A stretch of 64,000 nucleotides of DNA, taken from contig CBDFIJ010000004.1 in assembly GCA_965248055.1 (NCBI GenBank), forward strand, positions 480,001 to 544,000, in the 5' to 3' direction. Origin of the DNA: Candidatus Multivoradales bacterium. GTDB lineage: Bacteria > Acidobacteriota > Thermoanaerobaculia > Multivoradales > JAHEKO01. Made by a program: the position numbers and the translations under genes. Positions 1 through 64,000 of this stretch are shown piece after piece (position 1 is the first letter of the stretch; every line of letters starts with the position of its first letter). The notes under the pieces were generated by a model, which was not told the DNA's origin, made no database searches, and worked only from the letters and a program-made list of their open reading frames with translations.

Positions 1-1080
1 TCCGATCAAGTGGCAGCCGGACTCAACGCCAATCTGAAAACCAGTTTCGAACGTTTCTTTTCCTCATCCGCAGAGATCGATACAACCGCATGGCTGGAAC
101 TTACCGCTGCGCTAGTCGTCGGTTCCGCGGTTTATGCAATCGCGGTATTTATCGCCGGCACGTTGGTGTTTGGAGTCTCGCGCGCGGTGAACCGACTGAG
201 CCACGCCACCAACGCTCTACGCCAAGGCGACTTCTCGGCGCGCATTCCGGTGCGGCGCAAAGATCAAATCGGTGACCTGCAGCGTTCCTTCAATGCCATG
301 GCGGCCGATCTGGAAAACTTGGTGGCAACTGCGGCACAAAAAGAGGCCCTCGACAGCGAGTTGGAGGTAGCGCGCGATCTGCAGCAGAGCCTGCTACCAG
401 CCTCGCTACCCAGCGGTGATCAAGTCGAATTCTCGACTTTGTTCGAACCCAGCGCGGCGATCGGCGGAGATTTTTTTGACGTCGTTCGACTAGACGAAAC
501 CCGGCTGGCAGTGGTGGTGGCCGACGTCGCCGGTCACGGCCTGCCGACTGGACTTCGCATGGCGATGTTCAAAGCCGCGCTGGAGATCCTGATCGCTGAC
601 CGCAAGCCAATCGAGACCATCCTGACTAGGTTGTCGTCGATGATCCGGGGTGCCAGCGGGCGCAGGTATTTCGTCACCGCGGCCATTTCGATCATTGATC
701 TAAAGAAAGAAACCCTTTCGGTGACCAACGCTGGTCACCCACCGGTCTACCGAAAGCGTGGCGATCAGGTGACCGAAGTGCTGATCCCCGGAACCGCACT
801 GGGCACCTTGGACGACAACTACGGACGTAAAGACGTCGGTCTTGCACCCGGGGACTTTGTGGTTTGGATGTCGGATGGGCTGATCGAGGCCACCGGACCG
901 AGCGGAGACGTCTTCGGTTATGACCGAATCATGGAAGCCTTGGCCAAACCGGCGGAGACCGCTGCGATGGTGCAAAGCAACCTGTTGTCAACGCTTCGCG
1001 ACTTCACCCAAGACGACCCTGCCGAAGACGATCGCACCCTGGTGGTGATGCGCTACCGGACCACTACCACCGTCGTCTAA
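1..1080 (+). CDS. HAMP + SpoIIE/PP2C serine phosphatase (RsbU-like), 5' truncated by window edge
   Basis: TM helix, HAMP (DQIGDLQRSFNAM), PP2C motifs IGGDFFD, ADVAGHG, NAGHPP, SDGLIEA, DDRT; frame open to base 1. Confidence 0.9.
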   Translation, partial: SDQVAAGLNANLKTSFERFFSSSAEIDTTAWLELTAALVVGSAVYAIAVFIAGTLVFGVSRAVNRLSHATNALRQGDFSARIPVRRKDQIGDLQRSFNAMAADLENLVATAAQKEALDSELEVARDLQQSLLPASLPSGDQVEFSTLFEPSAAIGGDFFDVVRLDETRLAVVVADVAGHGLPTGLRMAMFKAALEILIADRKPIETILTRLSSMIRGASGRRYFVTAAISIIDLKKETLSVTNAGHPPVYRKRGDQVTEVLIPGTALGTLDDNYGRKDVGLAPGDFVVWMSDGLIEATGPSGDVFGYDRIMEALAKPAETAAMVQSNLLSTLRDFTQDDPAEDDRTLVVMRYRTTTTVV

Positions 1081-1153
1081 ACAGTATCGAGCCGCCCCAG
1101 GTCTGGATGCCCCATATCTGGAGGCCCAGACCTAGAAACCCAAAATCAGAAAA

Positions 1154-1873
1154 CTAAGAGGGTTCTGGGTCGATTTCGAGATAAGAACGGATGCGCTCGA
1201 TGTAATCCCTGGTCTCGCGATACGGCGGTACCCCCTGATACCGATCCACCGTCGCTTCCCCGGCGTTGTAAGCAGCCAAGATCAGGTCGAGAGAACCACT
1301 GAATCGATCTTTGAGCCAGGCGATATAACGAACACCGGTTTCGATATTGGTTTCCGGGTCAAACAGGGCACTAGGCTTGGCGCCAAAACGAATCCCGGTC
1401 GCTGGCATTACCTGCATCAATCCCCTCGCCCCCTTCGGCGAGACCACCTGCGAGCGAAACGAAGACTCGACGCGCGCCATCGCCGCGATCAACTGTGGGT
1501 TGAGACCGTGACGAGCCGCCGCCTGCAACATCAAATCGCCAAACGGCACGTCGGGGGCAGTATCTTCTAGCCTGTGCTCAAGGCGGAAGCTGCCTCCCTT
1601 CCCAGGCTCCACCAGTTCGACAATCGGTTCTAGCTCGTCTTCAACAATACGCTCGACGCGAGTCAGCGACAGGTAGAGCGTGCCGCCCGAGGTCAAGCTG
1701 ACGCGCACTCTGCTGCCGATCACTTCAAATTCAGAGATCTTGAGGAATCCGCCACCCTCCAACACCAAGATCTCTGCCGACACGGGCAGCGCCGAGAGCG
1801 CCAGCGCCAAGCCAATCGCCATCGCCGCAGCAAACTTGATCCTGGCGAAACCAGCTTCAGGGAAATCAGTCAT
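1154..1873 (-). CDS. lytic transglycosylase, SLT domain, signal peptide
   Basis: VESSF, GARGLMQVMP, AAYNAG and YRETRDYI motifs. Confidence 0.9.
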   Translation of the reverse strand: MTDFPEAGFARIKFAAAMAIGLALALSALPVSAEILVLEGGGFLKISEFEVIGSRVRVSLTSGGTLYLSLTRVERIVEDELEPIVELVEPGKGGSFRLEHRLEDTAPDVPFGDLMLQAAARHGLNPQLIAAMARVESSFRSQVVSPKGARGLMQVMPATGIRFGAKPSALFDPETNIETGVRYIAWLKDRFSGSLDLILAAYNAGEATVDRYQGVPPYRETRDYIERIRSYLEIDPEPS

Positions 1874-2778
1874 GACTGTTCGGCTCGAGGATGGTGCAAG
1901 TCATAGAGGTCGCGGAGACGGCGTTGGTGGATGTGGGTGTAGATCTGGGTGGTCGAGATATCTGCGTGGCCCAACATCATCTGCACCGCTCGCAAGTCCG
2001 CGCCGTGCTCCAGCAGGTGGGTGGCAAAGCTATGGCGCAACAAATGGGGGTACACTTCGGGCACCCCAACCTTTTTGCCATAGCGTTTGAGGTTCTTCCA
2101 AAACCCCTGGCGGGTCAAGGAAGTGCCCAATCGGTTGAGAAAAACACACTCGGTGCGGGTTCTGATTAAGTCTGGCCGCACCTGATCGGTGTAACGTCGC
2201 AGCCAAGACTCAGCACGGTCGCCCACCGGGACCACCCTTTCCTTGGACCCCTTTCCGTAGGCGAGCAAAAACCCTGCATCGAGCCTCAGTTGAGCCAATT
2301 CCAGATCCACCAACTCGGAGACCCGTAGACCGCTGGCGTAGAGCAGTTCGATCATCGCCCGATCGCGGATACCCAAGGGTTTAGTGGTATCTGGAGCCGA
2401 TAGCAACTGCTCAACTTCCTGTTCTGAGAGCACCTTAGGCAAATGACGCCAGAGTCTCGCAGGAGAGAGATCGCGAGTCGGTTGATCTTGCCGCTCCCCC
2501 AGCTCAATCAAGTGGGCAAAAAAACCACGGATCACACTCAGGGCCCGGTTCACAGTACGGGGCGACAAGTTACGACGGCGCTGCGAACGAAAATAGTCGG
2601 AGAGCTCAGCGGCGGTCGCGCGGTGCAACTCCACTTGGCGCTGGTGCAGCCAACTGCCAATCGCGACTAGGTCACGGCGGTAGGCATCTACCGTTCTCTC
2701 GCTCAGACCGCGCTCCAGCAATAGTGATTCAAGATAGCGGTCCACCGGGCGGCGCCATTCTTGTCGACCTTCGGTCAT
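1870..2778 (-). CDS. xerD: site-specific tyrosine recombinase XerD
   Basis: [53 protein letters not shown]; start reassigned to MTEGRQ at 2778 because the longer ORF overlaps the upstream gene. Confidence 0.92.
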
Positions 2779-2791
2779 ACTGGATCCGCGA

Positions 2792-4036
2792 CTAGGAGGT
2801 GGATGGGCTGCCCTGGTGAGCTCGGCACAGAGCCATGATCTGATCGTCCTCCAATACCTTGCTGGAGGCCTTGGCCACCTGGAAGATGGCATTGACCAAT
2901 TCTTCTGCCGGTTCAATACCGCGATCGGACAGCCAACAGACAACATTAGACTCGCCGCTCATCGGTCCAACATCCACTGCTTGCCGGCGCCCAACATAGC
3001 TGGCTGGGACCCCGGAATAGACCAGATCGGCGAGCCACTCGTCGCCTTTGGCGCGCGCTTTGACGATCGCCGCCGCGTGTACCCCAGTCGCGGTGCGAAA
3101 GGCGTCTCGACCGATCACCGGGTAGTTGTCCTGTAGCGGTACCTGGGTGGTCTCGGCGACCAACTCACAATAGTCCGGCAGTGCTGACAAGTCATTGTCG
3201 ATCCAGCCGAGCAATTTCATATTGACCATCACCAAATCAATCGGCGTATTGCCACTGCGCTCGCCAATGCCCAGCGCGGTGCCGTGAATGCGGTCGGCTC
3301 CGGCTTCCACTGCAGCCAAGGTATTGATAACCGACATGCCGCGATCTTTGTGCCCGTGCCAATCGACCGCCACCTCTTCGCCGGTCGCGTCCACGACCTG
3401 GCGAATAAACCGCACCACGCTGGCGGCTCCGTCAGGGGTGGCGTGGCCCACCGTGTCGGAAATGCAAACTCTCCGAGCTCCAGCCTCGACCGCAGCGGTA
3501 TAGAGCTGTTTCAGATCTTCAGGAGCCGCTCGGGTGGTGTCTTCGGTGACATACATCACCGGCAGCCCTTCGCTGACCGCGTATTCCACCGCCTCCGCAC
3601 TCAACCGCAGCAGGCGTGCCAAATCCCAACCCTCGGTGTACTGGCGAACCGGGCTGGAGCCGATAAAACAGGCGACTTCAATCTGGATTCCTGATTTCTG
3701 GGAAATCTCGACAATCGGCTCGATGTCCTGGCGCATCGTGCGAGCGGCACAGTTGGCACTCAACTGCAGCCCTTGCTCGGCGATCTCCTGGGCCAAGCGC
3801 AGCACGTCGGAGACCACGTGAGGACCCGCTCCTGGCAGGCCTATATCTGCGGCGTCCATCCCTAACTCTTCCATGTAGTGCAACATCCGCAGCTTGTCGT
3901 CGATCGATGGAACGGTGACCGATGGAGATTGCAGCCCATCGCGCAAGGTCTCGTCGTTGAGTTCGACCCGACCGCGTGCCGGTTGCGGCACTCGGTCCGC
4001 CGTGTTCCAGTCGTAGATTAGCTCCGCCTCACGCAT
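2792..4036 (-). CDS. LeuA-family DRE-TIM condensing enzyme (2-isopropylmalate/homocitrate synthase-like), no C-terminal regulatory domain
   Basis: DETLRDGLQ, DTVGH, HGHKDRG, GIGERSGN; likely start MREAELIYDWN with TATAAT 10 nt upstream. Confidence 0.85.
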   Translation of the reverse strand: MREAELIYDWNTADRVPQPARGRVELNDETLRDGLQSPSVTVPSIDDKLRMLHYMEELGMDAADIGLPGAGPHVVSDVLRLAQEIAEQGLQLSANCAARTMRQDIEPIVEISQKSGIQIEVACFIGSSPVRQYTEGWDLARLLRLSAEAVEYAVSEGLPVMYVTEDTTRAAPEDLKQLYTAAVEAGARRVCISDTVGHATPDGAASVVRFIRQVVDATGEEVAVDWHGHKDRGMSVINTLAAVEAGADRIHGTALGIGERSGNTPIDLVMVNMKLLGWIDNDLSALPDYCELVAETTQVPLQDNYPVIGRDAFRTATGVHAAAIVKARAKGDEWLADLVYSGVPASYVGRRQAVDVGPMSGESNVVCWLSDRGIEPAEELVNAIFQVAKASSKVLEDDQIMALCRAHQGSPSTS

Positions 4037-4217
4037 ACAACCACCAATTATAAGCCTGCGCATCAACATCTTGGCTCGTATTGCCAAATACGGTGTGACA
4101 GACATCCGGTGGGTCAGTTTTCCAATGGACTACAATCCAGACCAGCTTTTCAACGGGCCGTTGGTGGCCCCAAAATAGCGAGCCACTGCTCGAACGCGAA
4201 GGAACCAAGGAGGAACA

Positions 4218-6002
4218 ATGCGCAGAACATGGACTACCCTACTGACTGCCGGGCTATTCGTCATAGCTCCAGTCGTCGTGGCCAATCCAGCCGAGGCCCA
4301 GGCGCCCCTACAAGTCGGCACCATTGAATCGATCTCAATTCAATCGGAAAGCCTAGATCGATCTGGAGCCCGGCGAACCGCCGACGGCTGGACCTTAGAA
4401 ATCCACCATCCAGGGGCGACCTACGTCGCTCTTCATTTCTCGAAATTTGACCTTCCATCAGGTGAGCGCGTCACCATTTCAGATTCCCAGGGTGGGCAGT
4501 CATACGTCTTGTCTGGTAAGGGAAAAATGGAAGCGGGGACCTTCTGGTCTCAGCACATCAAAGGCGAGCGTGCGATGATCAACTTCACCACCCGTCGCGC
4601 ATTGGCTAACGGCTTCGAGATCGACAAATACGGAGCCGGGAATGTGAACATTGGCTTCACTCCCGAAGCAATTTGCGGTGCAGACGACAAGGACAACGCG
4701 GTTTGCTTCGAAAATTCCCATCCGGTTGAGTACGACAAGGGCCGTGCAGTTGCCCGGTTACTCATCAGCGGGTCAAGCCTGTGTACCGGCTGGCTTGCCT
4801 CAGCCGACAACCATCTAGTTACCAACGAGCACTGCATTACCACCGCAACCGCAGCGCTCAACACCGATTACGAATTCATGGCAGAAGCAGCCAACTGCGG
4901 TGACAGCAACTGCCAGCTTTGCCACGCCGGGACCGTATTCAGTGGGGCCACCTTTATTCAGGACAATGCAGCACTCGACTACGCATTGGTACAAATCAAT
5001 AGCGCCAATCCTGCAGCAACCTATGGTTATTTGGAGATCGATGACCGTGCGGCAACAATCGGCGAGCAGATCTATATCCCGCAGTACCCAGGAGGTCGCG
5101 CCAAGGAGCTGGGTATCGTCAGTAGTGATCCAGGTAACGTGAGCGGAGTCTGTGAAGTCGATGGATTCTCCGCCGGTTGTAGCAGCAGCGCCTACCAGGA
5201 CGTTGGCTATCAATGCGATACCGAAGGTGGATCCTCCGGTTCTCCGGTCTTGGCTAGCAGTTCACATAAGGTCATTGCCTTGCATCACTGCGCCAACTGC
5301 CCTAACCGGGGCGTTCCCATCACCCTGGTGTGCGACGAAATTTGCGACATCATCCAGCCAGCTTGTGCGGTAGACGCAGATTGCAATGACGGCAATAGCT
5401 GCACCGATGATATTTGCCTAGCCGGCTCTTGCACCAACGATCCGATTCCCAATTGTTGTGGTGACGGCACCTGTGATTTGGGTGAAGACTGCAATAGCTG
5501 TGCTGCGGATTGCGTCTCAGGAACTTCTTCGGGGGCCACTTGTGGCAACGGACTCTGTGAAGCAGCGGACGGTGAGAACTGCCTCACCTGCGCCACAGAC
5601 TGCAACGGCAAGCAAAATGGCAAACCCTCCAATCGTTTCTGCTGCGGCGACGGTGGTGGAGAAAACCCAGTCGGCTGTGGTGATTCCCGCTGCAACACCG
5701 GCGGCTTCAATTGCACCACCACTCCGGCTTCCGGGGGTGCATTCTGTTGCGGAGACAACCTTTGCGACAGTGGCGAAAGCTGCGCCAATTGTCGCCTAGA
5801 CTGCGACCAAGGTTTCGAGGCTTGCAGCAATGGTTCGGATGACGATTGCGACGGCCTGATCGACTGCAACGACCCAGACTGCACTAACGATGCTGCCTGT
5901 CAGGGTGGCACCGGCGGCCAAAAGGGTGACCCTTGCACCTCCAACGCTCAATGTGACTCCGGTAAGTGCCGTGGTCCAGCGGGCAACATGAGGTGTAAGT
6001 AG
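4218..6002 (+). CDS. secreted trypsin-like (lysyl endopeptidase-like) serine protease with Cys-rich C-terminal repeats
   Basis: AGGAGG RBS; signal peptide; triad TNEHC / LDYAL / GGSSGSP; CGDGxC-type and CSNGxDDDCDGLIDC repeats. Confidence 0.85.
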   Translation: MRRTWTTLLTAGLFVIAPVVVANPAEAQAPLQVGTIESISIQSESLDRSGARRTADGWTLEIHHPGATYVALHFSKFDLPSGERVTISDSQGGQSYVLSGKGKMEAGTFWSQHIKGERAMINFTTRRALANGFEIDKYGAGNVNIGFTPEAICGADDKDNAVCFENSHPVEYDKGRAVARLLISGSSLCTGWLASADNHLVTNEHCITTATAALNTDYEFMAEAANCGDSNCQLCHAGTVFSGATFIQDNAALDYALVQINSANPAATYGYLEIDDRAATIGEQIYIPQYPGGRAKELGIVSSDPGNVSGVCEVDGFSAGCSSSAYQDVGYQCDTEGGSSGSPVLASSSHKVIALHHCANCPNRGVPITLVCDEICDIIQPACAVDADCNDGNSCTDDICLAGSCTNDPIPNCCGDGTCDLGEDCNSCAADCVSGTSSGATCGNGLCEAADGENCLTCATDCNGKQNGKPSNRFCCGDGGGENPVGCGDSRCNTGGFNCTTTPASGGAFCCGDNLCDSGESCANCRLDCDQGFEACSNGSDDDCDGLIDCNDPDCTNDAACQGGTGGQKGDPCTSNAQCDSGKCRGPAGNMRCK

Positions 6003-6025
6003 GCTGCACTTCTCAGCTCACGTCC

Positions 6026-6063
6026 AAGGCCGGTGGGGTTTCTCACCGGCCTTTCTCGTTTTG
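6026..6063 (+). terminator. probable rho-independent terminator
   Basis: AAGGCCGGTG / CACCGGCCTT 10-bp inverted repeat followed by TCTCGTTTTG just after the protease stop. Confidence 0.7.
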
Positions 6064-6225
6064 TGGAATCCGCGGGGGTTTACGGGCCGGTTGCACTACC
6101 GGCCCGTAGTGCATTCACTCAGGCACCCCGACCCAAGGGCAGCGAGTAGTCCTTCCCTGATAGTTCGCTTTGGGACCCTCTCTTGAAAAACCGTGAGTGG
6201 ACTAGGAAGGGTCGGTATGAACGTG

Positions 6226-7305
6226 TCAGCCAGCCACAGCTTCGGCAATCAGAGAACCGAAACCCTCGGTGCTCATATCGCCACCAAGATCAGCCGTACA
6301 CCTGCGATCCCGTACCGCTTGGGACACCGCATCCTCCACCGCTTGTCCGGCCTGACGATGGCCTAAGTGGTCAAGCATCAACCCCACGGTGACGATTGCC
6401 GCGGCTGGGTTCGCCTTGCCAGTGCCCGCGTACTTGGGGGCCGATCCATGCACCGGTTCAAACATCGAAGTTTGTCCTGGGTGCAGATTGGCCGAAGCGG
6501 CGAGACCCAAGCCGCCCTGGAGCGCCGCTCCGAGGTCGGTGATGATGTCGCCAAACATATTGTTGGTGACGATCACCTCAAACTGCTCTGGCTTGCGCAC
6601 CATCTGCATCACCAGGGCATCGACGTACATGTGCGAGGCCTCGATCTGAGGATAGCGCTCCTGCATTTCAGCAAAACAACGTTGCCACAGGTCATGGCCG
6701 TAGCGCATGACGTTGGACTTGTCCGCCATCAGCACCTTGGAGTGACCGTGGCTGACCGCGTACTCAAAGGCGGCAATCAAGATGCGATCGACCCCTTTGC
6801 GAGTGTGGATTTCCTCCTGCACCGCCACTTCATCCAAATGACCCCGCTTGAATTGGCCGCCGATGCCAACGTACGCGCCCTCGGTGTTCTCCCGCAGAAT
6901 CACCATCTCGATGTCTTCCGGGGTCTTGTCCTTGAGCGGACACAGTCGTGGGTCGTAGACCCGAATCGGCCGCAGGTTGATGTAGAGATCGAGGCCAAAA
7001 CGAATGCCGAGCAAGATGTCGGCAGCGTGCTTCATGTCCGGCACTCGCGGATCGCCGAAAGCGCCGATGAAAACCGCAGCATACTCATCGCGGAACCGAT
7101 CCAACATCCCCTCAGGCAAGGTCTCGCCGGTATCTAGGTAGCGATCAGCGTCCCAGGGAAAGCTCTCGGTTTCAATCGGTAGGTCAAACCGCTGCACAGC
7201 AGCGTCGAGAACGCGCATCGCTTCGACGGTAACGTCTTTGCCAATTCCGTCTCCCGGAATGACCGCGATGCGCTGAAGGTTGCTTTCGTCTTGCTCCTGA
7301 GTCAT
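6226..7305 (-). CDS. isocitrate/isopropylmalate/tartrate dehydrogenase family protein (LeuB-like)
   Basis: IPGDGIG, RENTEG, DKSNV, NMFGDIITD, FEPVHGSAP. Confidence 0.9.
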   Translation of the reverse strand: MTQEQDESNLQRIAVIPGDGIGKDVTVEAMRVLDAAVQRFDLPIETESFPWDADRYLDTGETLPEGMLDRFRDEYAAVFIGAFGDPRVPDMKHAADILLGIRFGLDLYINLRPIRVYDPRLCPLKDKTPEDIEMVILRENTEGAYVGIGGQFKRGHLDEVAVQEEIHTRKGVDRILIAAFEYAVSHGHSKVLMADKSNVMRYGHDLWQRCFAEMQERYPQIEASHMYVDALVMQMVRKPEQFEVIVTNNMFGDIITDLGAALQGGLGLAASANLHPGQTSMFEPVHGSAPKYAGTGKANPAAAIVTVGLMLDHLGHRQAGQAVEDAVSQAVRDRRCTADLGGDMSTEGFGSLIAEAVAG

Positions 7306-7391
7306 TGAGCGATGGTAGCACGCGACCAGACGCTCAAAACACCGCCCAAACCGGCTCTACCGGCGGTCGCTATGGGGTAGCTATAGGGTAG

Positions 7392-8579
7392 TTAACCGCC
7401 AGCTACAAGCCGACAAAGATGCCCGGTAATAATCGCCAGATAGTTACCCATCGCGTAACCCAGCAGCGCCATCAAAATCGACGCAGGGACCAAGGTTTCC
7501 CGATGGTGAGCCGCAACAACCGGCGCCGAAGCGGCACCGCCAACATTTGCTGCTGAAGCGATCGCAGCACTGTGCACGTCGACTTTGAGAAAATAGGCAC
7601 CGGCCAGACAAAACATCCCGTGAACTACAATCCAGATCGCCGCTCCCAGCAGGAACCAGGGGGCTTCAGCAAGCCCTTCCAGCGACGCTGAGGCTCCCAT
7701 ACGAGCGACGAAAACGTACAACACCGCCATCGCCAGATTGTGCGACGAGGGAATGTTCTTGGCCGCAGTCAGCGAAAGCAAAATGCCCATAGTGGTGACC
7801 AGCAACACCACCCAAGTTGCGGTCGAGATCACCACTTCTCCACCGAGTGACACCAAGGGTAAGTGCGGAGCAAGGGCGATCGCCGCCCAAGTGCATCCGA
7901 GTGATAAGGCGAACAGAACTAGGAAGTTGTAAAAAGAGGCAGGGACCTCCTCTTTGACCTCAGCAGCCGCGGCCGCGTCCATGCGCGCCAAGCGACCCTC
8001 ATCGACCCCAGTCCAACGGTTGAAACGGGCGGCGAAATTCTTCGACATCAACAGCAGCGGCAACCAAACGATGTAGATCGCCGAGTCTGCCAAGACCGCC
8101 AATCCGAACTGATCCGGGGGCGTTTCCAACGCTGCCGCGGCCGCTGCCAAGTTTCCCGTCCCGCCAATCCAACTACCCGCCAGAGCACCAAAACCTCTCC
8201 AGGCCTCCGGAGAGAGATGGGAATGGACAACCCAGTAGCCGATCGGGGCGCCGAGCACGATCCCAGCAGTACCCAACAACATCACCCCGACTCCACGCCC
8301 CATCACCCGCAACGCCGCCTGCACGTCCACCGACAGCAACAGCAACACGATGATCATCGGCAAACCAATCTGCCGCAAACTGTCATAAGCCGGAGAAGAC
8401 CCGGGAAGAACCCCGACATTGCGCAACACCAGCGGAATCGCATAAGTCCAGATAAGCGGAATCAGATACTTAAAAAGACGCCAGCCAGTAACCCGCTCCA
8501 GCCAAAAGAAAAAGGCAGGAACCCCGGCTAGCACTGCGAGCACACCGGCGGTTGATTGGATCATTGAGGATTCAGTCAT
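7392..8579 (-). CDS. DUF819 family integral membrane protein
   Basis: about 11 hydrophobic segments, GSWIGGTGN and SAANVGGAASAPVVA motifs. Confidence 0.8.
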   Translation of the reverse strand: MTESSMIQSTAGVLAVLAGVPAFFFWLERVTGWRLFKYLIPLIWTYAIPLVLRNVGVLPGSSPAYDSLRQIGLPMIIVLLLLSVDVQAALRVMGRGVGVMLLGTAGIVLGAPIGYWVVHSHLSPEAWRGFGALAGSWIGGTGNLAAAAAALETPPDQFGLAVLADSAIYIVWLPLLLMSKNFAARFNRWTGVDEGRLARMDAAAAAEVKEEVPASFYNFLVLFALSLGCTWAAIALAPHLPLVSLGGEVVISTATWVVLLVTTMGILLSLTAAKNIPSSHNLAMAVLYVFVARMGASASLEGLAEAPWFLLGAAIWIVVHGMFCLAGAYFLKVDVHSAAIASAANVGGAASAPVVAAHHRETLVPASILMALLGYAMGNYLAIITGHLCRLVAGG

Positions 8580-8621
8580 GGCCGGAACCTATCAAATGAG
8601 TACGCGCAGACGAGCCACAGC

Positions 8622-9344
8622 CTAGCTGGCTGGGACCAAGGGCTCGGCTTGTCGCTCACCGACCAATTCAAATTCGAACGGCAATCGTTCACACAGGAAG
8701 GCGCTGTGGACGGTCAAACCAAACGAGGCGCTACCGAGGACACTTTCGATCAGTTCGGAGTCCAGTACGTCGACGGCAACCGGAACGGCTTCAGCGTCAG
8801 GTTGTACTGCACTGATCTGTTGCAGTCCCTCTGCAGTCACCATATAGCCGAGTGCCCTCTTGCGAAAGAAACTGACTGTTTGATGCCAATTACCCAGCCC
8901 GCCGGAGGAGCGGCAACCCAATTTGGTGCGAACAACCAGTTCGGCCCCGGAGCGAATTCGCCATTCGCCTTGCGCTTCCGGCAGGACCGGAGACGCAGGG
9001 AACTCCAATTTGGCCGCTTCTGCGGGGATGCTCGCCACCCAGCGCATCGCCGGGCGCAGCCAAGTCGGGACCCAAATCGCCCGGAACAAGACCGCCGGAT
9101 TGCCGTTTTCATCGCGAACATAGAGACGCAGATTGGCCTGGGTGTGAGATACCGGAAACCAGGGCATCGAAACCGCCCGCAAGCCCCGCTGACGAAACAG
9201 CAGCGCCGAAGCAAAGTGATGCGACCGACTGTCGATGTTGACGACGTCCAAAGTCAGCCCTTCAGGAAGGCTCTCTTCGGTCTCAGCGGTAGGAATCGCC
9301 CAGTTGACATACAAGCAGTCGTGAACAACGGAACTGAGCTTCAT
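8622..9344 (-). CDS. DUF2071 (YqjF)-like protein
   Basis: CLYVNW...LPEGLTLD and NLRLYVR pattern; colinear with neighbours. Confidence 0.6.
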   Translation of the reverse strand: MKLSSVVHDCLYVNWAIPTAETEESLPEGLTLDVVNIDSRSHHFASALLFRQRGLRAVSMPWFPVSHTQANLRLYVRDENGNPAVLFRAIWVPTWLRPAMRWVASIPAEAAKLEFPASPVLPEAQGEWRIRSGAELVVRTKLGCRSSGGLGNWHQTVSFFRKRALGYMVTAEGLQQISAVQPDAEAVPVAVDVLDSELIESVLGSASFGLTVHSAFLCERLPFEFELVGERQAEPLVPAS

Positions 9345-9364
9345 AGCGAAATGGTAATCGCCGA

Positions 9365-10405
9365 CTAGGGAGATCCTGAGTCAGCCGCCAACCCCTGTGG
9401 TGAGACCCGCCAGCTAGCCTGGTGATCAAAATCCGCCAGTAGGCGCTGCTTCAAGGTCGTTTCGGCGAAGCTATTAACAAAAGCGTTGCGCGCGATGCGA
9501 ACCAGATCAGATTCTGAGTAACCGAACTCGCTTTGCAACACCTCAAACTCGCCCAGAAGAGTGGTATTGAAAAGTGGTGGATCGTCCGAGTTCACCGTCA
9601 CCGGAACACCAGCTTGATCCAGCCGAGCGAATGGGTGGGAAGAAAAGTCCTCGACCGCGTGCAATTGAACATTAGAGCTTGGACAAACCTCCAAGACCAC
9701 ACCGCTGCTGGCCAAATCGCTGACCAAGGTCGGTGAGTCAATGGCTCGAATTCCGTGCCCAATGCGCTCGGCGTGAGCGTACTCAAGAGCTGCCTCAATC
9801 GATTCAGGACCAGCGTGTTCTCCGGCGTGCGCGGTACGGGCAAGACCTCGACGCTCGGCTTCCAAAAAGTGATCGGCAAAGGGTTTGGTCGGGTGATCTT
9901 CAAAGCCAGAAAGGCCGAGTGCGGCAACCACCCCTTGATCTCGCCCTTTCAGCGCCCACTCCAGGGTCGCATCGGCCATCTCGGGAACGTTGCGCACGAC
10001 ATCGAAGATAAACCTCAGTTCAAGCCCCTGTTGCCGCGCGAATTCAACTCCCTGGCCCAGTGCCTCCATCACTGCCGAAGGATCGCGTCCATTCAGGATA
10101 TGGGTACCAATGGTGAAGTGTGCTTCGCTGTAGACAATGCCCTGCCGTATTTGCTCGCGAGCAAAGTCGCGCGTGATGAGTAAGAAGTCCTCGGGATCCC
10201 GTAGACACCGGGAGCAGGTTAAGTAGATCTCGACGAAGTGCTCAAAGTCGCGAAAATGAAACCAATCGCGTAGACCCTCGATATCAGAGGCCGGAAGCTC
10301 AATCTGATGTCGTTGAGCCAGTTGCAACAGAGTTTGAGGCGAGATCGCCCCTTCCAGGTGAACATGCAGTTCAGCCTTTGGCAAGCCAGCCAGGAGATCG
10401 GACAA
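9365..10405 (-). CDS. add: adenosine deaminase
   Basis: LPKAELHVHLEG, HAGE, RIGHG, EVCPSSN, NSDDP. Confidence 0.92.
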   Translation of the reverse strand: MSDLLAGLPKAELHVHLEGAISPQTLLQLAQRHQIELPASDIEGLRDWFHFRDFEHFVEIYLTCSRCLRDPEDFLLITRDFAREQIRQGIVYSEAHFTIGTHILNGRDPSAVMEALGQGVEFARQQGLELRFIFDVVRNVPEMADATLEWALKGRDQGVVAALGLSGFEDHPTKPFADHFLEAERRGLARTAHAGEHAGPESIEAALEYAHAERIGHGIRAIDSPTLVSDLASSGVVLEVCPSSNVQLHAVEDFSSHPFARLDQAGVPVTVNSDDPPLFNTTLLGEFEVLQSEFGYSESDLVRIARNAFVNSFAETTLKQRLLADFDHQASWRVSPQGLAADSGSP

Positions 10406-10408
10406 AAT

Positions 10409-10894
10409 CTAATTTCCCTTACTCGCCAATTCGTCGAGCACGTAATCGGGAACCAGTCCATCCATCTTGCCACCCAGGAAATAAACCTCCTTGACCAACC
10501 GACTCGAAAGGTAGCTGAACTCTTCGCTCGGGGTCATGAAGAAGGTCTCGATCTCTCGATTCAAACGGCGGTTCATCAGGGCCATTTGTAGCTCGTACTC
10601 AAAATCGGTAATCGCTCGTAAACCTCGAATCACGATTTGCGCCTTCTTCTTCGAGACAAAATCGACCAGGAGGCCGGAAAACGACTCGGCACGGCAGCCC
10701 GGTAAGTCGTCCGTCAGTCGTTGCAACATGGCCACCCTCTCGGCGACCGAAAACAGAGCCTTCTTTTCTTGGTTCTCCAGCACGCCGATAATCAGCTCAT
10801 CAAACAGCGGAGCTGCGCGGTGGATCAAATCCAAATGTCCGTTGTGTACCGGGTCGAAGGAACCCGGGTACACGGCGATGCGTTTTTCACTCAT
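10409..10894 (-). CDS. coaD: pantetheine-phosphate adenylyltransferase
   Basis: YPGSFDPVHNGH, IRGLRA, DFEYE, SSRLVKE. Confidence 0.97.
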   Translation of the reverse strand: MSEKRIAVYPGSFDPVHNGHLDLIHRAAPLFDELIIGVLENQEKKALFSVAERVAMLQRLTDDLPGCRAESFSGLLVDFVSKKKAQIVIRGLRAITDFEYELQMALMNRRLNREIETFFMTPSEEFSYLSSRLVKEVYFLGGKMDGLVPDYVLDELASKGN

Positions 10895-10924
10895 GATTCA
10901 GCTTTATTGCGTGCTCCGAATGGA

Positions 10925-13033
10925 TCAACCAACCGGTAGAGAAAGTACCACTCGATTGAAAGACCAGTCGGTCAAGCGGATGATGACAAATTCTGCGCTT
11001 TCCCCCAAGTCTACGATCAACTGCTCGCTGCGTTCGTCCACCGCGCCGTCGGCAACTTTGGCTGCCTCCCAGGCTTCCCCGTCGCGACTAATTTCGATAC
11101 TACGCAACGCGCTACTGGCGTCTTTGATCTCGACCTCAAGTTGGCCTTCTCGCCGAGAAATCTCACCAAGCTCCGGTGGCGTCTGATCCAAGATCACCAG
11201 CGGGCTAATGCGACTGCGCTCCAGCTTCTCCTCGGAGGAGTTGCTGGCACTGTCGTCCGCGGTCACCCGGAAGCGGTAGGGGCCGTCGGGCAACACCGTC
11301 GCGTCGATGGTCAAGAACGTCGCGTCGAGATCTTCAGCCATGATCATCCAGTCGCCCGCTTCCGGTTGTATCTCGACCCGGTACGCCAACGGGTCTTTGT
11401 TGTCATCCTCGGCCTTCCAGCGCAGAGTACGGGCACCTGCCTTCCACAACTTCTTGGTCCGTTGTCCGTCTTTTTCGGTCACCGGCTGCAAGGTGGTGAA
11501 TATCCCGTCCTGGGTCGGCCGGGTCGGTTCAAACACCTGCTGTCCAGGATTGAACGATGCATCAACCAAGACCTCACCAGCCGCCAAGACCTCCAGCTCG
11601 GTAATCCGGGGCGCAACGTTGGCTTGTCGATATGCCAGTTCAACGCGATGGACCTTAGCGTTGTCGTGCAAGCGGGCGCGCCATTGGAGAAACCGCCCAG
11701 CATCCATTTCGGTGAAATCAACCGAGTTACCCATGCGCCATGCACTCCAACTTGGCCAGCCATCGTCCGGGGTGCCGGTCTGGCCGCTGCGCACCGAAAA
11801 CTCCACCTCTCCTTCGCCGGACCAAGTCAGCGCTCCGACCCGACTGTTGAGTTCGGCGTCGAAAACAGCACTCTCAAAAGTTCCCTGCTGTGCGCGCCGA
11901 TCGCCTACCGTCATCACCGCACCACCATTGCTGGAAACGATCGCCAAGTGGTCCGCAGCCGGGATCAGAGATACCGCCTGCTTGTCCTCAAGATCGTGCT
12001 CCAGAAATCGAGCTCCAGATTCATCGATGCGATAGACCTTGCCGTCTTGACCGGTGGCGACCCAGAGCTGGCCAGAAAAAACCGCCAAGTCGTAGGCAGT
12101 CTCGCCACCCCAAGCATCGAATTTCTCGACCACGCCCCCGGCGCAGGCGAAACGTACAATCGCGGTCTGTGCCGCCGAGCCATTGCCGTTGGCCGCCACT
12201 GCGGATACCGTCACAGTGGCCTCCTCTGAAGAAGAGGTGGCGTCAACCGTTTGCTTGGCCGCAGCAACCCAACTGGCTTGGGAACTCACGGTTGCGGCAT
12301 AGCAAGTGCCAGATCCGTCTGAGGTTAGAGCCGTTACTTCGGGAGCGTCGCTAACGTACAAAACCTGCGCCCGACCCTCGACAATCCGCACCACCTTGCC
12401 AGCGCCTTCGGTGCCCGCCAACAGGCTGCCGTCCGCCAACGAATGGAGCGAACGGACGTGGGTGTCGATCTCACCAACTAGGTCTTCAACCAAGCCGTCC
12501 TTGTGCACCTTGAGCACCCTTCCCTGAGCGCCGGTAGCGACATAAACACCATCCTCGAATGGTTCCAGAGCCCAGACATAGAGATCGTCAGTCTCATGCA
12601 CTGCGTAGCTGACCCACTCCGGGTCTTGCCACCGATAGAGGTGTCCCGAGGGAGATCCCGCGGCCCAAATGGTTCCATCCTTGGCTACTGCCACCGCAAA
12701 GACGTGCTCTTCGGCAAGCGCGGGCAGCGCCTGGGTATCGCCGTCTTTGTCCACCACCACAACCACCCCTTCCGACCCAGTTCCCAGAACCCAACCGTTC
12801 TCAGTCTTAGCAGCGGAGTAGACGTAGGGTTGTTCAACCGCAGCCACCGCGGTCAGTTCCGAGCCCAGGGTCAGTTCATCCCACTCCCCAACCGACACCG
12901 CGTTGGCAGTGCCCTGGGCAAAGGCCGCCTTGGAATCGGTGCGAAAAAAACGAACTTCAGCGGCCGACGAAACGGTCGGCTCCAAGGCGAACAAAATCAG
13001 CACGGCAACCCACCGCGTAGCACTCCAAGTCAT
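10925..13033 (-). CDS. secreted beta-propeller protein with C-terminal FN3/Ig-like domains, function unknown
   Basis: signal peptide; repeated V-x-x-L-x-x-x-x-DG/GT propeller blades; LPDGPYRFRVTA; ATGA overlap with the S55 gene. Confidence 0.7.
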   Translation of the reverse strand: MTWSATRWVAVLILFALEPTVSSAAEVRFFRTDSKAAFAQGTANAVSVGEWDELTLGSELTAVAAVEQPYVYSAAKTENGWVLGTGSEGVVVVVDKDGDTQALPALAEEHVFAVAVAKDGTIWAAGSPSGHLYRWQDPEWVSYAVHETDDLYVWALEPFEDGVYVATGAQGRVLKVHKDGLVEDLVGEIDTHVRSLHSLADGSLLAGTEGAGKVVRIVEGRAQVLYVSDAPEVTALTSDGSGTCYAATVSSQASWVAAAKQTVDATSSSEEATVTVSAVAANGNGSAAQTAIVRFACAGGVVEKFDAWGGETAYDLAVFSGQLWVATGQDGKVYRIDESGARFLEHDLEDKQAVSLIPAADHLAIVSSNGGAVMTVGDRRAQQGTFESAVFDAELNSRVGALTWSGEGEVEFSVRSGQTGTPDDGWPSWSAWRMGNSVDFTEMDAGRFLQWRARLHDNAKVHRVELAYRQANVAPRITELEVLAAGEVLVDASFNPGQQVFEPTRPTQDGIFTTLQPVTEKDGQRTKKLWKAGARTLRWKAEDDNKDPLAYRVEIQPEAGDWMIMAEDLDATFLTIDATVLPDGPYRFRVTADDSASNSSEEKLERSRISPLVILDQTPPELGEISRREGQLEVEIKDASSALRSIEISRDGEAWEAAKVADGAVDERSEQLIVDLGESAEFVIIRLTDWSFNRVVLSLPVG

Positions 13034-14868
13034 CGTGTACTCCCGTTATCCGCTACCACTTCAAGATCGATTCTGACCACTCCGTTGAGCGGCTGATCGA
13101 AGTTCTCTTCCAACAGCGACTCGATGCGCCACGGCACCGGCTTGGTGGTGCGCCCAGAGTGCAAGACCTCGGCGACCGAAGCCGGCAGTCCCGGCAATGC
13201 GACACCACCCACCGACAGTCCCCGGGTAGCTCGCAGGCCGGAAACCGCAAACGTGCGCGACGAGCGTAGATTGCGCAACAGGCGCAGAGCTTGTTCAAAC
13301 GTCTGTGGCGTCGCCCCAGTTACTGACCACTCGGCGAAATCGATCTCCCGCCCGTTGCCGATCAGCAAATGATAGGAACCTGGGCCAACGTCCCTCGGTA
13401 GCTGAATGGTAAAAGGTAGCTCACGGTCCTGCTGTCGATAGCCGCGCAGCCGCATCCGACCCGTAATTGACTCCCCCGCATGGACGGTCGAGCGATCCAC
13501 CGAGGCTTCGACCACCTCCAAACTCATCGGCCTGGGGTGCTGGGTAACCTCAAGCTCGATCGCTTTGACCTCGACATCGGCCCACGGGTTGTTGTGCAAC
13601 AGGTCGACGTACTGAATCAATTGCAACGCGCCCTGTAGTCCAGCCGAGGCGCCGTCGTAGGTAGAGTCCAATACCAAGTCGCCGTAGCCCCCCAAGTCAA
13701 ACCGGGCGACTAAGTCCAATCCGTAGGTACCCGCCTGATGGCCGGACGCGCCGATGGTCTCAAACACTCCAAGTCCCACCAACAAGGGCAACATCTCCGG
13801 GATCCGCGCCATGCGCATCGAATACGTCTCTAGACCCGAATCTGGATCCGAGTCTGGGTCCGCCAAGGACCGGTGCCGGATCGACACCGGAATCATTGCT
13901 GCCAGCTCGCCAATCTGCCCACCAACCCCAGTCGAGCGATCAGAATCAAACCGTCCAACCGGTTCGCCAAAATTACTGACCTTGAACGAGCTCATACGAC
14001 TCGAAACAACGGTGACGATTTCTGCCGGAGCCATCGGCAGATCGGTGGGACCGTTGGCCAAGAAAGGATGACCAAACGCGAGCACCCGATCACCCTCAAC
14101 CTCGGTCACGGTTCCGGTCACCGACAGCTTCCAATCGCCGTCGACCAAGATCCCGGCGACCGCTGAACCGGGAGTCAAGGGGCGATCAACCTGGGCGCCG
14201 GGCGCCGGAGCTAGATCGGCGACCGGACCGGCAAACCAACTGCGGGCCAAACTCGACATTCCAGAGGCGGCAAGTTGCAGAGAAACCTGACCCGGCTGAA
14301 CCTGGCCCGGGTCAACCACTGTCGGCGTCAAGCGGCTCGCCCATTGGCGTAGGCGGTCCTCTGGATTGCTAAGGTCAAAGACTCCATCCCAAGCTACCAT
14401 CGGACGGCGTGAAGCCTCGGAGTTGGGAGCCAGAAGTTGCTGGCGCATACTCCCGATCGGCGTAATGCCACCGATCGCTTCGTGAGCGAACGGCCAAGCG
14501 AACGCCACCGCGCCGATCAGCTCCCCGTCGACGTATACCGGACTACCACTCATGCCGGCGATCACTCCAGTTTTTTCCAGACCAGCACCAGACAGCTTGG
14601 CCAAGATGTAGTCGTCACCGACTGTAACCCCCGCCATGTTGCCGAGTATCTCCACTTCGAAACGCTCCGGTTCCTGACCGCGAAACACGGACAGACCGTA
14701 GCCGAGAACCGGCTCTACCTCGACCGGCCGACTAAGTTCTAGCGACTCGCCTGTTGACTCTTGGGCGGCCAATTGCGATCCGATCAGGGAGACAACTGCG
14801 GCTAGCGCCAGCATAAAGTGCGTGCACAATCCTTTGTGCATTCCGTTTGAGTTCAAGTACCACCGCAT
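13030..14868 (-). CDS. SpoIVB-like peptidase S55
   Basis: GVIAGMSGSPVYVDGELIGAV, GGITPI, LAFGHPF; start uncertain (14868 or ~14815). Confidence 0.85.
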   Translation of the reverse strand: MRWYLNSNGMHKGLCTHFMLALAAVVSLIGSQLAAQESTGESLELSRPVEVEPVLGYGLSVFRGQEPERFEVEILGNMAGVTVGDDYILAKLSGAGLEKTGVIAGMSGSPVYVDGELIGAVAFAWPFAHEAIGGITPIGSMRQQLLAPNSEASRRPMVAWDGVFDLSNPEDRLRQWASRLTPTVVDPGQVQPGQVSLQLAASGMSSLARSWFAGPVADLAPAPGAQVDRPLTPGSAVAGILVDGDWKLSVTGTVTEVEGDRVLAFGHPFLANGPTDLPMAPAEIVTVVSSRMSSFKVSNFGEPVGRFDSDRSTGVGGQIGELAAMIPVSIRHRSLADPDSDPDSGLETYSMRMARIPEMLPLLVGLGVFETIGASGHQAGTYGLDLVARFDLGGYGDLVLDSTYDGASAGLQGALQLIQYVDLLHNNPWADVEVKAIELEVTQHPRPMSLEVVEASVDRSTVHAGESITGRMRLRGYRQQDRELPFTIQLPRDVGPGSYHLLIGNGREIDFAEWSVTGATPQTFEQALRLLRNLRSSRTFAVSGLRATRGLSVGGVALPGLPASVAEVLHSGRTTKPVPWRIESLLEENFDQPLNGVVRIDLEVVADNGSTR

Positions 14869-14874
14869 CCTTGT

Positions 14875-15618
14875 CTATTCATCCGCAGAGTTTTCCACAA
14901 AGCCTGTGGATAGCCTGCCGAGTGCCGACAGTATGTCTTGCTCGCTCAGGGCGCCAGGTCTGACGATTGAAACCCGCTCGCCGGAGACCCGCACTAGGGT
15001 AGAAGGCGGACCACCAGTGAGCTCACCGACGTCAACCAACAGCCCTTCGACTCCGGAACCCTCGAACAGTTCGAACAGCGAACTCGGGGCGACCGCCGGA
15101 GGTTGACCGGCTCGGTTGGCTGAAGTCGCGGTCAGCGGTCCGGTCTCTTCTAACAACTCCAGCAATGGCGTGTAGGCTGGCACGCGAACCGCCAAGGTAT
15201 GACCTTCGCTGCCGCCAGCGGCGACCGGATGCTCGGTATCCAATATCAGGGATAACGGTGCTGGCCATAAATTCGTTAACGCTCTTTCCAGTCCGCGATG
15301 CAGGACCACTCCTTTCGGAAGCTGATAGACCGATGCAGCGACCACCGGTAGTCCCTTGGTCGAAGGTCGGCCCTTGAGCGCAAATACGTTGGCCACCGCT
15401 TCAAGGTTCCCTGGGGCCACGCCAAGTCCGTAGCTCGACTCGGTGGGAATAACGAGCACTCCCCCTCGCGCGAGCAGGTCCTGGATCCGCTCTATGTCGT
15501 CGTCTAGCCGCCAGCGCTGGAGACTTTCGTGCTCCAGGCGCTTGAGTTCGAGGCACTGAGCCACAAGGTCCGGATCATCGAGGGCACTCCCTTCGAGGCC
15601 GATACGTTCGGCGCTCAC
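14875..15618 (-). CDS. tsaC: L-threonylcarbamoyladenylate synthase (TsaC/Sua5 N-domain)
   Basis: PTESSYGL, LKGRP, AVRVP, PLTATSANRAG, GPPSTLV. Confidence 0.88.
   Translation of the reverse strand: MSAERIGLEGSALDDPDLVAQCLELKRLEHESLQRWRLDDDIERIQDLLARGGVLVIPTESSYGLGVAPGNLEAVANVFALKGRPSTKGLPVVAASVYQLPKGVVLHRGLERALTNLWPAPLSLILDTEHPVAAGGSEGHTLAVRVPAYTPLLELLEETGPLTATSANRAGQPPAVAPSSLFELFEGSGVEGLLVDVGELTGGPPSTLVRVSGERVSIVRPGALSEQDILSALGRLSTGFVENSADE
14891..14913. promoter_or_regulatory. pair of inverted DnaA-box-like 9-mers
   Basis: TTTTCCACA-AAGCC-TGTGGATAG, each one mismatch from TTATCCACA. Confidence 0.5.
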
Positions 15619-17321
15619 TGAGCCGCCTGTCGCAAGAGATCAGCAGCATGGGATCGCGAAATTTCGGTGACGTCGCGACCGGCGAGCATCCGAGCGATCT
15701 CTTCGACTCGCTGCTCAGACGATAAGTTGGTCACCTGAATCGTCGTTCGTTGGCCGCTGGATTTCTCAACCAACAGGTGAGCATGTCCAGCGCTCGCCAC
15801 TTGCGGCAAATGGGTTACCGCCAAGATCTGGCCACTCTCAGCGAGACGACGTAACTTGATTCCCAGAGCTTCGGCCTGAGCTCCACCGACCCCGGCGTCA
15901 ACTTCGTCAAAAACCAGAACCACCGGATCCGAGCAACCCCCCGGTTGTGCCACCAACTGCAGCGCCAGATAGATCCGAGACAACTCACCACCGGAAGCGA
16001 TTTTGGCGAGCGGCCCAGGAGGCTCGCCGGGGTTCGCCGAGAGCATCAAGATCACCCGATCGGTACCCTCCCGCGTCACCGCCAGTTGACCGTCAGCTAG
16101 GTCGACCAGCCCATCGGTGCGCGGCTCGAGGGCGACCGAGAGCTGCGCGTCGGCCATCGCCAGGTCGACCAGTTCCGTTTGCACCGCACCGGCCAACCCA
16201 GCGCCAGCCTTCTGGCGAGCGGCGCTCAGTCGCGACGCGGTAACTCGATACTCCCCCACAAGCTGGCCACGCTGTTTTTCCAATTGCTCGCGACTCTCCG
16301 AGCCACCCAGAATCATCTCCAGTTCTGCCGCGGCACGCCTTCCAGTCTCTATCACTTGGTCGCTACCGGAACCGTACTTGGCAAACAGCCGTTCCAGGTC
16401 CGCCAGCCGAGTTTCGACACGGTCCAGTTCGCCAGGATCTGACTCGATGACGGTCAGTTGTTCAGCCGCCGCCCGACCGACCTCTTCGACCCGGACTCGA
16501 GCGTCTTCCAGGTCTTCTATCCAAGCATTGACCGCTGGAACCAGATCGGCAATGCCTCCAAGGTCTCCGCGCGCAGCAGCAATCCGCGCACCGGCGGCAT
16601 GATCGGACTCGTAGAGACCCTCGGCGGCGTTCGCCAGCGCGTTGCGAATGCGGTCCTGATGACGCAACACTTCACGCCGCTCTTGCAGGGCCCTCTCTTC
16701 TCCCGCTGCGATCGCCGCCGACTCGATCTCGCGCACTTGAAAGCGCAACAGGTCGATGCGCTCCAAGCGTGACCTTTCGTCCGCCAGCAAACTCTGCAAC
16801 TTGCGGTCGCAGTCTTGGAATCTTTGAAAGGCATTCCGGGTGGCCTCGGCGATCTTTGCCAGCTTGGCCCCGCCAAAGGAATCAACCCAGTGGCGCTGCA
16901 TCTCGGATTCAGCCAGCTCCAACTCTTCCCGTTGGGTGTGCACCCGAATCATCAGCGGCGCGATCTGACTTAACAGCCGCAGAGTCACCGCGATGTCGTT
17001 GATATAGACCCGATTACGCCCCTCGCGACTGACTTCACGCCGCACCACTGTCTCGTCGGTAATCTCGATTCCACTATCCAGCAGCAGGGCTGCAAACTGC
17101 GGACTACTTGGAGTATCGAAAATTCCGCTGACCGTCATCGACGGCGCCCCAGTGCGAATCATGTCGCTGGTCGCTCGAGCTCCCGAAAGGACCATCAGCG
17201 AGTCGACGACGATCGACTTGCCAGCACCGGTCTCTCCGGTGACCACGCTCAGCCCCTGAGCCAAGGAAATCTCGACCGACTCGATGAGCGCCAAGTTACG
17301 AACCTGCAGTTCTCTCAACAT
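15615..17321 (-). CDS. recN: DNA repair protein RecN
   Basis: TGETGAGKS, ASGGELSR, FDEVDAGVGG, VTHLPQVA, EEIARMLAG. Confidence 0.97.
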   Translation of the reverse strand: MLRELQVRNLALIESVEISLAQGLSVVTGETGAGKSIVVDSLMVLSGARATSDMIRTGAPSMTVSGIFDTPSSPQFAALLLDSGIEITDETVVRREVSREGRNRVYINDIAVTLRLLSQIAPLMIRVHTQREELELAESEMQRHWVDSFGGAKLAKIAEATRNAFQRFQDCDRKLQSLLADERSRLERIDLLRFQVREIESAAIAAGEERALQERREVLRHQDRIRNALANAAEGLYESDHAAGARIAAARGDLGGIADLVPAVNAWIEDLEDARVRVEEVGRAAAEQLTVIESDPGELDRVETRLADLERLFAKYGSGSDQVIETGRRAAAELEMILGGSESREQLEKQRGQLVGEYRVTASRLSAARQKAGAGLAGAVQTELVDLAMADAQLSVALEPRTDGLVDLADGQLAVTREGTDRVILMLSANPGEPPGPLAKIASGGELSRIYLALQLVAQPGGCSDPVVLVFDEVDAGVGGAQAEALGIKLRRLAESGQILAVTHLPQVASAGHAHLLVEKSSGQRTTIQVTNLSSEQRVEEIARMLAGRDVTEISRSHAADLLRQAAQ

Positions 17322-17363
17322 CAGTCAGGATCGTCGTGCAATTTCTTGGCCCGAGAAAAGAAT

Positions 17364-18323
17364 CTAGAAGTCACCGGTGATCGTCGCCCGAGCGCGACCG
17401 CTTCTCTCGGACTGGTAGAGCGCCTCGTCGGCGGCGGCGTAGAGGCCTTCGGCTTGCCCTTGCCCAGCAGCCACTACTGCACCACCGATCGAACACTGGG
17501 CGGTCACCGTTCCCTTCGGACTCTCCACCTTGACTGCGGCAACTTGTTCACGCACCCGCTCGGCCACCAATTCAAGATCTTCGACCGAAGCCTCCGGGAT
17601 CAAGATCGCAAACTCATCACCGCCGATTCTGGCCAGTGTCTGTTCTCCGCGGTTGATCTCTTGCAAGCCCGCAGCAACTCCTTTCAGCACTTGGTCGGCG
17701 ATCGGATGCCCGTAGTGATCATTGATCTGTTTGGACTGGTCAACATCGATGATCATCAACCCAAGGGAACGCTCGCGGCGACCTGCGCGGGCAAACTCTC
17801 GGTCCAATTCCTCTTCAAAGCGCCTGCGGTTGGCCACTCCGGTGAGCGGATCGGTCACTGCCAACGAGTACATCATCTGGTGATAGGAACCCTCAACATC
17901 TGCCTCAACGATGAGCTTCAGATGGACACTCCCTACTTGGAGGCGATCCTCCGAAGATAACCATTCAGGGGCTTTCAGCCCCTCGCCGTTGAGGTAGGTG
18001 CCGTTGGTCGAGCCCAGGTCTTGAACTTGATAGGTGCCATCATTGCGTTCAGTCCGGGCAGGTCTACGAGACACCGCCGAGGCCCCGGTGATCGGCACGT
18101 CAGACAACGGCAACCGACCGATGTCAACACCGCCAGTGCGCCGTAAACGCCAATGCTCGCCCACCTCATTGGCGTCTGGATGACCTAGGAGCACTAACGC
18201 CGCCTGTTGAATCTCCAATTGATCGGGTTGCATCACCGACATCTCTTGGGTCATCTGCCCAGACTGGTGGACCCTGGTTTCGGTCCTATCGGACTTTGGT
18301 TGATCTTCAGAGTGATCAGTCAT
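17364..18323 (-). CDS. FHA + GGDEF diguanylate cyclase-like protein
   Basis: IGR...VSR...DLGSTNGTYLNG FHA; DPLTGVANRR, ARIGGDEF. Confidence 0.88.
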   Translation of the reverse strand: MTDHSEDQPKSDRTETRVHQSGQMTQEMSVMQPDQLEIQQAALVLLGHPDANEVGEHWRLRRTGGVDIGRLPLSDVPITGASAVSRRPARTERNDGTYQVQDLGSTNGTYLNGEGLKAPEWLSSEDRLQVGSVHLKLIVEADVEGSYHQMMYSLAVTDPLTGVANRRRFEEELDREFARAGRRERSLGLMIIDVDQSKQINDHYGHPIADQVLKGVAAGLQEINRGEQTLARIGGDEFAILIPEASVEDLELVAERVREQVAAVKVESPKGTVTAQCSIGGAVVAAGQGQAEGLYAAADEALYQSERSGRARATITGDF

Positions 18324-18350
18324 CGATGATGCCTAAAGCGAAGTCAAGTG

Positions 18351-19247
18351 CTATCTCAGACCCAGCAAGGCCTTGGTGACGTGCCCCGCCACTTCCGGAT
18401 TCTCCCTCATTCTGCGCAGAGAATAGGCGTACCAGTCAACCCCATAGGGAACGTAGACCCGCAAACGATGGCGCTGCAGCAAGATCGAACGTAACTCTTC
18501 GTCGACTCCCAGCAGCATCTGGAACTCATAGCGATCGCGAGGAGTCTGATGACGATCCAAAAGTGCAGTGGCACCGGCGGCAAGAAACTCATCGTGGGTA
18601 GCAATGCCGGTATAGACACCGTCTCTCAACAGCTTGTCCAAAGCGGCCAAATACGCTTGCTGCACCGTGTTGTAGCCCTTCCACGCGGTCTCCCGAGGCT
18701 CGACATAGATTCCCTTGCAGATGCGAATGTTGGCGTTTTCGCTCGGCAACCCAGTGATGTCGTCGAGCGTGCGCCGCATGTAGGCCTGAAGCACAGTACC
18801 AACATTGGGGTATCGGTCGTGCAACCGCCGGTAGAGATCCAAGGTGGCGTCGGTACAGCTGCGATCTTCCATGTCGATGCGTAGGAAGTTCCCATGTCTA
18901 GCCGCAGCATCGCCAATCTGGAGCAAATTATCCCAGCACAACTGGTGGTCAATCTTCAGTCCCAACATGGTCAACTTGACCGATACGTTAGCGTCTAAAC
19001 CCCGATCGGCAATGGCATCGAACAACTCGACGTACTCGTCCACCGCCGCTTGCGCTTTGGCCGGATCTTGAACCTCCTCGCCAAGCACGTCGAGGGTCGC
19101 CATCGCTCCTTGTTGGTTGAGCCTCCGCACGGTTTCCAGTGCGGTAGTGCGGGTCTCGCCGGCGAAATAGCGGCCGGCCACCTTGCGAACAAGGCTCCGC
19201 GGCACGCCGGGGAGCAGTGTGACGATCAGACGATTAAGCCAGGACAA
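18351..19247 (-). CDS. monofunctional proline dehydrogenase
   Basis: SVKLTMLG, RIDME, QAY, RICKGIY, IATHD, FQMLLG, RVYVPYG. Confidence 0.92.
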   Translation of the reverse strand: MSWLNRLIVTLLPGVPRSLVRKVAGRYFAGETRTTALETVRRLNQQGAMATLDVLGEEVQDPAKAQAAVDEYVELFDAIADRGLDANVSVKLTMLGLKIDHQLCWDNLLQIGDAAARHGNFLRIDMEDRSCTDATLDLYRRLHDRYPNVGTVLQAYMRRTLDDITGLPSENANIRICKGIYVEPRETAWKGYNTVQQAYLAALDKLLRDGVYTGIATHDEFLAAGATALLDRHQTPRDRYEFQMLLGVDEELRSILLQRHRLRVYVPYGVDWYAYSLRRMRENPEVAGHVTKALLGLR

Positions 19248-19271
19248 AGTTGGGTTCGAGCCGCTCAGGTT

Positions 19272-20636
19272 CTAGGCCGGAGACGGGCCTCCGTTCGAGG
19301 ATCCATTGCTGCCGTTGCCACTACCGTTGGCGGTCTCGCCATCACTGACCCAGCGCACCGAACGCGAACAGGGGCAGACCCCACCCACACGACGCAAGGA
19401 AGGCATCGCGTAGGCGGCTTGTTTGATCTCTAACTCACCATCAGCCACCTGATGCAACAGGCCGACGTAGAACTTGAAGTCTGAACCCGCCCGATAAGAA
19501 TCGGGCAGATGGTGCGACAGGTGCGCTACATAGTCTTCTGCTTGGGTGAATTTCTCGCCGTCGAATCCGACCATCTGAAAAGCCGGAACTCCTCGGCGGC
19601 GGAAAAACTCCTTTGCCGGCAGCCGCATCAGATCCTCCGGAGCGATCCCTTGAACCACTTCGCCCTCTTCGGTTACCCGACGCACTAGGTCCTCGGCCTC
19701 GGTCGCTGTCAGACTCTTGACCCGAGCCCGGACGAAGCGGACGTTTATGTCCTGCACTACCTTGCCGACTTCCTGGTAGTACTGCTCTTGAGCCTCACCA
19801 TTTTTCATCGGTTTGAGGCCGTACCGGACATTGGTGCCACCACCGCGTTCGTCGCCGAACATCTCCAAACCTCGGGGCAACCACTTGTTGACCACTTGCT
19901 GCATGTCCTGCATGGTGATGAATGGCGAGCCGTCGCCGGCTTGCTCTGCCCAACGGCGCATCGGCACTACTCCGGTGGCCAGATGAAACGCTTCTTCGCG
20001 CAGCATCTGCGGCATGCTCTCGGCCATCGGCTTGTAGGCACTGACCTTTTGCATCGCCAACTGATACTTACCGACACGGTCAATCAAACAACAGAAGGTG
20101 ATGTTGTCGACGAAGGAATCGAAGTCGACGTTGAAGGCACCGAGTACGTGGGATCCGGTCTTCATCGACAGGATCTCTTCCACCATGTCTTCACCCTTGA
20201 CGCCACCCACTTCGTCCCAGGTGTCTTCCAGCAGCAGATGCAGCATTTGGTAACCGTGTCGTAGCTCCTCAGCCATCATCCGCAGAACCCAAAACTGATC
20301 CTGCTCGTTTTGAGCTCGGGCAAGGGTCAATTGGTGTTGCTGAATCGAACCAAATTCGGTCGATGCCTGAGCTCGGATTGCTCCCAGTAGATGGTGCGCT
20401 TGCTCAGGATCCAACTCCTCGGCGGTCATCGCCTTAGGTTGGCCCATCTTCACTCCGCATTCCACTTCGTCGCACATGCCCATCTCCCGATAGGCGCACA
20501 ACTCAAAGGTGGGATCCTTGGGGAAAAAGCGATCCCAGTTTTCAATCAGCAGGTCATAGTCCGGCAAATAAGTTCGCCGCCATTTCTCCACCGCTGAATG
20601 GAACTTGGGCGCAATCGTGGTAATTCGACTATTCAT
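19272..20636 (-). CDS. ferritin-like diiron protein, BoxB/PaaA-like
   Basis: QASTEFGS, MAEELRHG, DRVGKYQL, MLREEAFH and KWLPRGLEMFG resemble the BoxB/PaaA diiron core. Confidence 0.7.
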   Translation of the reverse strand: MNSRITTIAPKFHSAVEKWRRTYLPDYDLLIENWDRFFPKDPTFELCAYREMGMCDEVECGVKMGQPKAMTAEELDPEQAHHLLGAIRAQASTEFGSIQQHQLTLARAQNEQDQFWVLRMMAEELRHGYQMLHLLLEDTWDEVGGVKGEDMVEEILSMKTGSHVLGAFNVDFDSFVDNITFCCLIDRVGKYQLAMQKVSAYKPMAESMPQMLREEAFHLATGVVPMRRWAEQAGDGSPFITMQDMQQVVNKWLPRGLEMFGDERGGGTNVRYGLKPMKNGEAQEQYYQEVGKVVQDINVRFVRARVKSLTATEAEDLVRRVTEEGEVVQGIAPEDLMRLPAKEFFRRRGVPAFQMVGFDGEKFTQAEDYVAHLSHHLPDSYRAGSDFKFYVGLLHQVADGELEIKQAAYAMPSLRRVGGVCPCSRSVRWVSDGETANGSGNGSNGSSNGGPSPA

Positions 20637-21097
20637 GCTTGATCCCCCTCACCAAGATCTCGCACCAGGGTCCGCACGCTGCCCGCAGAGAAGCCCAAGG
20701 CGGCAAAAAACTGGGCGATGCCCTCTTGTTTCTCGATATCCACCAAAGTCTTCACCGACCGCGCGCCGCGCTGCTGAAAATGGTTCAGCATGCGCTCGAC
20801 CAGCCGCCGGCCCACCGAACGCCCCCGCACCTCGGGATCAACTCCTAAGACTTCGATCCATCCGGTGGGTTCCTCAAAACCAAATTCGCCCGAACGAACC
20901 TCGCCAAACATAAAACCCACAACACGACCGCCGTCTTGCGCCACTACCGAAGCATCCGGATCGCGACGCGAGTAGTAGCTCAGCCGGGTCTCCCAGACTT
21001 CGGGTTGATACTTACCACTAATTTTCTCGTCGAGCGCTGCGATACCCCCGAGATGGGTATCATCAAGCGCCACTACTTGGATGTCATGATCTGCCAT
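20633..21097 (-). CDS. GNAT family N-acetyltransferase
   Basis: LGVDPEVRGRSVGRRL motif A, FFAALGF; AGGAG RBS; ATGA overlap with the downstream gene. Confidence 0.88.
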   Translation of the reverse strand: MADHDIQVVALDDTHLGGIAALDEKISGKYQPEVWETRLSYYSRRDPDASVVAQDGGRVVGFMFGEVRSGEFGFEEPTGWIEVLGVDPEVRGRSVGRRLVERMLNHFQQRGARSVKTLVDIEKQEGIAQFFAALGFSAGSVRTLVRDLGEGDQA

Positions 21098-21230
21098 GTT
21101 TTAGCTCCTCGCCATGGTGTACTCGCCCAGATATATTTTTCTTGCCGATAGCTGTACCACCACCGCAACGTGCCCAGTCTACCAAGCAATACCCACACCG
21201 GCAGGACCCGCTCGGAAGCACCCAAAGTAG

Positions 21231-22181
21231 CTAAGCGACGTGCTCGTGGGCGTGGTAGCTAGAGCGCACCAAGGCTCCAGACTCACAGTGGGTAAAGCCC
21301 CGTTGTAGAGCGTACGAGCGGTAAGCGGCAAACTGCTCCGGAGTGACCCAACGATCCACCGGCAAGTGCTTCCGAGTTGGTTGGAGATATTGACCGATGG
21401 TCAAAATCTCGACTCCAGCGTTGCGGATATCGGTGATGGTTCCACGGATTTCGCTCTCGCTCTCACCGATCCCAGCCATGATGCCAGTCTTGACGCGACC
21501 GGGACCTCGCAGTCCTCGATATCGACCATCGGCAACCCGTTCTGCCGCTTCAGCGAGCAGCTCTAAAGATCTACGATACCTGCTTCCCGGGCGTGCTTCA
21601 CGGTAGAGCCTGGGAACCGTTTCCATGTTGTGCGAGAACACTTCAGGCTCGGCATCAAGAACAAAATCTAGAGCGTCGGGAACTCCGCGGAAATCCGGGG
21701 TCAAGACTTCCACCACTGTCTCGGAACACCGCTGATGAATCGCTCGAATGACCTCTGCAAAATGCCGAGCACCGCCATCTGGCAAATCGTCCCGGTCCAC
21801 CGAGGTGATCACCGCGTGCTGCAGACCCATGGCTTCGACTGCTTGCGCCACGTGCTCCGGTTCCTGAGCGTCCACCCCCGGATTGGGCCTGCCAGAGGTG
21901 ACGGCGCAAAACCCACACCGACGGGTACAGATGTCACCCAAGATCATCATGGTCGCTGTGCCGTGTTCACCCCAGCACTCATAAATGTTGGGGCATTTCG
22001 CTTCTTCGCAAACGGTGTTCAGATTCAGTCGTGAGACCAAATTGCGAACCTCGTGGTAACGCGCCGGGGTGCGCAAGCGAATACGCAACCAATCCGGACG
22101 GCCACCGGCAGATGGTGGAGCTTGGCTTTCGCCCGAGGCAGGAGACGCACCGCCAATTTGAACTAGATCGTGTGACATCAA
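21231..22181 (-). CDS. lipA: lipoyl synthase
   Basis: CEEAKCPNIYEC, CTRRCGFC, VRSSYHA. Confidence 0.97.
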   Translation of the reverse strand: MMSHDLVQIGGASPASGESQAPPSAGGRPDWLRIRLRTPARYHEVRNLVSRLNLNTVCEEAKCPNIYECWGEHGTATMMILGDICTRRCGFCAVTSGRPNPGVDAQEPEHVAQAVEAMGLQHAVITSVDRDDLPDGGARHFAEVIRAIHQRCSETVVEVLTPDFRGVPDALDFVLDAEPEVFSHNMETVPRLYREARPGSRYRRSLELLAEAAERVADGRYRGLRGPGRVKTGIMAGIGESESEIRGTITDIRNAGVEILTIGQYLQPTRKHLPVDRWVTPEQFAAYRSYALQRGFTHCESGALVRSSYHAHEHVA

Positions 22182-22315
22182 TTTCTCGCGGTTACCCTTT
22201 CAGCCCATTTTCTGGACGAGCTTCATTCTACCTAGGTTGCTCTGACAATTTCCCGGGATACGGAGCATCCGAGAGCGACCAATCCGAGCTTTCGGCAAAC
22301 CGGTAAACTAGCTTG

Positions 22316-24010
22316 ATGCGCGGCTTCCGGTTCCCAACCCCGCTGCCCCAACTGCGCCACTGCGCCCCGGGTCGGTTTCCCCTGGTGATCGGCGTCGCTC
22401 TGAGTGTCCTGGTGCTAACTAGCTGCGAAACAGCGAAACCCATGAAGGTGGCCCAGTCGAAAACGGCGACTACGGTGGAGTCCACTCGACCCATCTCGCC
22501 CCCTGCCCAGGAGGCGAGACCATCGACCCAAGTTGCGAACCCTGGATCCCAGCACAGTTCGGTCGCAGTTTCGGTTGCGGTGCCGGAGGCCCTGATCGCC
22601 ACCGCCTCGGACTGGTACGGGCTCTACATACAAGACACCAAAGTCGGGTTCCTGCATCGGCAGCGTGGGCCGGTGCAAACAGCCTCGGGCGAGTCGACCA
22701 TCGAACTGCGTGAGGATTTCGAAATCCACGCTCTGGTCCTGGGCGGTGAACGCTCAACCAAAATCAGCGAATATCAGCAATTCTTGGCCCAACCCCCGCA
22801 CCTGCTGCACTCTGCAACCTCAGAAACCATCCAGGGTGATGACCGAAGACTGATTCGCGTTGTGCGCACTCAAGACGGCTATGACGCCGAGATCTGCGAG
22901 GCCGACGGTTGTCGCTCGCATGCGCCAGGTATCGATCGCTATACCCTTTCCGACGCGCTGGCCGCCGAAATTTGGATTCGCTCCCATCCCCAGGAAGGCA
23001 CCTCGATCGGCACTGACTCTCTGCTTCTCGGAGATCTCAAACGTAGTCGGGACCAGGTCACTCTGTCGGCCTATCGCTCGACCTTCCTTGACGGACTTCA
23101 GGTCGACTACGCAGAAATTCAGTTTGAAGATCAAGCCAGCGGTATCTCTGGAACCATGCGCATGACGCCTGAAGGCCGCCTACTTGCGGGCACTCTCGCC
23201 GGTGCCTTTGATATCCAATTGGAATCGGAACAGGCCGCCCGCACCTTGGAGGACACCACTGACTTATTCTTGGCGCAAGCAGTACGCGTGGACCAACCGC
23301 TGGGAGAGCTAGAGGAAATTACGGCGATGACTCTGGCGCTGGAGTTCCAGGAGGGTGTCGTTCTTCCATCTAGTCAATACCAATCGTGGTCGTGCACTGA
23401 TCAGGCTTGCCAGTTGCGATTGGGAGCAACCACATCGGCGGGTGCCGAGGATCCTGATTCCCCAGGCAGCCAGACCAGAGACAGTCAGTCCAAAGACGGT
23501 GACTCCAGAGATAGTGAGATCCAAGAAGCTCTGGAAGCGACGGTCAGCCTGCCAACCCAGATTCCAGCAATTCGGGACCTGGCCAAGCGTGCAGTCTCTG
23601 CCGACCTCAGCCAGCGTCAGCAGGTCGAGGAGCTGGTTCACTTTGTCTCCGACTACATCGAAGACTCCTACTTTGCCGAACCGCTTTCGGTGACTGATCT
23701 GATCGACGACCCTCGTGGTGATTGCACCGAGCATTCGATGTTGTTCATCACCCTGGCGCGTTCGCTCGGCATTCCGGCGCGAGAGGTCACCGGGCTGCTC
23801 TACACCGGTGACCTGAGCCAGTCTTTCGGCGGTCATGCCTGGGCCGAAGTTTTCGTTGACCATGCGTGGTTGGAGGTAGACCCAACCTGGGATGAGATTC
23901 CGCCCAACGCCGGACATATCCGTCTCGGCCATCGCTTGGGAGACACCGTGGCACTGCAAGCCGCTCTGGCGGGCGCTACGTTGCGGCTAGTCGAAGTGGA
24001 GCGTCGATAG
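22316..24010 (+). CDS. transglutaminase-like domain lipoprotein
   Basis: lipobox VLTS-C; triad GDCTEH / GHAWAE / VDPTW. Confidence 0.8.
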   Translation: MRGFRFPTPLPQLRHCAPGRFPLVIGVALSVLVLTSCETAKPMKVAQSKTATTVESTRPISPPAQEARPSTQVANPGSQHSSVAVSVAVPEALIATASDWYGLYIQDTKVGFLHRQRGPVQTASGESTIELREDFEIHALVLGGERSTKISEYQQFLAQPPHLLHSATSETIQGDDRRLIRVVRTQDGYDAEICEADGCRSHAPGIDRYTLSDALAAEIWIRSHPQEGTSIGTDSLLLGDLKRSRDQVTLSAYRSTFLDGLQVDYAEIQFEDQASGISGTMRMTPEGRLLAGTLAGAFDIQLESEQAARTLEDTTDLFLAQAVRVDQPLGELEEITAMTLALEFQEGVVLPSSQYQSWSCTDQACQLRLGATTSAGAEDPDSPGSQTRDSQSKDGDSRDSEIQEALEATVSLPTQIPAIRDLAKRAVSADLSQRQQVEELVHFVSDYIEDSYFAEPLSVTDLIDDPRGDCTEHSMLFITLARSLGIPAREVTGLLYTGDLSQSFGGHAWAEVFVDHAWLEVDPTWDEIPPNAGHIRLGHRLGDTVALQAALAGATLRLVEVERR

Positions 24011-24084
24011 CGTTGGGATATCCCGGAGTCCGGGAGAAGGGTTCCACTGCTCGATACCTCGGTGGTTGCACGGTCGCACCTCCA

Positions 24085-24819
24085 CTAAGGAGAGACAGCC
24101 GGCGAACGGAGATCGCCTGCGGCCAGCTTGCGCCCCAGCACCCGTTCAAAGTGGCCAACCAAACAATCAGCCACCTCTGGCAGCGACGGAGCTGTACCCA
24201 GCTCCTGCGCGATAGACGTCATCTGCACGCCCTGCAGTCCGCAGGCAACGATGCCCTGAAAATAAGACAGATCGGTGCTGACGTTGAGCGCGAATCCATG
24301 GGTGGTAATCCAGCGGCTCAAATGAACCCCAATGGAAGCAATCTTGCGTGCGCCAACCCAAACACCAATCTCAGCTTGCTGGTGGCGAGCGTGAGCCTCA
24401 ATACCAAAGTCGCCAAGCATTGCTACCAACATCTCTTGCAAGCGATCAACGTACTGGCGAATATCGCGCTCGGCCCCCAGATCGAGAATCGGATAACCAA
24501 CCAGCTGTCCCGGTCCGTGGTAGGTAACTTGCCCACCGCGGTCGGTTTCATAAACCTCAACTCCGCGACTGGCGAGCCACTCTTTAGGCATCACGATGTC
24601 GTCCTGCGAGGCGCTGCGGCCCAGAGTGTAGACGTGCGAATGCTCCAGCATCACCAAGGCTTCAGGGCCCCCTTGGCGTAGTTGCTCGCGCAACTTTTCT
24701 TGCAAGGTAAGACCCGCGGCGTAGGAAATCAGACCGAGCCACTGCCAGGCGGTGCTGGTAGTTTTTTCCAACCCGGGCGAGCGACTAGAGATAGGGATCG
24801 AGCTCGTTCCAGCTTTCAT
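24085..24819 (-). CDS. lipB: lipoyl(octanoyl) transferase
   Basis: LEHSHVYTLG, RGGQVTYHGPGQLVGY, KIASIG, HGFALN; true start may be downstream. Confidence 0.95.
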   Translation of the reverse strand: MKAGTSSIPISSRSPGLEKTTSTAWQWLGLISYAAGLTLQEKLREQLRQGGPEALVMLEHSHVYTLGRSASQDDIVMPKEWLASRGVEVYETDRGGQVTYHGPGQLVGYPILDLGAERDIRQYVDRLQEMLVAMLGDFGIEAHARHQQAEIGVWVGARKIASIGVHLSRWITTHGFALNVSTDLSYFQGIVACGLQGVQMTSIAQELGTAPSLPEVADCLVGHFERVLGRKLAAGDLRSPAVSP

Positions 24820-26425
24820 TCGCCAGTGTGTGGCGGATGTCGTTCATAAAGTGGTCGGCATCTGCGCCATCGACCAGACGATGGTCATAGGTGATCGCCA
24901 TGTAACACATGGTTTTGATCGCGATGGTGTCATTGCCCTCACTGTCCGTGACCACCACCGGCCGCTTCTCAATCGCCCCCAATCCCAAAATCGCCACCTG
25001 TGGTTGATTGATAATCGGGGTGCCAAACAGACTGCCGTAGACGCCGGGATTGGTAACGGTAAACGTTCCACCCTGGATGTCGTCCGGCGACAGTTTCTTG
25101 GAACGTGCTTGGGCCGCCAGGTCGTTGGCCTGTTTTGCCAAGCCCAAGAGCGATAACTGATCAGCGTTCTTGATCACCGGGACGATTAAGCCCCAATCCA
25201 ACGCCACCGCCATACCCAAATTAATGTCGCGCTTGAATACGATGTTGGTTCCGTCAATCGAGGCGTTGAGCTTACGGTGGCTCTTGAGAGCATTGGCAAT
25301 CGCCCGAAAGATAAACGGCATGTAGCTCAGCTTGGTGTCCTGAGCTGCCTCAAACTTCTCCTTGGCTTGCTTGCGAATGCGCGCCACCCGAGACATGTCG
25401 ACGTGAAACAGGGTCGTCACGTGCGCCGCAGTCGATTTGGAGTAGGACATGTGCGCCGCGGTGATCTGTCGAATTCTCGACATTGGCTCAATCTCGACGT
25501 TGTCGTTGGGACCATACGGCGCGACGTAGAAGTCGCCACTCGAGCGGGTAGTTGGTGGGGGCACTGCCCGTTTGGCCGGGAGTCCGACCTTAGCCGGGGC
25601 TTGCTCAACCACCGACTGAGCGGCTGGAGCAGGGGAAACCACCACTTGCGCCGCTTGCGCCGGAGCTGGCTGGGTCGTCGTCGGAACTGCTGGCGTTGGG
25701 GTCGCCTGGGTTGGAGCGGGGCTGGTTGGGGCAACCGGGTCAGGTACTGGAGCAGAGCTGGGCAACGGAGCGGGTGCTACCGGCTGAATAATCTGATCCG
25801 CCGCCGCACTCACCCCAGAAACTTCTGCGGGTGAAGGTGTGGGAAGTACAACCGCCGCTTCTCCACTCTTCGCAATGTAGCGCTCGACGTCTGCTTTGGT
25901 CACCCGGCCATGGATCCCAGTGCCGGGGATTGCGCTGATGTCCAGTCCGTGTTGTTCGGCCATCTTGCGCACCACCGGTGACGAGTGGGTACGTACCCGC
26001 TCCACCTCACGCGCAGACTCGGGAGCGGAAGGGGCAGTCCCTTGCGTAGCTACAGGCGCAACCGCCATGGGTTCGACAGCCACTGGTTGCACTACCACAG
26101 GTTGTCCGATCATTGGGTCAGCCACCACAGCTTCCGCGACCGGCTCAACCGCAACCACTGGTGCGGTGGGAGCGGTCGCCTGCTCACCGGCTTCGCCGAT
26201 TAGAGCCACCACTTCATCTACCGGCACCGTCGTGCCTTCCGGGTAGCGAATCTCCAACAACACGCCGTCTCCAGGACTGGGAATTTCCGCATCCACTTTG
26301 TCGGTCGATATTTCAAACAGCGGTTGATCGCGCTCGACCCGCTCACCAACTTGGGCCATCCAGCGGGTAATCGTGCCCTCAGCTACCGACTCCCCCATTT
26401 GGGGCATCACCACTTCCGTCGCCAT
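24785..26425 (-). CDS. 2-oxoacid dehydrogenase E2 dihydrolipoamide acyltransferase
   Basis: lipoyl domain MPQMGES...STDKV, E3-binding GTGIHGRVTK, catalytic DHRLVDG; GGAG RBS before 26425. Confidence 0.95.
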   Translation of the reverse strand: MATEVVMPQMGESVAEGTITRWMAQVGERVERDQPLFEISTDKVDAEIPSPGDGVLLEIRYPEGTTVPVDEVVALIGEAGEQATAPTAPVVAVEPVAEAVVADPMIGQPVVVQPVAVEPMAVAPVATQGTAPSAPESAREVERVRTHSSPVVRKMAEQHGLDISAIPGTGIHGRVTKADVERYIAKSGEAAVVLPTPSPAEVSGVSAAADQIIQPVAPAPLPSSAPVPDPVAPTSPAPTQATPTPAVPTTTQPAPAQAAQVVVSPAPAAQSVVEQAPAKVGLPAKRAVPPPTTRSSGDFYVAPYGPNDNVEIEPMSRIRQITAAHMSYSKSTAAHVTTLFHVDMSRVARIRKQAKEKFEAAQDTKLSYMPFIFRAIANALKSHRKLNASIDGTNIVFKRDINLGMAVALDWGLIVPVIKNADQLSLLGLAKQANDLAAQARSKKLSPDDIQGGTFTVTNPGVYGSLFGTPIINQPQVAILGLGAIEKRPVVVTDSEGNDTIAIKTMCYMAITYDHRLVDGADADHFMNDIRHTLANESWNELDPYL

Positions 26426-26553
26426 GTTCTTCTCCAAAATTGCCGTATTTAGATCCACCCAACGACCTGTTGGGTGGCCAAGCAGGGCAATAGGCTAGCA
26501 CGCTCTCGCCCGACGAAAACGCTTTGGTTGAACGTCAGGGACTCGCCGCGACG

Positions 26554-27267
26554 CTAGCTTCGCTGGGTCGCCGAGTGGGGTTTGGAAGGCTCGCGTCCCG
26601 CCCCTTGCATCGTCACCACTTTCTTGTCGGCGCTCGGCTTTTCGGCGTTCGCTGTGCTTTGAGCCTGGGCGTCACTGCGCCCGCCGGCAATCGTTCTCTG
26701 CGCCGATTCTGATGCAGGAGTCGCGACAGCCTTCTTCGGTTGTTCAACGACAACCTGCTCCTTGACCGCGATTCGAGCAATCTCGCCCTCGATCTGGGCT
26801 CCTTTGGCGATTGAAATTGAATCCCGGTAGAGCAACCGTCCGGCACCCTTGGCACTGGGACCGACCTCGATCTCTTGGGCCTCAAGCACTCCGTTGAACT
26901 CACCATCGACATGAATCTTGCCGCGTGCACTCACTTTTCCACCGCCGAATTTGCCGGTGATGGTGACGTCTGAACCGGCAACAATGTCACCGCCTTTGAG
27001 TTCACCCTGAATACTGACACTTCCTTCTTTGGTGGTGATTCCACCCTTACACACACCCTTGATGACGATGTTGGAGTCGGTCTCTGAAGTGATATTACCT
27101 TCTACCTCACCACTCAATTCCATATCGCAATCGACTTGCACATCACCGGCCATGCGACTGCCTTTGAGAATGCGATTCACGGTCCGTTGGCCAGTCGTAC
27201 TCTTGGGAGCTGGAACGGGGCCTGAAACAACTGGTTCGTGTTGCGGTGAATCCTGTCTGTTGAACAT
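26554..27267 (-). CDS. bactofilin (polymer-forming cytoskeletal) protein with extended beta-helix
   Basis: repeated I/V-x-G-x-V-x-G-x-I motifs over ~160 aa; GGAGG RBS before MFNRQD. Confidence 0.8.
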   Translation of the reverse strand: MFNRQDSPQHEPVVSGPVPAPKSTTGQRTVNRILKGSRMAGDVQVDCDMELSGEVEGNITSETDSNIVIKGVCKGGITTKEGSVSIQGELKGGDIVAGSDVTITGKFGGGKVSARGKIHVDGEFNGVLEAQEIEVGPSAKGAGRLLYRDSISIAKGAQIEGEIARIAVKEQVVVEQPKKAVATPASESAQRTIAGGRSDAQAQSTANAEKPSADKKVVTMQGAGREPSKPHSATQRS

Positions 27268-27498
27268 TTTGACCTCCAGATTTTGGCGCGGTTTGAGCCC
27301 GACGAGGCGCCCGCAATGGATCTCGCACCCTAGATCAAATCTAGCCCGGTGGCAATTGGATAGATCACGAACCAGCAAAGAGTGCGAACTGAGCCTCTAT
27401 TAGTGAAAAAATAGGGTCATTTCGTATTTCTGCAGCCAGCCTCAAACTCATGCCTCTTGGAGCATTGGAGTGATTCCACTCAATCTGAAATTCACTTC

Positions 27499-28191
27499 CT
27501 AGCGTTGAACAATCGCCGGTGGGCAAGCCGTGGTGTTCAGCGCATCCATCCACCCACGCCCGGCCAACACCACACTCCGATTGGTAAACCCGTGCCAGTA
27601 GGCAGTGACACTGACCGCAGTAGCAACCAGAAAGGGCAGGTTAAGCCCGAACTCGGGAGTCATCTTGATCGACGCCTGAACATCATTCACGCTGGGCAGC
27701 AATCCCCGGGTCGGATGGTGGGTGTGCACCCAAGCTGCGGCTCCCGGCGGTGGATCCCAGAGGTGAACATGTGGCCCTTTATGGCGACGCCCCGAACTCC
27801 AATCCGGATGATCCGTTCCGTCGTGAACCATCACCGTCGAAGAACTTCCGCCCACATAGCCAGCGGCTTCCAAAGTAGCACTCGGGCTCCCATCAGTAGC
27901 GTGCGAAGCCCGAACAATGCAAGCGATCCTCTGTGAAGTCTGATCGAAGAGCCCTTTCAGCACCGCGTTGGCTGCTCGCGAACTGAGCCTTCGACCTCCC
28001 AGGCCGTCGGCTTGAAACTGAGCGATATCAAACGAAGCTCGTGGCGGTTCGACGACTTTGACAGAGGGAGATGATTCCGACACTGCCTGCCGAACCACCG
28101 CCGCGGGCACCAAACTTCGCAACGGAACCTCATCAATGGCGGCAAGAGAAAGCAGTGTACTGGTCAAAAGCCCGATGAGGGATTTGGTCAT
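27499..28191 (-). CDS. secreted hypothetical protein with JAB/JAMM-like motif
   Basis: signal peptide; WVHTHHP...PSVND; GAGG RBS. Confidence 0.5.
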   Translation of the reverse strand: MTKSLIGLLTSTLLSLAAIDEVPLRSLVPAAVVRQAVSESSPSVKVVEPPRASFDIAQFQADGLGGRRLSSRAANAVLKGLFDQTSQRIACIVRASHATDGSPSATLEAAGYVGGSSSTVMVHDGTDHPDWSSGRRHKGPHVHLWDPPPGAAAWVHTHHPTRGLLPSVNDVQASIKMTPEFGLNLPFLVATAVSVTAYWHGFTNRSVVLAGRGWMDALNTTACPPAIVQR

Positions 28192-28561
28192 TTGCCTCGC
28201 GCCCTAGAGACTTCGGCGGCGCTGCTACCCGTCCTCTAGAACTACTCTTGACTACGCCACGAGCGTCGCGAATGTTTTCGAGTTTTGCAAATATCTCCAT
28301 TAGAATCAATAAGTTACAAACGCTAATGCGCCTATCGAAACGCTAGCGATACCCGATCCAATCTACGGAAATGGTCGACAAGGGTGCGATCTACCGCGTT
28401 TCGGATTCCTCCCATGGTCCCGTGATCAAGATCAAGCGAGCCACCCTGAGTCGCCACTCGATCCCCGCGGGCCATTCTGTTCGCCAGCTAGATCTCGGAC
28501 GTCGCCACAGAATGCCGCATTAGGACTTCTGCAATACCTCTGCGGCTGTTATGTTGCGCCG

Positions 28562-29494
28562 ATGTCACCACTAGCCTGGAGGACCAGCCTACGAACCGCT
28601 GTCGTGGCGATGGTTTGCCTAGCATGCTTTGGCTGCACACCTACCCTTGAGTTCGTCGGGGTTCGACTGTTCTATGACCGAGCGCCTGAAGTCGAACGGA
28701 TCGACGACATCGCCTATCGACCAGAAAGTGACCATCCCAAGCATCGCCTGGACTTATTCAAACCGAATGGGACCGACTGGCCGACACTGGTCTTTGTCCA
28801 CGGTGGGGGTTGGACCGGCGGAGATAAGGGTCTGGTTGTCAGTGGGGCTGATGTCTACGCCAACATTGGCCGTTTCTATGCCGCTCGTGGGTTTGGCGTC
28901 GCTTTGGTTAACTATCGACTACAGCCCGAGGTCACATGGCGCGAGCAAGTCGATGACGTCGCCACCGCGGTGCAATGGCTAAACACCCATCTAGCTGAAT
29001 ATGGCGGCAACCGTAACGCGCTGTTTCTCTCCGGACACTCCGCTGGGGCGCAACTGGTGGCACGGGTCGCGGTCGACGATCAACTCACTGCTCCCTTTGC
29101 TTCGGCAATCTGTGGCGTGATTCCCGTCAGCGGAGCCGGCTACGACTTGGCAGACCAGCGCACCTACCAGTTGGACGCTGAACCCGACTACTACGAACAA
29201 CGATTCCGCGCCGACGATCCCACCGACAACTGGCTGAGGGAAGCCAGCACCACCCCGTGGGTGGACGAAGACGACCCACCTTTCCTACTTCTCTATTCGT
29301 TACGCGAATGGAAAGCCTTGGGTCATCAAAACCATCTGCTCGGAGACGCGATCAAAGCGGTAGGAGGTCGGGCGAGCGTGGTACCCATCCAAGGGCAGAA
29401 TCATGGGCGGATGCTTCTAGCGATGACCCGACAGCGCACTCCAGTCTCCGATCAAGTCTTAGAATTTTTGCGAGCTACCAACTGCCCGCGTTAG
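28562..29494 (+). CDS. alpha/beta hydrolase (HSL-like carboxylesterase), probable lipoprotein
   Basis: FVHGGGW, NYRL, GHSAG, C-terminal NH; CFGC lipobox-like. Confidence 0.88.
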   Translation: MSPLAWRTSLRTAVVAMVCLACFGCTPTLEFVGVRLFYDRAPEVERIDDIAYRPESDHPKHRLDLFKPNGTDWPTLVFVHGGGWTGGDKGLVVSGADVYANIGRFYAARGFGVALVNYRLQPEVTWREQVDDVATAVQWLNTHLAEYGGNRNALFLSGHSAGAQLVARVAVDDQLTAPFASAICGVIPVSGAGYDLADQRTYQLDAEPDYYEQRFRADDPTDNWLREASTTPWVDEDDPPFLLLYSLREWKALGHQNHLLGDAIKAVGGRASVVPIQGQNHGRMLLAMTRQRTPVSDQVLEFLRATNCPR

Positions 29495-29617
29495 CGACTA
29501 GCAGCCCACGCTTGCAATCGCGCGGCTTGGTTTCACCCAACGCAAGCCGACGCCTTTGGGGCCCCGGCGTATTGTTGGTTTTTCGACCAGTGCTCGTCTG
29601 ACCCAGGATCTGAACTC

Positions 29618-29808
29618 TACGGGCTCTGGAGAGTGCGCTCTATGAGCGCCGCCCAGAGCCTGGCAGGCTCCTGACCATTCTGATCGCGGCAGCCAGTACG
29701 CTGCGTCTGACTATCGCATGAAACTAGAAGATTCCCGCATTACGGTGAGTATGAGCCGCAAGGGCAACTGCTGGGACAACGCGCCGATGGAGAACTTCTT
29801 TGGCAGCT
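29618..29808 (+). pseudogene. IS3-family transposase fragment
   Basis: ALESALYERRPEPG, frameshift, HSDRGSQYAASDY...SMSRKGNCWDNAPMENFF. Confidence 0.85.
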
Positions 29809-30694
29809 TCCCCGCTTCGGCTATCGTCGTTTGCACGCGCTTCTGGTTAGGGAAGACTTTCATGTCAATCACAAGCGGATCCACCGAATATATCGCGAAG
29901 AGCAATTGATGCTTGGTCGTCGCAAACGCAAGAAAGTGGCAGTGTGTTCACGCCGCTGCCGCAAGGATCCCAGTGCTGCGAACCATCGATAGTCGGCGGA
30001 CTATGTATCCGATAGCTTGTCGTCGGGTCGCAAGTTTAGGACCTTGAATCCAGTAGATGACTATGAGCGGACATGCTTGGCGATTGAAGTCGACACGTCG
30101 ATTTCGACCAACCGCGTTACCAGAGTCCTAGCAGCCTGCTGAAAAAGTCGCAGATTTGGCGGTTTGAGGATCAATCTTGCACGACCGTCGGCGTAAGTCC
30201 TTTGTTTTGGTCTTCTGAACGAGCCATCTCAGGTTTTTCGGCACCCTCAAAATCGGTTTTCAGCAGGCTCCTAGATCGAGTGATCGAGCTACGGGGCGCT
30301 TAGCCGAAGAACATCGTCTTTGATAACCGGCCAGCGCCAAGAGCCAAGAAGGTTGACAAGTGGGCCTACCGGAACGGGATTGAGCTGGACTTTATGCGCC
30401 CTGGTAAGCCCGTGGATAACTGCATTGTAGAGAGCTTCAACGGCAAGTTTCGAGGCGAGTGCCTGAATATGCATTGGTTTGCCTGGCTCGCCGAAGCAAG
30501 GAGTCTTATCGAGGATTGGAGGATCGATTTCAACCAACAAAGACCTCACGGTTCGCTGGGATATACACCCCAAGTGAGTATGCCGCGCAGCAGGCGCTAC
30601 GGTCGACTACGTCGACCTTCGCACCCGTTGTCAAACGATCATGAAACCGGACGGATACTCTCATTATGATTGCGCGGACAAAGGGGGCAGGTCA
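29809..30694 (+). mobile_element. degraded IS3-family (IS407-like) element: orfB relic plus right end
   Basis: RFGYRRLH...NHKRIHRIYREE, PGKPVDN..ESFNGKFRGECLN, RPHGSLG with stops and frameshifts; ends GGGGGCAGGTCA. Confidence 0.85.
30132..30270. mobile_element. 139-bp MITE with CTAG target duplication
   Basis: TIRs AGCCTGCTGAAAA / TTTTCAGCAGGCT; CTAG at 30128-30131 and 30271-30274; removal restores the IS3 frame RVLDRVIELRG. Confidence 0.85.
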
Positions 30695-32065
30695 TCAAAC
30701 GGACAGCTCCTGCGGCTTGTCTGGTGGAGGGCCGTAGTGAAGGTTGACCAGCGGTGCGGGTTGGTCACCGAAGGCAATTCCCATGTCCGCTAAGAACGCA
30801 AACGGCGGCACTCCACCGATGAGAACGAATACATAATCGTTAGCCAGTTCGACTCGGTCGCCTTCGGAGACTTCAAGGACCACACGATCGGTTTGAATCT
30901 CAATCACATGCGAACTGAAGATTACTTGTACGCTGCCTTTCGTCATCGCCTTTTCAATCCGTTCTTGGTTCTTTTTCTTGATCCGAAAAAAGTTCGATTT
31001 GCGATAGGACAGTGTTACTTCATTGCTGGAAATCCGGGCCAACCCCAGCGCCGCCTCAATAGCGCTATCTCCGCCACCTACGACCAGGACTTTCTCGCCG
31101 CAATAGGAAGCGGCATCGATCAACCGATACATGACCTTCTCTTGCTCTTCTCCTGGCACGCCCAACATGCGCGGCGTACCTCGGCGCCCCAAACACAGCA
31201 GTAAGGTCTTGGTGAGGAAGTCACCATGGCCACTTCCCACCAGAAATCCACCGGCCTTTGAAACAACGCTGCGCAACTCACTTTCAAACGCGATCTCAAG
31301 TCCACTATTGTCGACCAGGTCGGTGAACAAACTCAAGAGATGTTCCTTGCTGTACTCGGCTCTTGACAACTCTACTGAGGGACCCACTTTGACCGGTTGA
31401 GTTAAAACCATCTTGCGACGTGGGTAGTGCAGCAGCGTACCTCCAATACTTGCTTCTCGCTCGAGAAGCCGAAAGCGTAGTCCCAGCGTCTGAGCTTCAA
31501 GTGCGGCGCTCAAACCTGCGGGCCCGGCACCCACGACGACCAAGTCCAACTCGCTAGCTCCGTCAAGTCTTGTATCGAGAGTCCGAGCGATAGCCTGAAC
31601 TGCGTCGCGCCCTTGTTCGCAGGCGTTCTTTACTAGAGCCAAACCACCGAGTTCACCAGCAATATAGATCCCAGGAACAGTTGTCTGATACTGAACATCA
31701 AGCCGTGGAATATCGTCGCGCCCTATTAGGTCTCCTAAGCCCACTTCGATGGCGCCCACCGGGCAGGCCGTCTCGCAGTGGCCGTGACCAACGCAACGCA
31801 ACCCGTTGATAACGACCGCCGTCCCTCCAACGACCCCGAGAGGATCGCCTTCCGGACAAGCTTCAATGCACGCGGCACAACCAATGCAAAGATTGGCGTC
31901 GATGTAGGGGTACTGGGCCGTGGGTTGATCGATTCCCAACAACAACGCCTCGGCTTTCCGTTTTCGGTCGTGGTGACGCCGTCGTCGAAACCGAACCGCG
32001 TACGGAACCACAAGTGCTGCAGTTATCAGTAGTGCTACGCACCAGATCACCAAACTCTCACTCAC
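30695..32065 (-). CDS. membrane-anchored 4Fe-4S dicluster + thioredoxin-reductase-like NAD(P)/FAD oxidoreductase
   Basis: N-terminal TM; CIGCAACIEACP and CVGHGHCETACP; GAGPAG; GGGDSA. Confidence 0.85.
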   Translation of the reverse strand: MSESLVIWCVALLITAALVVPYAVRFRRRRHHDRKRKAEALLLGIDQPTAQYPYIDANLCIGCAACIEACPEGDPLGVVGGTAVVINGLRCVGHGHCETACPVGAIEVGLGDLIGRDDIPRLDVQYQTTVPGIYIAGELGGLALVKNACEQGRDAVQAIARTLDTRLDGASELDLVVVGAGPAGLSAALEAQTLGLRFRLLEREASIGGTLLHYPRRKMVLTQPVKVGPSVELSRAEYSKEHLLSLFTDLVDNSGLEIAFESELRSVVSKAGGFLVGSGHGDFLTKTLLLCLGRRGTPRMLGVPGEEQEKVMYRLIDAASYCGEKVLVVGGGDSAIEAALGLARISSNEVTLSYRKSNFFRIKKKNQERIEKAMTKGSVQVIFSSHVIEIQTDRVVLEVSEGDRVELANDYVFVLIGGVPPFAFLADMGIAFGDQPAPLVNLHYGPPPDKPQELSV

Positions 32066-32076
32066 TGGACTAGGCC

Positions 32077-33720
32077 CTAGAAACGATATCCGATTCCGGT
32101 CAACGCTCTCTTACCTTCCACGTCGTCACCGCTGCTGAGCTCAAACTCAGCGCGAGCGAAGAAACCTCGCGGCAATGCAAACCCACTGCTGAGGCGCACC
32201 CACTGGGTCTCTCGTTCGGCCATTAGGAAGGTCATGTCATCAATAGTTCGTGCACCGGCAATCAAGCCAACACGATGACCGCCGCGAAACCGCTTGCCGG
32301 CTCGCAAGGTTAGCGTCAGCCCTTCACTAAACTCATTGGTAAATGACAACACATTCACCATGGCACTGTACTTACGACCAAACAGATTATTGTGCCCAAC
32401 TCCGACACCCAACGAGGTGGCGTCGTCCGAATCGCCAGAACGTTCGCGGGTACCGGCGGTCAAGGTTGTCCTGAATCCCTGAGCCCTGCCGATCGTCCAG
32501 CGCGCACGCAATCCCTGGCGGCGGCTCTCATCGAACAGTTCTTCGGGAATAAACCGCGTCTCCTCAGTACGATAGCGCTCAAAACGGCTGTAGGAAATCG
32601 ACAACCGATTGAGTTCAGAAAGCTGCACGTTGCCATTCAAGAACAACGTAGACAATTGACTCGAAGTACCGCTGACTTGCTCACGCCAGCCTCGATTTAG
32701 ATCCACTTCAGCGCGCTGATAGAAGCTCCAGCGCTTGCTGCTAATTCTGGCTTGAGTAGCAACATACTCCCGGCTAACGTCAGTCTCCCCGTCTTCTCTC
32801 ACACCGGCGATCAGGAACGACCGATTGGTCTTCTTGCTAGTCGATTCATGGCGTGCGGTAAGACCGTAACTGGTGGACCCACTAGCGATGCCAAAATCCG
32901 ATATTTCTGCGCGAGAACCGCCAAACGCCCCCAGGTAGAACGCCCCTAAACGCACCTCACCGCCCACTCCGTCGAGTGTGCCAACGCCGGCCAGAGAACC
33001 AAGGCGCAGCCTGCCAACCATGGCCGCATACCTAGATTCCTCCGGGTTGTAGGTGAGAGATAGTTCGTACAAGCGGTCGCGATCTTCACTTACACTAGAC
33101 GAACCGTCGGAACCAACAACTCGATCCAAAGACCGGGTAGAAGAACGAACCCTCAATTGCAAAGGCAAACCTCCGAGATTGCGACCTCGGAGGTTGAGGC
33201 GGGCCGAACTACGGTCGAAGTCATGTTCGCGTCCTGAATCGTCGGTGAACTGCTCCCAGTCGACAGTCAAACTTCCGCTCACGCGAGACCGGAGGACAGG
33301 TTCGGCTTTTGATGCCGAGCGATACGCGGTTGACGGAGCCGTCGTTTCTGCATCCGCGGGGACTTGATTCACGGAGGGGTCGGTGCTGGTTTCTTCTTCG
33401 ACCGGCACCTCGCCCTGCCAAACCACTTGATCACCTGGCTCCAAGGTCTTACTACTCTCAACAATTCGGCAAGAAGCCGAGTGAGTGGCGACGAACAGCA
33501 CTTCAAGAACGCCAATCGTGTCTCCCCCTCGCACCACCTCCAGCTGATCACCGACCGCAATCCCCAGTCGCGCACCGCCATTCAGGTAAACCCGATCTCC
33601 GGTTTGGTACTGCACTTCCAAGGTCACTGCTTGAGCAACAAGAGATGCGGCAAGCACTAGCGTCGGCATCGCAACCAATACGATTTTCCGGATCTGCATT
33701 GCTGCCAACACGCTAGTCAT
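32077..33720 (-). CDS. outer-membrane beta-barrel protein (putative porin)
   Basis: signal peptide; alternating hydrophobic strands; C-terminal beta-signal GIGYRF; start 33720 or 33699. Confidence 0.75.
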   Translation of the reverse strand: MTSVLAAMQIRKIVLVAMPTLVLAASLVAQAVTLEVQYQTGDRVYLNGGARLGIAVGDQLEVVRGGDTIGVLEVLFVATHSASCRIVESSKTLEPGDQVVWQGEVPVEEETSTDPSVNQVPADAETTAPSTAYRSASKAEPVLRSRVSGSLTVDWEQFTDDSGREHDFDRSSARLNLRGRNLGGLPLQLRVRSSTRSLDRVVGSDGSSSVSEDRDRLYELSLTYNPEESRYAAMVGRLRLGSLAGVGTLDGVGGEVRLGAFYLGAFGGSRAEISDFGIASGSTSYGLTARHESTSKKTNRSFLIAGVREDGETDVSREYVATQARISSKRWSFYQRAEVDLNRGWREQVSGTSSQLSTLFLNGNVQLSELNRLSISYSRFERYRTEETRFIPEELFDESRRQGLRARWTIGRAQGFRTTLTAGTRERSGDSDDATSLGVGVGHNNLFGRKYSAMVNVLSFTNEFSEGLTLTLRAGKRFRGGHRVGLIAGARTIDDMTFLMAERETQWVRLSSGFALPRGFFARAEFELSSGDDVEGKRALTGIGYRF

Positions 33721-35605
33721 CTCCGTCTGGGTGGCATTCAAGACAGGCACGGCTCTCGTACACATATCCGCTCACATCGTCATGATCGTCGTCAGTCTCT
33801 GATCGGCTATGTTCGTGGCAGTTAATGCACTCAAACACGCTGAAATCACTGGGTACGACGTGGCAGTCGGCACAGGTGTCCCATTCGTCACGGTGGTTTC
33901 CGGAGTCGATGGGGAAATACATGCCGTCGTGATTGAAATCAGCGTCCTCCCAGTCGTTGATGTTGTGGCAATCCTCACAGCTTGTAGGGAAACCAGCAGC
34001 TCGATGATCGGGGTCGTTGGTGTTGTCGTAGTCACTACGATGACAAGACACACACTCTGTAGAGGTATTGTCGAAACCATCGCTGTGGCAATCTTCGCAG
34101 TCGAGCCCACCATGACCACCGCGAAGTGGAAACGAATCGTGGTCAAAATTCGCGTCTTCCCAATCCACAATGTTGTGACAGTCCTGGCAGGTGGTGGGAA
34201 ACCCGGACTCAGCATGATTGGGGTCGCTGGTGTTGTCATAATCGGAGCGATGACACGACACACACTCGCTTGAAGTGTTATCAAAGCCATCACTGTGACA
34301 GTCCTCGCAGTCGAGCCCACCATGCCCGTCCCGTAGCGCAAAGAAGGTGTGATCGACTGTGGCGCCTTCCCATTCGACGATGTTGTGGCAGTCCTCACAC
34401 ATCGTCGAGATTCCCGACGCAGCGTGATCGGGGTCGCTGGTGTTGTCATAATCGAAGCGATGACACGACACGCACTCACTCGAAGTATTGTCAAAGCCAT
34501 CGCTGTGACAGTCTTCGCAGTCGAGCCCACCATGCCCGTCCCGTAGCGCGAAGAAGGTGTGATCGATTGTGGCGCCCTCCCACTCGACGATGTTGTGGCA
34601 GTCCTCACACATCGTCGAGATTCCCGACGCAGCGTGATCGGGGTCGCTGGTGTTGTCATAGTCGGAGCGATGACACGACACACACTGGCTCGAAGTATTG
34701 TCAAAGCCATCGCTGTGACAGTCCTCGCAGTCGAGCCCACCATGCCCGTCCCGGAGCGGGAAAAAAGTGTGATCTAGGACCGCTCCCTCCCAGGCAGCCG
34801 TACCGTGGCAGTCTTCACACATGGTGGAAAATCCGGAGGCTTGGTGATCCGGGTCAGTAGTGCTGTTGTAGTCGTCGGCGTGGCAGGCGTAACAATCAGT
34901 CGGCGTCCCCGCGAAGCCGTCGGCATGGCAGGCAGAGCAATCGAGAGGGGCATGGGCACCGCGCAGTGGGTAAAAGGTTTCGTGGTCGAAACCGGAACCG
35001 CCAAAGATCGCCGGCGACCAACCCTCCACACCGTGGCATTTCTCGCAGTTGGTAGAAAAGCCCAATATCACATGGTTGATATCAGCGTTTTGGTAGTCAT
35101 CTACATGGCAGCCGAAGCACTCGGTCGGAGTCAACTGGAATTCGAAGGGCGGATCTTCGTTGTGACAGGCGGCGCAGTCAGTGGCGCGGTGCGCGCCGGA
35201 AAGCGGGAACAGGGTTTCATCGTGCCAGGCTGCAAAGTCCAAACGTGCATCCCAACTACTCGGCGTGTGACAAGCCTCGCACGCGAACCCGAGTTCACCG
35301 AGGTGAGGATCTAAATGGCAATCAGCGCAAGCAGAGGCGACCTTGGAAAATTCAAAATCCAAGTGACAACTCATGCACGAAACATCACCGTGCCCGGCGG
35401 CAAGATCGAACCCGGTTGACAATTCATGGTCGAACTTAAGCGGTGACAGCAAGGGAGACCATCCCACAGTCGAGTGACAGTCGCTGCAAGACCCCGACAA
35501 CTCGCCGTGCGGGCTCTCCGGGCTCGCCTGGGCGGTCAACGTGGTCGGCGCCAGGGTGGCCGCCGCAATTACCAGCAATCGACATAACTTCCGGCTGCTA
35601 CTCAT
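33713..35605 (-). CDS. multiheme c-type cytochrome, 25 CXXCH
   Basis: 25 CXXCH counted; signal peptide; triheme repeat DH-x-F-x-L-x-x-x-H...; very acidic. Confidence 0.93.
   Translation of the reverse strand: MSSSRKLCRLLVIAAATLAPTTLTAQASPESPHGELSGSCSDCHSTVGWSPLLSPLKFDHELSTGFDLAAGHGDVSCMSCHLDFEFSKVASACADCHLDPHLGELGFACEACHTPSSWDARLDFAAWHDETLFPLSGAHRATDCAACHNEDPPFEFQLTPTECFGCHVDDYQNADINHVILGFSTNCEKCHGVEGWSPAIFGGSGFDHETFYPLRGAHAPLDCSACHADGFAGTPTDCYACHADDYNSTTDPDHQASGFSTMCEDCHGTAAWEGAVLDHTFFPLRDGHGGLDCEDCHSDGFDNTSSQCVSCHRSDYDNTSDPDHAASGISTMCEDCHNIVEWEGATIDHTFFALRDGHGGLDCEDCHSDGFDNTSSECVSCHRFDYDNTSDPDHAASGISTMCEDCHNIVEWEGATVDHTFFALRDGHGGLDCEDCHSDGFDNTSSECVSCHRSDYDNTSDPNHAESGFPTTCQDCHNIVDWEDANFDHDSFPLRGGHGGLDCEDCHSDGFDNTSTECVSCHRSDYDNTNDPDHRAAGFPTSCEDCHNINDWEDADFNHDGMYFPIDSGNHRDEWDTCADCHVVPSDFSVFECINCHEHSRSETDDDHDDVSGYVYESRACLECHPDGDD
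33950..34790 (-). repeat. four tandem 210-bp coding repeats (70 aa, three hemes each)
   Basis: equivalent anchor C(G/A)CTGTG(A/G)CA(G/A)TC(C/T)TCGCAGTCGAGCCCACCATG at 34081, 34291, 34501 and 34711. Confidence 0.92.
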
Positions 35606-35745
35606 AAGAATAGAGTCTCCAGCCGGACAGCCACAGAGCAACGGAAAAGATGGCTATGGCAACGATCATATCCGTGGATGTTCATCGATTCGTTTTGATA
35701 GTGCTCTCGTTGGCACTAAATTAGGATACCAAGCCTAAGTTACAG

Positions 35746-35761
35746 TGTGATGACCGTCATT
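35746..35761. promoter_or_regulatory. CRP/FNR-family-like site in divergent intergenic region
   Basis: TGTGA-TGACCG-TCATT versus consensus TGTGA-N6-TCACA. Confidence 0.35.
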
Positions 35762-35859
35762 TTGCAGTCGCAATCTGGCCTTAATGGTTGAGTTGATAGA
35801 CGTGAGCTTTACCAGAAATCTCTATCTCTGGCGCAAGAACTGAAAGAATCAACCAACCG

Positions 35860-36765
35860 GTGCCAACCCGCAAGTCCCAATCAACCACCGCCGCCACCCC
35901 ATCGGCAGTCCTTACTCGCCCACGGCTACCTTGGGCGGTCGGGGTTCTCTATGTGCTTTCGTTGGTCGTTCTAGCCTATTTCGCAGTCAATGGCTGGGAC
36001 TACTACACCACACCGCTGATCGAACGACCTCGCCACGAATTGTACTGGGCGTTAAAGCCCGGCGGCGAACTGGGTCGAGTTTTCGGAATCGTCGGTACCG
36101 CCTTGATGCTCTTGATGTTGTCGTACTCAGTACGCAGGAGATGGAAAGCCCTGGCAGGAATCGGGAACTTGGCTACCTGGCTTGATTTTCATATTTTCTG
36201 TGGAATCATCGGACCACTCTTTGTTGTTCTTCACAGCTCGTTCAAAGTGACTGGACTGGTAGCGCTGAGTTTTTGGTCGATGGTGCTGGTTGCGGCCAGC
36301 GGCGTAGTGGGTCGGTTTCTCTACCAGCAGATTCCGCGGCGACGGTCCGGGGACGAATTGAGTCTCGCTGAAGTTGAGGCAAGAAGACAAAGGGCGAAAC
36401 TCAGCTTATCGAGGGATTTCGGTGTCACCATAATCCACTTACAGCGCATCGAGGAAGTCGCCCTGGCAGGAGTCGATTCACAAGCTGGACTGCTGAAGGC
36501 CCTGCTAACCATGCCGGTGGCAACATCGATCGTTCGGCTGCGCATCCGCCATCTTGCCCGCCAGTTCCCTTCGGTAAATAAAAGCCAACTTGGCCGACTG
36601 CTCGAAGAGCAAGCGCTATTATCCATGCGAGTATCGATGTGGAAGCGGACCCATGAGCTGTTCCACTACTGGCACGTTCTGCACCGCCCTTTTGCCCTAG
36701 TTATGTATCTTTTCGCCGCAGTCCACATTATCGTAGCAACGGTCACTGGCTACGGCTTCAACTGA
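35860..36765 (+). CDS. inner-membrane protein with heme-b-type His ligands (ferric-reductase/cytochrome b-like)
   Basis: about 5 TM helices; WLDFHIFCG..LHS and WHVLHRPF..VHI, each a His pair 13 residues apart; TGATG overlap with the next gene. Confidence 0.7.
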   Translation: MPTRKSQSTTAATPSAVLTRPRLPWAVGVLYVLSLVVLAYFAVNGWDYYTTPLIERPRHELYWALKPGGELGRVFGIVGTALMLLMLSYSVRRRWKALAGIGNLATWLDFHIFCGIIGPLFVVLHSSFKVTGLVALSFWSMVLVAASGVVGRFLYQQIPRRRSGDELSLAEVEARRQRAKLSLSRDFGVTIIHLQRIEEVALAGVDSQAGLLKALLTMPVATSIVRLRIRHLARQFPSVNKSQLGRLLEEQALLSMRVSMWKRTHELFHYWHVLHRPFALVMYLFAAVHIIVATVTGYGFN

Positions 36766-38636
36766 TGCAGCGACGACTCGTCGCAGCTTGCCTGGGAGGA
36801 ATCTTTCTGTTCGCTGTCCCGACAACAGCTCAGATCTCCCCCGGCCCGCTGGCCGACTCCCACAGCGACCTAGAAGGCAGTGGCAACTGCCTCAAATGCC
36901 ACACTCGCGGGGAAGGAGTCGAACCTAGCAAGTGTCTAAGCTGCCACCAGCCGCTACAACAGCGAATTGAGCGCGGCACCGGGCTGCATGCCGCAGTTGG
37001 CTATGAAGCCTGCAAAATCTGCCACATCGATCATCATGGTCGGTCGTTTGATTTGATCTATTGGGGCGATCAAGGGGTCGAAGAATTCGACCACACTCTG
37101 ACCGGCTATCCATTGAAAGGCGGCCATCTAAAGATTGATTGTCGAGATTGCCATCGTTCGGAATCCGTAGTCGATCCGGGGCCGCTTGTCCAAACCGGGA
37201 AGAAACTAAACCGGACGTATCTAGGCTTGAGCCCAGAATGCAATTCTTGCCACGCGGACACGCACCAGACTCAATTTGGCTCAACCCCTTGTGATTCGTG
37301 CCACCTTGTTGACGGTTGGAAGCCAGCTAGCCAGTTTGACCACGACCAATCCAACTTCGTACTCTCCGGTGGCCACCAAGAAGTTGCGTGCAATGGGTGT
37401 CATGATTCCGAAAACAGTGCCTCTGGGGACCTAGTTACGCGCTTCAAGCCGGTCCAACACCGGCTGTGTTCCGATTGCCACGCCGACCCCCACAGCGGCA
37501 GCCTGGGAGCCGAGTGCATGAGTTGCCACGGTACTTCTTCCTGGTCTGCGATCATTGGTTTCGACCACGACCGAACGAACTTTCCGCTAACTGGCGGTCA
37601 TCGGCAGGCTGCGTGTAGCGGCTGTCACCGAAATCAACGAGCAAAGCAACAGTACTCCAACATCGCCCACGCGGCTTGTACCGACTGCCATTCCGATCCA
37701 CACGAAAACAGACTCAGTGCCGAGTGCAAGTCTTGCCACACAACCTTGAGCTGGGCGGAAATTGCACCTGAAGCGTTCAACCACGAACAAACAAACTATC
37801 CTCTTGAAGGATCTCACCAAAACCTAGAGTGTGTATCTTGCCATCGAGTTGGCGAACCTTTGAGGATCACCGGCTTTGAACGCTGCGGCACCTGCCACGT
37901 TGATACTCACCTCGGTCAATTCACTCACCTAGGCTCACTAGGTGAATGCGCAACCTGTCACAACGTCAACGCGTTCTTACCGGCTCATTTTTCGTTGGAG
38001 GACCACCAGCAAAGCCGCTTTCCTCTTACTGGCCTACATCAAGCGATTCCTTGTCTGGCCTGCCACCAAGAAGCCGTCATCAGATCATCCGACGGTCGCA
38101 CTGAGAGCTTGGCCAGGAAGTTTCTCTTTGACGATTTGACCTGCTCTGCTTGCCATCGAGACCCTCACCAAGGTTCCGCCGACACTTGGCTGGCTCAAGA
38201 CGGGTGTTCAACCTGCCACACAACCGCTGCTTGGAATACCACCCGTTACGACCACAACGCTACTGAGTTCCCTTTGGAAGGGATGCATCTTTCAGTACCC
38301 TGTTCCGGATGTCACGCTGAAAATCTAACTGCCCAGCAACAAACTGAGGGGCAATACCCACTACGCCTTGCGGCAACGCCCAAGGAGTGCGCCTCCTGTC
38401 ATCAGGATATCCATCTAGGGCAGTTTTCTGGACGAGCTGGCGCCTGCCAGAGCTGCCATGCCAGCACAAGCTGGCAGGATCTCTCCTTTGACCACAATCG
38501 AGATGCGCGCTTTCCACTGGAAGGCGCTCACGCCGCCGCTTCATGTGCCTCCTGCCATTTTTTCGCCTCGCAGAACGAACCGGTTCGTTACGCACCGTTG
38601 CCAATTCTCTGTAACGATTGCCACAGTCAGAGCTAA
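36765..38636 (+). CDS. multiheme c-type cytochrome, 23 CXXCH
   Basis: 23 CXXCH counted; signal peptide ending before QISPG; FDH..T.FPL.G.H triheme repeats. Confidence 0.93.
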   Translation: MQRRLVAACLGGIFLFAVPTTAQISPGPLADSHSDLEGSGNCLKCHTRGEGVEPSKCLSCHQPLQQRIERGTGLHAAVGYEACKICHIDHHGRSFDLIYWGDQGVEEFDHTLTGYPLKGGHLKIDCRDCHRSESVVDPGPLVQTGKKLNRTYLGLSPECNSCHADTHQTQFGSTPCDSCHLVDGWKPASQFDHDQSNFVLSGGHQEVACNGCHDSENSASGDLVTRFKPVQHRLCSDCHADPHSGSLGAECMSCHGTSSWSAIIGFDHDRTNFPLTGGHRQAACSGCHRNQRAKQQYSNIAHAACTDCHSDPHENRLSAECKSCHTTLSWAEIAPEAFNHEQTNYPLEGSHQNLECVSCHRVGEPLRITGFERCGTCHVDTHLGQFTHLGSLGECATCHNVNAFLPAHFSLEDHQQSRFPLTGLHQAIPCLACHQEAVIRSSDGRTESLARKFLFDDLTCSACHRDPHQGSADTWLAQDGCSTCHTTAAWNTTRYDHNATEFPLEGMHLSVPCSGCHAENLTAQQQTEGQYPLRLAATPKECASCHQDIHLGQFSGRAGACQSCHASTSWQDLSFDHNRDARFPLEGAHAAASCASCHFFASQNEPVRYAPLPILCNDCHSQS

Positions 38637-38860
38637 TACCGTTACTACCACCGACGCAGCCCATTGAAGTGTTCCGCCGCGGACCTGTAGTTGGTCGAAG
38701 TTGCACCACCATACCTGGTAGGCGACTGGAGAGCCTCCCTCAGGATTACAAGCGTTGGTCTCGTGTTGCCTCGAGAGCGCCCTCTCTCATGGCGTCGATC
38801 AAGCTCCCTTCTTGTCATCGATCAGTAAAAGGGTCAGAGGCTGACAGATCCCCCTCGTTC

Positions 38861-38898
38861 GTCATCCCGGCGCCAGGGCGGACGGGGGGCCGAGATCT
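38861..38898. repeat. REP-like element of GTCATCCC type
   Basis: reverse complement resembles 53373-53410. Confidence 0.5.
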
Positions 38899-38960
38899 AT
38901 GCTGTTACTGGCTCGATCCCTGGCGGTTGAGCCGCTTGTCGTAGTCCAGAAAGACGATCT

Positions 38961-40324
38961 GGATCCGTCCCGATTGTTGTGGAAATTGAGAAAGGCGTAA
39001 CCTCCGGTAGTCAAAAACCGTCGCCGAGTAGGCGAAAGGAGGCTACGCCATGGACAAGAGTACCAATCAGAGACCGGAATCATCTCGTTTCCACCAAGAT
39101 ATTCAGTCAAAGCTTCAGCACCGTATCCGGGAAGCAATCGAAATAGTTCTAGAAGAAGAGCTTGCTGACGCATTGGGTTGTGTTGCGTACGAGCGCTCAG
39201 ATGAGCGCTCGGGCTATCGCAACGGCAAACAAGAGCGGACGATCACGACCCGATACGGATCCCGGCAACTGCGAATTCCTCGTGGTCGGGTAGTAGGCCA
39301 AGATGGATCCACTGAGGAGTTTCAAAGCCAGCTTGTTGAGCGCTACCAGCGGCGCACCCGAGAGGTGGATGAAGCGATTCTCGGCTGCTACCTAGCAGGG
39401 GCCAACAGCCGTCGGATCAAGAAGGCCTTGACTCCACTGCTGGGCAGGGAGCATCTATCCAAGAGCGCTGTGTCTCGGGTGGTATCTCGTTTGAAGGAGC
39501 ACTTTGCCCGTTGGAGTGATCGAGGCCTGTCCGAGGAAAGCTACCCGATCTTGTTTCTTGATGGCTTTCACTTGAAAGTGCGGCTTGCTCGGCGCGTGGT
39601 GTCAGCTCCGGTGCTGGCTGCTCTGGGGGTAAGAAAAGATGGCACCAAGGTACTGGTAGCTCTACGGTTAGCAGCCAGTGAGGCAGGCAGTCACTGGAAG
39701 TGGTTGATTGAAGATCTTAAACGCAGGGGCTTGAAAGCACCGCATCTCCTGGTCTCAGACGGCCACAAGGGCTTGGCGGTGGGAGTCAGGGCTTGGCCAG
39801 AGGCCAAAGTCCAGCGCTGTATCCAGCACAAGTGGGAAAACCTGAAGAAGCACTGCCCTAAGCATGCTCATGGTGAGCTCAAGCGAGACTGGGATCAAGT
39901 GGTGCGAGCCCAAGATGCCCTGGCGGCCCGAGAGAGTTATTCAATCTTTGTTACCAAGTGGTCCAAGCTGGTGCCCGCAGTAGCCAGGAGTTTTCAAGAG
40001 GCTGGGATGGAACTGATCACTTTCTACGATTTACCGAGATCATTGTGGCGATCCACAAGGACCACCAACGCGCTGGAGAATCTCAACCGTGAGTTTCGGC
40101 GCCGTACCAAGACCCAAGGCTCATTCTCGACTGAGGCAGCGGGTGTTACCTTGCTCTGGGGACTCGTCGCTTTCGGTCAGATCAAGATGCACCGCATCAA
40201 CGGCTACCAAGACTTGCACCGGATGCTTGACCGTCAAGCAGCCGCGTAGGACTAGAATCAACTAAACCTGACTGCGGGAGACGCTACGCCAAATACCAAT
40301 TTCCACAAGATTCGGGACACATCC
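38961..40324 (+). mobile_element. IS256-family insertion sequence, 1364 bp
   Basis: 27-bp imperfect IRs GGATCCGTCCCGATTGTTGTGGAAATT / AATTTCCACAAGATTCGGGACACATCC; 8-bp TSD GACGATCT. Confidence 0.95.
39050..40249 (+). CDS. IS256 family transposase
   Basis: YRNG, LFLDG, VSDGHKG, QRCIQH, TTNALENLNRE. Confidence 0.95.
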   Translation: MDKSTNQRPESSRFHQDIQSKLQHRIREAIEIVLEEELADALGCVAYERSDERSGYRNGKQERTITTRYGSRQLRIPRGRVVGQDGSTEEFQSQLVERYQRRTREVDEAILGCYLAGANSRRIKKALTPLLGREHLSKSAVSRVVSRLKEHFARWSDRGLSEESYPILFLDGFHLKVRLARRVVSAPVLAALGVRKDGTKVLVALRLAASEAGSHWKWLIEDLKRRGLKAPHLLVSDGHKGLAVGVRAWPEAKVQRCIQHKWENLKKHCPKHAHGELKRDWDQVVRAQDALAARESYSIFVTKWSKLVPAVARSFQEAGMELITFYDLPRSLWRSTRTTNALENLNREFRRRTKTQGSFSTEAAGVTLLWGLVAFGQIKMHRINGYQDLHRMLDRQAAA

Positions 40325-41215
40325 GACGATCTTGGCCTGGGCCGGAATCGGATCCACAGCTCCCCGGAACCGGTTGAGGTAGTCGATCAGAGTTCCACCG
40401 CTTCCCGCTTGGCCGGCTTCATAGTCTTTGAAATCAGACCGGAACCAATCAAAAATCTTGGATAGATGGACAGTTGTGCTCGCAGAGTCGTAGCGACAAT
40501 TACCTTCCTGGTTGACAAACTCGGTCATAGCTGCAGTCAACTGGGAGTCTAAGATCTCAGCTTCAAACGGTTCTTGGGGTAATCGCGGACAACCGCGAGA
40601 TGCACAGTTGAGGGCGGCGTGAATCCGCGGATCGTGAAACTGCGCCCGCACGATCTCGTTCTCAAGCTTGTTGAGGCTCATGCGCTCGCCGCCAAGTTGG
40701 TACTTATTGCCAACGAAAAAACCCGCACCGGTACCCGTCCAACCCCAGACCGTGTCCTTACCTGCCGGTAAATTCAGCACTCCACGAAAGACCAACGCGT
40801 TGTATGCGTTGACATAATAAGCCAAGGCATGGTTTTGACTGGGGAACAACTCTGGGCGATTCATCGGGCTGATCGTCTTCACTTGATCCAGATAGGACTC
40901 CAAGGCTTGAGGATGGTCTTCCAGAGAGGCGTAGTCCACCTGTCCGTCGGCATCGACAAACCGGAGCAGAACTTCAGCCCACCCAAAATGATCGTAGGTG
41001 GTGCGACTGAAAATCTTGTGCGGCTCTTCCGCCATCACTCCCCCTGTGCAATTGGTCGCAACCAGCACACCCACTACAACTTGTCGTATCTGTTTTCCGC
41101 GCATGCCCCTTCTACGCGCCTGTGCACCGCCCGAAACGCAAAGCCAGGGCGCCAGCCCTTGGTTGAAACAGACCCAGCATCCTGTCCATCTCCCTCCAGC
41201 GGGCAAACGGCCCTT

Positions 41216-42091
41216 CTAGAGAAACAGAACGTCGATCGCAGTGGTGACAAACAACCAGGTCGCAAGCAGTCCATTCGCCAGAAAAAAAGCTGCATTGAGA
41301 CGCGAAAGGTCACCAGGACGCACCACCCAATGTTGATACGCCAGCAGTGCTGCACAGCCGATGACGCCAACCCAATAGGCGATTCCCAAGCCAAGGGGAT
41401 AGAAACGCGGCAATACCGCTAGAACGCCGAGCATCGCAACATGCAACAAACTCGAGACCCACAATGACCCCACCTGACCGATCGCGGCCGGGATCGAATG
41501 CAAGCCGCTCTTGCGGTCGTGCTCCATGTCTTGCAAGGCGTAAAGAATGTCGAAGCCAGCGACCCACAACACCACCACAACCGCCAACAAGATGGGAGTT
41601 GTGGCTACCGAGCCCTGGACCGCGATCCAAGCGCCCAACGGTGCGCCACTCAAAGCCAGCCCCAGCACCAGATGGGATAACGCGGTGAAACGTTTGGTCA
41701 GGGAGTAGCCAAGGATGATCGGCAGCGCGACAAAAGCCAACTTAAAGGTCAAGGCGTTGAGCTGCCAGGCAGCCAGCAACAGCAACCCGACACTGGCTGT
41801 GACAAACAATCCGACAAAAGTTGTACTCACCGACCCAGCTGGCAGCGCGCGATCGGCGGTGCGCGGATTAACCGCATCAATACGCTGATCCACCAGCCGA
41901 TTGAAGGCCATCGCCGCACTTCTGGCACCCACCATCGCCACCACAATCCACCCCACCACGCGCCATGACGGCCAGCCCTCGGCCGCTAACACCATGCCCA
42001 GGAACGCAAAAGGAAGCGCGAACACCGTGTGTTCGAACTTGATCATATTGAGCACGGTCCGAATCTGACTTGCTCTGGAACTCGTTGACAT
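41216..42091 (-). CDS. UbiA-like polyprenyltransferase (MqnP-type)
   Basis: MIKFEHTVFALPFA, FNRLVD..ID..NPRT, GFDILYALQD. Confidence 0.9.
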   Translation of the reverse strand: MSTSSRASQIRTVLNMIKFEHTVFALPFAFLGMVLAAEGWPSWRVVGWIVVAMVGARSAAMAFNRLVDQRIDAVNPRTADRALPAGSVSTTFVGLFVTASVGLLLLAAWQLNALTFKLAFVALPIILGYSLTKRFTALSHLVLGLALSGAPLGAWIAVQGSVATTPILLAVVVVLWVAGFDILYALQDMEHDRKSGLHSIPAAIGQVGSLWVSSLLHVAMLGVLAVLPRFYPLGLGIAYWVGVIGCAALLAYQHWVVRPGDLSRLNAAFFLANGLLATWLFVTTAIDVLFL

Positions 42092-42289
42092 ATACTAAAT
42101 TGCTTATTTTAAATACGTTACAGTTCTGTTGTCAGACGGTCTCTTTCGCACCTGTACGCTTTGACTCGCTGCCACAAGGTAACTCTGAGGTCACTTTTTC
42201 TTCTTGGAACTACCGGAACATCGTAAAGCAAGGATCGAACTCGTGGGTAAGTCATCAGCATCAGGGCAACACAATCGTATCGGAGCGCG

Positions 42290-42460
42290 AACCGGTCGGA
42301 AGCTCACCGTGCGGATGATCGGCAAAGCACAGCATACCGGCACATCCTACGGCGATGCTCCCGGTGGCGCCAAGCAAGAAATTCTCTGGGATACCGAGGT
42401 AGCAGGGCTTGGGCTAAGGATCTACCCATCTGGGCGTCGATCGTGGTCCACTCGGCGCAT
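42290..42460 (+). pseudogene. integrase arm-type DNA-binding domain fragment
   Basis: ILWDTEVAGLGLRIYPSGRRSW; no catalytic domain follows. Confidence 0.65.
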
Positions 42461-42604
42461 GGCCGACTGCGGTGATCTTTTTGGGGGTACACCTGGCGAC
42501 CGTCTCATTATCGGAACAAGGTCCAAATGGGACTCCTTAAGAGAGCGTGGAGACTTCTAGGGCAAACCTGGCTGCCACCTCTCCACTCTCGCTGCACTAG
42601 TTTC

Positions 42605-42632
42605 TTGACTTCCGAGCCCAAAGGCGTACCCT
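42605..42632 (+). promoter_or_regulatory. sigma70-like promoter of TA module (leaderless)
   Basis: TTGACT-N16-TACCCT-N7-ATG. Confidence 0.5.
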
Positions 42633-42639
42633 TTTTAAC

Positions 42640-42870
42640 ATGACGACTAAAGCCGATGTCCAACGAGAAGCGCTCAAGTTACCAACTCAGGAGCGAGTTG
42701 AACTCGCCGTCGAGATTTGGGAGAGCGTCGGCACCGAATCGGTCCCTGTACCGGACTGGCACCGCGAGGTCATCCGTGAACGTCTTGCAGCTCTCGACGA
42801 GCTTCCGGCAGACAAACGTTCCGCAACTTGGGAAGAAGCCCATGAGCGGGTATTTTCAAACGGAGCATGA
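42640..42870 (+). CDS. addiction module antitoxin (TIGR02574-like)
   Basis: ALKLPTQERVELAVEIWESV...PDWHREVIRERL...TWEE; ATGA overlap with the toxin. Confidence 0.8.
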   Translation: MTTKADVQREALKLPTQERVELAVEIWESVGTESVPVPDWHREVIRERLAALDELPADKRSATWEEAHERVFSNGA

Positions 42871-43164
42871 AGCTTTCGGTTCGACTAACAGCCGCAGCAG
42901 AGCAAGACCTACTCCTCGCCCACCTCTGGTATGCGGAGGAAGCTCCGCACATGATCGAAGCTCTCGTTGAGGAGCTACGACAAAGCTATCAACGTATCTC
43001 GGATACTCCAAAGTTCTACCAAGAAGCTAGAGCCTACTGTGCGAGCTGCTCCGCTTCGGCGATTTCCTTTCTCTATCTACTACCGCATCCTGACCACAGC
43101 GATCGAAGCCATCGCCGTGCTGCACCAAGCGAGAGATCCTCGCACTTGGAGAGGGCGAATATAA
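42867..43164 (+). pseudogene. RelE/ParE toxin with +1 frameshift near 43024
   Basis: N-half TAAAEQDL..WY.. in one frame; C-half RRFPFSIYY..IAVLHQARDP in the next. Confidence 0.8.
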
Positions 43165-43470
43165 GTTCGCCGTCATAACAGTTCAGAGCTTTGGGGCTCC
43201 ATCGTCGACGTGGGCTTCGGTCACGGCCTTTGGTGATTGAGCAATCGCGAATTCATTCACTACAAGTCCCAACGCAGTAAGTTCCATGGCGTGCCTTTCG
43301 CTGTCTAACTTTCGATCCTGCTCCGGTCGCTTTCAAGGCGGGTTTTGGATGGATTGCCCTGACGACCTCACCGCGCTAAGTCAAAGGCGTTCGGAACGCA
43401 AAGTCAATAATCCGTAGACGATTAGGCCAACCTTACTTGCAAGGTACGTAATTTGTTGTCGAAGAGCAAT

Positions 43471-46104
43471 TCAGTGGGCTTGGTGTTCGCCACCAGTCGC
43501 ACCGGAGCCGAACGTGAACTCGGATCGAGTTGCCAATTGATAGTTCTCAGCCCCCTCGCTAACCACGATGAAACGATTGGTCGGAACATTGAGTAAAGTC
43601 TGTCGAGGTTGCCCGTTTGGCCAATCGATTTCTATTTTTTTGATCTGAGCATCTTGGCCAAGCCCAATGTGCTGCATCAGCGGCGAAGCGCCAAACGAGC
43701 CACCGCTAGTAACCCAACGCACAACCTGCTTCTCTTCGCCACCGTTTTCGATAATCACTCGAAGACGGGCCCCAATTGCAGCGCGGTTGCTGGTTCGGCC
43801 AACAAGTTTGATCGCAACCCAGTCGTTGCCGTGACCGGGATTCTCAAACAACGCACTTGGATACTTGTCACCGGGAAAAGCACCTCCCATATTCGAAAAG
43901 ATGTCCTGATCCCCATCGTTGTCCAAATCCGCAAACGAAATTCCGTGACCTTTTTGCAAATGGCCGGTACCAGTGGAGGTCGTGACATCAACGAAGCTTT
44001 GTCCACCTTGATTCAAGAACATGCGATTGGGAACCAACATTCCATAGGATGGTGCTCCGGTTCCCAAATAGAAATCTAAAAATCCATCGTTATTGAGATC
44101 ACCATAATTGGCCCCCATCGCCGGAATGAAGCGGCTCATCCCGAGGCTATCGGTCATGTCTTCAAAAGATCCGTTCCCACGGTTGTGATAGATCCGCAAC
44201 GTCTCCCCTTGGGGGGACTGCCCCAGATATTCACGTACCACCTCGTCCATTGTTTGTAAGAACGTAACCACTGCCAGATCCTGCCAACCGTCATTGTCGT
44301 AGTCCCAAAACCAGGTGGCAAAACTGTAAGTGGGTTCATCAACTCCCCACTGAGTTCCAACCTCTTCAAAACGCCCTTCGCCGCGATTGACAAACAAGAG
44401 ATTGCGATCACCAAAATTGGAAACATAAAGATCGGGGCGGCCGTCGCTATTGACGTCACCCCAAGTCGCGCCTTTGGTGAGTGTTCGAAAATACATTCCA
44501 GCCGGTATCGTCGTATCTTCGAACGTACCATCACCTCGATTGCGAAATAACTGGCTAAAGGACATCTCATGACCTAGGAAAACGTCCAACCAACCGTCCC
44601 CGTCGTAGTCAGCCCATGCCGCAGTGTGGGTGCGATGGGCCGGGCCGCCCAATCCCACTTCGGCGGTTACGTCTTCAAATACCACTCCCTCTGAGGTTAA
44701 ACGGTTGCGCAATAAGGAGTTGCGAATCGCAGTCTCCCAACCCCCTCGCATGACAAAGAGGTCGAGACGACCGTCATTGTTGTAATCAACCTGGGTGACG
44801 TTAAGCCCGCCGAACTGGTTGCCTAGTCCGGCAGCTTCGCCAGCATCGGCAAAGCTACCGTCGCCACGATTACGGTAGAAACGCAACGGTTCACAAGGGT
44901 CACGACTGGTTACCACGATGTCGATCAAACCGTCGTTGTCAAAGTCGTCGGTAACACTCCCACCTGCGTTGTCCGAGTAGGCCAGCCCAGCCTCTCCAGC
45001 CACATCCCAGAAACGGCCTACATCGACAGACGAGGCGAAGGACTCCGGCCGAATGAGCACGTTCGTCGGCACCTCTTCTGGATAGCGTCCAAGGATCATA
45101 GCCGCTATGTTGAGCAACCAGCGAACTTCTAGACTCTGCGGATTCCTCTTCAAGTAACTACTGAAGTGCTGAAAGGCTCTTTGAGCACCCAGATCAAGAT
45201 CATGCTGGGCTGCCTCACTGAGTGGAAATAGACACATTTCGCGATGATGATGGTCAAGGCAGTTGTCTACTTCTCCACGCCTCAGTTGAAGAATGCCCAA
45301 GAATTGATCCAGCACATCGTGGTAGCGATGTTGGCCACTCGACGCAGGCGCGGGCAACTTCCCCGCCAATAGCTCAAGCTCTTGGATCGCCTCTTCCAAC
45401 TCACCCCTCAGGGAAAGCACCCCGGTGAACGCCGCATAGGCACGAACCATCTCTTGAGGGGATGCTTCCAAAGGCAACGACCTGACTTTTGCTCTAGCGG
45501 TACTCAGCTGAGTATCGATCAGCCGCTGCTTGGACTGGCAAATAGCTTCCAGGTCTTCAGTATCGACATCAATTTCCTGGCTTAACAACCTCGCATCCGT
45601 CGGCCCCACTGAAAGCAGCGCCCAAATATCTTCTGAAGCCTCGGAATATTGGATCTGTCCAAGCAGCGCGGGCGGTCCGCTGGGTAATACCCGAGCAACC
45701 ACATGCTTGCCATCAGCACCAGAGAGCAGTTGCGGAATACCGTGTGGAGCGTTCTCCAAAAGGTCTCTCAGACCCGGACTGAGCTGAGTCCAAGGGATGC
45801 GTCCCACATAGCTGGTCTCGGGAATCAATAGTTGATCAATAAAGAAGCCAGTCCGCATCGCTCGGTCGACAACACGGGCCTGGTTTTCAGACTCCACGAG
45901 CACCAACTCCACCGTCAACTCTGGGCTCCGCTCTGGCGTCACGGTCGGCTGTGCACTCAGAGGTGGAAAGAGAACCAACAAAAGGACCAGCCACAGCCAG
46001 TTCGTCAACGGTCGAGATAGATCGCCTCGGTCCGCCCCATAATTTCTGAAGATCATTCGAACAAAGGCAGGATGCAAGTGTGTGCGCACAATCGAGGTCG
46101 TCAA
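43471..46104 (-). CDS. CRTAC1-family protein (FG-GAP repeats + ASPIC/UnbV)
   Basis: multiple D-x-(D/N)-x-DG-x-x-D repeats, LRRGEVDNC, SNRAAIGARL, HIGLG, IDWP; true start probably downstream. Confidence 0.88.
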   Translation of the reverse strand: MTTSIVRTHLHPAFVRMIFRNYGADRGDLSRPLTNWLWLVLLLVLFPPLSAQPTVTPERSPELTVELVLVESENQARVVDRAMRTGFFIDQLLIPETSYVGRIPWTQLSPGLRDLLENAPHGIPQLLSGADGKHVVARVLPSGPPALLGQIQYSEASEDIWALLSVGPTDARLLSQEIDVDTEDLEAICQSKQRLIDTQLSTARAKVRSLPLEASPQEMVRAYAAFTGVLSLRGELEEAIQELELLAGKLPAPASSGQHRYHDVLDQFLGILQLRRGEVDNCLDHHHREMCLFPLSEAAQHDLDLGAQRAFQHFSSYLKRNPQSLEVRWLLNIAAMILGRYPEEVPTNVLIRPESFASSVDVGRFWDVAGEAGLAYSDNAGGSVTDDFDNDGLIDIVVTSRDPCEPLRFYRNRGDGSFADAGEAAGLGNQFGGLNVTQVDYNNDGRLDLFVMRGGWETAIRNSLLRNRLTSEGVVFEDVTAEVGLGGPAHRTHTAAWADYDGDGWLDVFLGHEMSFSQLFRNRGDGTFEDTTIPAGMYFRTLTKGATWGDVNSDGRPDLYVSNFGDRNLLFVNRGEGRFEEVGTQWGVDEPTYSFATWFWDYDNDGWQDLAVVTFLQTMDEVVREYLGQSPQGETLRIYHNRGNGSFEDMTDSLGMSRFIPAMGANYGDLNNDGFLDFYLGTGAPSYGMLVPNRMFLNQGGQSFVDVTTSTGTGHLQKGHGISFADLDNDGDQDIFSNMGGAFPGDKYPSALFENPGHGNDWVAIKLVGRTSNRAAIGARLRVIIENGGEEKQVVRWVTSGGSFGASPLMQHIGLGQDAQIKKIEIDWPNGQPRQTLLNVPTNRFIVVSEGAENYQLATRSEFTFGSGATGGEHQAH

Positions 46105-46247
46105 TGAAACACAGCGTTTATGACTCGATATGTCATCGCAACTAACTTAATACCATACCCGATCATACTTGAGTACTTGACTCCAATGGGAGTAACCGCT
46201 GCTGCTACGCTGCGGCCAGCTTTGTGTCCCTCGGAGGTCGTTGACGT

Positions 46248-47320
46248 ATGCGCCGAACCATACTGTCCCTCCGCAGTCTGAGTTGTTTGTCGACTTTTGG
46301 CTCAATCGCTGTGGCAACGCCAGGTGCGATTTCTGCTCAGATTGACCTCGACCCAGAAGCCCCATCCAGTTATTTCGATGCCATGCCGGTGCATGGAAGT
46401 TCGGTTCGGACGCGGGCCTTGCTCGACCTAATCGACGCAACTTGCGTGGAAATCAGCGGTCCTTGTATTCCCGGGGGTCGAATTGCTGCAAACGCTATTC
46501 GGCGGCAGTTATCGCGACGAGCTCCCGGATTTCGTGGTTCAACTGGTGGGCGGCGAAGACGAGCCGCTCCGCGCTCGGCAACCGGTGTTGTTATTCAACC
46601 GTAAGAACACGCCTTACCTGTTGGGCGTTCAGCACCTCACAGTGCTGGTGTTCTCGGAACGAGAAGTGCCGATGCAGGCTCGTTTGACCACCAGTCAAGA
46701 ACAGCAGGTGAACCCTTTCTCTGGGATGCTGGGAGTGGTGGGATTCAGCGCTGCGGGAAACAACGCGCCGGTGGTCGAGACCGAGGAAAATGCAATCCCG
46801 CTGCGTTGGCGACGCCTAAGTGCTGAGAACGACCCCCAGCCGCTTTACCTTGGTTCGGCCCGTCTCGCTGTGCGTAGCGATAGTGTCGCGAGACTAACCC
46901 TGTTTCCTAACACCATCGACGATGTTCTGTTTCAGTCGATCACCGCTCACCTGAGCAACTCGCGGTCAACCTCCACCGCTTTCGCAGCGGCACTCGCGGC
47001 GACCTTCGATGTGGAAGGTACCGCGCTCGCTGAAAAAGCCTCAGACCCAGCTTTCAACGGCTACGTCTTGGCAAAGTTCTATCTTCCCGGCAGAAGGCCT
47101 CTGCTGGAGGTCAAGCCCGGACGCGATTCGCTCTATCGTCGCTCGATAGCTGTGGTTTTCGGCACCAACCTCACCAACGAGGCTTTCAACGAAATTGTCG
47201 CCGGGCTTTCTTTCAGTCACTTGATCGCGAAGGCAGTCGTGGTGATCGACCAACTGGGTCAGTACGGCAGACGGTGATCGCGAACCCAAGGTAGTGGCGG
47301 GCATTGATTTCACTTTCTAG
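46248..47320 (+). pseudogene. secreted/outer-membrane hypothetical protein split by two frameshifts
   Basis: signal-peptide ORF from 46248 joins ORF 46483 at the G5 run 46473-46477; second shift near 47249 gives tail NWVSTADGDREPKVVAGIDFTF*. Confidence 0.55.
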
Positions 47321-47372
47321 GTGAGGTCGCCCAAGTCTGCTCCCCGCCGCTCTGTCTAGCCAAGACTCGTGG

Positions 47373-48677
47373 CTAGCTGAGCAAGTCAGGACGTTGGATG
47401 GTCTCTTCGCGCTGCGGACCGGTGGAGACAATGGCAATTGGGGTTGCCAGTGCGGTTTCCAGGTACTCCACGTAACGCCGCGCGTTCTCGGGCAGTCGAT
47501 GAAAATCGGTGACGCCGACGGTGTTGGTTTGCCATCCAGGGCAAACCTCAAGCACCGGGCGCGCTGCGGCGAGGTCCTCGATCGACGCCGGAAACGACTC
47601 CACCCGGACCCCGTTGATGTCATAGGCAACGCAGACCGGGATCTCAGCCAATTCGTCGAGCACGTCCATCTTGGTCAGGGCGATCGCGCCACATCCGTTG
47701 ATTTCCTGGGCGTAGCGCAGCGCTACCAAGTCAATCCAACCGCAACGCCGGGGACGACCGGTAGTGGTACCAACCTCATTGCCGCGCTCGCGCAGGTGTT
47801 CGCCGAACGCGTCCAACAGCTCACTCGGGAACGGTCCCTCGCCAACTCTGCTGGTGTAGGCCTTGGTCACTCCGAGAACGTTGGTGGTTTCCCGTGGCGG
47901 TACGCCGGTGCCGGCTGAGACACCGCCAGCGGTAGCGCTGGAGCTGGTAACAAACGGATAGGTGCCGAGTCCACAATCGAGCAGCGCTCCTTGGGCTCCT
48001 TCAAACAGAATGCGTTTGCGCTGGCGTACCAAGCCGTGCAGCATCGCGGTGGTATCCGCAACGTAGCCAGACAGCGTTTCGCGCCAGATCTCGGCGGTTT
48101 CCATCAACCCGGAGAACGACCCGGACTCTTCTCCCGTCTCGTGATTGGCCCTCTGCCACAGAGCCCGTAGCCGGTCTTCAATACCCTCGGACCACAACTC
48201 CCAGAAAGCGATTCCCGAACGAGACGCTCGGCTTTCATAGGCCGGGCCGATGCCCCGAGCGGTGGTACCAATTTGGTTCTTGCGGGCTGCTTCGCGAGCA
48301 ACGTCTAGATGTCGATGAAGATTCAGCACCACGGTCGCCCGATCGGAAATAAACAGCCGCCCGTGCGACTCGACTCCGCGCTCGCGCAGTCCTTCGACTT
48401 CACCCAGGAACGCCTCGGGGTCGACCACCACGCCACTGCCCAAGATGCAGGTTGTTTCGGAGTGCAGAATGCCGCTGGGAATCAAGTGCAAAACGAAGTG
48501 CTGGTCTTCAAATTTGACCGTGTGCCCGGCGTTGTTTCCACCCTGATAACGCACCACAGCGTCAAAACTGGGACACAGCAGATCAACAATCTTGCCCTTG
48601 CCTTCGTCTCCCCACTGCATACCCAAGACGGTTAGATTTTTCGAACGACGATATTTCATAATTTGGGGGGCCATCAC
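47373..48677 (-). CDS. purA: adenylosuccinate synthetase
   Basis: QWGDEGKGK, GGNNAGHT, EGAQG, GTTTGRPRRCGW. Confidence 0.97.
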   Translation of the reverse strand: MMAPQIMKYRRSKNLTVLGMQWGDEGKGKIVDLLCPSFDAVVRYQGGNNAGHTVKFEDQHFVLHLIPSGILHSETTCILGSGVVVDPEAFLGEVEGLRERGVESHGRLFISDRATVVLNLHRHLDVAREAARKNQIGTTARGIGPAYESRASRSGIAFWELWSEGIEDRLRALWQRANHETGEESGSFSGLMETAEIWRETLSGYVADTTAMLHGLVRQRKRILFEGAQGALLDCGLGTYPFVTSSSATAGGVSAGTGVPPRETTNVLGVTKAYTSRVGEGPFPSELLDAFGEHLRERGNEVGTTTGRPRRCGWIDLVALRYAQEINGCGAIALTKMDVLDELAEIPVCVAYDINGVRVESFPASIEDLAAARPVLEVCPGWQTNTVGVTDFHRLPENARRYVEYLETALATPIAIVSTGPQREETIQRPDLLS

Positions 48678-48864
48678 GGTTGCTGGCGACGGACACCCGA
48701 CGCTACCAGGGGCCGTGTGCCGCTACAAGAAGCGATTCGACGAGTATCGGCACCCGGATCAGCTCAACGATCGCAATGAGCAAGCTGTGCGACCCGGCTT
48801 GGAACCCGCTAAGCTACCCGGGCGTAGGAAGTTATCCGTTTCTAGGCGATCGGAGGTCGACTTG

Positions 48865-50400
48865 ATGAAAATCCCCTCTCTCATTCTCAAACAGCTCTAT
48901 ACCTTCGGCACCCTGGAAAACAAGAATGCCAACGTCGTTTTCCAGCTGAAAAACCGACTCAGCGACGCCCAGCTCACCGGAGTCGAAGGGATCAAAATCA
49001 ATGGGGAGTCTGTGGACGGTGATCGAATCACCCTGCGTCAGGGCGAGCAGCAGGTCTCTGTAGGGGCAATTTCCACAGAGCAACCCTTTGCTTTCCCGCT
49101 CGGAAGTTTGGCCGAAATCGAAATTAGCGATCTCACTCTGAAGGAAGGACGCCACAACCTCGCCTTTCACTTCCTTGCCGAACCATTTGGAAAACTGAAG
49201 TTTGAGGTCCGCGACGCAATTGCCGAGAGAGTTCATCGAGTCAGCGTGCCCTATGACCAGGATGATGACTACAGCCACCAGGCGATCAGTTCCCGTCAGG
49301 AGTTCATCAAGAAAACCTCGGGTGCGAACCTGGAGCACTTGGGGCAGTATTCGTTCGACCCTGGGGTGACTCAAGGCAACATCGAAAACTTCACCGGGGT
49401 GGCGCAGGTACCACTGGGTTTCGCTGGACCGTTGACGGTGCACGGCGAGCACGCTGACGGCGACTTCCTGGTGCCCTTGGCAACCACCGAGGGCACTCTG
49501 GTTGCTTCCTACAACCGGGGGATCAAGGCACTCAACCTGTCCGGAGGCTGCATCGCCACGGTGGTCGACGATTCGATGCAACGGGCTCCGGTCTTCGTTT
49601 TTGACTCGGCCCGCGAGGCGCGCGGGTTTCGCGATTGGGTTTACCAGAACATCGACCGCATCCGAACTGAGGCAGAAAACACTTCGAGCATCGCCAAGCT
49701 GGTTTCGATTGAGACCTTTTTGGCCGCTCGCTTTGCCTACCTGCGGTTTAACTTCACCACCGGAGACGCCGCCGGGCAGAACATGGTTGGCCGGGCCACC
49801 TTTGCCGCCTGTTCGTGGATCCTGGATAACCACGACGAGATTCGACGTTTCTACTTGGAGTCCAATCTGGCGACGGACAAGAAAGCCTCGCAGGTCAACG
49901 TGATGCGCACCCGGGGTAAGCGAGTGGTGGCGGAAGCAACCTTGGATCGCGAAGTGTTGGCCCAACACATGCGAGTCCGGCCGGAATCGTTGCAGTATCA
50001 CTCCCAAGTGGCCAACGTCGGTGCCTTCTTGTCGGGCGCTAACAACAACGGTTGTCATTCTCCCAACGCCATCACCGCCATGTTTATCGCCACCGGCCAG
50101 GATGTCGCCAACGTTTCCGAGTCGTCGGCAGCGATCTTTTACTCTGAACTCCTCGAGTCGGGTGATCTGTACGTCTCGCTGACCATTCCTTCTTTGATCG
50201 TCGCCACCTACGGCGGCGGCACCGGTCTGCCCACCCAGCGCGAGTGCCTGGAAGTAATGGACTGCTATGGCAAAGGCAAGGTCCGCAAATTCGCCGAAAT
50301 CGTCACCGCGGTCGCCTTGGCTGGCGAGATTTCACTGGCCTCGGCAATCTCCTCATTGGACTGGGTTTCCAGCCACGAACGTTATGGCCGCAACCGCTGA
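48865..50400 (+). CDS. hydroxymethylglutaryl-CoA reductase-like protein (class I-like) with N-terminal extension
   Basis: IENFTG, ATTEGTLVAS, TGDAAGQNM, DKK, TGQD, GGGT, terminal His; GGAGG RBS before MKIPSL. Confidence 0.88.
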   Translation: MKIPSLILKQLYTFGTLENKNANVVFQLKNRLSDAQLTGVEGIKINGESVDGDRITLRQGEQQVSVGAISTEQPFAFPLGSLAEIEISDLTLKEGRHNLAFHFLAEPFGKLKFEVRDAIAERVHRVSVPYDQDDDYSHQAISSRQEFIKKTSGANLEHLGQYSFDPGVTQGNIENFTGVAQVPLGFAGPLTVHGEHADGDFLVPLATTEGTLVASYNRGIKALNLSGGCIATVVDDSMQRAPVFVFDSAREARGFRDWVYQNIDRIRTEAENTSSIAKLVSIETFLAARFAYLRFNFTTGDAAGQNMVGRATFAACSWILDNHDEIRRFYLESNLATDKKASQVNVMRTRGKRVVAEATLDREVLAQHMRVRPESLQYHSQVANVGAFLSGANNNGCHSPNAITAMFIATGQDVANVSESSAAIFYSELLESGDLYVSLTIPSLIVATYGGGTGLPTQRECLEVMDCYGKGKVRKFAEIVTAVALAGEISLASAISSLDWVSSHERYGRNR

Positions 50401-52136
50401 TGGTGCCGATGTCTGCGGTATCGGAGCGCCAGCCGGTGCCTGACGCCCAAGCTGCACCCGAGCAGCCGACCGGGCCAGCGTCGATGCCGGGATCGGACCC
50501 TACCGGGGGGTACGATCTCTTCAGAGAGCAAAAGACCCCCGGTCTGTTGCGTCGGCTACTGACCACCCAGCGGCATTTTCTCGGTCTCTTGTTCGGCGGT
50601 ATCGTTGCTTACGCCCGGGACGCCGGCGTTGAGCGGCGCAACACCTTTCATCATCTGCTGCTGCGCGGCGTGGCTTTGCCCGCGGGGTGGCTAGTTGATA
50701 GCGAATTGCGCGCCGAGCCTTTTCCGGTACAACTGCGCAAGCGCCTCGAGCTTCTCGGCACCACCTACATCAAGCTCGGCCAGATCTTGAGTCTTCGACA
50801 GGATCTCCTACCGCCGGTCATCACCAACGAGTTGCAACAGCTCTTGGCTCGTCTCCCGGCACTGCCCTTTGACCGCTTCCTGGAACTAGTAACCGCTGAG
50901 ATCGGCAGGCCCACAGAGGACGTCTTCTCGTCGATTCACCCGGAGCCGCTGGGCTCGGCCTCGATCGGACAAATCCACCGGGCCACGACGATCGAGGGCG
51001 AAGAAGTTGTCCTCAAGCTGGTCAAACCCGGCATTAGAGAGACCTTACAGCGCGATGTCGTTCTGCTGCGCATCGTCGGTCAATTGCTGGAATGGATCGT
51101 TCCCCGGGTGCAACCCAAGAAGACGATCCGAGAATTCTGTGACTACACCCTGCGTGAGGTTGACTTGCGGCTGGAGGCAGACAACGCCGACACTTTCTCC
51201 GCCAACTTCAGCGATGAACCAGACATCGTGTTCCCCACTATTCGAAGGGATCTCTCGACCCGCAACCTGTTGATCCAAGAGTTCTTCAATGGCGTGACCC
51301 CTGGACCCGAGGCATCCTCGACATTGGACGAGGCGGAGCGCGCGCGGATGATCGACCTTGGCGCCAAGGCAATCGTGCGCATGCTCTACAAAGACGGCTT
51401 CTTTCACGCCGATTTGCACCCGGGCAATTTAATGATTCTGCCGGGTGGCCGGGTCGGATTCATCGACCTGGGCATGGTCGGTCGTTTCCACGAAGAAGTG
51501 CGGCGCGGGCTGCTCTACTACTACTACAGTCTGGTGATGGGAGACGCCGAAGGGGCCGCCCGTTACCTCACCGCAATGGCTGAAGTGGCTCCGCGCGGTG
51601 ACGCCCAGGCGTTTCGTCATGATGTCGAGGAAATTTGTCGACGCTGGCAGCGCGGCTCCTCTTTTGCAGACTTCTCGATCGGTCGACTGATCTTGGCCTG
51701 CGTCGCCCGAGGTGCTTGGCACCGGCTCTACTTTCCGGTCGAGATGGTGCTTATGGTCAAGGCTCTGGTCACCTTCGAAGGGGTCGGCAGGCAACTGGAC
51801 GAAGAGTTCGACGTGCGCTCGGTTTCCCAGCGACACATCAACCAAATCTTTATCCACCAGTTCAGTCCGATGCGGATCGCCCGGGAGGGATTGCGCGGTG
51901 CTCCTGAGTTGGTAGACGTTCTGGTCAAGAGCCCGATGCTGCTCACCGAGGGGATGCGATTTTTGGAGCAGGCGACTAGAAAACCCCCGGAGAACCCTCT
52001 GGCTGGTCTGCGCGGCACTATGTTTGCTGGCGCCTGTATCGTCTCCGGTGCAGTTCTCTTGGGGCTTTCTGGCCCGACTTGGCTGGGGATCGCATTTCTG
52101 GTCCTCGGCTTTCTCACCGCCCTCAAGCGGTCATGA
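50400..52136 (+). CDS. AarF/ABC1/UbiB family atypical kinase
   Basis: YIKLGQ, SASIGQIH, FHADLHPGN, IDLGMVG; TGATG coupling. Confidence 0.92.
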   Translation: MVPMSAVSERQPVPDAQAAPEQPTGPASMPGSDPTGGYDLFREQKTPGLLRRLLTTQRHFLGLLFGGIVAYARDAGVERRNTFHHLLLRGVALPAGWLVDSELRAEPFPVQLRKRLELLGTTYIKLGQILSLRQDLLPPVITNELQQLLARLPALPFDRFLELVTAEIGRPTEDVFSSIHPEPLGSASIGQIHRATTIEGEEVVLKLVKPGIRETLQRDVVLLRIVGQLLEWIVPRVQPKKTIREFCDYTLREVDLRLEADNADTFSANFSDEPDIVFPTIRRDLSTRNLLIQEFFNGVTPGPEASSTLDEAERARMIDLGAKAIVRMLYKDGFFHADLHPGNLMILPGGRVGFIDLGMVGRFHEEVRRGLLYYYYSLVMGDAEGAARYLTAMAEVAPRGDAQAFRHDVEEICRRWQRGSSFADFSIGRLILACVARGAWHRLYFPVEMVLMVKALVTFEGVGRQLDEEFDVRSVSQRHINQIFIHQFSPMRIAREGLRGAPELVDVLVKSPMLLTEGMRFLEQATRKPPENPLAGLRGTMFAGACIVSGAVLLGLSGPTWLGIAFLVLGFLTALKRS

Positions 52137-53290
52137 CCGACACGGCCAAACCACCCTACGACCCGGTCGACATCGAATACTTTCGCGACCTATCGCACGA
52201 CATCTTCGGGCCATTGCTCGACAGCTACTTCCGTCCACGCTTGGTCGGTGCGGACCGCCTTCCAGAGAACGGTCCAGCCATCCTCGCCGCCAACCACAGT
52301 GGCACTGCGTTTCCTTGGGATGCGATGGTCTTTGATTATCTGATGTTTCGCCGCAATGGCCTACGCAAAGACAACCTAGTACGCCCGGTGTTTGAGAAAG
52401 AACTGGCCCAGGCTTGGTGGATGCGACCCTTCGGAATCGATGATTTCTGGCGTCGAGGCGGTGGGGTCGATATGACCTTCGACAATTTCGACCGTCTGCT
52501 CGAGCACCGCAAATCGGTACTTTATTTTCCCGAAGGGGTTCCTGGGATCGGCAAAGGGTTCCAACGTCGCTACCAACTCCAGCGCTATAGCTCCAGCTTT
52601 GTCCTACTCGCCGCCAAGCACGCAGCGCCGGTCTATCCGATCTACATCATCAACGCCGAGTGGGTGATCCCCTACAACTTCACCTGGAAGCCACTGGATC
52701 GCTTGGTGCAGCGCCTGGCGCGGGTTCCGTTCATGCCGCTTCCCGCCGGGCCTCTGGCGATGACCTTCCCGTGGATGTGGTATTTGGCCTTGCCAGCCCG
52801 CATGGTGTTCGTCGTCGGCGAAGGTTTCGACGTGCGACGAATCGCCCAGGAGTGTGGCTTCGATCCAGAGGACTTGGATCGCGATCGAGCGAGACAGGTC
52901 GCAGAAGAAATTCGGGTTCGCATGCAACGGCTGCTCGATCAAAAGGTTGATAAGTACGGTCGCGCCCCTTACCACTGGCGCTCGCTCAAAGAGACACTGC
53001 GTACCCAAGGTGGCAAGGCATTGATGCCCTGGCGCTGGCCCTGGTTGTTCGTGCGCCACAACCGTAACCGCCAGCGGCCGGCAGCACATAATTGGCTCCA
53101 CCGGTGGCTACGCGATTGGGATCTATTCGGCTATTACCTGCCCTTCGGTTGGCCGATCCTGGCGCTGGCTAGAAAGTTCCGCAAGCCTCCGTGCGGCTAC
53201 CGTGGCCTGACCCAAGATCAGCGGCGCGAACGCGAAGGAACCTTTCTGTGGAAGTTATCCGATCGACCCTTGCCCAAATCTGAAGCGTAG
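52133..53290 (+). CDS. lysophospholipid/DGAT2-like acyltransferase
   Basis: ANHSG....WD, YFPEG; ATGA coupling. Confidence 0.8.
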   Translation: MTDTAKPPYDPVDIEYFRDLSHDIFGPLLDSYFRPRLVGADRLPENGPAILAANHSGTAFPWDAMVFDYLMFRRNGLRKDNLVRPVFEKELAQAWWMRPFGIDDFWRRGGGVDMTFDNFDRLLEHRKSVLYFPEGVPGIGKGFQRRYQLQRYSSSFVLLAAKHAAPVYPIYIINAEWVIPYNFTWKPLDRLVQRLARVPFMPLPAGPLAMTFPWMWYLALPARMVFVVGEGFDVRRIAQECGFDPEDLDRDRARQVAEEIRVRMQRLLDQKVDKYGRAPYHWRSLKETLRTQGGKALMPWRWPWLFVRHNRNRQRPAAHNWLHRWLRDWDLFGYYLPFGWPILALARKFRKPPCGYRGLTQDQRREREGTFLWKLSDRPLPKSEA

Positions 53291-53341
53291 CTTTGTACGC
53301 CGATTGAGAGTGGCGCCGCACAGAACGCTTCAGTCGTTCGA

Positions 53342-53680
53342 GGGTGGATCCACCCAAGACTGAATTGCCGACAGATCCCGGCCCCCCGAAACCACCCCCG
53401 CCGGGATGACCAAAGGGGGGCGTGCCCGCCGGGGCAACGGAAAGGAGGGGGCGTTGGTTAAATCTCTGTCTGTTCTCGGTCATTCCCGCTCTGGGAGGGA
53501 GTGGGGCGAGCCAGTTCTTGTCATCCTGAGCGGAGGCCGCAGGCCGGAGTCGAAGAATCTCAATGGCCCGAACCTGTCCAATGCAGGAAAGACAGCAGAT
53601 CGCTCCCGGCTTTCAAAGTCACTTCTGCCGGGATGATGCAGGAGAGGGCGCAACGGGGGCATACCCGCCGGAATGACAAC
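53342..53680. repeat. cluster of REP-like GTCAT(C/T)C / GG(G/A)ATGA elements between convergent genes
   Basis: CCGGGATGAC 53401, GTCATTCCCG 53479, GTCATCCTGAGC..GAAGAATCT 53520, CCGGGATGAT ~53628, CCGGAATGAC ~53668. Confidence 0.6.
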
Positions 53681-53687
53681 TTCACAG

Positions 53688-54926
53688 TCAGTTATCGATC
53701 AACGCGTCAACTCGATCCAGGGCACTGCTGAGATCACCCAGGACGCGACTGGGTTTGGGGTGCCGCTGATCGGCATCGGTTTCGAGTTCTTGCAAGTCGG
53801 GCTTGTCCCATAGGCCATCGGTAGATGCCAATGCCTCCTGGGAGAGATGCGCGCCATGTTCGGCCAAGATCGGCGCCAGTTCTTCACTGCGATCGTGCAG
53901 TTCGGCCCGGGTGCGCCGGTAGGCGTGGTCCGCCAGGCTCCGGCGTGAGGAAAAGCTGAAGATATTGGTGAAAAACATCCGGTAGTCATCGCGCTTGGGT
54001 TCCAGCAGCACCACATCGGCGCCGCCAAAGCGATTTTGGTAGGTCGCCATGCCCACTTCCAGGCGCGAGTGGATCAAGGTGCGGAAGGTCTGCGCCATCA
54101 CCGTCGGCAGCCCGCGATCCACCAGCTTGCCGCGCTTCATGATCCCTTCGGCTACGGCTCTCGAGGTGTCGACTGGCACGATTGGATTGAGACACAGCAG
54201 CAGATTGGCCCCCTCTTCCAAGGCCACCGAGGCGTGCAAGGTCTTGAGTAGAACACCGTCCACGTAGTGTCGATGGTCGATCTCAACCGGAGGATAGAGA
54301 CCCGGGAGCGCACTCGACGCCTGCACCGCGATCGAGATCGGCACGTGGTCCCAATCTCTACTCCCAAACTGCACCGCCGTCCCAGAATCCAGATCGGCGG
54401 CAATGACAAAGAGCTTGCTCTTGAGGGCGCGAAAGTCGTTGGTGCGCCCTTTCATCGAGTAGATCCGTTCCAAGTAGTTGCGAATCGGTCGGTTGTCGAA
54501 AAATCCCACCGGCAACGCTCGCCCCAGTCGGGTTAGCGACTCGAGCAGGGACTCATCAGCGGGATCGGTGAGGTAAGCACGCACTGCGTCGAGCAATAGG
54601 CTGGGGGTACGCAGGCCACCTTGCAGCCACTGACGCGTGGCCGGAGTCAGAAATGTGGTGGGAACGAAAGGATGTTCGCCCGGATCGCTCTTGACGATCG
54701 CCCGGCACATCTGCGCTGGCGTCAAACCATTAGCGAGGTTGGCGCTTAAGAACGCACCGGCACTGACACCAACATAGATGTCCAACGCATTGAGGTCGAG
54801 GTCGGGGATCGCCTCGCTCACCGCATAGAGCGCACCGATCTCGTAAACCGCCCCTTCAGGGCCACCTCCGGCAAGCGCAAGGCCGATCCGGGACTTCCCC
54901 GACCGGCCGTCAGTTCGCGACACCAA
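53688..54926 (-). CDS. patatin-like phospholipase / PHA-depolymerase-like
   Basis: LAGGGPEG, GVSAG, ASSALPG, YVDG. Confidence 0.88.
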   Translation of the reverse strand: MVSRTDGRSGKSRIGLALAGGGPEGAVYEIGALYAVSEAIPDLDLNALDIYVGVSAGAFLSANLANGLTPAQMCRAIVKSDPGEHPFVPTTFLTPATRQWLQGGLRTPSLLLDAVRAYLTDPADESLLESLTRLGRALPVGFFDNRPIRNYLERIYSMKGRTNDFRALKSKLFVIAADLDSGTAVQFGSRDWDHVPISIAVQASSALPGLYPPVEIDHRHYVDGVLLKTLHASVALEEGANLLLCLNPIVPVDTSRAVAEGIMKRGKLVDRGLPTVMAQTFRTLIHSRLEVGMATYQNRFGGADVVLLEPKRDDYRMFFTNIFSFSSRRSLADHAYRRTRAELHDRSEELAPILAEHGAHLSQEALASTDGLWDKPDLQELETDADQRHPKPSRVLGDLSSALDRVDALIDN

Positions 54927-54932
54927 GCAGAC

Positions 54933-55337
54933 CTAGGCGGTCTTGCGGGTCGCTCTCTTCTTGGCAGTTTTTCGGGCAGGTTTCTTCTCAACCGCATTCA
55001 GCTTGTCGGTCAGCTCTTCGACCCGTGCCACCAGATTTTGAATCTCGCTGCGGCTGGGCAGGCCCAACTTGTCAAGTGCTTTGCCAACCTTCTGGTCCAC
55101 GGTGCTCTCGACCTTGTCCCACTGGTTGCCCAGGGCGTCGATGGCGTCGCCGGCCTTCTCTTTGACCATTTTGAGATCGCCCTTGCGACGACCCTCAAAC
55201 TTCTCGCCCTTGTGCACTAAGTTGGTGAACAGCTTGCTGCCCTCTTCCTCGGTAACCGCCAGCGCGCCCAAGCCCGCTAGCCAAATCTTGTGCGCTGATT
55301 CTTTGATGTCGGTGGTGATGTTCTTCTTCTTTGCCAT
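54933..55337 (-). CDS. phasin (PhaF/PhaI-type granule-associated protein)
   Basis: IWLAGLGA, EGSKLF..LV.KGE, LGLPSRSEI, Lys-rich tail; GGAGG RBS. Confidence 0.88.
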   Translation of the reverse strand: MAKKKNITTDIKESAHKIWLAGLGALAVTEEEGSKLFTNLVHKGEKFEGRRKGDLKMVKEKAGDAIDALGNQWDKVESTVDQKVGKALDKLGLPSRSEIQNLVARVEELTDKLNAVEKKPARKTAKKRATRKTA

Positions 55338-55368
55338 GGTCGTGTCCTCCGTATGGACGTTTTTGTAA

Positions 55369-55854
55369 CTAACTCTTAGCGTCCGCAGCTTCACCCAGGG
55401 TCGCCTTTCGGGATGTTCTTTTCTTGGTTACCGGTTTTGTCAGCGACTGGATTGAATCTTCCAATTCACTCAGGCGTTGACGTAGCTCCTGCATTTCTTC
55501 ACGTGCACGTCGCACCGGTGCCACCTTGTCGAACGAAGCGTTAACCAAGCGATCGACGCCAGCCTGCACCTGCTCCACACCGCTGTGCAATACATGCTCT
55601 CCGCGGCGCACTAGATCGTGCAGCAGACTTGAGGGCAAAGGCTTACCGTTGCGCCCTTCCTCCAGAATGATCTGGGTCAAAGTCTGAGCGGTAACATCTG
55701 CTCCCGAGCGCTTGTCGACAACTTGAATCTCCTGACCCTCGCGAATCCAATCCGCCAACTCTTCTAGTAGCACGTAACGACTCTCGTCGGTGTCGTAGAG
55801 CTTGCGACTGGAATAGCGAGTGATGTTCTTGGTGGTTGTCGTTGTTTTGGACAT
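55369..55854 (-). CDS. phaR: PhaR-type polyhydroxyalkanoate synthesis regulator
   Basis: RYSSRKLYDTDESRYV.LEEL, VVD...G.DVT..TLTQIILE. Confidence 0.85.
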   Translation of the reverse strand: MSKTTTTTKNITRYSSRKLYDTDESRYVLLEELADWIREGQEIQVVDKRSGADVTAQTLTQIILEEGRNGKPLPSSLLHDLVRRGEHVLHSGVEQVQAGVDRLVNASFDKVAPVRRAREEMQELRQRLSELEDSIQSLTKPVTKKRTSRKATLGEAADAKS

Positions 55855-55911
55855 AATACGTTCCGTTCCCCGATTTGACTGGCTGTCTTTGGCAGCGTCT
55901 AATCGACCGGA

Positions 55912-55967
55912 ATGCCGCTATGCGGCATAGTCAAAGACAAATATACCGCGCTGCGGCAAAATGTCAA
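55912..55967 (-). promoter_or_regulatory. phaR promoter with two PhaR-like operators
   Basis: minus strand TTGACA(55967-62)-N16-TATATT(55945-40); TGCCGCAGCGCGGTA across the spacer; palindrome ATGCCGC-TAT-GCGGCAT at 55912-55928. Confidence 0.7.
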
Positions 55968-56106
55968 CCTAAACCAACTCCAACCCTTCAGAAGCCATAA
56001 CAAAGGATTGTTTTCTCCTTGCCATCTTGAGCTATAATCTGCTCATCGCAGACGGCCGGATGGGTGGTTCTGCAACTTAAGGACGGACTAAGGGAGAACG
56101 AATGGA

Positions 56107-56361
56107 ATGACCCATATCATCGCTGAGCCTTGTGTAGATGTGAAAGACACGGCGTGCGTCGATGTCTGCCCCGTGGATTGCATTTACGGAACGGATGAGG
56201 ACTGGGAGATGCTTTATATCCACCCTGAGGAGTGCATCGATTGCGGCCTGTGTATCGACGCTTGCCCGGTGGAGGCGATCTTCACGGAAGAAGATGTCCC
56301 AGAAAAATGGCATGCATTTATCGCCAAGAACTACGAACATTTCGGCATCGACGCTCCCTAG
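56107..56361 (+). CDS. 7Fe-type ferredoxin
   Basis: CVDVKDTACVDVCP and CIDCGLCIDACP. Confidence 0.92.
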   Translation: MTHIIAEPCVDVKDTACVDVCPVDCIYGTDEDWEMLYIHPEECIDCGLCIDACPVEAIFTEEDVPEKWHAFIAKNYEHFGIDAP

Positions 56362-56389
56362 GTAGCACTGATCTAGGTAGCACTGATCT
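56358..56389. repeat. exact 15-bp tandem duplication over the ferredoxin stop
   Basis: CTAGGTAGCACTGAT x2. Confidence 0.85.
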
Positions 56390-56395
56390 CAGTTG

Positions 56396-56438
56396 AAAAA
56401 AGAAAGGGGGGGCCGGGTGGCACGCCCTTTCTTTTTTT
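56396..56438. terminator. bidirectional rho-independent terminator
   Basis: AAAAAAGAAAGGG...CCCTTTCTTTTTT between convergent genes. Confidence 0.8.
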
Positions 56439-56490
56439 GTGGGAAACAACTCCGACCCATGAGCTTCTCCTGGACCAAGATTCCACTGGC

Positions 56491-58110
56491 TTATTCGGCG
56501 TCGGTGGAATTGACGGGGTTGGGATCGTCAGGGGCCGACTCGGCAGATGCGGAAACTTCTGGGGGGACAACCTTGCTCACGGTCTCCTCTATCGTTGCCT
56601 TAACGCCTGGGTTCTCATCTCCCGTTGTTTCCGTTCTTTCACTCTCAGCGTCCTCAGGAACTTCTGGTTCAGGAGGTCTCTGGGCAACGATCTCCTGCAG
56701 CAAGCGGTGAAAACTCCTGACCCGTTTGACATAAATCACCGGTTCGCCGCCCCGGGCGTAGCCGTAGCGCAATTCTTGGTAGTAACGCGGCTGAGAGAGC
56801 AACGGCAACACCGACTCAACCCCAGGCCAGGTGTTGGGGTTGTGCCCGAGTTCTACCGCCAAGCGCCGCGCATCTTGCAAATGGCCCAGGCCAACGTTGT
56901 AAGACGCCAGCCCCATGCGCAGGCGGTCTTCTCCTCGAATGAACCTCGGAATTCCACCCAGTTGACGGCGCAGATAGCGCGCTCCACCGAGGATCGATGC
57001 ATCGGGGTCAGAGCGATCCTCAATCTGTAAATCGCTCGCTGCGGCTTTGGTCAACATCATCAACCCAACCACTCCGGTGGGACTCACTGCTTCCGGCTGC
57101 CATTGCGATTCTTGGTATCCGACTGCGGCCAACAAGGTCCAATCAAGGCCGGTCTCTTCTTCCGCTCGGCGAAATGTGGGCTCATATCTTGGCAGGCGGC
57201 TGTCGACTCGTTCTCGAAACACTTGCACGTCGTAGGAGGAAAAAGGATTTTCAGCACTGTAGTACTTGTTGAGTAACGCGTCGAGGCGTTGTGACTCCGC
57301 CATCTCAGAGAACCAAGTCTCCATCAATGGTGCCAGGTCCTCAGCCTGCGGCGCGATGAACCATCCCAATTCGACTCCGGAGCCAATGGCAAACGGAGAT
57401 TTCAACCTCGGCAGGGTGCGCCGACCCAAAGCCAAGATCGTCGAGTCGGCGACCGTACACTGCAGTTCGCCCTCTGAAACACGCTCCAAGAGCTGCTCAT
57501 TCGACAGCGCGTTGGTGGTGCGCCAGCGCAGACCCGGTAGCTCGGTCTTGAGCGTCTGCAAGGTCTCCTGGTAGCTCGAATCGCCGATAATGCGTAGCTT
57601 CGCTTGCTGCAGATCTGCGACCTCCTTGACCCTGGCTCCAGGACCGCAAACCACCCTCTCCTCAACCGTTTGGTAGGTCGGGCCGACGAGAAAATCATCT
57701 TGACGTTCAGCGGTTTTGGATAGCCCAGCAGCGGCGAAATCGACTTCTCCACTGGCAACCGCTTCGAGAATCTCACCGATCTCGTGTTTGACCACCAGCC
57801 GCAAGTTCCAGCCGTTGGCCTCAGCAAAGGCCAGAGCTAGATCGTACTCGAACCCAGCCGCTTGGTCGTCACGATCGAAGTAGTAGGTGGTGGGCGCATT
57901 GCGTGTCGCCACTACCACTTCATTGCGAACCCCGGAAACAGAGGGTTCGCCACCCCATGGACACGCCGCCAAGACTCCCGAGCACAAGGCAACGAGGGCC
58001 AACCTTAGTCGTGCCTTCCAGGTACGATTCTTTGAAGTACTGGCCTTTAAGGTGCAAGTCTTCAAGGCACTGGTTCGTAGGATCGCGGTTCTCAAGATAC
58101 TGGTTCTCAA
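56491..58110 (-). CDS. mltF: membrane-bound lytic murein transglycosylase F
   Basis: lipobox LAAC; SBP-like domain (GFEYDLA); YQESQW, GLMML, ASYNVGLGH, GYARG; start uncertain. Confidence 0.9.
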   Translation of the reverse strand: MRTSILRTAILRTSALKTCTLKASTSKNRTWKARLRLALVALCSGVLAACPWGGEPSVSGVRNEVVVATRNAPTTYYFDRDDQAAGFEYDLALAFAEANGWNLRLVVKHEIGEILEAVASGEVDFAAAGLSKTAERQDDFLVGPTYQTVEERVVCGPGARVKEVADLQQAKLRIIGDSSYQETLQTLKTELPGLRWRTTNALSNEQLLERVSEGELQCTVADSTILALGRRTLPRLKSPFAIGSGVELGWFIAPQAEDLAPLMETWFSEMAESQRLDALLNKYYSAENPFSSYDVQVFRERVDSRLPRYEPTFRRAEEETGLDWTLLAAVGYQESQWQPEAVSPTGVVGLMMLTKAAASDLQIEDRSDPDASILGGARYLRRQLGGIPRFIRGEDRLRMGLASYNVGLGHLQDARRLAVELGHNPNTWPGVESVLPLLSQPRYYQELRYGYARGGEPVIYVKRVRSFHRLLQEIVAQRPPEPEVPEDAESERTETTGDENPGVKATIEETVSKVVPPEVSASAESAPDDPNPVNSTDAE

Positions 58111-58200
58111 GGTCTAGTTCTCAAGGTACTGGCTCTCAGAGAACTGGCTCTCAAAGAATAAGCCTCCAAGAACCGGTTCTCAAAGAACTGACCTCGAACA
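58010..58200. repeat. degenerate 15-bp tandem array, ~12 units, consensus CTGGTTCTCAAG(G/A)(T/A)A
   Basis: e.g. GCGGTTCTCAAGATA CTGGTTCTCAAGGT CTAGTTCTCAAGGTA CTGGCTCTCAGAGAA CTGGCTCTCAAAGAA. Confidence 0.8.
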
Positions 58201-58260
58201 ACCTCGCGATCCTACCCGACAGAGCCCGGACAGACCTCCGGCCCTATCTGCCAACGTAGC

Positions 58261-59082
58261 TGAGACACTTGGCCCCCTGATAATTAGAGGGCGGAAGGAG
58301 GTTTCAGTATGTTTCAGAATCAGCCCATATTTCCCGTCTCGCCGAAGGCGACCGAGGAGCGTAGCGACGAGAGAGCCGGAGGGGAGACGGTGCATTTGTC
58401 CTCGACCCCCGAATCGGTACCCGACCCTGAGATCGAGGCTCGACCCGCCAGACGGCGGTTTACGGCAAAGTACAAGCTGGCGATCTTGGAGCAGGCCGAC
58501 GCTTGCTCCAGCCGAGAGGAGGTCGGGTCCCTGTTGCGCCGGGAGGGTCTCTACTCATCTCATCTATCTAACTGGCGCCTAGCTCGGCGACGGGGATCGC
58601 TTGCCGCGCTAGGCAAGAGGCGCGGACGCAAACCCAAAAGGCACCCGTTGGAAAGCAAGGTTGCTCGACTAGAGCGGGAGAAGACTCGGCTTGAGAACGA
58701 ATTGCACAGGGCACAGCTGATCATCGATGTGCAAAGAAAAGTAGCCGGGCTGCTGGGTATCCCCTCAGAGGGCGAGAAGAACTCGTGAAAGCGGCCAGGA
58801 CGCTGGCTCCGTGGGTCGGTATCGCACCGGCCTGCCGGAGCCTGAGCGTCAGTCGTGCAACGTTCTATCGTCGGCTTCGGCCGAGATCAACCGAGCCTCA
58901 GCAGCCTCGACCGACTCCAGCTCGGGCACTGACAGTCAGCGAAAAACAACAGGTCCTTGACCTACTCAACGGGCCGCGCTTTGTCGACGCTGCACCGGCG
59001 GCCGTGGTGGCCACCCTTCTCGACGAAGAACGCTATCTGTGCTCGGAGCGCACCATGTACCGACTCCTGGCAGCTGAGAAGA
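58261..59082 (+). mobile_element. IS3-family element, left part (orfA 58309-58788, truncated orfB from 58785)
   Basis: RRRFTAKYKLAIL..LLRREGLYSSHL; VSRATFYR..CSERTMYRLL; probable TG-starting left end; cut by an IS256 end. Confidence 0.8.
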
Positions 59083-59144
59083 GGATGTGTCCCGAATCTT
59101 GTGGAAATTGGTATTTGGCGTAGCGTCTCCCGCGGTCAGGTTTA
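59083..59144 (-). mobile_element. right end of the same IS256 (fragment)
   Basis: reverse complement of 40263-40324 with one mismatch. Confidence 0.92.
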
Positions 59145-59943
59145 GGGCGTGTTCACACTAGTTGATGTATACTCGGTGGATGGAAATAACAATAGAACAA
59201 TTTGCCCGAATCGAGCCTTTCCTTCCACGACAGCGTGGCAATGTATCGATAGATAACCTCCAGGTGCTCAACGCGATACTTTACGTTGCAGAACATGGCT
59301 GTAAGTGGCGCGGGCTGCCGAAGCGTTTTGGTAATTGGCATACCGTCTATACGCGTATGAACCGTTGGGCAAAGAAAGGCGTGCTGGATCGAGTGTTTAG
59401 TGAACTGCAACGCCAGCAAGTCATTCAGGTCCGTGTTGAGGCGGTTTCACTCGATAGCACAGCGGTTAAGGTACACCCTGATGGAACGGGCGCTCTAAAA
59501 AAAACGGTCCACAGGCGATCGGCAAGTCGCGGGGAGGATGGACTACAAAGATTCATATGGTTGCCGCAGATGCTCGGACCGCAGTGAATTTTTCTCTGTC
59601 TCCTGGCAATGCTGCTGACGCGCCAGAGGGTCGTAAACTATTGAGAGAAACAACCCTATCGGCCAAATACATGATTATGGACCGAGCGTATGAAGGTAAT
59701 GAAACACGCCAACTCGTGCTCGATCTTGGTCTTACACCTGTTGTGGCGCCGAAAAGCAATCGATTACAACCTTGGCTATACGACCGAGAAATGTACAAGA
59801 AGCGCAATGAAGTCGAGCGCTTGTTTCGTCGCTTGAAGGGGTTTCGTCGGATATTCTCACGCTTCGACAAATTGGACATAATCTTCACATTCTTCATACA
59901 CTTCGCACTCATTGTCGATGCTATATTTAGCGTTAACGCGCCC
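59145..59943 (+). mobile_element. IS5-family (IS427-like) element, two ORFs joined by -1 frameshift
   Basis: IRs GGGCGTGTTCACACTA / TAGCGTTAACGCGCCC; TA flanks; A8 at 59497-59504; LDST, GKSRGGWTTKIH, DRAY, RNEVERLF. Confidence 0.92.
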
Positions 59944-60066
59944 TAACTCCATCAGAGCCAAATTGAACTGATCATTCCTAACGCTACCACCCCAGATCGG
60001 TATGATGCTGCTCCACGTCCAGCATCCACTCTATCCACAACTGATCCGCCCCTAAGAACCTCGGCC

Positions 60067-60768
60067 ATGTCGCAAACCCTTGACTCACGGCCGGCCTCTC
60101 CTGGCAACCCTCATTTTCGCGAACGGCCGACCGCGCGAATCGTGCCGGACGCCTGGATTCCGGCAATCGCGGCCGCACTACTGGCCACAGGAGCTGCCTG
60201 GATTGGATGGAGCTGGCTTGGCCTACTGATCGGCGGGTTGGCAGTCTTTTTCCTAGCCTTTTTTCGCAATCCGCAGCGAACCATTCCGGGCGACCCAAAA
60301 GACGTGATCGCCCCAGCCGATGGCCGCATCATCGAGGTCAGCGAGACGGTTGACGAAAACGGTACCCCGGGGCTGCGCATCGGTATCTTCCTTTCGGTCT
60401 TCAATGTCCACGTCAACCGCGTGCCCTTGAGCGGTCAGGTGGAATCGATCCAGAGAGCCGGTACTCGCAAACGTCCAGCGTTCGATCGTCGAGCGCTGAC
60501 CGACAATGTGCGCTGCGCGATGACTTTGACCACCGACACTGGAGTGCGCTTTCAGGTGGTGCAGATTACCGGACTGATCGCCCGGCGCATCGTCTGCCAT
60601 CCCCAGGTAGGAGAGTGGCTAGAGCGCGGCCAACGTTACGGCTTGATTCGCTTTGGCTCGCGAACCGACGTGGTGTTGCCGACTGAAGCCGAGCCGCTGG
60701 TCACCCCAGGACGACGGGTACGCGGTGGCAGCACAATTTTGGCGAAAATGCCTGCGCAAGATTCATGA
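60067..60768 (+). CDS. psd: phosphatidylserine decarboxylase
   Basis: FFRNP, APADG, IFLSVFNVHVNR, IRFGSRTD. Confidence 0.92.
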   Translation: MSQTLDSRPASPGNPHFRERPTARIVPDAWIPAIAAALLATGAAWIGWSWLGLLIGGLAVFFLAFFRNPQRTIPGDPKDVIAPADGRIIEVSETVDENGTPGLRIGIFLSVFNVHVNRVPLSGQVESIQRAGTRKRPAFDRRALTDNVRCAMTLTTDTGVRFQVVQITGLIARRIVCHPQVGEWLERGQRYGLIRFGSRTDVVLPTEAEPLVTPGRRVRGGSTILAKMPAQDS

Positions 60769-61592
60769 CTTTGATTTCGCACCGGACTGGTACTGAGGGC
60801 ACCAAGCGAGCTGGGTTCGACCCCGCAACGCCCAATGATCGATCCGAGCACCCACGACGCAACCCGGTAACCCTGATCCCTCACATACTGACCACCGCCA
60901 ATCTGGCGGCGGGATTCTTCGCCATCGTGCGTTCCGCCCAGGGCAACCTCGATCAGGCGGTGATCGCAATTTGGCTCGCCATGGCTTGTGACCTGCTGGA
61001 TGGCCGAGTGGCGCGGGCCCAGGGAGTCGCAACCCGCTTCGGAGCGGAGTACGACTCAGTCGCCGACACCGTGTCCTTCGGGGTTGCCCCAGCCCTGCTC
61101 ACCTTTCACTTCGGCAAGCTGAGCGATTTGGGCTGGAGCGGCTGGGTGGTCGCATTTGCCTACGTGGTCTGCGCCGGCCTGCGGCTGGCGCGATTCAACG
61201 TTTCCGCCGGTCGCTACAAGAATCGTTTCCAAGGACTCCCCAGTCCAGCCGCCGCAGGAATGGTTGCCACTACCGCCTGGTTCGCCGGCACACTCCAAGA
61301 GGCTGGGATCGAAACCAACGTACCCGCCTATGTCATCGGTATCGGCCTAGTCACCCTAGCCCTGCTGATGGTCAGCGGCATCCCCTATCGCACCGGAAAA
61401 GAGATCTCGCTCCAATCCAGCAATCGCTTCCTCACCTTCGCAGCAATCTGCTTCGTCGCCATTCTCGCCAAACCCTCCGTCACCCTGTTCGTGATTGGCT
61501 CGGCGTATGTCCTGCTGGGACCGATCGAACTCTGGTGGAGACCCAGATTCGGCAAGGCGCTGGAAGAAGCTGACGCTCCTCCGGTAGCCTAA
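60765..61592 (+). CDS. pssA: CDP-diacylglycerol--serine O-phosphatidyltransferase
   Basis: DLLDGRVAR..G...DSVADTVSFGVAP, RLARFN, FQGLPSP. Confidence 0.92.
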   Translation: MTLISHRTGTEGTKRAGFDPATPNDRSEHPRRNPVTLIPHILTTANLAAGFFAIVRSAQGNLDQAVIAIWLAMACDLLDGRVARAQGVATRFGAEYDSVADTVSFGVAPALLTFHFGKLSDLGWSGWVVAFAYVVCAGLRLARFNVSAGRYKNRFQGLPSPAAAGMVATTAWFAGTLQEAGIETNVPAYVIGIGLVTLALLMVSGIPYRTGKEISLQSSNRFLTFAAICFVAILAKPSVTLFVIGSAYVLLGPIELWWRPRFGKALEEADAPPVA

Positions 61593-61662
61593 GCAGACGC
61601 ACCACTTCACATCTCAAACTGCCAAAGCGTAGATAATTGGCCAACTGAGCGCGAACAAAGAA

Positions 61663-63227
61663 ATGGGCAAGAGCAGCGACAAGGTCAAATCCCTCGAATC
61701 CTGGATCTGGGATGCCGCCTGCTCTATCCGCGGGGCTAAGGACGCGCCCAAGTACAAGGACTACATCCTGCCGCTTGTCTTCACCAAGCGCCTGTGCGAC
61801 GTTTTTGACGACGAGATAAACCGCATCGCCGCCGAGGTCGGTTCGCGCGACAAGGCCTTCCTACTCGCCAAAGCCGACCACAAGCTGGTCCGCTTTTATC
61901 TGCCACTGGTACCGAAGGACCCTGAGCAGCCCGTTTGGTCGGTCATCCGTAAGCTCTCAGACAAGATCGGCGAAGGCGTCACCAGCCACATGCGGGCGAT
62001 TGCCAAGCAAAACCCGCTGCTGCAGGGCATCATCGACCGCGTTGACTTCAACGCCACTACCCACGGCCAGCGTGATCTCGACGACGACCGCCTCTCCAAC
62101 CTCATCGAGGCCATCAGCACCAAGCGCCTGGGACTCGACGACGTGGAAGCCGACATCATCGGCAAGAGCTACGAATACTTGATCCGCAAATTTGCTGAAG
62201 GCAGCGGCAGGAGCGCCGGCGAGTTCTATACCCCACCCGAAGTCGGCGAGATCATGGCTAAGGTGCTGGCTCCCGAGCCCGGCATGGATATCTACGACCC
62301 ATGCTGCGGTTCCGGCGGTCTGCTTATCAAGTGCGAGATCGCCATGGAATCGAAGACCAAGGGCCAGAAGAAGCGTACTTTCGCCCCGCTCAAACTCTAC
62401 GGGCAAGAATACATCCCCGAAACCTGGGCCATGGCCAACATGAACATGATCATCCACGACATGGAGGGTCAGATCGAGATCGGCGACACCTTCAAGAATC
62501 CCAAGTTCCGCAGGCGCGGCAAACTGCGCACCTTCGACCGCGTAGTCGCCAACCCGATGTGGAACCAGAAGGAGTACTCTGAGAAAGACTACGACGCTGA
62601 CGAACTAGACCGCTTCCCCGCCGGGGCCGGCTTCCCTGGTAAATCCTCGGCCGACTGGGGATGGGTGCAACACATACACGCCAGCCTCAAGCCCGAGGGC
62701 CGCGCCGCCGTGGTGCTCGACACCGGCGCCGCCTCCCGCGGTTCGGGTAATGCGAATACCGACAAGGAAAAACCGTCCGCCAGTGGTTCGTCGACCACGA
62801 CCTCATCGAGAGCGTCCTCTACCTGCCCGAGAACCTGTTCTACAACACTCCCGCCCCGGGCATCGTCCTCTTTCTCAACCGGGACAAGCCCAAGACTCGG
62901 GCAGGTAAGGTCCTGCTCGTCAACGCCAGTCAGGTCTTCAAAAAGGGAGACCCCAAGAACTTCCTCCCGCCCGAGGGGATCGACCGCATCGCCGATGTCC
63001 TCGCCAACTGGAAGGAAGAAGAAAAACTCAGCCGCATCGTCGATCATGCAAAGCTGAAAAAAACCGACTACAACATATCCCCCAGCCGCTACATCCACAC
63101 AGCCGACGCCGAGACCTATCGGCCGATTGTGGAGATCGTCGCGGAACTGAATGCGATTGAGGGCGAGGCCCAGAAGACCGACAAGGACCTGCGGAAGATT
63201 CTGGAAAAGATCGGTATCACCGCATGA
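61663..63227 (+). pseudogene. hsdM: type I restriction-modification subunit M with frameshift at A5 run 62768-62772
   Basis: GEFYTP, YDPCCGSGG, ANPMW; the shifted frame continues TVRQWFVDHDLIE..LPENLFYNT..SPSRYI to TGA 63227. Confidence 0.9.
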
Positions 63228-64000
63228 AGATCTTCATCAGCAGTGTGCAGAAGGAGTTCGCCGAAGAGCGGAAAGCACTGGCAGAGTATCTCTCCAACGA
63301 TCCGTTGCTACGACGTTTCTTCGAGGCATTCTTGTTTGAGCGCGATGTTCCGGCTTCAGACCGTCAGCCAGACGAGGTCTACCTCGATCAAGTCGCAAAG
63401 TGCGATGTTTACCTCGGCCTGTTCGGCGATGAGTATGGATGGGAGAACCCGGACGGGCTCTCGCCTACCCACCGAGAGTTCAACCATGCCACCGACCTCG
63501 GCAAGACCCGACTGATCTTCGTCAAAGGCGCTAGTGACGAAAACAAGCACCCGGAAATGCAGACGCTGGTTCGTGAAGTTGGCAACCAACTCGTGCGCCG
63601 ACGCTTCCAGCAATCCACGGACCTGCTGCCCGACGTCTATGCCAGTCTCGTCGACTACCTTGAGGAAACCGGTAGTCTCAACCGTGCCCCTTGGGACGCC
63701 CGCGCGGCTCGCAAGGCCTCCCTCGACGACCTCGATCCAGAGCACATCGCCCGCTTCGTGCCCCGCGCCCGCAAGGCGCGCAACTTTCCCCTTCCGCCAA
63801 GCCCATTCCCTCCCACCAGGTCTACAAGGGCACTGCCTTCGAGCTGGTGGATCAGGCTATCGACTTCGTGATGTCCAAGATCAACCTCAGCGTCGGCACC
63901 CGGGTGCAAGGACCGCAGGCGCCCGTCGAATACGAAATTCCGCGTGATGTGGTCGCCGAAGCCATTGTCAACGCCGTCGCCCACCGCGACTACAACAGCA
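63224..64000 (+). pseudogene. DUF4062 + RecG-C/HATPase-like protein with frameshift or internal deletion near 63797; runs off window
   Basis: IFISSVQKEF..ER; after the shift AKPIPSHQVYKG..EAIVNAVAHRDY. Confidence 0.75.

Follow-up and report, generated by a model that had tools for sequence, protein, structure and literature searches.

Five open reading frames lie between positions 30695 and 38636 of the window (the whole stretch of DNA analysed, 64,000 nucleotides), with the coordinates reported in the initial annotation. They form two divergent units, cytA > barrel > flavoprotein and inner-membrane protein (IMP) > cytB, which are separated by a spacer of roughly 220–250 bp. The features are:

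29646-30669 (about), plus strand: left flank, decayed IS3-type transposase fragments (Pfam, stop-to-stop frames)
30695-32065, minus strand: flavoprotein gene, 456 amino acids, predicted membrane-anchored Fe-S flavoprotein (Pfam and NCBIfam)
32077-33765, minus strand: barrel gene, 562 amino acids as open reading frame, predicted outer-membrane beta-barrel (AF2 model)
33713-35641, minus strand: cytA, 25-haem c-type cytochrome (CxxCH count, Cytochrome_C7 repeats)
34005-34774, no strand assigned: tandem repeat inside cytA, 210-bp unit (Tandem Repeats Finder)
35642-35859, no strand assigned: divergent intergenic spacer (sequence)
35860-36765, plus strand: IMP gene, 301 amino acids (motifs, AF2 model)
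36765-38636, plus strand: cytB, 23-haem c-type cytochrome (CxxCH count)
38961-40300, plus strand: right flank, intact IS256/Mutator-family element (Transposase_mut match)

The tight coupling claimed for both units was borne out. cytB is translationally coupled to the IMP gene, the stop of which overlaps the cytB ATG by 1 nt (TGATG); there is an 8-nt overlap between the cytA stop and ATG 33720, the likely translation start of the barrel gene, and a gap of 11 nt separates the barrel stop from the GTG of the flavoprotein gene. A promoter scan of the spacer yielded one sigma-70-like match (plus strand, 35695-35722), and shuffled sequences yielded as many. The statement that IS relics bound the locus held for the left flank, where rve and rve_3 pieces occur in different frames (Pfam rve_3 on 30394-30669) and the stop-to-stop frames contain transposase-like text. 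It did not hold for the right flank: the IS256-family element is intact, its transposase (39050-40249) matches Transposase_mut with 2.3e-87, and the genome contains four full-length copies with 98–100% identity, plus fragments.

Counting of CxxCH motifs gave 25 for cytA and 23 for cytB, 48 in total, as claimed (25.7 and 27.1 amino acids per haem, respectively); CxxxCH and CxxxxCH motifs were absent from both in the motif count. cytA, which probably starts at ATG 35605 with a Sec signal peptide, contains Cytochrome_C7 repeats (Pfam) in triheme units of 70 amino acids. Its tandem repeat (210 bp, 3.7 copies, 86% match), one unit of which corresponds to 70 amino acids and three haems, is a likely source of the variation in haem number, which ranges from 10 to 48 among cytA orthologues. 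cytB also possesses a Sec signal peptide and is 31% identical to cytA; its intact orthologues contain 20–24 haems. The view that these triheme-repeat cytochromes do not resemble decaheme MtrA agrees with the c7-type repeats and with MtrA/DmsE-family scores of 39.2 and 37.2 bits, compared to a cut-off of 192.2. The cytA gene is always situated directly upstream of the barrel gene, and its product is proposed to be a barrel-inserted or surface-exposed wire. cytB is proposed to be a periplasm-spanning wire; its gene comes immediately after that of the IMP in the majority of arrangements, and the flavoprotein gene separates the two in Emticicia and at locus L100.

The barrel protein gave no match in Pfam and NCBIfam; 161 homologues were found, and all source-given names among the 120 listed were "hypothetical protein". 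An AF2 model from a 52-sequence alignment (pLDDT 84.4, pTM 0.71) suggests a signal/helix, a small periplasmic beta domain (49–116), a disordered linker (119–152) and a barrel of 22 strands (161–561). The best structural matches were 22-strand barrels of TonB-dependent transporters, namely the SusC-like 5t3r_D (Z 17.1, 365 residues aligned) and FyuA and Cir (Z 15.7), with the query lacking a plug.

The designation of the membrane protein as His-rich was overstated (10 His in 301 amino acids); the feature that matters is the presence of four invariant membrane histidines. The AF2 model (pLDDT 87.5) contains five transmembrane helices (25–44, 70–94, 104–125, 132–157, 261–295) and a cytoplasmic helical domain (169–259). 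The motifs are W107x3H111x13H125 on TM3, S147GxxG151 on TM4 and W271x3H275x13H289 on TM5, and the four His, the two Trp and SGxxG are invariant in sets of 12 and 34 sequences. The IMP is predicted to be a di-haem b transmembrane electron carrier, in which the histidines would bind haem b. Pfam matches to DUF4405 and Ferric_reduct were weak and below threshold (Ferric_reduct 17.7 bits, cut-off 28); the best structural matches, both weak, were di-haem b561 CybB from E. coli (5oc0_A, Z 7.5, rmsd 3.5, 131 residues aligned) and FdnI (1kqg_C, Z 5.8). TM4 and TM5 are joined by a long, conserved loop with many basic residues, which by the positive-inside rule should lie in the cytoplasm, on the side of the bulk of the flavoprotein.

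Judging from its sequence, the product of the fifth gene is an NAD(P)H flavoprotein of the ferredoxin/TrxR type with a membrane anchor. A hydrophobic transmembrane helix at the N-terminus is followed by the basic stretch RFRRRRHHDRKRK and a ferredoxin-like domain (Fer4 dicluster) with the motifs C60xxC63xxC66xxxC70P and C91x5C97x3C101P; the latter has three Cys only, which counts against the conduit reading proposed below. Thereafter comes a TrxR/YpdA-type FAD and NAD(P)H domain (Pyr_redox_3/Pyr_redox_2 in Pfam and NCBIfam) with GAGPAG at 179–184 and GGGDSA at 330–335, from which CxxC is absent. The Cys and Gly motifs are invariant in two homologue alignments. The nearest solved relatives are YpdA/Bdr (7a7b, 2.5e-46), TrxR and TrxR-type ferredoxin-NADP reductases; since the flavin domain is closest to these reductases, of which YpdA/TrxR are NADPH-dependent, an NAD(P)H-driven reading is supported. 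Assignment as a YpdA equivalog was rejected (159.1 bits, cut-off 339.9).

Co-location across loci and the phyletic pattern support the view that the five genes are a conserved functional module, as had been supposed. Around barrel homologues, all five were together at 11 of 12 loci; the genome with the remaining locus carries its other three genes on the same contig, at a distance of about 80 kb. A search with an IMP profile gave 79 loci, and at the 41 with full flanks (at least 20 kb of sequence), which include related species and hence are not independent, the flavoprotein gene was present in 41, the barrel gene in 40 and the complete set in 40. Chance does not account for the arrangement, as dozens of other genomes also have these five genes grouped. 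The flavoprotein gene remained in the cluster across at least five gene orders, and at more distant loci (IMP 30–41% identical) it directly adjoined the IMP gene in 7 of 7 cases.

The pattern among 41 related genomes was all-or-none: barrel, flavoprotein (E ≤ 1e-60) and IMP (E ≤ 1e-120) were found in 13, whilst 27 yielded none of them at these thresholds, and one cluster was cut by a contig end. The module is accessory, since the three genes were not found, at the same thresholds, in a genome of the same genus (98% complete), and since it is plasmid-borne in the cultured Emticicia oligotrophica. One relative, G021, has fragmented flavoprotein and cytA genes, which counts against the conduit reading proposed below. 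Hosts belong to the Acidobacteriota (including Thermoanaerobaculia), Bacteroidota and Ignavibacteria. Of 151 Acidobacteriota genomes sampled evenly, 15 possessed the IMP, 12 of these with the TrxR-type flavoprotein. Two of the remaining three had, directly upstream of the IMP gene, a gene for an FNR-type 2Fe-2S flavoprotein (FAD_binding_6, NAD_binding_1/NAD_binding_6 and 2Fe-2S Fer2), which is unrelated to the TrxR type, has a hydrophobic N-terminus in one of the two genomes, and represents a non-orthologous displacement. In one sampled genome, G053, neither type adjoins the IMP gene, which likewise counts against this reading; that gene is interrupted by an in-frame TGA and is located where a contig starts.

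The cluster had been put forward as an undescribed system. It is not wholly undescribed, since its architecture, compared with the published description, is that of PCC3 (He, Barco, Emerson & Roden 2017, PMC5566968; also in the Gallionellaceae survey PMC9900912), examples being Slit_0867-0870 and Slit_1446-1449 of Sideroxydans lithotrophicus ES-1. Barrel, two giant cytochromes and IMP match that definition feature by feature, the likeness to the founding proteobacterial clusters being one of published description. Common to both are an outer-membrane barrel with two giant low-complexity multihaem cytochromes at about 26 amino acids per haem (both values given above are inside the PCC3 range of 22–39), one near-constant (20–24 haems here, 21–27 in PCC3) and one variable (10–48 and 10–85, respectively), as well as an IMP of about 300 amino acids and five helices, of which TM4 has SGxxG and TM3 and TM5 each have WX3HX13H. 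The differences lie in the barrel (22 strands versus "up to 42"), the hosts, which in PCC3 are Alpha-, Beta- or Gammaproteobacteria, and the conserved fifth gene, for an NAD(P)H-type Fe-S flavoprotein, which neither the published four-gene description nor its quinone-based model includes. This extra cytoplasmic-side enzyme goes beyond the published model; the design of barrel, cytochromes and IMP was already predicted in 2017. PCC3 is itself a bioinformatic prediction, functionally unverified, and the cluster does not map fully to a characterised complex.

With MtrCAB of Shewanella and MtoAB/PioAB the cluster shares a cytochrome gene beside an outer-membrane barrel gene and, putatively, a haem chain through the barrel; however, it is no member of these families by sequence (Pfam, NCBIfam), and it has triheme c7-type repeats with 23–25 haems instead of decahaems. 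The MtrB barrel has 26 strands, compared to 22 here. MtrCAB is fed by the quinol dehydrogenase CymA (He et al. 2017, PMC5566968), whereas here a di-haem b protein with a flavoprotein would take this place. Porin-less clusters of a multihaem c protein, an IMP that has the HX13H motif twice, plus a redox protein, were listed for Bradyrhizobium, Rhodopseudomonas palustris TIE-1 and Gallionella ES-2 (He et al. 2017, Suppl. Table 6, PMC5566968). The Bradyrhizobium BTAi1 plasmid encodes a related IMP (27% identity, E 3e-14), with its gene located between those for an Fe-S redox protein and a multihaem cytochrome; in such clusters, however, the cytochromes are small (7–10 haems), the IMP is shorter, there is no barrel, and the redox partner is of another family (2Fe-2S). 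Their existence, and the plasmid location in Emticicia oligotrophica, an aerobic organism, would suit a role inside the envelope, by analogy with MsrPQ or DsbD, in which electrons from NAD(P)H serve repair, detoxification or metal handling at targets in the periplasm or outer membrane, and the barrel has another role. Such a role appears very unlikely, in view of hallmarks of a porin-cytochrome conduit: 48 haems, adjacency of the cytA and barrel genes, a plug-less 22-strand barrel and an outer cytochrome of 10–48 haems.

We consider the cluster, with a probability of roughly 55%, to be a trans-envelope electron conduit of the PCC3 type that has a dedicated fifth component, is fed by NAD(P)H and does not need the quinone pool. 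Cytoplasmic NAD(P)H would reduce the FAD of the membrane-anchored flavoprotein, whose two Fe-S clusters would pass electrons on singly to the cytoplasmic-side haem b of the IMP (His111/His275); the IMP would carry them over the membrane to the periplasmic-side haem b (His125/His289), from which they would reach the 23-haem cytB, spanning the periplasm, and next the 25-haem cytA, in or threaded through the barrel. The final extracellular acceptor could be Fe(III)/Mn(IV) minerals, humics, an electrode or another cell. Gene content, motifs, folds, conservation and the exchange of the flavoprotein partner are direct results of the analysis; we infer the binding of haem b, the protein contacts, which cytochrome is outside, the direction of flow and the acceptor. 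The earlier proposal that one locus supplies every compartment is in accordance with one component per compartment, and its suggestion of NAD(P)H wired outward is the best-supported reading because of the co-location of the flavoprotein and its replacement by a non-homologous one.

The scheme would resemble in its logic an NADPH oxidase (NOX/FRE) that is split and in which a haem-c wire takes the place of O2 as acceptor. As in NOX/FRE and in MsrQ with its flavin reductase, electrons would pass from NAD(P)H via flavin and a stack of two bis-His b haems, which spans the membrane on a pair of helices with a 13-residue His spacing, to an outside acceptor. In NOX/FRE the FRD domain (PF01794) is fused to an FNR-like dehydrogenase, and in two relatives of the present cluster the replacement partner matches "Ferric reductase NAD binding domain", as in NOX/FRE. 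These systems differ in having six helices (five in the IMP, with Ferric_reduct below the Pfam cut-off) and O2, Fe(III)-chelate or MsrP as acceptors, whereas the dehydrogenase here is a separate, TM-anchored protein that belongs to the TrxR/YpdA class and has an additional Fe-S domain.

In the published PCC3 model the IMP is placed at the quinone pool (PMC5566968). Accordingly, the IMP could be a quinol dehydrogenase or quinone reductase, and the flavoprotein, not its direct donor, an NDH-2-like NAD(P)H:quinone reductase feeding the local quinone pool, or an accessory enzyme. CybB and FdnI, to which the IMP model is structurally closest, are di-haem cytochromes b that react with quinone, although Z scores of 7.5 and 5.8 are in a range common for helical bundles; the membrane anchor is as expected of a quinone reductase, but the ferredoxin-type Fe-S domain beside it suggests one-electron protein-to-protein transfer, and NDH-2 enzymes are not known to contain Fe-S. 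Quinone coupling appears rather unlikely, since strict co-inheritance, adjacency to the IMP gene and the FNR-type 2Fe-2S replacement are hard to square with a general quinone reductase. A NOX-like, quinone-independent entry from NAD(P)H is favoured because of the co-location of IMP and flavoprotein, its retention across gene orders and the FNR-type replacement; no fusion of the two proteins was found, which is weak evidence against a direct partnership.

Operation in reverse had also been suggested, and haem wires are reversible in principle: electrons, supplied outside the cell by Fe(II), a cathode or a partner cell, would flow to the respiratory chain or via the flavoprotein to NAD(P)+. Fe(II) oxidisers were the organisms in which PCC3 was originally discovered, and a function as Fe(II) oxidase was proposed for it (PMC5566968). 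However, ES-1 down-regulated its PCC3 clusters on Fe(II), and in the authors' judgement these played no part under the conditions used (PMC8788666); outward flow thus fits better than Fe(II) oxidation. Reduction of NAD(P)+ from Fe(II)-range potentials against an opposing membrane potential should be strongly uphill and thermodynamically unattractive, and none of the hosts here (Thermoanaerobaculia, other heterotroph-like Acidobacteriota, Bacteroidota) is a named iron oxidiser, so that electron uptake seems quite improbable. Export of electrons from NAD(P)H, on the other hand, would be driven by the membrane potential and would bypass the proton pumps. If the NAD(P)H-fed reading is true, the conduit would thus be an electron dump for redox balance, and not a means of energy-conserving respiration.

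An ORF check recovered the five open reading frames which the initial annotation had taken for a candidate trans-envelope electron conduit (30695–38636), and the count of CxxCH motifs agreed with the 48 c-haem sites claimed. The main features of the region are as follows:

Left flank: IS3-type rve fragments (IS debris)
30695–32065, minus strand: flavoprotein
33713–35641, minus strand: multihaem cytochrome cytA, 25 CxxCH motifs in 642 aa, i.e., 25.7 aa per haem
36765–38636, plus strand: multihaem cytochrome cytB, 23 CxxCH motifs in 623 aa, i.e., 27.1 aa per haem
38961–40300, right flank: intact IS256-family element

The other two genes of the module encode a predicted beta-barrel and an inner-membrane protein (IMP). 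The tight coupling postulated for the two operons is apparent from a TGATG junction between the IMP and cytB genes, an overlap of 8 nt between the cytA stop and the ATG of the barrel gene, and a gap of 11 nt between the barrel stop and the GTG of the flavoprotein gene. The designation "His-rich" does not suit the IMP, which contains 10 His in 301 residues. Of the IS relics thought to bound the locus, those on the left were found; the right flank, on the other hand, carries an intact element, of which the 3.4 Mb genome contains four full copies (98–100% identity) and about ten fragments, and which looks recently active. A 39-bp end fragment of it is present at 59107–59145, and a DUF547 gene and a gene for a UbiA-family prenyltransferase lie just right of the element (40262–42091, minus strand). 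A composite transposon was ruled out, since the two flanks belong to different IS families. In another genome of the same genus (98% complete), barrel and IMP were not found, and the best match to the flavoprotein was a paralogue with 37% identity. The flanks of the locus mapped to three unrelated places there in a synteny comparison, and no insertion site could be drawn. The module is accessory. Four sequencing runs, all from a single study, contain this stretch of DNA, and none is listed as RNA.

In its make-up the module matches PCC3, a porin-cytochrome cluster class predicted by He et al. 2017 (PMC5566968). In the accessible text of that paper, PCC3 comprises a porin, an extracellular cytochrome (median 34 haems), a periplasmic cytochrome (median 21 haems) and an IMP of about 300 aa with five helices, an SGxxG motif on TM4 and WX3HX13H motifs on TM3 and TM5; the cytochromes have 22–39 aa per haem (median 26), and their hosts were Alpha-, Beta- and Gammaproteobacteria. 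Here, too, there are two very large cytochromes with ratios within that range, a barrel gene (22-strand model; barrel-fold matches with Z 15–17), and an IMP of 301 aa with five TM helices (AF2 model, pLDDT 87.5), in which the motifs are located on TM3 (104–125), TM4 (132–157) and TM5 (261–295). Their residues W107, H111, H125, S147, G148, G151, W271, H275 and H289 were invariant in alignments of 12 and 34 sequences. PCC3 has been described as functionally unverified (bioRxiv 10.1101/2025.02.27.639646), and in Sideroxydans ES-1 both PCC3 clusters showed lower expression on Fe(II) (PMC8788666).

The cytochromes are paralogues (31% identity) built from c7-type triheme units; CxxxCH and CxxxxCH variants were absent from both. 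A 210-bp tandem repeat in cytA (34005–34774; 3.7 copies, 86% match) encodes units of 70 aa with three haem sites each. Across the loci, intact cytB contained 20–24 haems and cytA 10–48; plausibly, the tandem repeat drives this wide range among cytA orthologues. A similar split between a constant and a variable partner is seen in PCC3 of Gallionellaceae, with 21, 24 or 27 haems in the periplasmic cytochrome and 10–35 in the extracellular one (PMC9900912, accessible part). By this analogy, cytB would be the periplasmic wire, and cytA would be associated with the barrel or be extracellular. As had been surmised, the cytochromes are unlike decahaem MtrA: besides their 25 and 23 haems, they scored 39.2 and 37.2 bits with the profile of the MtrA/DmsE family of MtrCAB and MtoAB (TIGR03508, cut-off 192.2). 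With the profile of the OmcA/MtrC family of surface decahaem proteins (TIGR03507, cut-off 209.3), only cytB gave a score (23.9 bits). Matches to the Pfam MtrC/MtrF domain II/IV (cut-off 30; cytA 37.9 bits, cytB 28.0 bits) represent local haem-packing similarity only. By sequence, the cluster does not appear to be of the Mtr type. Two other groups of published clusters were considered and found to be different, as far as the accessible parts of the reports go, namely the cytochrome/barrel clusters of Thermoanaerobaculia (Flieder et al. 2021, PMC8528874), which are of the NHL-repeat/PPIase type, and four peat EET clusters with 8–13 haems from Terriglobia and Verrucomicrobiota (10.64898/2026.05.27.727921).

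For the barrel, no Pfam or NCBIfam family was detected at E ≤ 0.01. Its AF2 model (pLDDT 84.4) contained 22 strands, a small periplasmic beta domain and a disordered linker. The best structural matches were 22-strand barrels of TonB-dependent transporters (345–365 residues aligned); Foldseek returned generic barrels only (TMq 0.22–0.42). MtrB was not among the matches listed in two structural searches, an absence which excludes nothing. The model is without a plug domain, and the lumen would thus be free and, in principle, large enough for a haem chain. Of the five module components, the barrel is by far the fastest to diverge. In G166, an acidobacterial genome of the even sample described below, the barrel position downstream of cytA is occupied by a 641-aa protein (locus L123, 3756–5681) with an N-terminal AMIN domain (E 3e-5), which a tblastn search with the barrel of the window as query had missed.

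A difference from the four-gene composition of PCC3 is the fifth gene, which encodes the flavoprotein. Pfam domains show a 4Fe-4S dicluster domain followed by a Pyr_redox_3/Pyr_redox_2 flavin domain. The bulk of the protein would be located in the cytoplasm, because the N-terminal hydrophobic helix is followed by RFRRRRHHDRKRK (positive-inside rule), with no contrary Tat or Sec signal. In the alignments, C60, C66, C70(P), C91, C97 and C101(P) were invariant and C63 nearly so. With its three Cys, the second motif may accommodate a 3Fe-4S cluster or be completed by a ligand other than Cys. The glycine motifs for FAD and NAD(P)H were also invariant, and a redox CxxC was absent. Its closest relatives of known structure are YpdA/Bdr, thioredoxin reductases (TrxR) and TrxR-type ferredoxin-NADP reductases; the score with the equivalog profile of the bacillithiol-disulfide reductase YpdA/Bdr (TIGR04018) was 159.1 bits, far below the cut-off of 339.9, and unlike that enzyme the flavoprotein possesses a TM anchor and a ferredoxin domain. 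A 687-aa paralogue is encoded elsewhere in the same genome (locus L108, 1522–3585; contig C4, ~1.667 Mb); its flavin domain (34% identity) continues into a membrane region of several helices and, at the C-terminus, a polyferredoxin, which has a CxxxCxC motif and two 4Fe-4S motifs and is NapH/NosR-like in appearance. An ORF of 794 aa similar to this paralogue is the above-mentioned best match in the same-genus genome. The paralogue is another tie of this flavoprotein class to a membrane electron carrier.

The initial annotation had made its proposal dependent on the five genes occurring together elsewhere, and this was the case. The neighbourhoods of 12 barrel homologues from related genomes were compared, and at 11 of these loci the whole set of five genes was present; in the twelfth genome (G009), the genes for IMP, cytB and flavoprotein are on the same contig at a distance of about 80 kb. 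At one locus (G021), the genes for flavoprotein and cytA are in pieces, from either decay or assembly error. A scan with the IMP alignment, using one genome per species, yielded 79 loci, ten of which are the same places as the barrel loci, so that the two sets are not independent. Most were from Thermoanaerobaculia, Vicinamibacteria and Holophagales, with single loci from Ignavibacteria, Schekmanbacteria, WOR-3 and Saprospiraceae. Where at least 20 kb of sequence was available (41 loci), the flavoprotein was always present (41/41), the barrel in 40 and the complete set in 40, with G009 as the sole exception. The 38 shorter loci contained the flavoprotein in 20 and the barrel in 22 cases; the 18 without a flavoprotein match all stop before its expected place. 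In a separate table of 41 related genomes (flavoprotein E ≤ 1e-60, IMP E ≤ 1e-120), barrel, flavoprotein and IMP were all present in 13, none of the three was found in 27, and in G015 a contig end cuts the cluster inside the barrel gene. The phyletic pattern across these genomes is all-or-none.

Gene order is variable. The most common arrangement is IMP>cytB>cytA>barrel>flavoprotein; others are cytA>barrel>flavoprotein plus IMP>cytB, IMP>cytB>flavoprotein>cytA>barrel, barrel>flavoprotein>IMP>cytB, and IMP>flavoprotein>cytB, and the divergent layout of the window is one variant. The pairing of cytA and barrel is unbroken throughout, IMP and cytB adjoin except where the flavoprotein gene sits between them, and the latter shifts its position, always within the cluster. 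One acidobacterial metagenome-assembled genome (L069; CAWKAS010000005.1, 180340–201158) carries two complete modules side by side with different gene orders.

The strongest argument for the function of the flavoprotein is its replacement. An even sample of 151 Acidobacteriota genomes of at least 90% completeness, including that of the window, contained IMP orthologues (E ≤ 1e-60) in 15, with 13 loci new to the analysis. The TrxR-type flavoprotein was found in 12 of the 15 genomes, in one of them at the edge of another contig; at the distant loci (IMP 30–41% identical), it directly adjoined the IMP gene in seven of seven cases. It was absent from G166, G094 and G053. In G166 and G094 (completeness 100% each), the IMP gene is directly preceded by one which encodes FAD_binding_6 and NAD_binding_1 domains with a C-terminal 2Fe-2S Fer2 domain (FNR type) and also matches "Ferric reductase NAD binding domain"; the N-terminus of the G166 protein is hydrophobic. 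In G053, the IMP frame, which contains an in-frame TGA, is at the contig start, and no flavoprotein partner was seen next to it. That an unrelated NAD(P)H Fe-S flavoprotein takes this place in the operon indicates that the protein encoded there probably donates single electrons from cytoplasmic NAD(P)H to the IMP. He et al. (PMC5566968, accessible part) also list clusters which lack a porin and consist of multihaem c, an IMP with HX13H and a redox protein; one of these, on a plasmid of Bradyrhizobium BTAi1, has the order 2Fe-2S protein > IMP-like protein > 7-haem cytochrome.

The IMP would be the point where electrons cross the inner membrane. Between TM4 and TM5, its model shows a four-helix domain (169–259), which, judging from the charge distribution, would be cytoplasmic together with the N-terminus; H111 and H275 are therefore the predicted ligands of an inner and H125 and H289 those of an outer haem b. 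With NOX/FRE proteins, the IMP shares two pairs of His with a spacing of 13 residues on two TM helices, i.e., two predicted b haems. Differences are the score with the Ferric_reduct profile (PF01794; 17.7 bits, cut-off 28), which was below the cut-off also for the distant relatives P0272 and P0247, and the dehydrogenase, which in NOX/FRE is a fused FNR-type domain and here a separate gene of the TrxR/YpdA class. A search for longer homologues revealed no fused forms, which is weak evidence; six of the longest representatives contained no redox domain in the extra N-terminus, with one weak match to DUF6572 and two to Ferric_reduct. The IMP family is large: at E ≤ 1e-3 the profile retrieved 4063 cluster representatives, and at the stricter E ≤ 1e-30 still 691; labels of ten from the larger set were checked and included only Krumholzibacteriia and Planctomycetota.

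We consider a split NOX with a haem-c cable to be the best-supported interpretation, with a probability of roughly 55%. Electrons from cytoplasmic NAD(P)H would pass to the FAD of the flavoprotein and its Fe-S clusters, from there to the inner and the outer haem b of the IMP, and then via cytB and cytA/barrel to an acceptor outside the cell. Such outward flow would carry negative charge out of the cell and bypass the proton pumps; energy would thus be dissipated, and redox balance would be served.

The main rival would keep the quinone pool in the electron path. To our knowledge, all characterised porin-cytochrome conduits exchange electrons with this pool. In favour of a quinone step, the structure of the IMP weakly resembles CybB and FdnI. 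Foldseek gave no match to the PDB at E ≤ 0.001; an independent structure search placed the di-haem cytochrome b561 CybB on top (5oc0_A; Z 7.5, rmsd 3.5 Å, 131 residues aligned), followed by FdnI, cytochrome b6 and a designed two-haem bundle (Z 5.7–6.0), all values being below the level which the search tool deems meaningful for helical bundles. The published PCC3 model also ties the IMP to quinones and, in its accessible text, names no flavoprotein (PMC5566968). He et al. use neither FAD nor "pyridine nucleotide" in their main text, and FAD, pyridine, pfam07992, pfam13738 and Acidobacteria are absent from the accessible supplement text; our literature search found no paper linking PCC3 with a flavoprotein. 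Set beside the exchange of flavoprotein types next to the IMP, we regard a quinone-linked path as unlikely.

The split NOX could perhaps be extended to a broader picture, which we offer tentatively and with less confidence than the path itself. It would be modular and quinone-independent: the NAD(P)H Fe-S flavoprotein would dock on the cytoplasmic helical domain of the IMP and feed a wire of roughly 50 haems ending outside the cell; TrxR-type and the unrelated FNR-type flavoproteins would be interchangeable; and the membrane potential would push electrons outward. In that case, minerals or humics could take up the reducing power of fermentative or oligotrophic bacteria from many phyla, with no need for a respiratory chain. 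The same flavoprotein partner may also have escaped notice in proteobacterial PCC3 clusters, now treated as Fe(II) oxidases.

A suitable organism for experiments is at hand. Plasmid pEMTOL02 of the cultured bacterium Emticicia oligotrophica DSM 17448 (Bacteroidota) carries the module (locus L110; NC_018749.1, 78197–89995; EMTOL_RS21090–RS21110), with the following genes in order:

Gene 1: ccsA, fused cytochrome c biogenesis gene (1028 aa), preceding the module
Gene 2: IMP, 281 aa, 36% identical, with both WX3HX13H motifs
Gene 3: NAD(P)-binding protein, 440 aa, 39% identical over the full length
Gene 4: 23-haem cytochrome
Gene 5: 40-haem cytochrome
Gene 6: 538-aa protein, 22% identical to the barrel (E 1e-7)

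This copy shows that the module moves between phyla, and, being complete and in a cultured strain, it renders the hypothesis directly testable. A plasmid search with the flavoprotein returned only Emticicia and a partial match from Pseudoalteromonas, and no paper on multiheme proteins in Emticicia was found. Another locus (L021) contains a TPR-rich, CcmI-like membrane protein inside the cluster (10779–11831). Together with ccsA of Emticicia, this suggests that some copies of the module bring their own helper for cytochrome maturation.

If the proposed path is correct, metabolism would be coupled to extracellular acceptors in a different way, by a conduit which receives electrons directly from NAD(P)H through a NOX-like di-haem b protein and which would allow redox balancing without energy conservation. 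PCC3 genes in metagenomes, now counted as candidate Fe(II) oxidases, would have to be read differently. The IMP gene was present in 15 of the 151 evenly sampled genomes, or about one in ten species of Acidobacteriota.

Follow-up and report, generated by a model that had tools for sequence, protein, structure and literature searches.

Two convergent operons around an FcrA-type fatty acyl-CoA reductase: a candidate neutral-lipid body module in a Multivoradales bacterium

We analysed a 64,000-nucleotide window of contig CBDFIJ010000004.1 from a Candidatus Multivoradales bacterium. Six of its genes form two converging operons, as the initial annotation had described, and all six were confirmed by the ORF list and by Pfam and NCBIfam profile searches (Table 1). 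The three forward-strand genes had been called translationally coupled. This holds for the stop codon of the ABC1 gene, which overlaps the acyltransferase start in an ATGA; the junction between the HMG-CoA reductase (HMGR)-like gene and the ABC1 gene reads TGATG, a 1-nt overlap conditional on an ABC1 start at 50400. Because alignments of ABC1 orthologues start at query residues 4-45 and a second ATG at 50484 offers an alternative start, coupling at this junction is likely but not certain. The phasin ORF extends to 55394. The repeat in the spacer between the operons has the relaxed motif GCCGG[GA]ATGA, for which we counted 128 genomic copies where ~18 would be expected. Across 56 scanned ORFs the window holds no phaC or phaAB and no other mevalonate gene, in agreement with the initial annotation. 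An HMGL-like gene at 2792-4105 was considered as a mevalonate gene and rejected; an isopropylmalate-dehydrogenase-family gene lies ~2 kb away from it.

Table 1. Genes and control elements of the two convergent operons
Feature	Position	Strand	Profile match or sequence
fcrA, HMGR-like reductase, 511 aa	48865-50400	+	PF25653 111.6 bits, PF00368 419.4 bits
ABC1/UbiB-family atypical kinase/ATPase, hydrophobic C-terminal tail	50400-52136	+	PF03109 191.4 bits
PlsC-fold acyltransferase, distinct ~400-aa subfamily	52133-53290	+	PF01553 38.8 bits
Convergent intergenic spacer, with a short repeat found throughout the genome, here in three copies	53291-53687	none	CCGCCGGGATGA-like
Patatin-like lipase/esterase, 412 aa as ORF drawn	53688-54926	-	PF01734 87.2 bits
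Phasin-family coat protein, Lys/Ala/Arg-rich C-terminal tail	54933-55337	-	PF05597 107.9 bits
PhaR-like DNA-binding regulator	55369-55854	-	PF07879 82 bits, residues 11-69
Two candidate PhaR-like operators, palindromes TGCCGC-N3-GCGGCA	55913-55927 (exact); 55944-55958 (one mismatch)		
Sigma-70-like promoter of the phaR-phasin-patatin operon	55940-55967	-	TTGACA, 16 nt, TATATT

The FcrA family of HMGR-derived fatty acyl-CoA reductases was described in 2025 (Grossi et al., ISME J, PMC11948995). According to the main text of that paper, FcrA reduces acyl-CoA of C14 or longer to the alcohol in an NADPH-dependent reaction, and many, though not all, members carry an N-terminal Lad domain. The enzyme of 'Ca. 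Promineifilum breve' (Pb-FcrA) was assayed there and that of Natronomonas pharaonis modelled; the assayed enzyme used NADPH reductively, made alcohols in vivo and did not reduce HMG-CoA (PMC11948995 section 18). The signature substitutions are Ser684→Glu, Lys735→small residue and Leu862→Trp (section 19, which prints 'Lys795').

The window reductase combines a Lad domain (residues ~7-119, 48883-49221) with a catalytic domain at residues 141-509 (49285-50391). In its AF2 model (pLDDT 84.1) residues 18-119 are all-beta, with nine strands at a pLDDT of about 90. The class I HMGR core residues Glu559, Lys691, Asp767 and His866 (human numbering) are all kept, as E209, K339, D413 and H504, and are invariant in alignments of 26 and 48 homologues. 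In the pocket, E332, A383 and W500 stand at the positions of human S684, K735 and L862 and are invariant or nearly so in the same two sets; the window residue numbers are 28 lower than those of the N. pharaonis enzyme (27 lower for the catalytic Glu). In these three columns the genome's canonical HMGR shows the unsubstituted S, K and L. A canonical NADPH-dependent HMGR was rejected as the identity of the window enzyme: the HMG carboxylate ligands Ser684 and Lys735 are replaced by Glu and Ala, and the TIGR00533 score of 345.3 falls under the NCBIfam cut-off of 441.8. The protein is 66% identical to a homologue from a Promineifilaceae MAG and 35% to its own genome's canonical HMGR, a comparison that is only a proxy for placement in the clade of the assayed Pb-FcrA. 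With this residue pattern, the window "HMGR" can be taken with near certainty as a fatty acyl-CoA reductase of the FcrA type. The initial annotation had guessed at an acyl-CoA reductase, and was right to do so, since the enzyme carries all FcrA signature residues and the genome has a separate IDI2-HMGR-MVK-MVD/PMD-IPK operon with a canonical HMGR, plus HMGS. The guess also matches the biochemistry in the main text of Grossi et al. (2025, PMC11948995), where the enzymatic function is already in print, so that the enzyme idea is no longer new.

The gene arrangement is far from chance. The ABC1 gene lies directly downstream of the reductase in 16 of the 25 other FcrA genomes of the phylum, and PhaR-phasin genes lie within the same 20-kb stretch as the reductase in 16 of the 25. 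Neighbourhood conservation had been proposed as a check, and linkage of the two operons indeed extends over numerous genomes from several phyla: Acidobacteriota, Gemmatimonadota, Rhodothermales and KSB1 all include cases with both. Among 100 unique related loci we counted ABC1 in 42, PhaR in 28, phasin in 24, patatin in 21, WS/DGAT in 17 and the acyltransferase in 12; the reductase stands alone in many Chloroflexota loci. Phasin occurs in 23/26 FcrA genomes versus 43/375 others and the ABC1 orthologue group (at least 52% identity) in 22/26 versus 3/375, co-occurrence counts that overstate independence because the compared genomes are kin. The coat/ABC1 part can nevertheless occur without FcrA: in two related genomes, G119 and G131, the ABC1 orthologue and a phasin are present while the sole HMGR is of the canonical type. 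The third genome outside the FcrA set with the ABC1 orthologue, G165, has a phasin as well.

No other ABC1 paralogue in the phylum exceeds 36% identity to the orthologue group of the window ABC1 protein. The translation of the window protein contains the KxGQ, Ala-rich loop, HxDxHPGN and DLG motifs. The nearest solved structures are the mycobacterial ABC1 proteins 5yjz and 7cy2, followed by COQ8. UbiB identity was rejected (TIGR01982 301.1 versus a cut-off of 487.55; NF003404 214.4 versus 667). The association of ABC1 kinases with lipid bodies, brought up by the initial annotation, is borne out for cyanobacteria and plastids, where they are described as droplet proteins (PMC12223511).

The third gene had been labelled DGAT2-like. 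This label was dropped: PF03982 gives no match at E<=0.01, and the protein instead matches PF01553 (38.8 bits, cut-off 23) and has a predicted PlsC-like fold. The top folds for its AF2 model (pLDDT 86.1) are PlsC 5kym (E 2.5e-4, TM 0.53 on target), GPAT 1k30 and PatA; searches of NCBIfam and of PDB sequences gave no match. We found 794 homologues, the best 120 of which are 55-80% identical. N54-H55...D63 and the P133-E134-G135 block are invariant. PlsC/GPAT-type (LPLAT) acyltransferases are marked by HX4D and (F)PEG blocks; the window protein has the PEG, but its His55 and Asp63 are spaced HX7D and not HX4D. A language-model look-up returned, at rank 7 with a score of 0.93, clusters with both PF01553 and PF03982, which we treat as a lead only. 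The protein is not a WS/DGAT either: it has no PF03007 or PF06974 domain, and PF01553 alone matched.

No WS/DGAT was found in the whole genome, either by PF03007 or with 13 WS/DGAT protein queries. In related clusters, for example L153 and L057, a WS/DGAT (called by PF03007 plus PF06974) holds the slot of the acyltransferase, and the two enzymes share a locus in 0 of 100 loci. Among the 26 FcrA genomes, 16 have WS/DGAT only, six the acyltransferase without WS/DGAT (seven if a marginal hit in G365 is discounted), four both (or three, with the same hit discounted) and none neither. In four more acyltransferase-type genomes from other lineages WS/DGAT was found in 0/4. Slot replacement and complementary distribution make the acyltransferase a candidate replacement for WS/DGAT.

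In the facing operon, only the N-terminal PhaR domain of the regulator is recognised (TIGR01848 77.5, cut-off 109.45), and the phasin scores 87.9 with TIGR01837, below the cut-off of 94.7. The patatin translation contains GGGxxG, GVSAG (GxSxG) and DGV. The promoter of the operon has 11/12 hexamer matches; its spacer is taken up by the upstream one of the two operators, which also extends into the -10 hexamer. In 22/29 loci the 250 nt upstream of phaR keep such operator sites, mostly as pairs ~30 nt apart. Operator-like sites upstream of fcrA were seen in 6/99 loci, each with two mismatches. No operator site was found upstream of fcrA, which gives no support to co-regulation of the two operons. 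The exact palindrome TGCCGC-N3-GCGGCA occurs three times in the genome versus 0.56 expected. An ACAD9/ACADVL-like gene is preceded by a second tandem operator pair; the position of this pair before a very-long-chain acyl-CoA dehydrogenase gene suggests that beta-oxidation is co-regulated.

From its genes, the cluster probably serves to make storage bodies of a fat-like kind, to coat them and to mobilise them. More specifically, and with somewhat better than even confidence, we propose that the two convergent operons are a neutral-lipid (wax-ester-type) body module with an acyltransferase in place of WS/DGAT. FcrA would convert long-chain acyl-CoA and 2 NADPH to fatty alcohol, with the Lad domain holding the alkyl chain; the acyl-CoA to alcohol step was demonstrated for homologues in Grossi et al. 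(PMC11948995, main text) and is assigned to the window enzyme by its signature residues. By analogy with UbiB/COQ8 and with the ABC1 kinases of plastoglobules and cyanoglobules, the membrane-anchored ABC1/UbiB-type ATPase/kinase probably has a part in handling hydrophobic intermediates, or in regulating them, at the surface of the membrane or droplet. In this genome without WS/DGAT, the likeliest task of the PlsC-fold acyltransferase is esterification of the fatty alcohol or of an acceptor that bears an alkyl chain. The phasin-family protein would coat the droplets and the patatin lipase, with its Ser-Asp dyad intact, would mobilise them. The PhaR-like repressor would bind the two palindromes over its own promoter, and droplet formation would titrate it away and turn on coat and lipase, as in the PhaR paradigm. 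The initial annotation had envisaged a reductase that supplies inclusions of the wax-ester type, with the phasin as their coat and the patatin as the enzyme that mobilises them; this view is supported by the operon linkage, the WS/DGAT in the acyltransferase slot and the lack of PhaC in 26 genomes; for the isoprenoid-ester inclusions it also mentioned, we found nothing in support.

Ether lipids occur in Acidobacteria, and PlsC/GPAT-fold members are known to acylate glycerol-phosphate-type acceptors; we know of no case of free fatty alcohol acylation by an enzyme of this fold. The main rival, which we consider unlikely but deserving of weight, is an ether-lipid route: the FcrA alcohol and the acyltransferase acting on glycerol-phosphate-type intermediates would yield membrane alkyl (ether) glycerolipids or neutral alkyl-diacylglycerols, not wax esters. 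Such a route fits the PlsC/GPAT fold and PF01553 match of the acyltransferase, and was proposed for FcrA genomes in which a PlsC-like gene lies beside fcrA (PMC11948995 section 20). However, no gene of the FAD-oxidase_C family, which includes alkyl-DHAP synthase, was found in the genome in a search that detected 10/14 positive controls. The exclusivity of acyltransferase and WS/DGAT in one slot and their complementarity by genome argue for equivalent rather than different roles, and a conserved neighbourhood with a phasin, a lipase and a repressor speaks for inclusions and not bulk membrane lipid.

The domain names of the PhaR-type and phasin-type proteins derive from polyhydroxyalkanoate (PHA) granules, and the cluster might be read as serving PHA granules whose synthase has escaped recognition, next to a reductase operon that has nothing to do with them. 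We regard this as improbable: PhaC_N was found in 0/26 FcrA genomes and class III PhaC was not found in the genome itself, both granule-type proteins score under their NCBIfam cut-offs, and their linkage to FcrA, ABC1, WS/DGAT and the acyltransferase is repeated across phyla.

Some HMGRs are oxidative, such as the class II enzyme of Pseudomonas mevalonii, and the GMC oxidoreductase, aldehyde dehydrogenase and acyl-CoA synthetase genes often present in related loci resemble fatty-alcohol catabolism. A reverse reaction of fatty alcohol and CoA to acyl-CoA, serving growth on external waxes or alcohols, is nevertheless a similarly poor candidate. Within the clusters these catabolic genes lie towards PhaR and patatin, the reductase shares its transcript with an ester-forming enzyme (acyltransferase or WS/DGAT), and the assayed FcrA was reductive with NADPH and produced alcohols in vivo (PMC11948995 section 18).

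Least credible is a second true HMGR isoenzyme making mevalonate, perhaps under lipid-body regulation, for which the strong PF00368 match, the four catalytic residues and the genome's use of the mevalonate pathway could be cited, but against which stand S684→E, K735→A and L862→W, the score below the NCBIfam HMGR cut-off, the pathway operon with its own HMGR, the distribution of pathway genes in other carriers and the assayed homologue's failure to reduce HMG-CoA (PMC11948995 section 18). The genome check suggested by the initial annotation returned no PhaC and a full mevalonate operon elsewhere with its own canonical HMGR; Dxr was not found in this genome. Among the 25 other FcrA genomes, FcrA is the sole PF00368 gene in 17, Dxr is present in 20 and an MVD-family gene in only six, all of which have extra PF00368 copies; it was not found in the remaining 19. 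Across its own genome and the 25 other carriers, FcrA thus occurs independently of the mevalonate pathway.

The proposed storage-body module can be compared with several known systems. PhaR-PhaP control of PHA granules follows the Cupriavidus/Paracoccus paradigm. As there, the cluster encodes a regulator with a DNA-binding domain of the PhaR type, the next gene downstream is of the phasin family, and palindromes of the form TGC...GCA, here candidate operators, lie over the promoter of the regulator gene. The cluster differs in having a PHA synthase in 0/26 genomes, a regulator below the equivalog cut-off without a recognisable C-terminal PhaR domain, a patatin lipase in place of a PHA depolymerase and a second site pair before an acyl-CoA dehydrogenase gene.

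With the FcrA + WS/DGAT pathway, as set out in the main text of PMC11948995, the cluster shares the Lad domain and class I HMGR core, the catalytic tetrad, the three pocket substitutions and mevalonate independence, and a WS/DGAT adjoins the reductase in many related clusters; the window genome differs in having a PlsC-fold acyltransferase instead of WS/DGAT. The ABC1 partner and the PhaR-like/phasin/patatin operon have no mention in that main text, although the supplements may list some neighbours. Likewise absent from it and from our literature searches are the recurrence of the two operons, the tracking of ABC1, the absence of PhaC alongside phasin, the acyltransferase in the WS/DGAT slot and the phaR palindrome. 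Plastoglobule and cyanoglobule droplets, as described in PMC12223511, also have ABC1-family proteins on neutral-lipid droplets, plus an acyltransferase; their cargo is prenyl lipid and their coat fibrillin, whereas the window encodes a fatty-alcohol-forming reductase and a phasin homologue, and its ABC1 protein belongs to a separate orthologue group. Finally, ElbD of Myxococcus, a FadD-ACP-FAR-PlsC fusion for ether-lipid synthesis (cited in PMC11948995 section 20 and compared here by description only), likewise joins an alcohol-forming acyl reductase to a PlsC-like acyltransferase. Its reductase is of the FarA type and not HMGR-derived, and here the reductase and the acyltransferase are separate genes with the ABC1 gene between them.

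The six genes that the initial annotation had read as a storage-lipid system were all found exactly where it had placed them, on the evidence of open reading frames, Pfam and NCBIfam. Its 'DGAT2' label for the acyltransferase did not hold, as Pfam assigns the protein to PF01553; PF03982 has no match in the genome, which is weak evidence since the control also gave none. The genome is 3.4 Mb in size and 97.7% complete, and the named homologues nearest to the window belong to Acidobacteriota, chiefly Thermoanaerobaculia. The acyltransferase gene overlaps the ABC1 gene by ATGA. A TGATG overlap between the reductase and ABC1 genes is conditional on an ABC1 start at 50400, and this start is not certain because an alternative ATG lies at 50484 and orthologue alignments begin at query residues 4-45. 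An Rfam scan of the whole window returned no RNA family.

Features of the gene cluster and other elements of the window
Feature	Coordinates	Strand	Family or content
Multihaem cytochrome c genes, two, large, divergent	33713-38636		Cytochrome_C7, MtrC/MtrF-like domains
Mutator-family transposase	39050-40249		
Reductase, 511 aa	48865-50400	+	PF25653 (HMG-CoA_red_N) + PF00368
ABC1 protein	50400-52136	+	ABC1
Acyltransferase	52133-53290	+	PF01553
Short repeat, three copies in the convergent spacer between the operons	53393-53676		CCGCCGGGATGA
Patatin	53688-54926	-	patatin
Phasin	54933-55337	-	phasin
PhaR-like protein	55369-55854	-	PhaR-like
Palindromes upstream of phaR, two	55913; 55944		TGCCGC-N3-GCGGCA
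Small ferredoxin gene, read from sequence	56107-56361	+	two 4Fe-4S-type Cys clusters
IS fragments, just past the SLT gene flanking the cluster	58309-59946		HTH_Tnp_1, DUF4096, DDE_Tnp_1

Several further elements of the window were recorded. The ferredoxin gene is divergent from phaR and is kept beside the cluster in five loci (the window, L041, L049, L051 and L102). The short repeat CCGCCGGGATGA occurs in 75 copies in the genome, and its relaxed form in 128 copies against ∼18 expected, frequently with a neighbouring copy within 300 nt; the repeat is possibly a REP-like element. The domains of the cytochrome c pair suggest a capacity for extracellular electron transfer.

The reductase retains the catalytic Glu, Lys, Asp and His as E209, K339, D413 and H504 in an alignment with solved class I HMG-CoA reductases (HMGRs) and canonical paralogues. 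A replacement of the catalytic His by Asp was considered and rejected: the His of the 'GHL' motif is H861, and the alignment of canonical paralogues places the true H866 at H504. The substrate pocket is altered at three positions, Ser684->Glu332 and Lys735->Ala383, both of which are ligands of the HMG carboxylate, and Leu862->Trp500. These changes are kept, or nearly so, in 26/26 homologues from the phylum and 48/48 from many phyla, with position 383 being Ala or Ser and the others invariant. The AF2 model (pLDDT 84.1) has nine strands within residues 18-119. The protein is 35% identical to the canonical paralogue of its own genome and 66% identical to a homologue from a Promineifilaceae MAG. 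Grossi et al. 2025 (PMC11948995, main text) name this reductase clade FcrA and give as its marks the same three substitutions and an N-terminal all-beta 'Lad' domain. According to that text, the FcrA of 'Ca. Promineifilum breve' uses NADPH to turn acyl-CoA of at least C14 into fatty alcohol; HMG-CoA is not a substrate, and simvastatin has no inhibitory effect. On its residue signatures, Lad strands and identities we file the window gene as a predicted FcrA, so that the proposal of an HMGR homologue acting as an acyl-CoA reductase was essentially right and agrees with the enzyme described there. For a FarA-type reductase the genome offers only weak, generic reductase-like matches to PF07993, at most 49.8 bits.

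Some variants of the reductase were observed in passing. Among loci L084 (G171:C72), L124 and L133, one genome has a 398-aa Lad-less form with the FcrA-type pocket beside a Lad-bearing copy, and two loci hold two reductase copies a few kb apart. Many proteins of ∼120 aa match the Lad domain alone (P0146, P0165, P0216, P0220, P0251, P0255, P0257 and others) and represent either Lad proteins in their own right or pieces of genes on short contigs. Locus L147 (60% identity) is from a MAG whose label reads Thermoplasmatales archaeon; the gene may have been transferred to archaea beyond Halobacteriales, or the contig may be misbinned.

A full mevalonate pathway does exist elsewhere in the genome, with an HMGR of its own. 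The second PF00368 gene lies in a complete mevalonate operon (G000:C4:1285500-1291000, extracted as L005:7531-12987) together with IDI2, mevalonate kinase, an MVD/PMD-family decarboxylase and isopentenyl phosphate kinase; HMG-CoA synthase is located away from this operon, and Dxr was not found in the genome. The window reductase is therefore an extra paralogue. The presence of isopentenyl phosphate kinase suggests that this acidobacterium completes the pathway by the alternative, archaeal-like route. PF25653 occurs in 26 of the 401 sampled genomes of the phylum, and in 17 of the 25 FcrA genomes other than this one the window-type reductase is the sole PF00368 match. Dxr is present in 20 of these 25 and missing from five; an MVD-family gene is present in six, all of which hold further PF00368 copies.

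The cluster is very unlikely to be a PHA system. Searches for PhaC_N were negative in all FcrA genomes (0/26), and a search of this genome for a class III PhaC was likewise negative. The phasin family nevertheless occurs in 23/26 FcrA genomes versus 43/375 others. Both the phasin and the PhaR-like protein of the window score under the NCBIfam cut-offs. The identities of ABC1 matches are bimodal: 25 genomes carry an orthologue at 52-81%, and every other match is at or below 36%. Among the 25 bearers, 22 are FcrA genomes, and four FcrA genomes lack the orthologue. The remaining three (G119, G131 and G165) have no Lad-bearing FcrA and show strong phasin matches, and G119 and G131 possess canonical HMGR only, so the ABC1 protein tracks the putative droplet set and not strictly FcrA. 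Its identification as UbiB was rejected, as it fails the NCBIfam cut-off.

The linkage of the two operons is conserved in many genomes and several phyla, as the proposal of a joint system would have it. Within 20-kb stretches of the 25 other FcrA genomes of the phylum, searched by tblastn with the window proteins, ABC1 lies immediately downstream of the reductase in 16, the acyltransferase is present in eight, and PhaR-phasin in 16, with patatin in 15 of those 16; the reductase is alone in six, and two contigs end early. A scan with one genome per species recovered at least 588 FcrA carriers at 60-68% identity, labelled as Acidobacteriota, Chloroflexota, Gemmatimonadota, Bacteroidota/Rhodothermales, Calditrichota, KSB1, Myxococcota, Acidimicrobiia and others. 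We then counted genes by tblastn over 100 unique loci, with family names from Pfam scans of cluster representatives. Picking the longest ORFs was dropped for these counts, as antisense frames displaced real genes in GC-rich loci, in favour of a GC3 filter and then tblastn; clusters 'u13' and 'u14' from the ORF-picking step were discarded as antisense artefacts. ABC1 was found in 42 loci (39 adjacent to the reductase), PhaR in 28, phasin in 24, patatin in 21, WS/DGAT (wax ester synthase) in 17, and the acyltransferase in 12. The complete set extends beyond Acidobacteriota to Gemmatimonadota (L150, L153), Rhodothermales (L167) and, rearranged, KSB1 (L133); in Chloroflexota the reductase is mostly alone.

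Other genes recur at these loci. An ArsA/Get3-like ATPase with an HSP20-like domain lies beside PhaR-phasin-patatin in 17/100 loci (e.g. L153, L053, L043, L167 and L114), a GMC oxidoreductase (9/100) adjoins the same genes, and aldehyde dehydrogenases and an acyl-CoA synthetase (7/100) also repeat. Together these genes might form a branch for fatty-alcohol oxidation, along with a factor that inserts tail-anchored droplet proteins.

The palindrome at 55944 occupies the spacer of a sigma-70-like promoter (11/12 matches) and reaches into its -10 hexamer. The motif occurs upstream of phaR in 22/29 loci, mostly paired ∼30 nt apart; upstream of fcrA it appears in only 6/99, all weak with two mismatches. 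Allowing up to two mismatches, the whole window holds five palindromes against 6.5 expected by chance, so that only position, pairing and conservation argue for an operator; exact palindromes number three in the whole genome against 0.56 expected. A second tandem pair was noticed in the same genome (C4:725671-725707, L173:3172-3208), 50-86 nt upstream of a gene for a 646-aa ACAD9/ACADVL-like acyl-CoA dehydrogenase. These candidate operators fit a PhaR-type repressor over coat, lipase and beta-oxidation genes. The operator offers a direct means to test PhaR-type granule sensing on lipid droplets.

The acyltransferase and WS/DGAT occur together in 0/100 loci, and in L153 and L057 WS/DGAT occupies the exact position of the window's acyltransferase. 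Neither a genome search nor 13 protein queries found WS/DGAT in the window's own genome. Among the 25 other FcrA genomes, 20 carry WS/DGAT, counting a marginal match in G365 (21.9 bits), and nine carry acyltransferase orthologues (at least 53% identity). Across the 26 FcrA genomes, six have the acyltransferase only, 16 WS/DGAT only, four both (three without G365) and none neither. In four further acyltransferase-type genomes of other lineages, whose completeness is not established, WS/DGAT was found in 0/4. The acyltransferase family has ∼800 detectable members with invariant H55, D63 and P133-E134-G135; the model (pLDDT 86.1) is nearest in fold to PlsC, GPAT and PatA, and a PDB sequence search gave no meaningful match. 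We infer that the acyltransferase assumes the role of WS/DGAT, which is the weakest link of the account. Synthesis of ether lipids is a serious rival for its role, put forward in the main text of PMC11948995 for a PlsC-like neighbour of fcrA; the FAD-oxidase_C family, which includes alkyl-DHAP synthase, was not found in the window's genome. Should the PlsC-fold enzyme prove to make wax esters, bacteria would have a third route to these lipids, which are of industrial use, and the use of fatty alcohols in FcrA genomes without WS/DGAT would be accounted for.

Beyond family membership, the functions of the cluster genes are those we infer from sequence. It is possible, though on balance doubtful, that bacteria of four or more phyla have in common a gene set dedicated to lipid droplets: a PhaR-like repressor and its conserved operator, a coat protein of the phasin family, a lipase of the patatin type and a specific ABC1/UbiB orthologue. 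On this reading the set would be drawn from or ancestral to the PHA-granule toolkit and operate without PHA synthase, and within it the ∼400-aa PlsC-fold acyltransferase would be a new wax-ester (fatty alcohol O-acyl) synthase in the stead of WS/DGAT. From the cluster one can draw up a list of components, open to testing, for neutral-lipid bodies in Acidobacteriota, Gemmatimonadota and their relatives; such storage is called 'unexplored' for Acidobacteriota and Bacteroidota in the text of a 2023 survey (PMC10351704).

The FcrA reductase itself is already known, from 2025 (PMC11948995), and a literature search on FcrA and wax esters from 2025 onward returned this original paper only. Neither its main text nor the literature searched mentions ABC1 as a conserved partner, the PhaR-phasin-patatin operon without PhaC and its operator, or the swap of the acyltransferase for WS/DGAT. 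'HMG-CoA reductase' is a wrong annotation for thousands of bacterial genes of this type, and the window gene should be named FcrA. For cyanobacteria and plastids, passages of PMC12223511 establish ABC1 kinases as droplet proteins, and the close partnership seen here could give practicable access, in bacteria, to the function of the UbiB/COQ8 family, which is still unclear. Compared with the FcrA of N. pharaonis in the main text of PMC11948995, the window residues equal its numbering minus 28 (minus 27 for the catalytic Glu), and the mevalonate independence of the FcrA genomes sampled here is as that text states for FcrA in other genomes.
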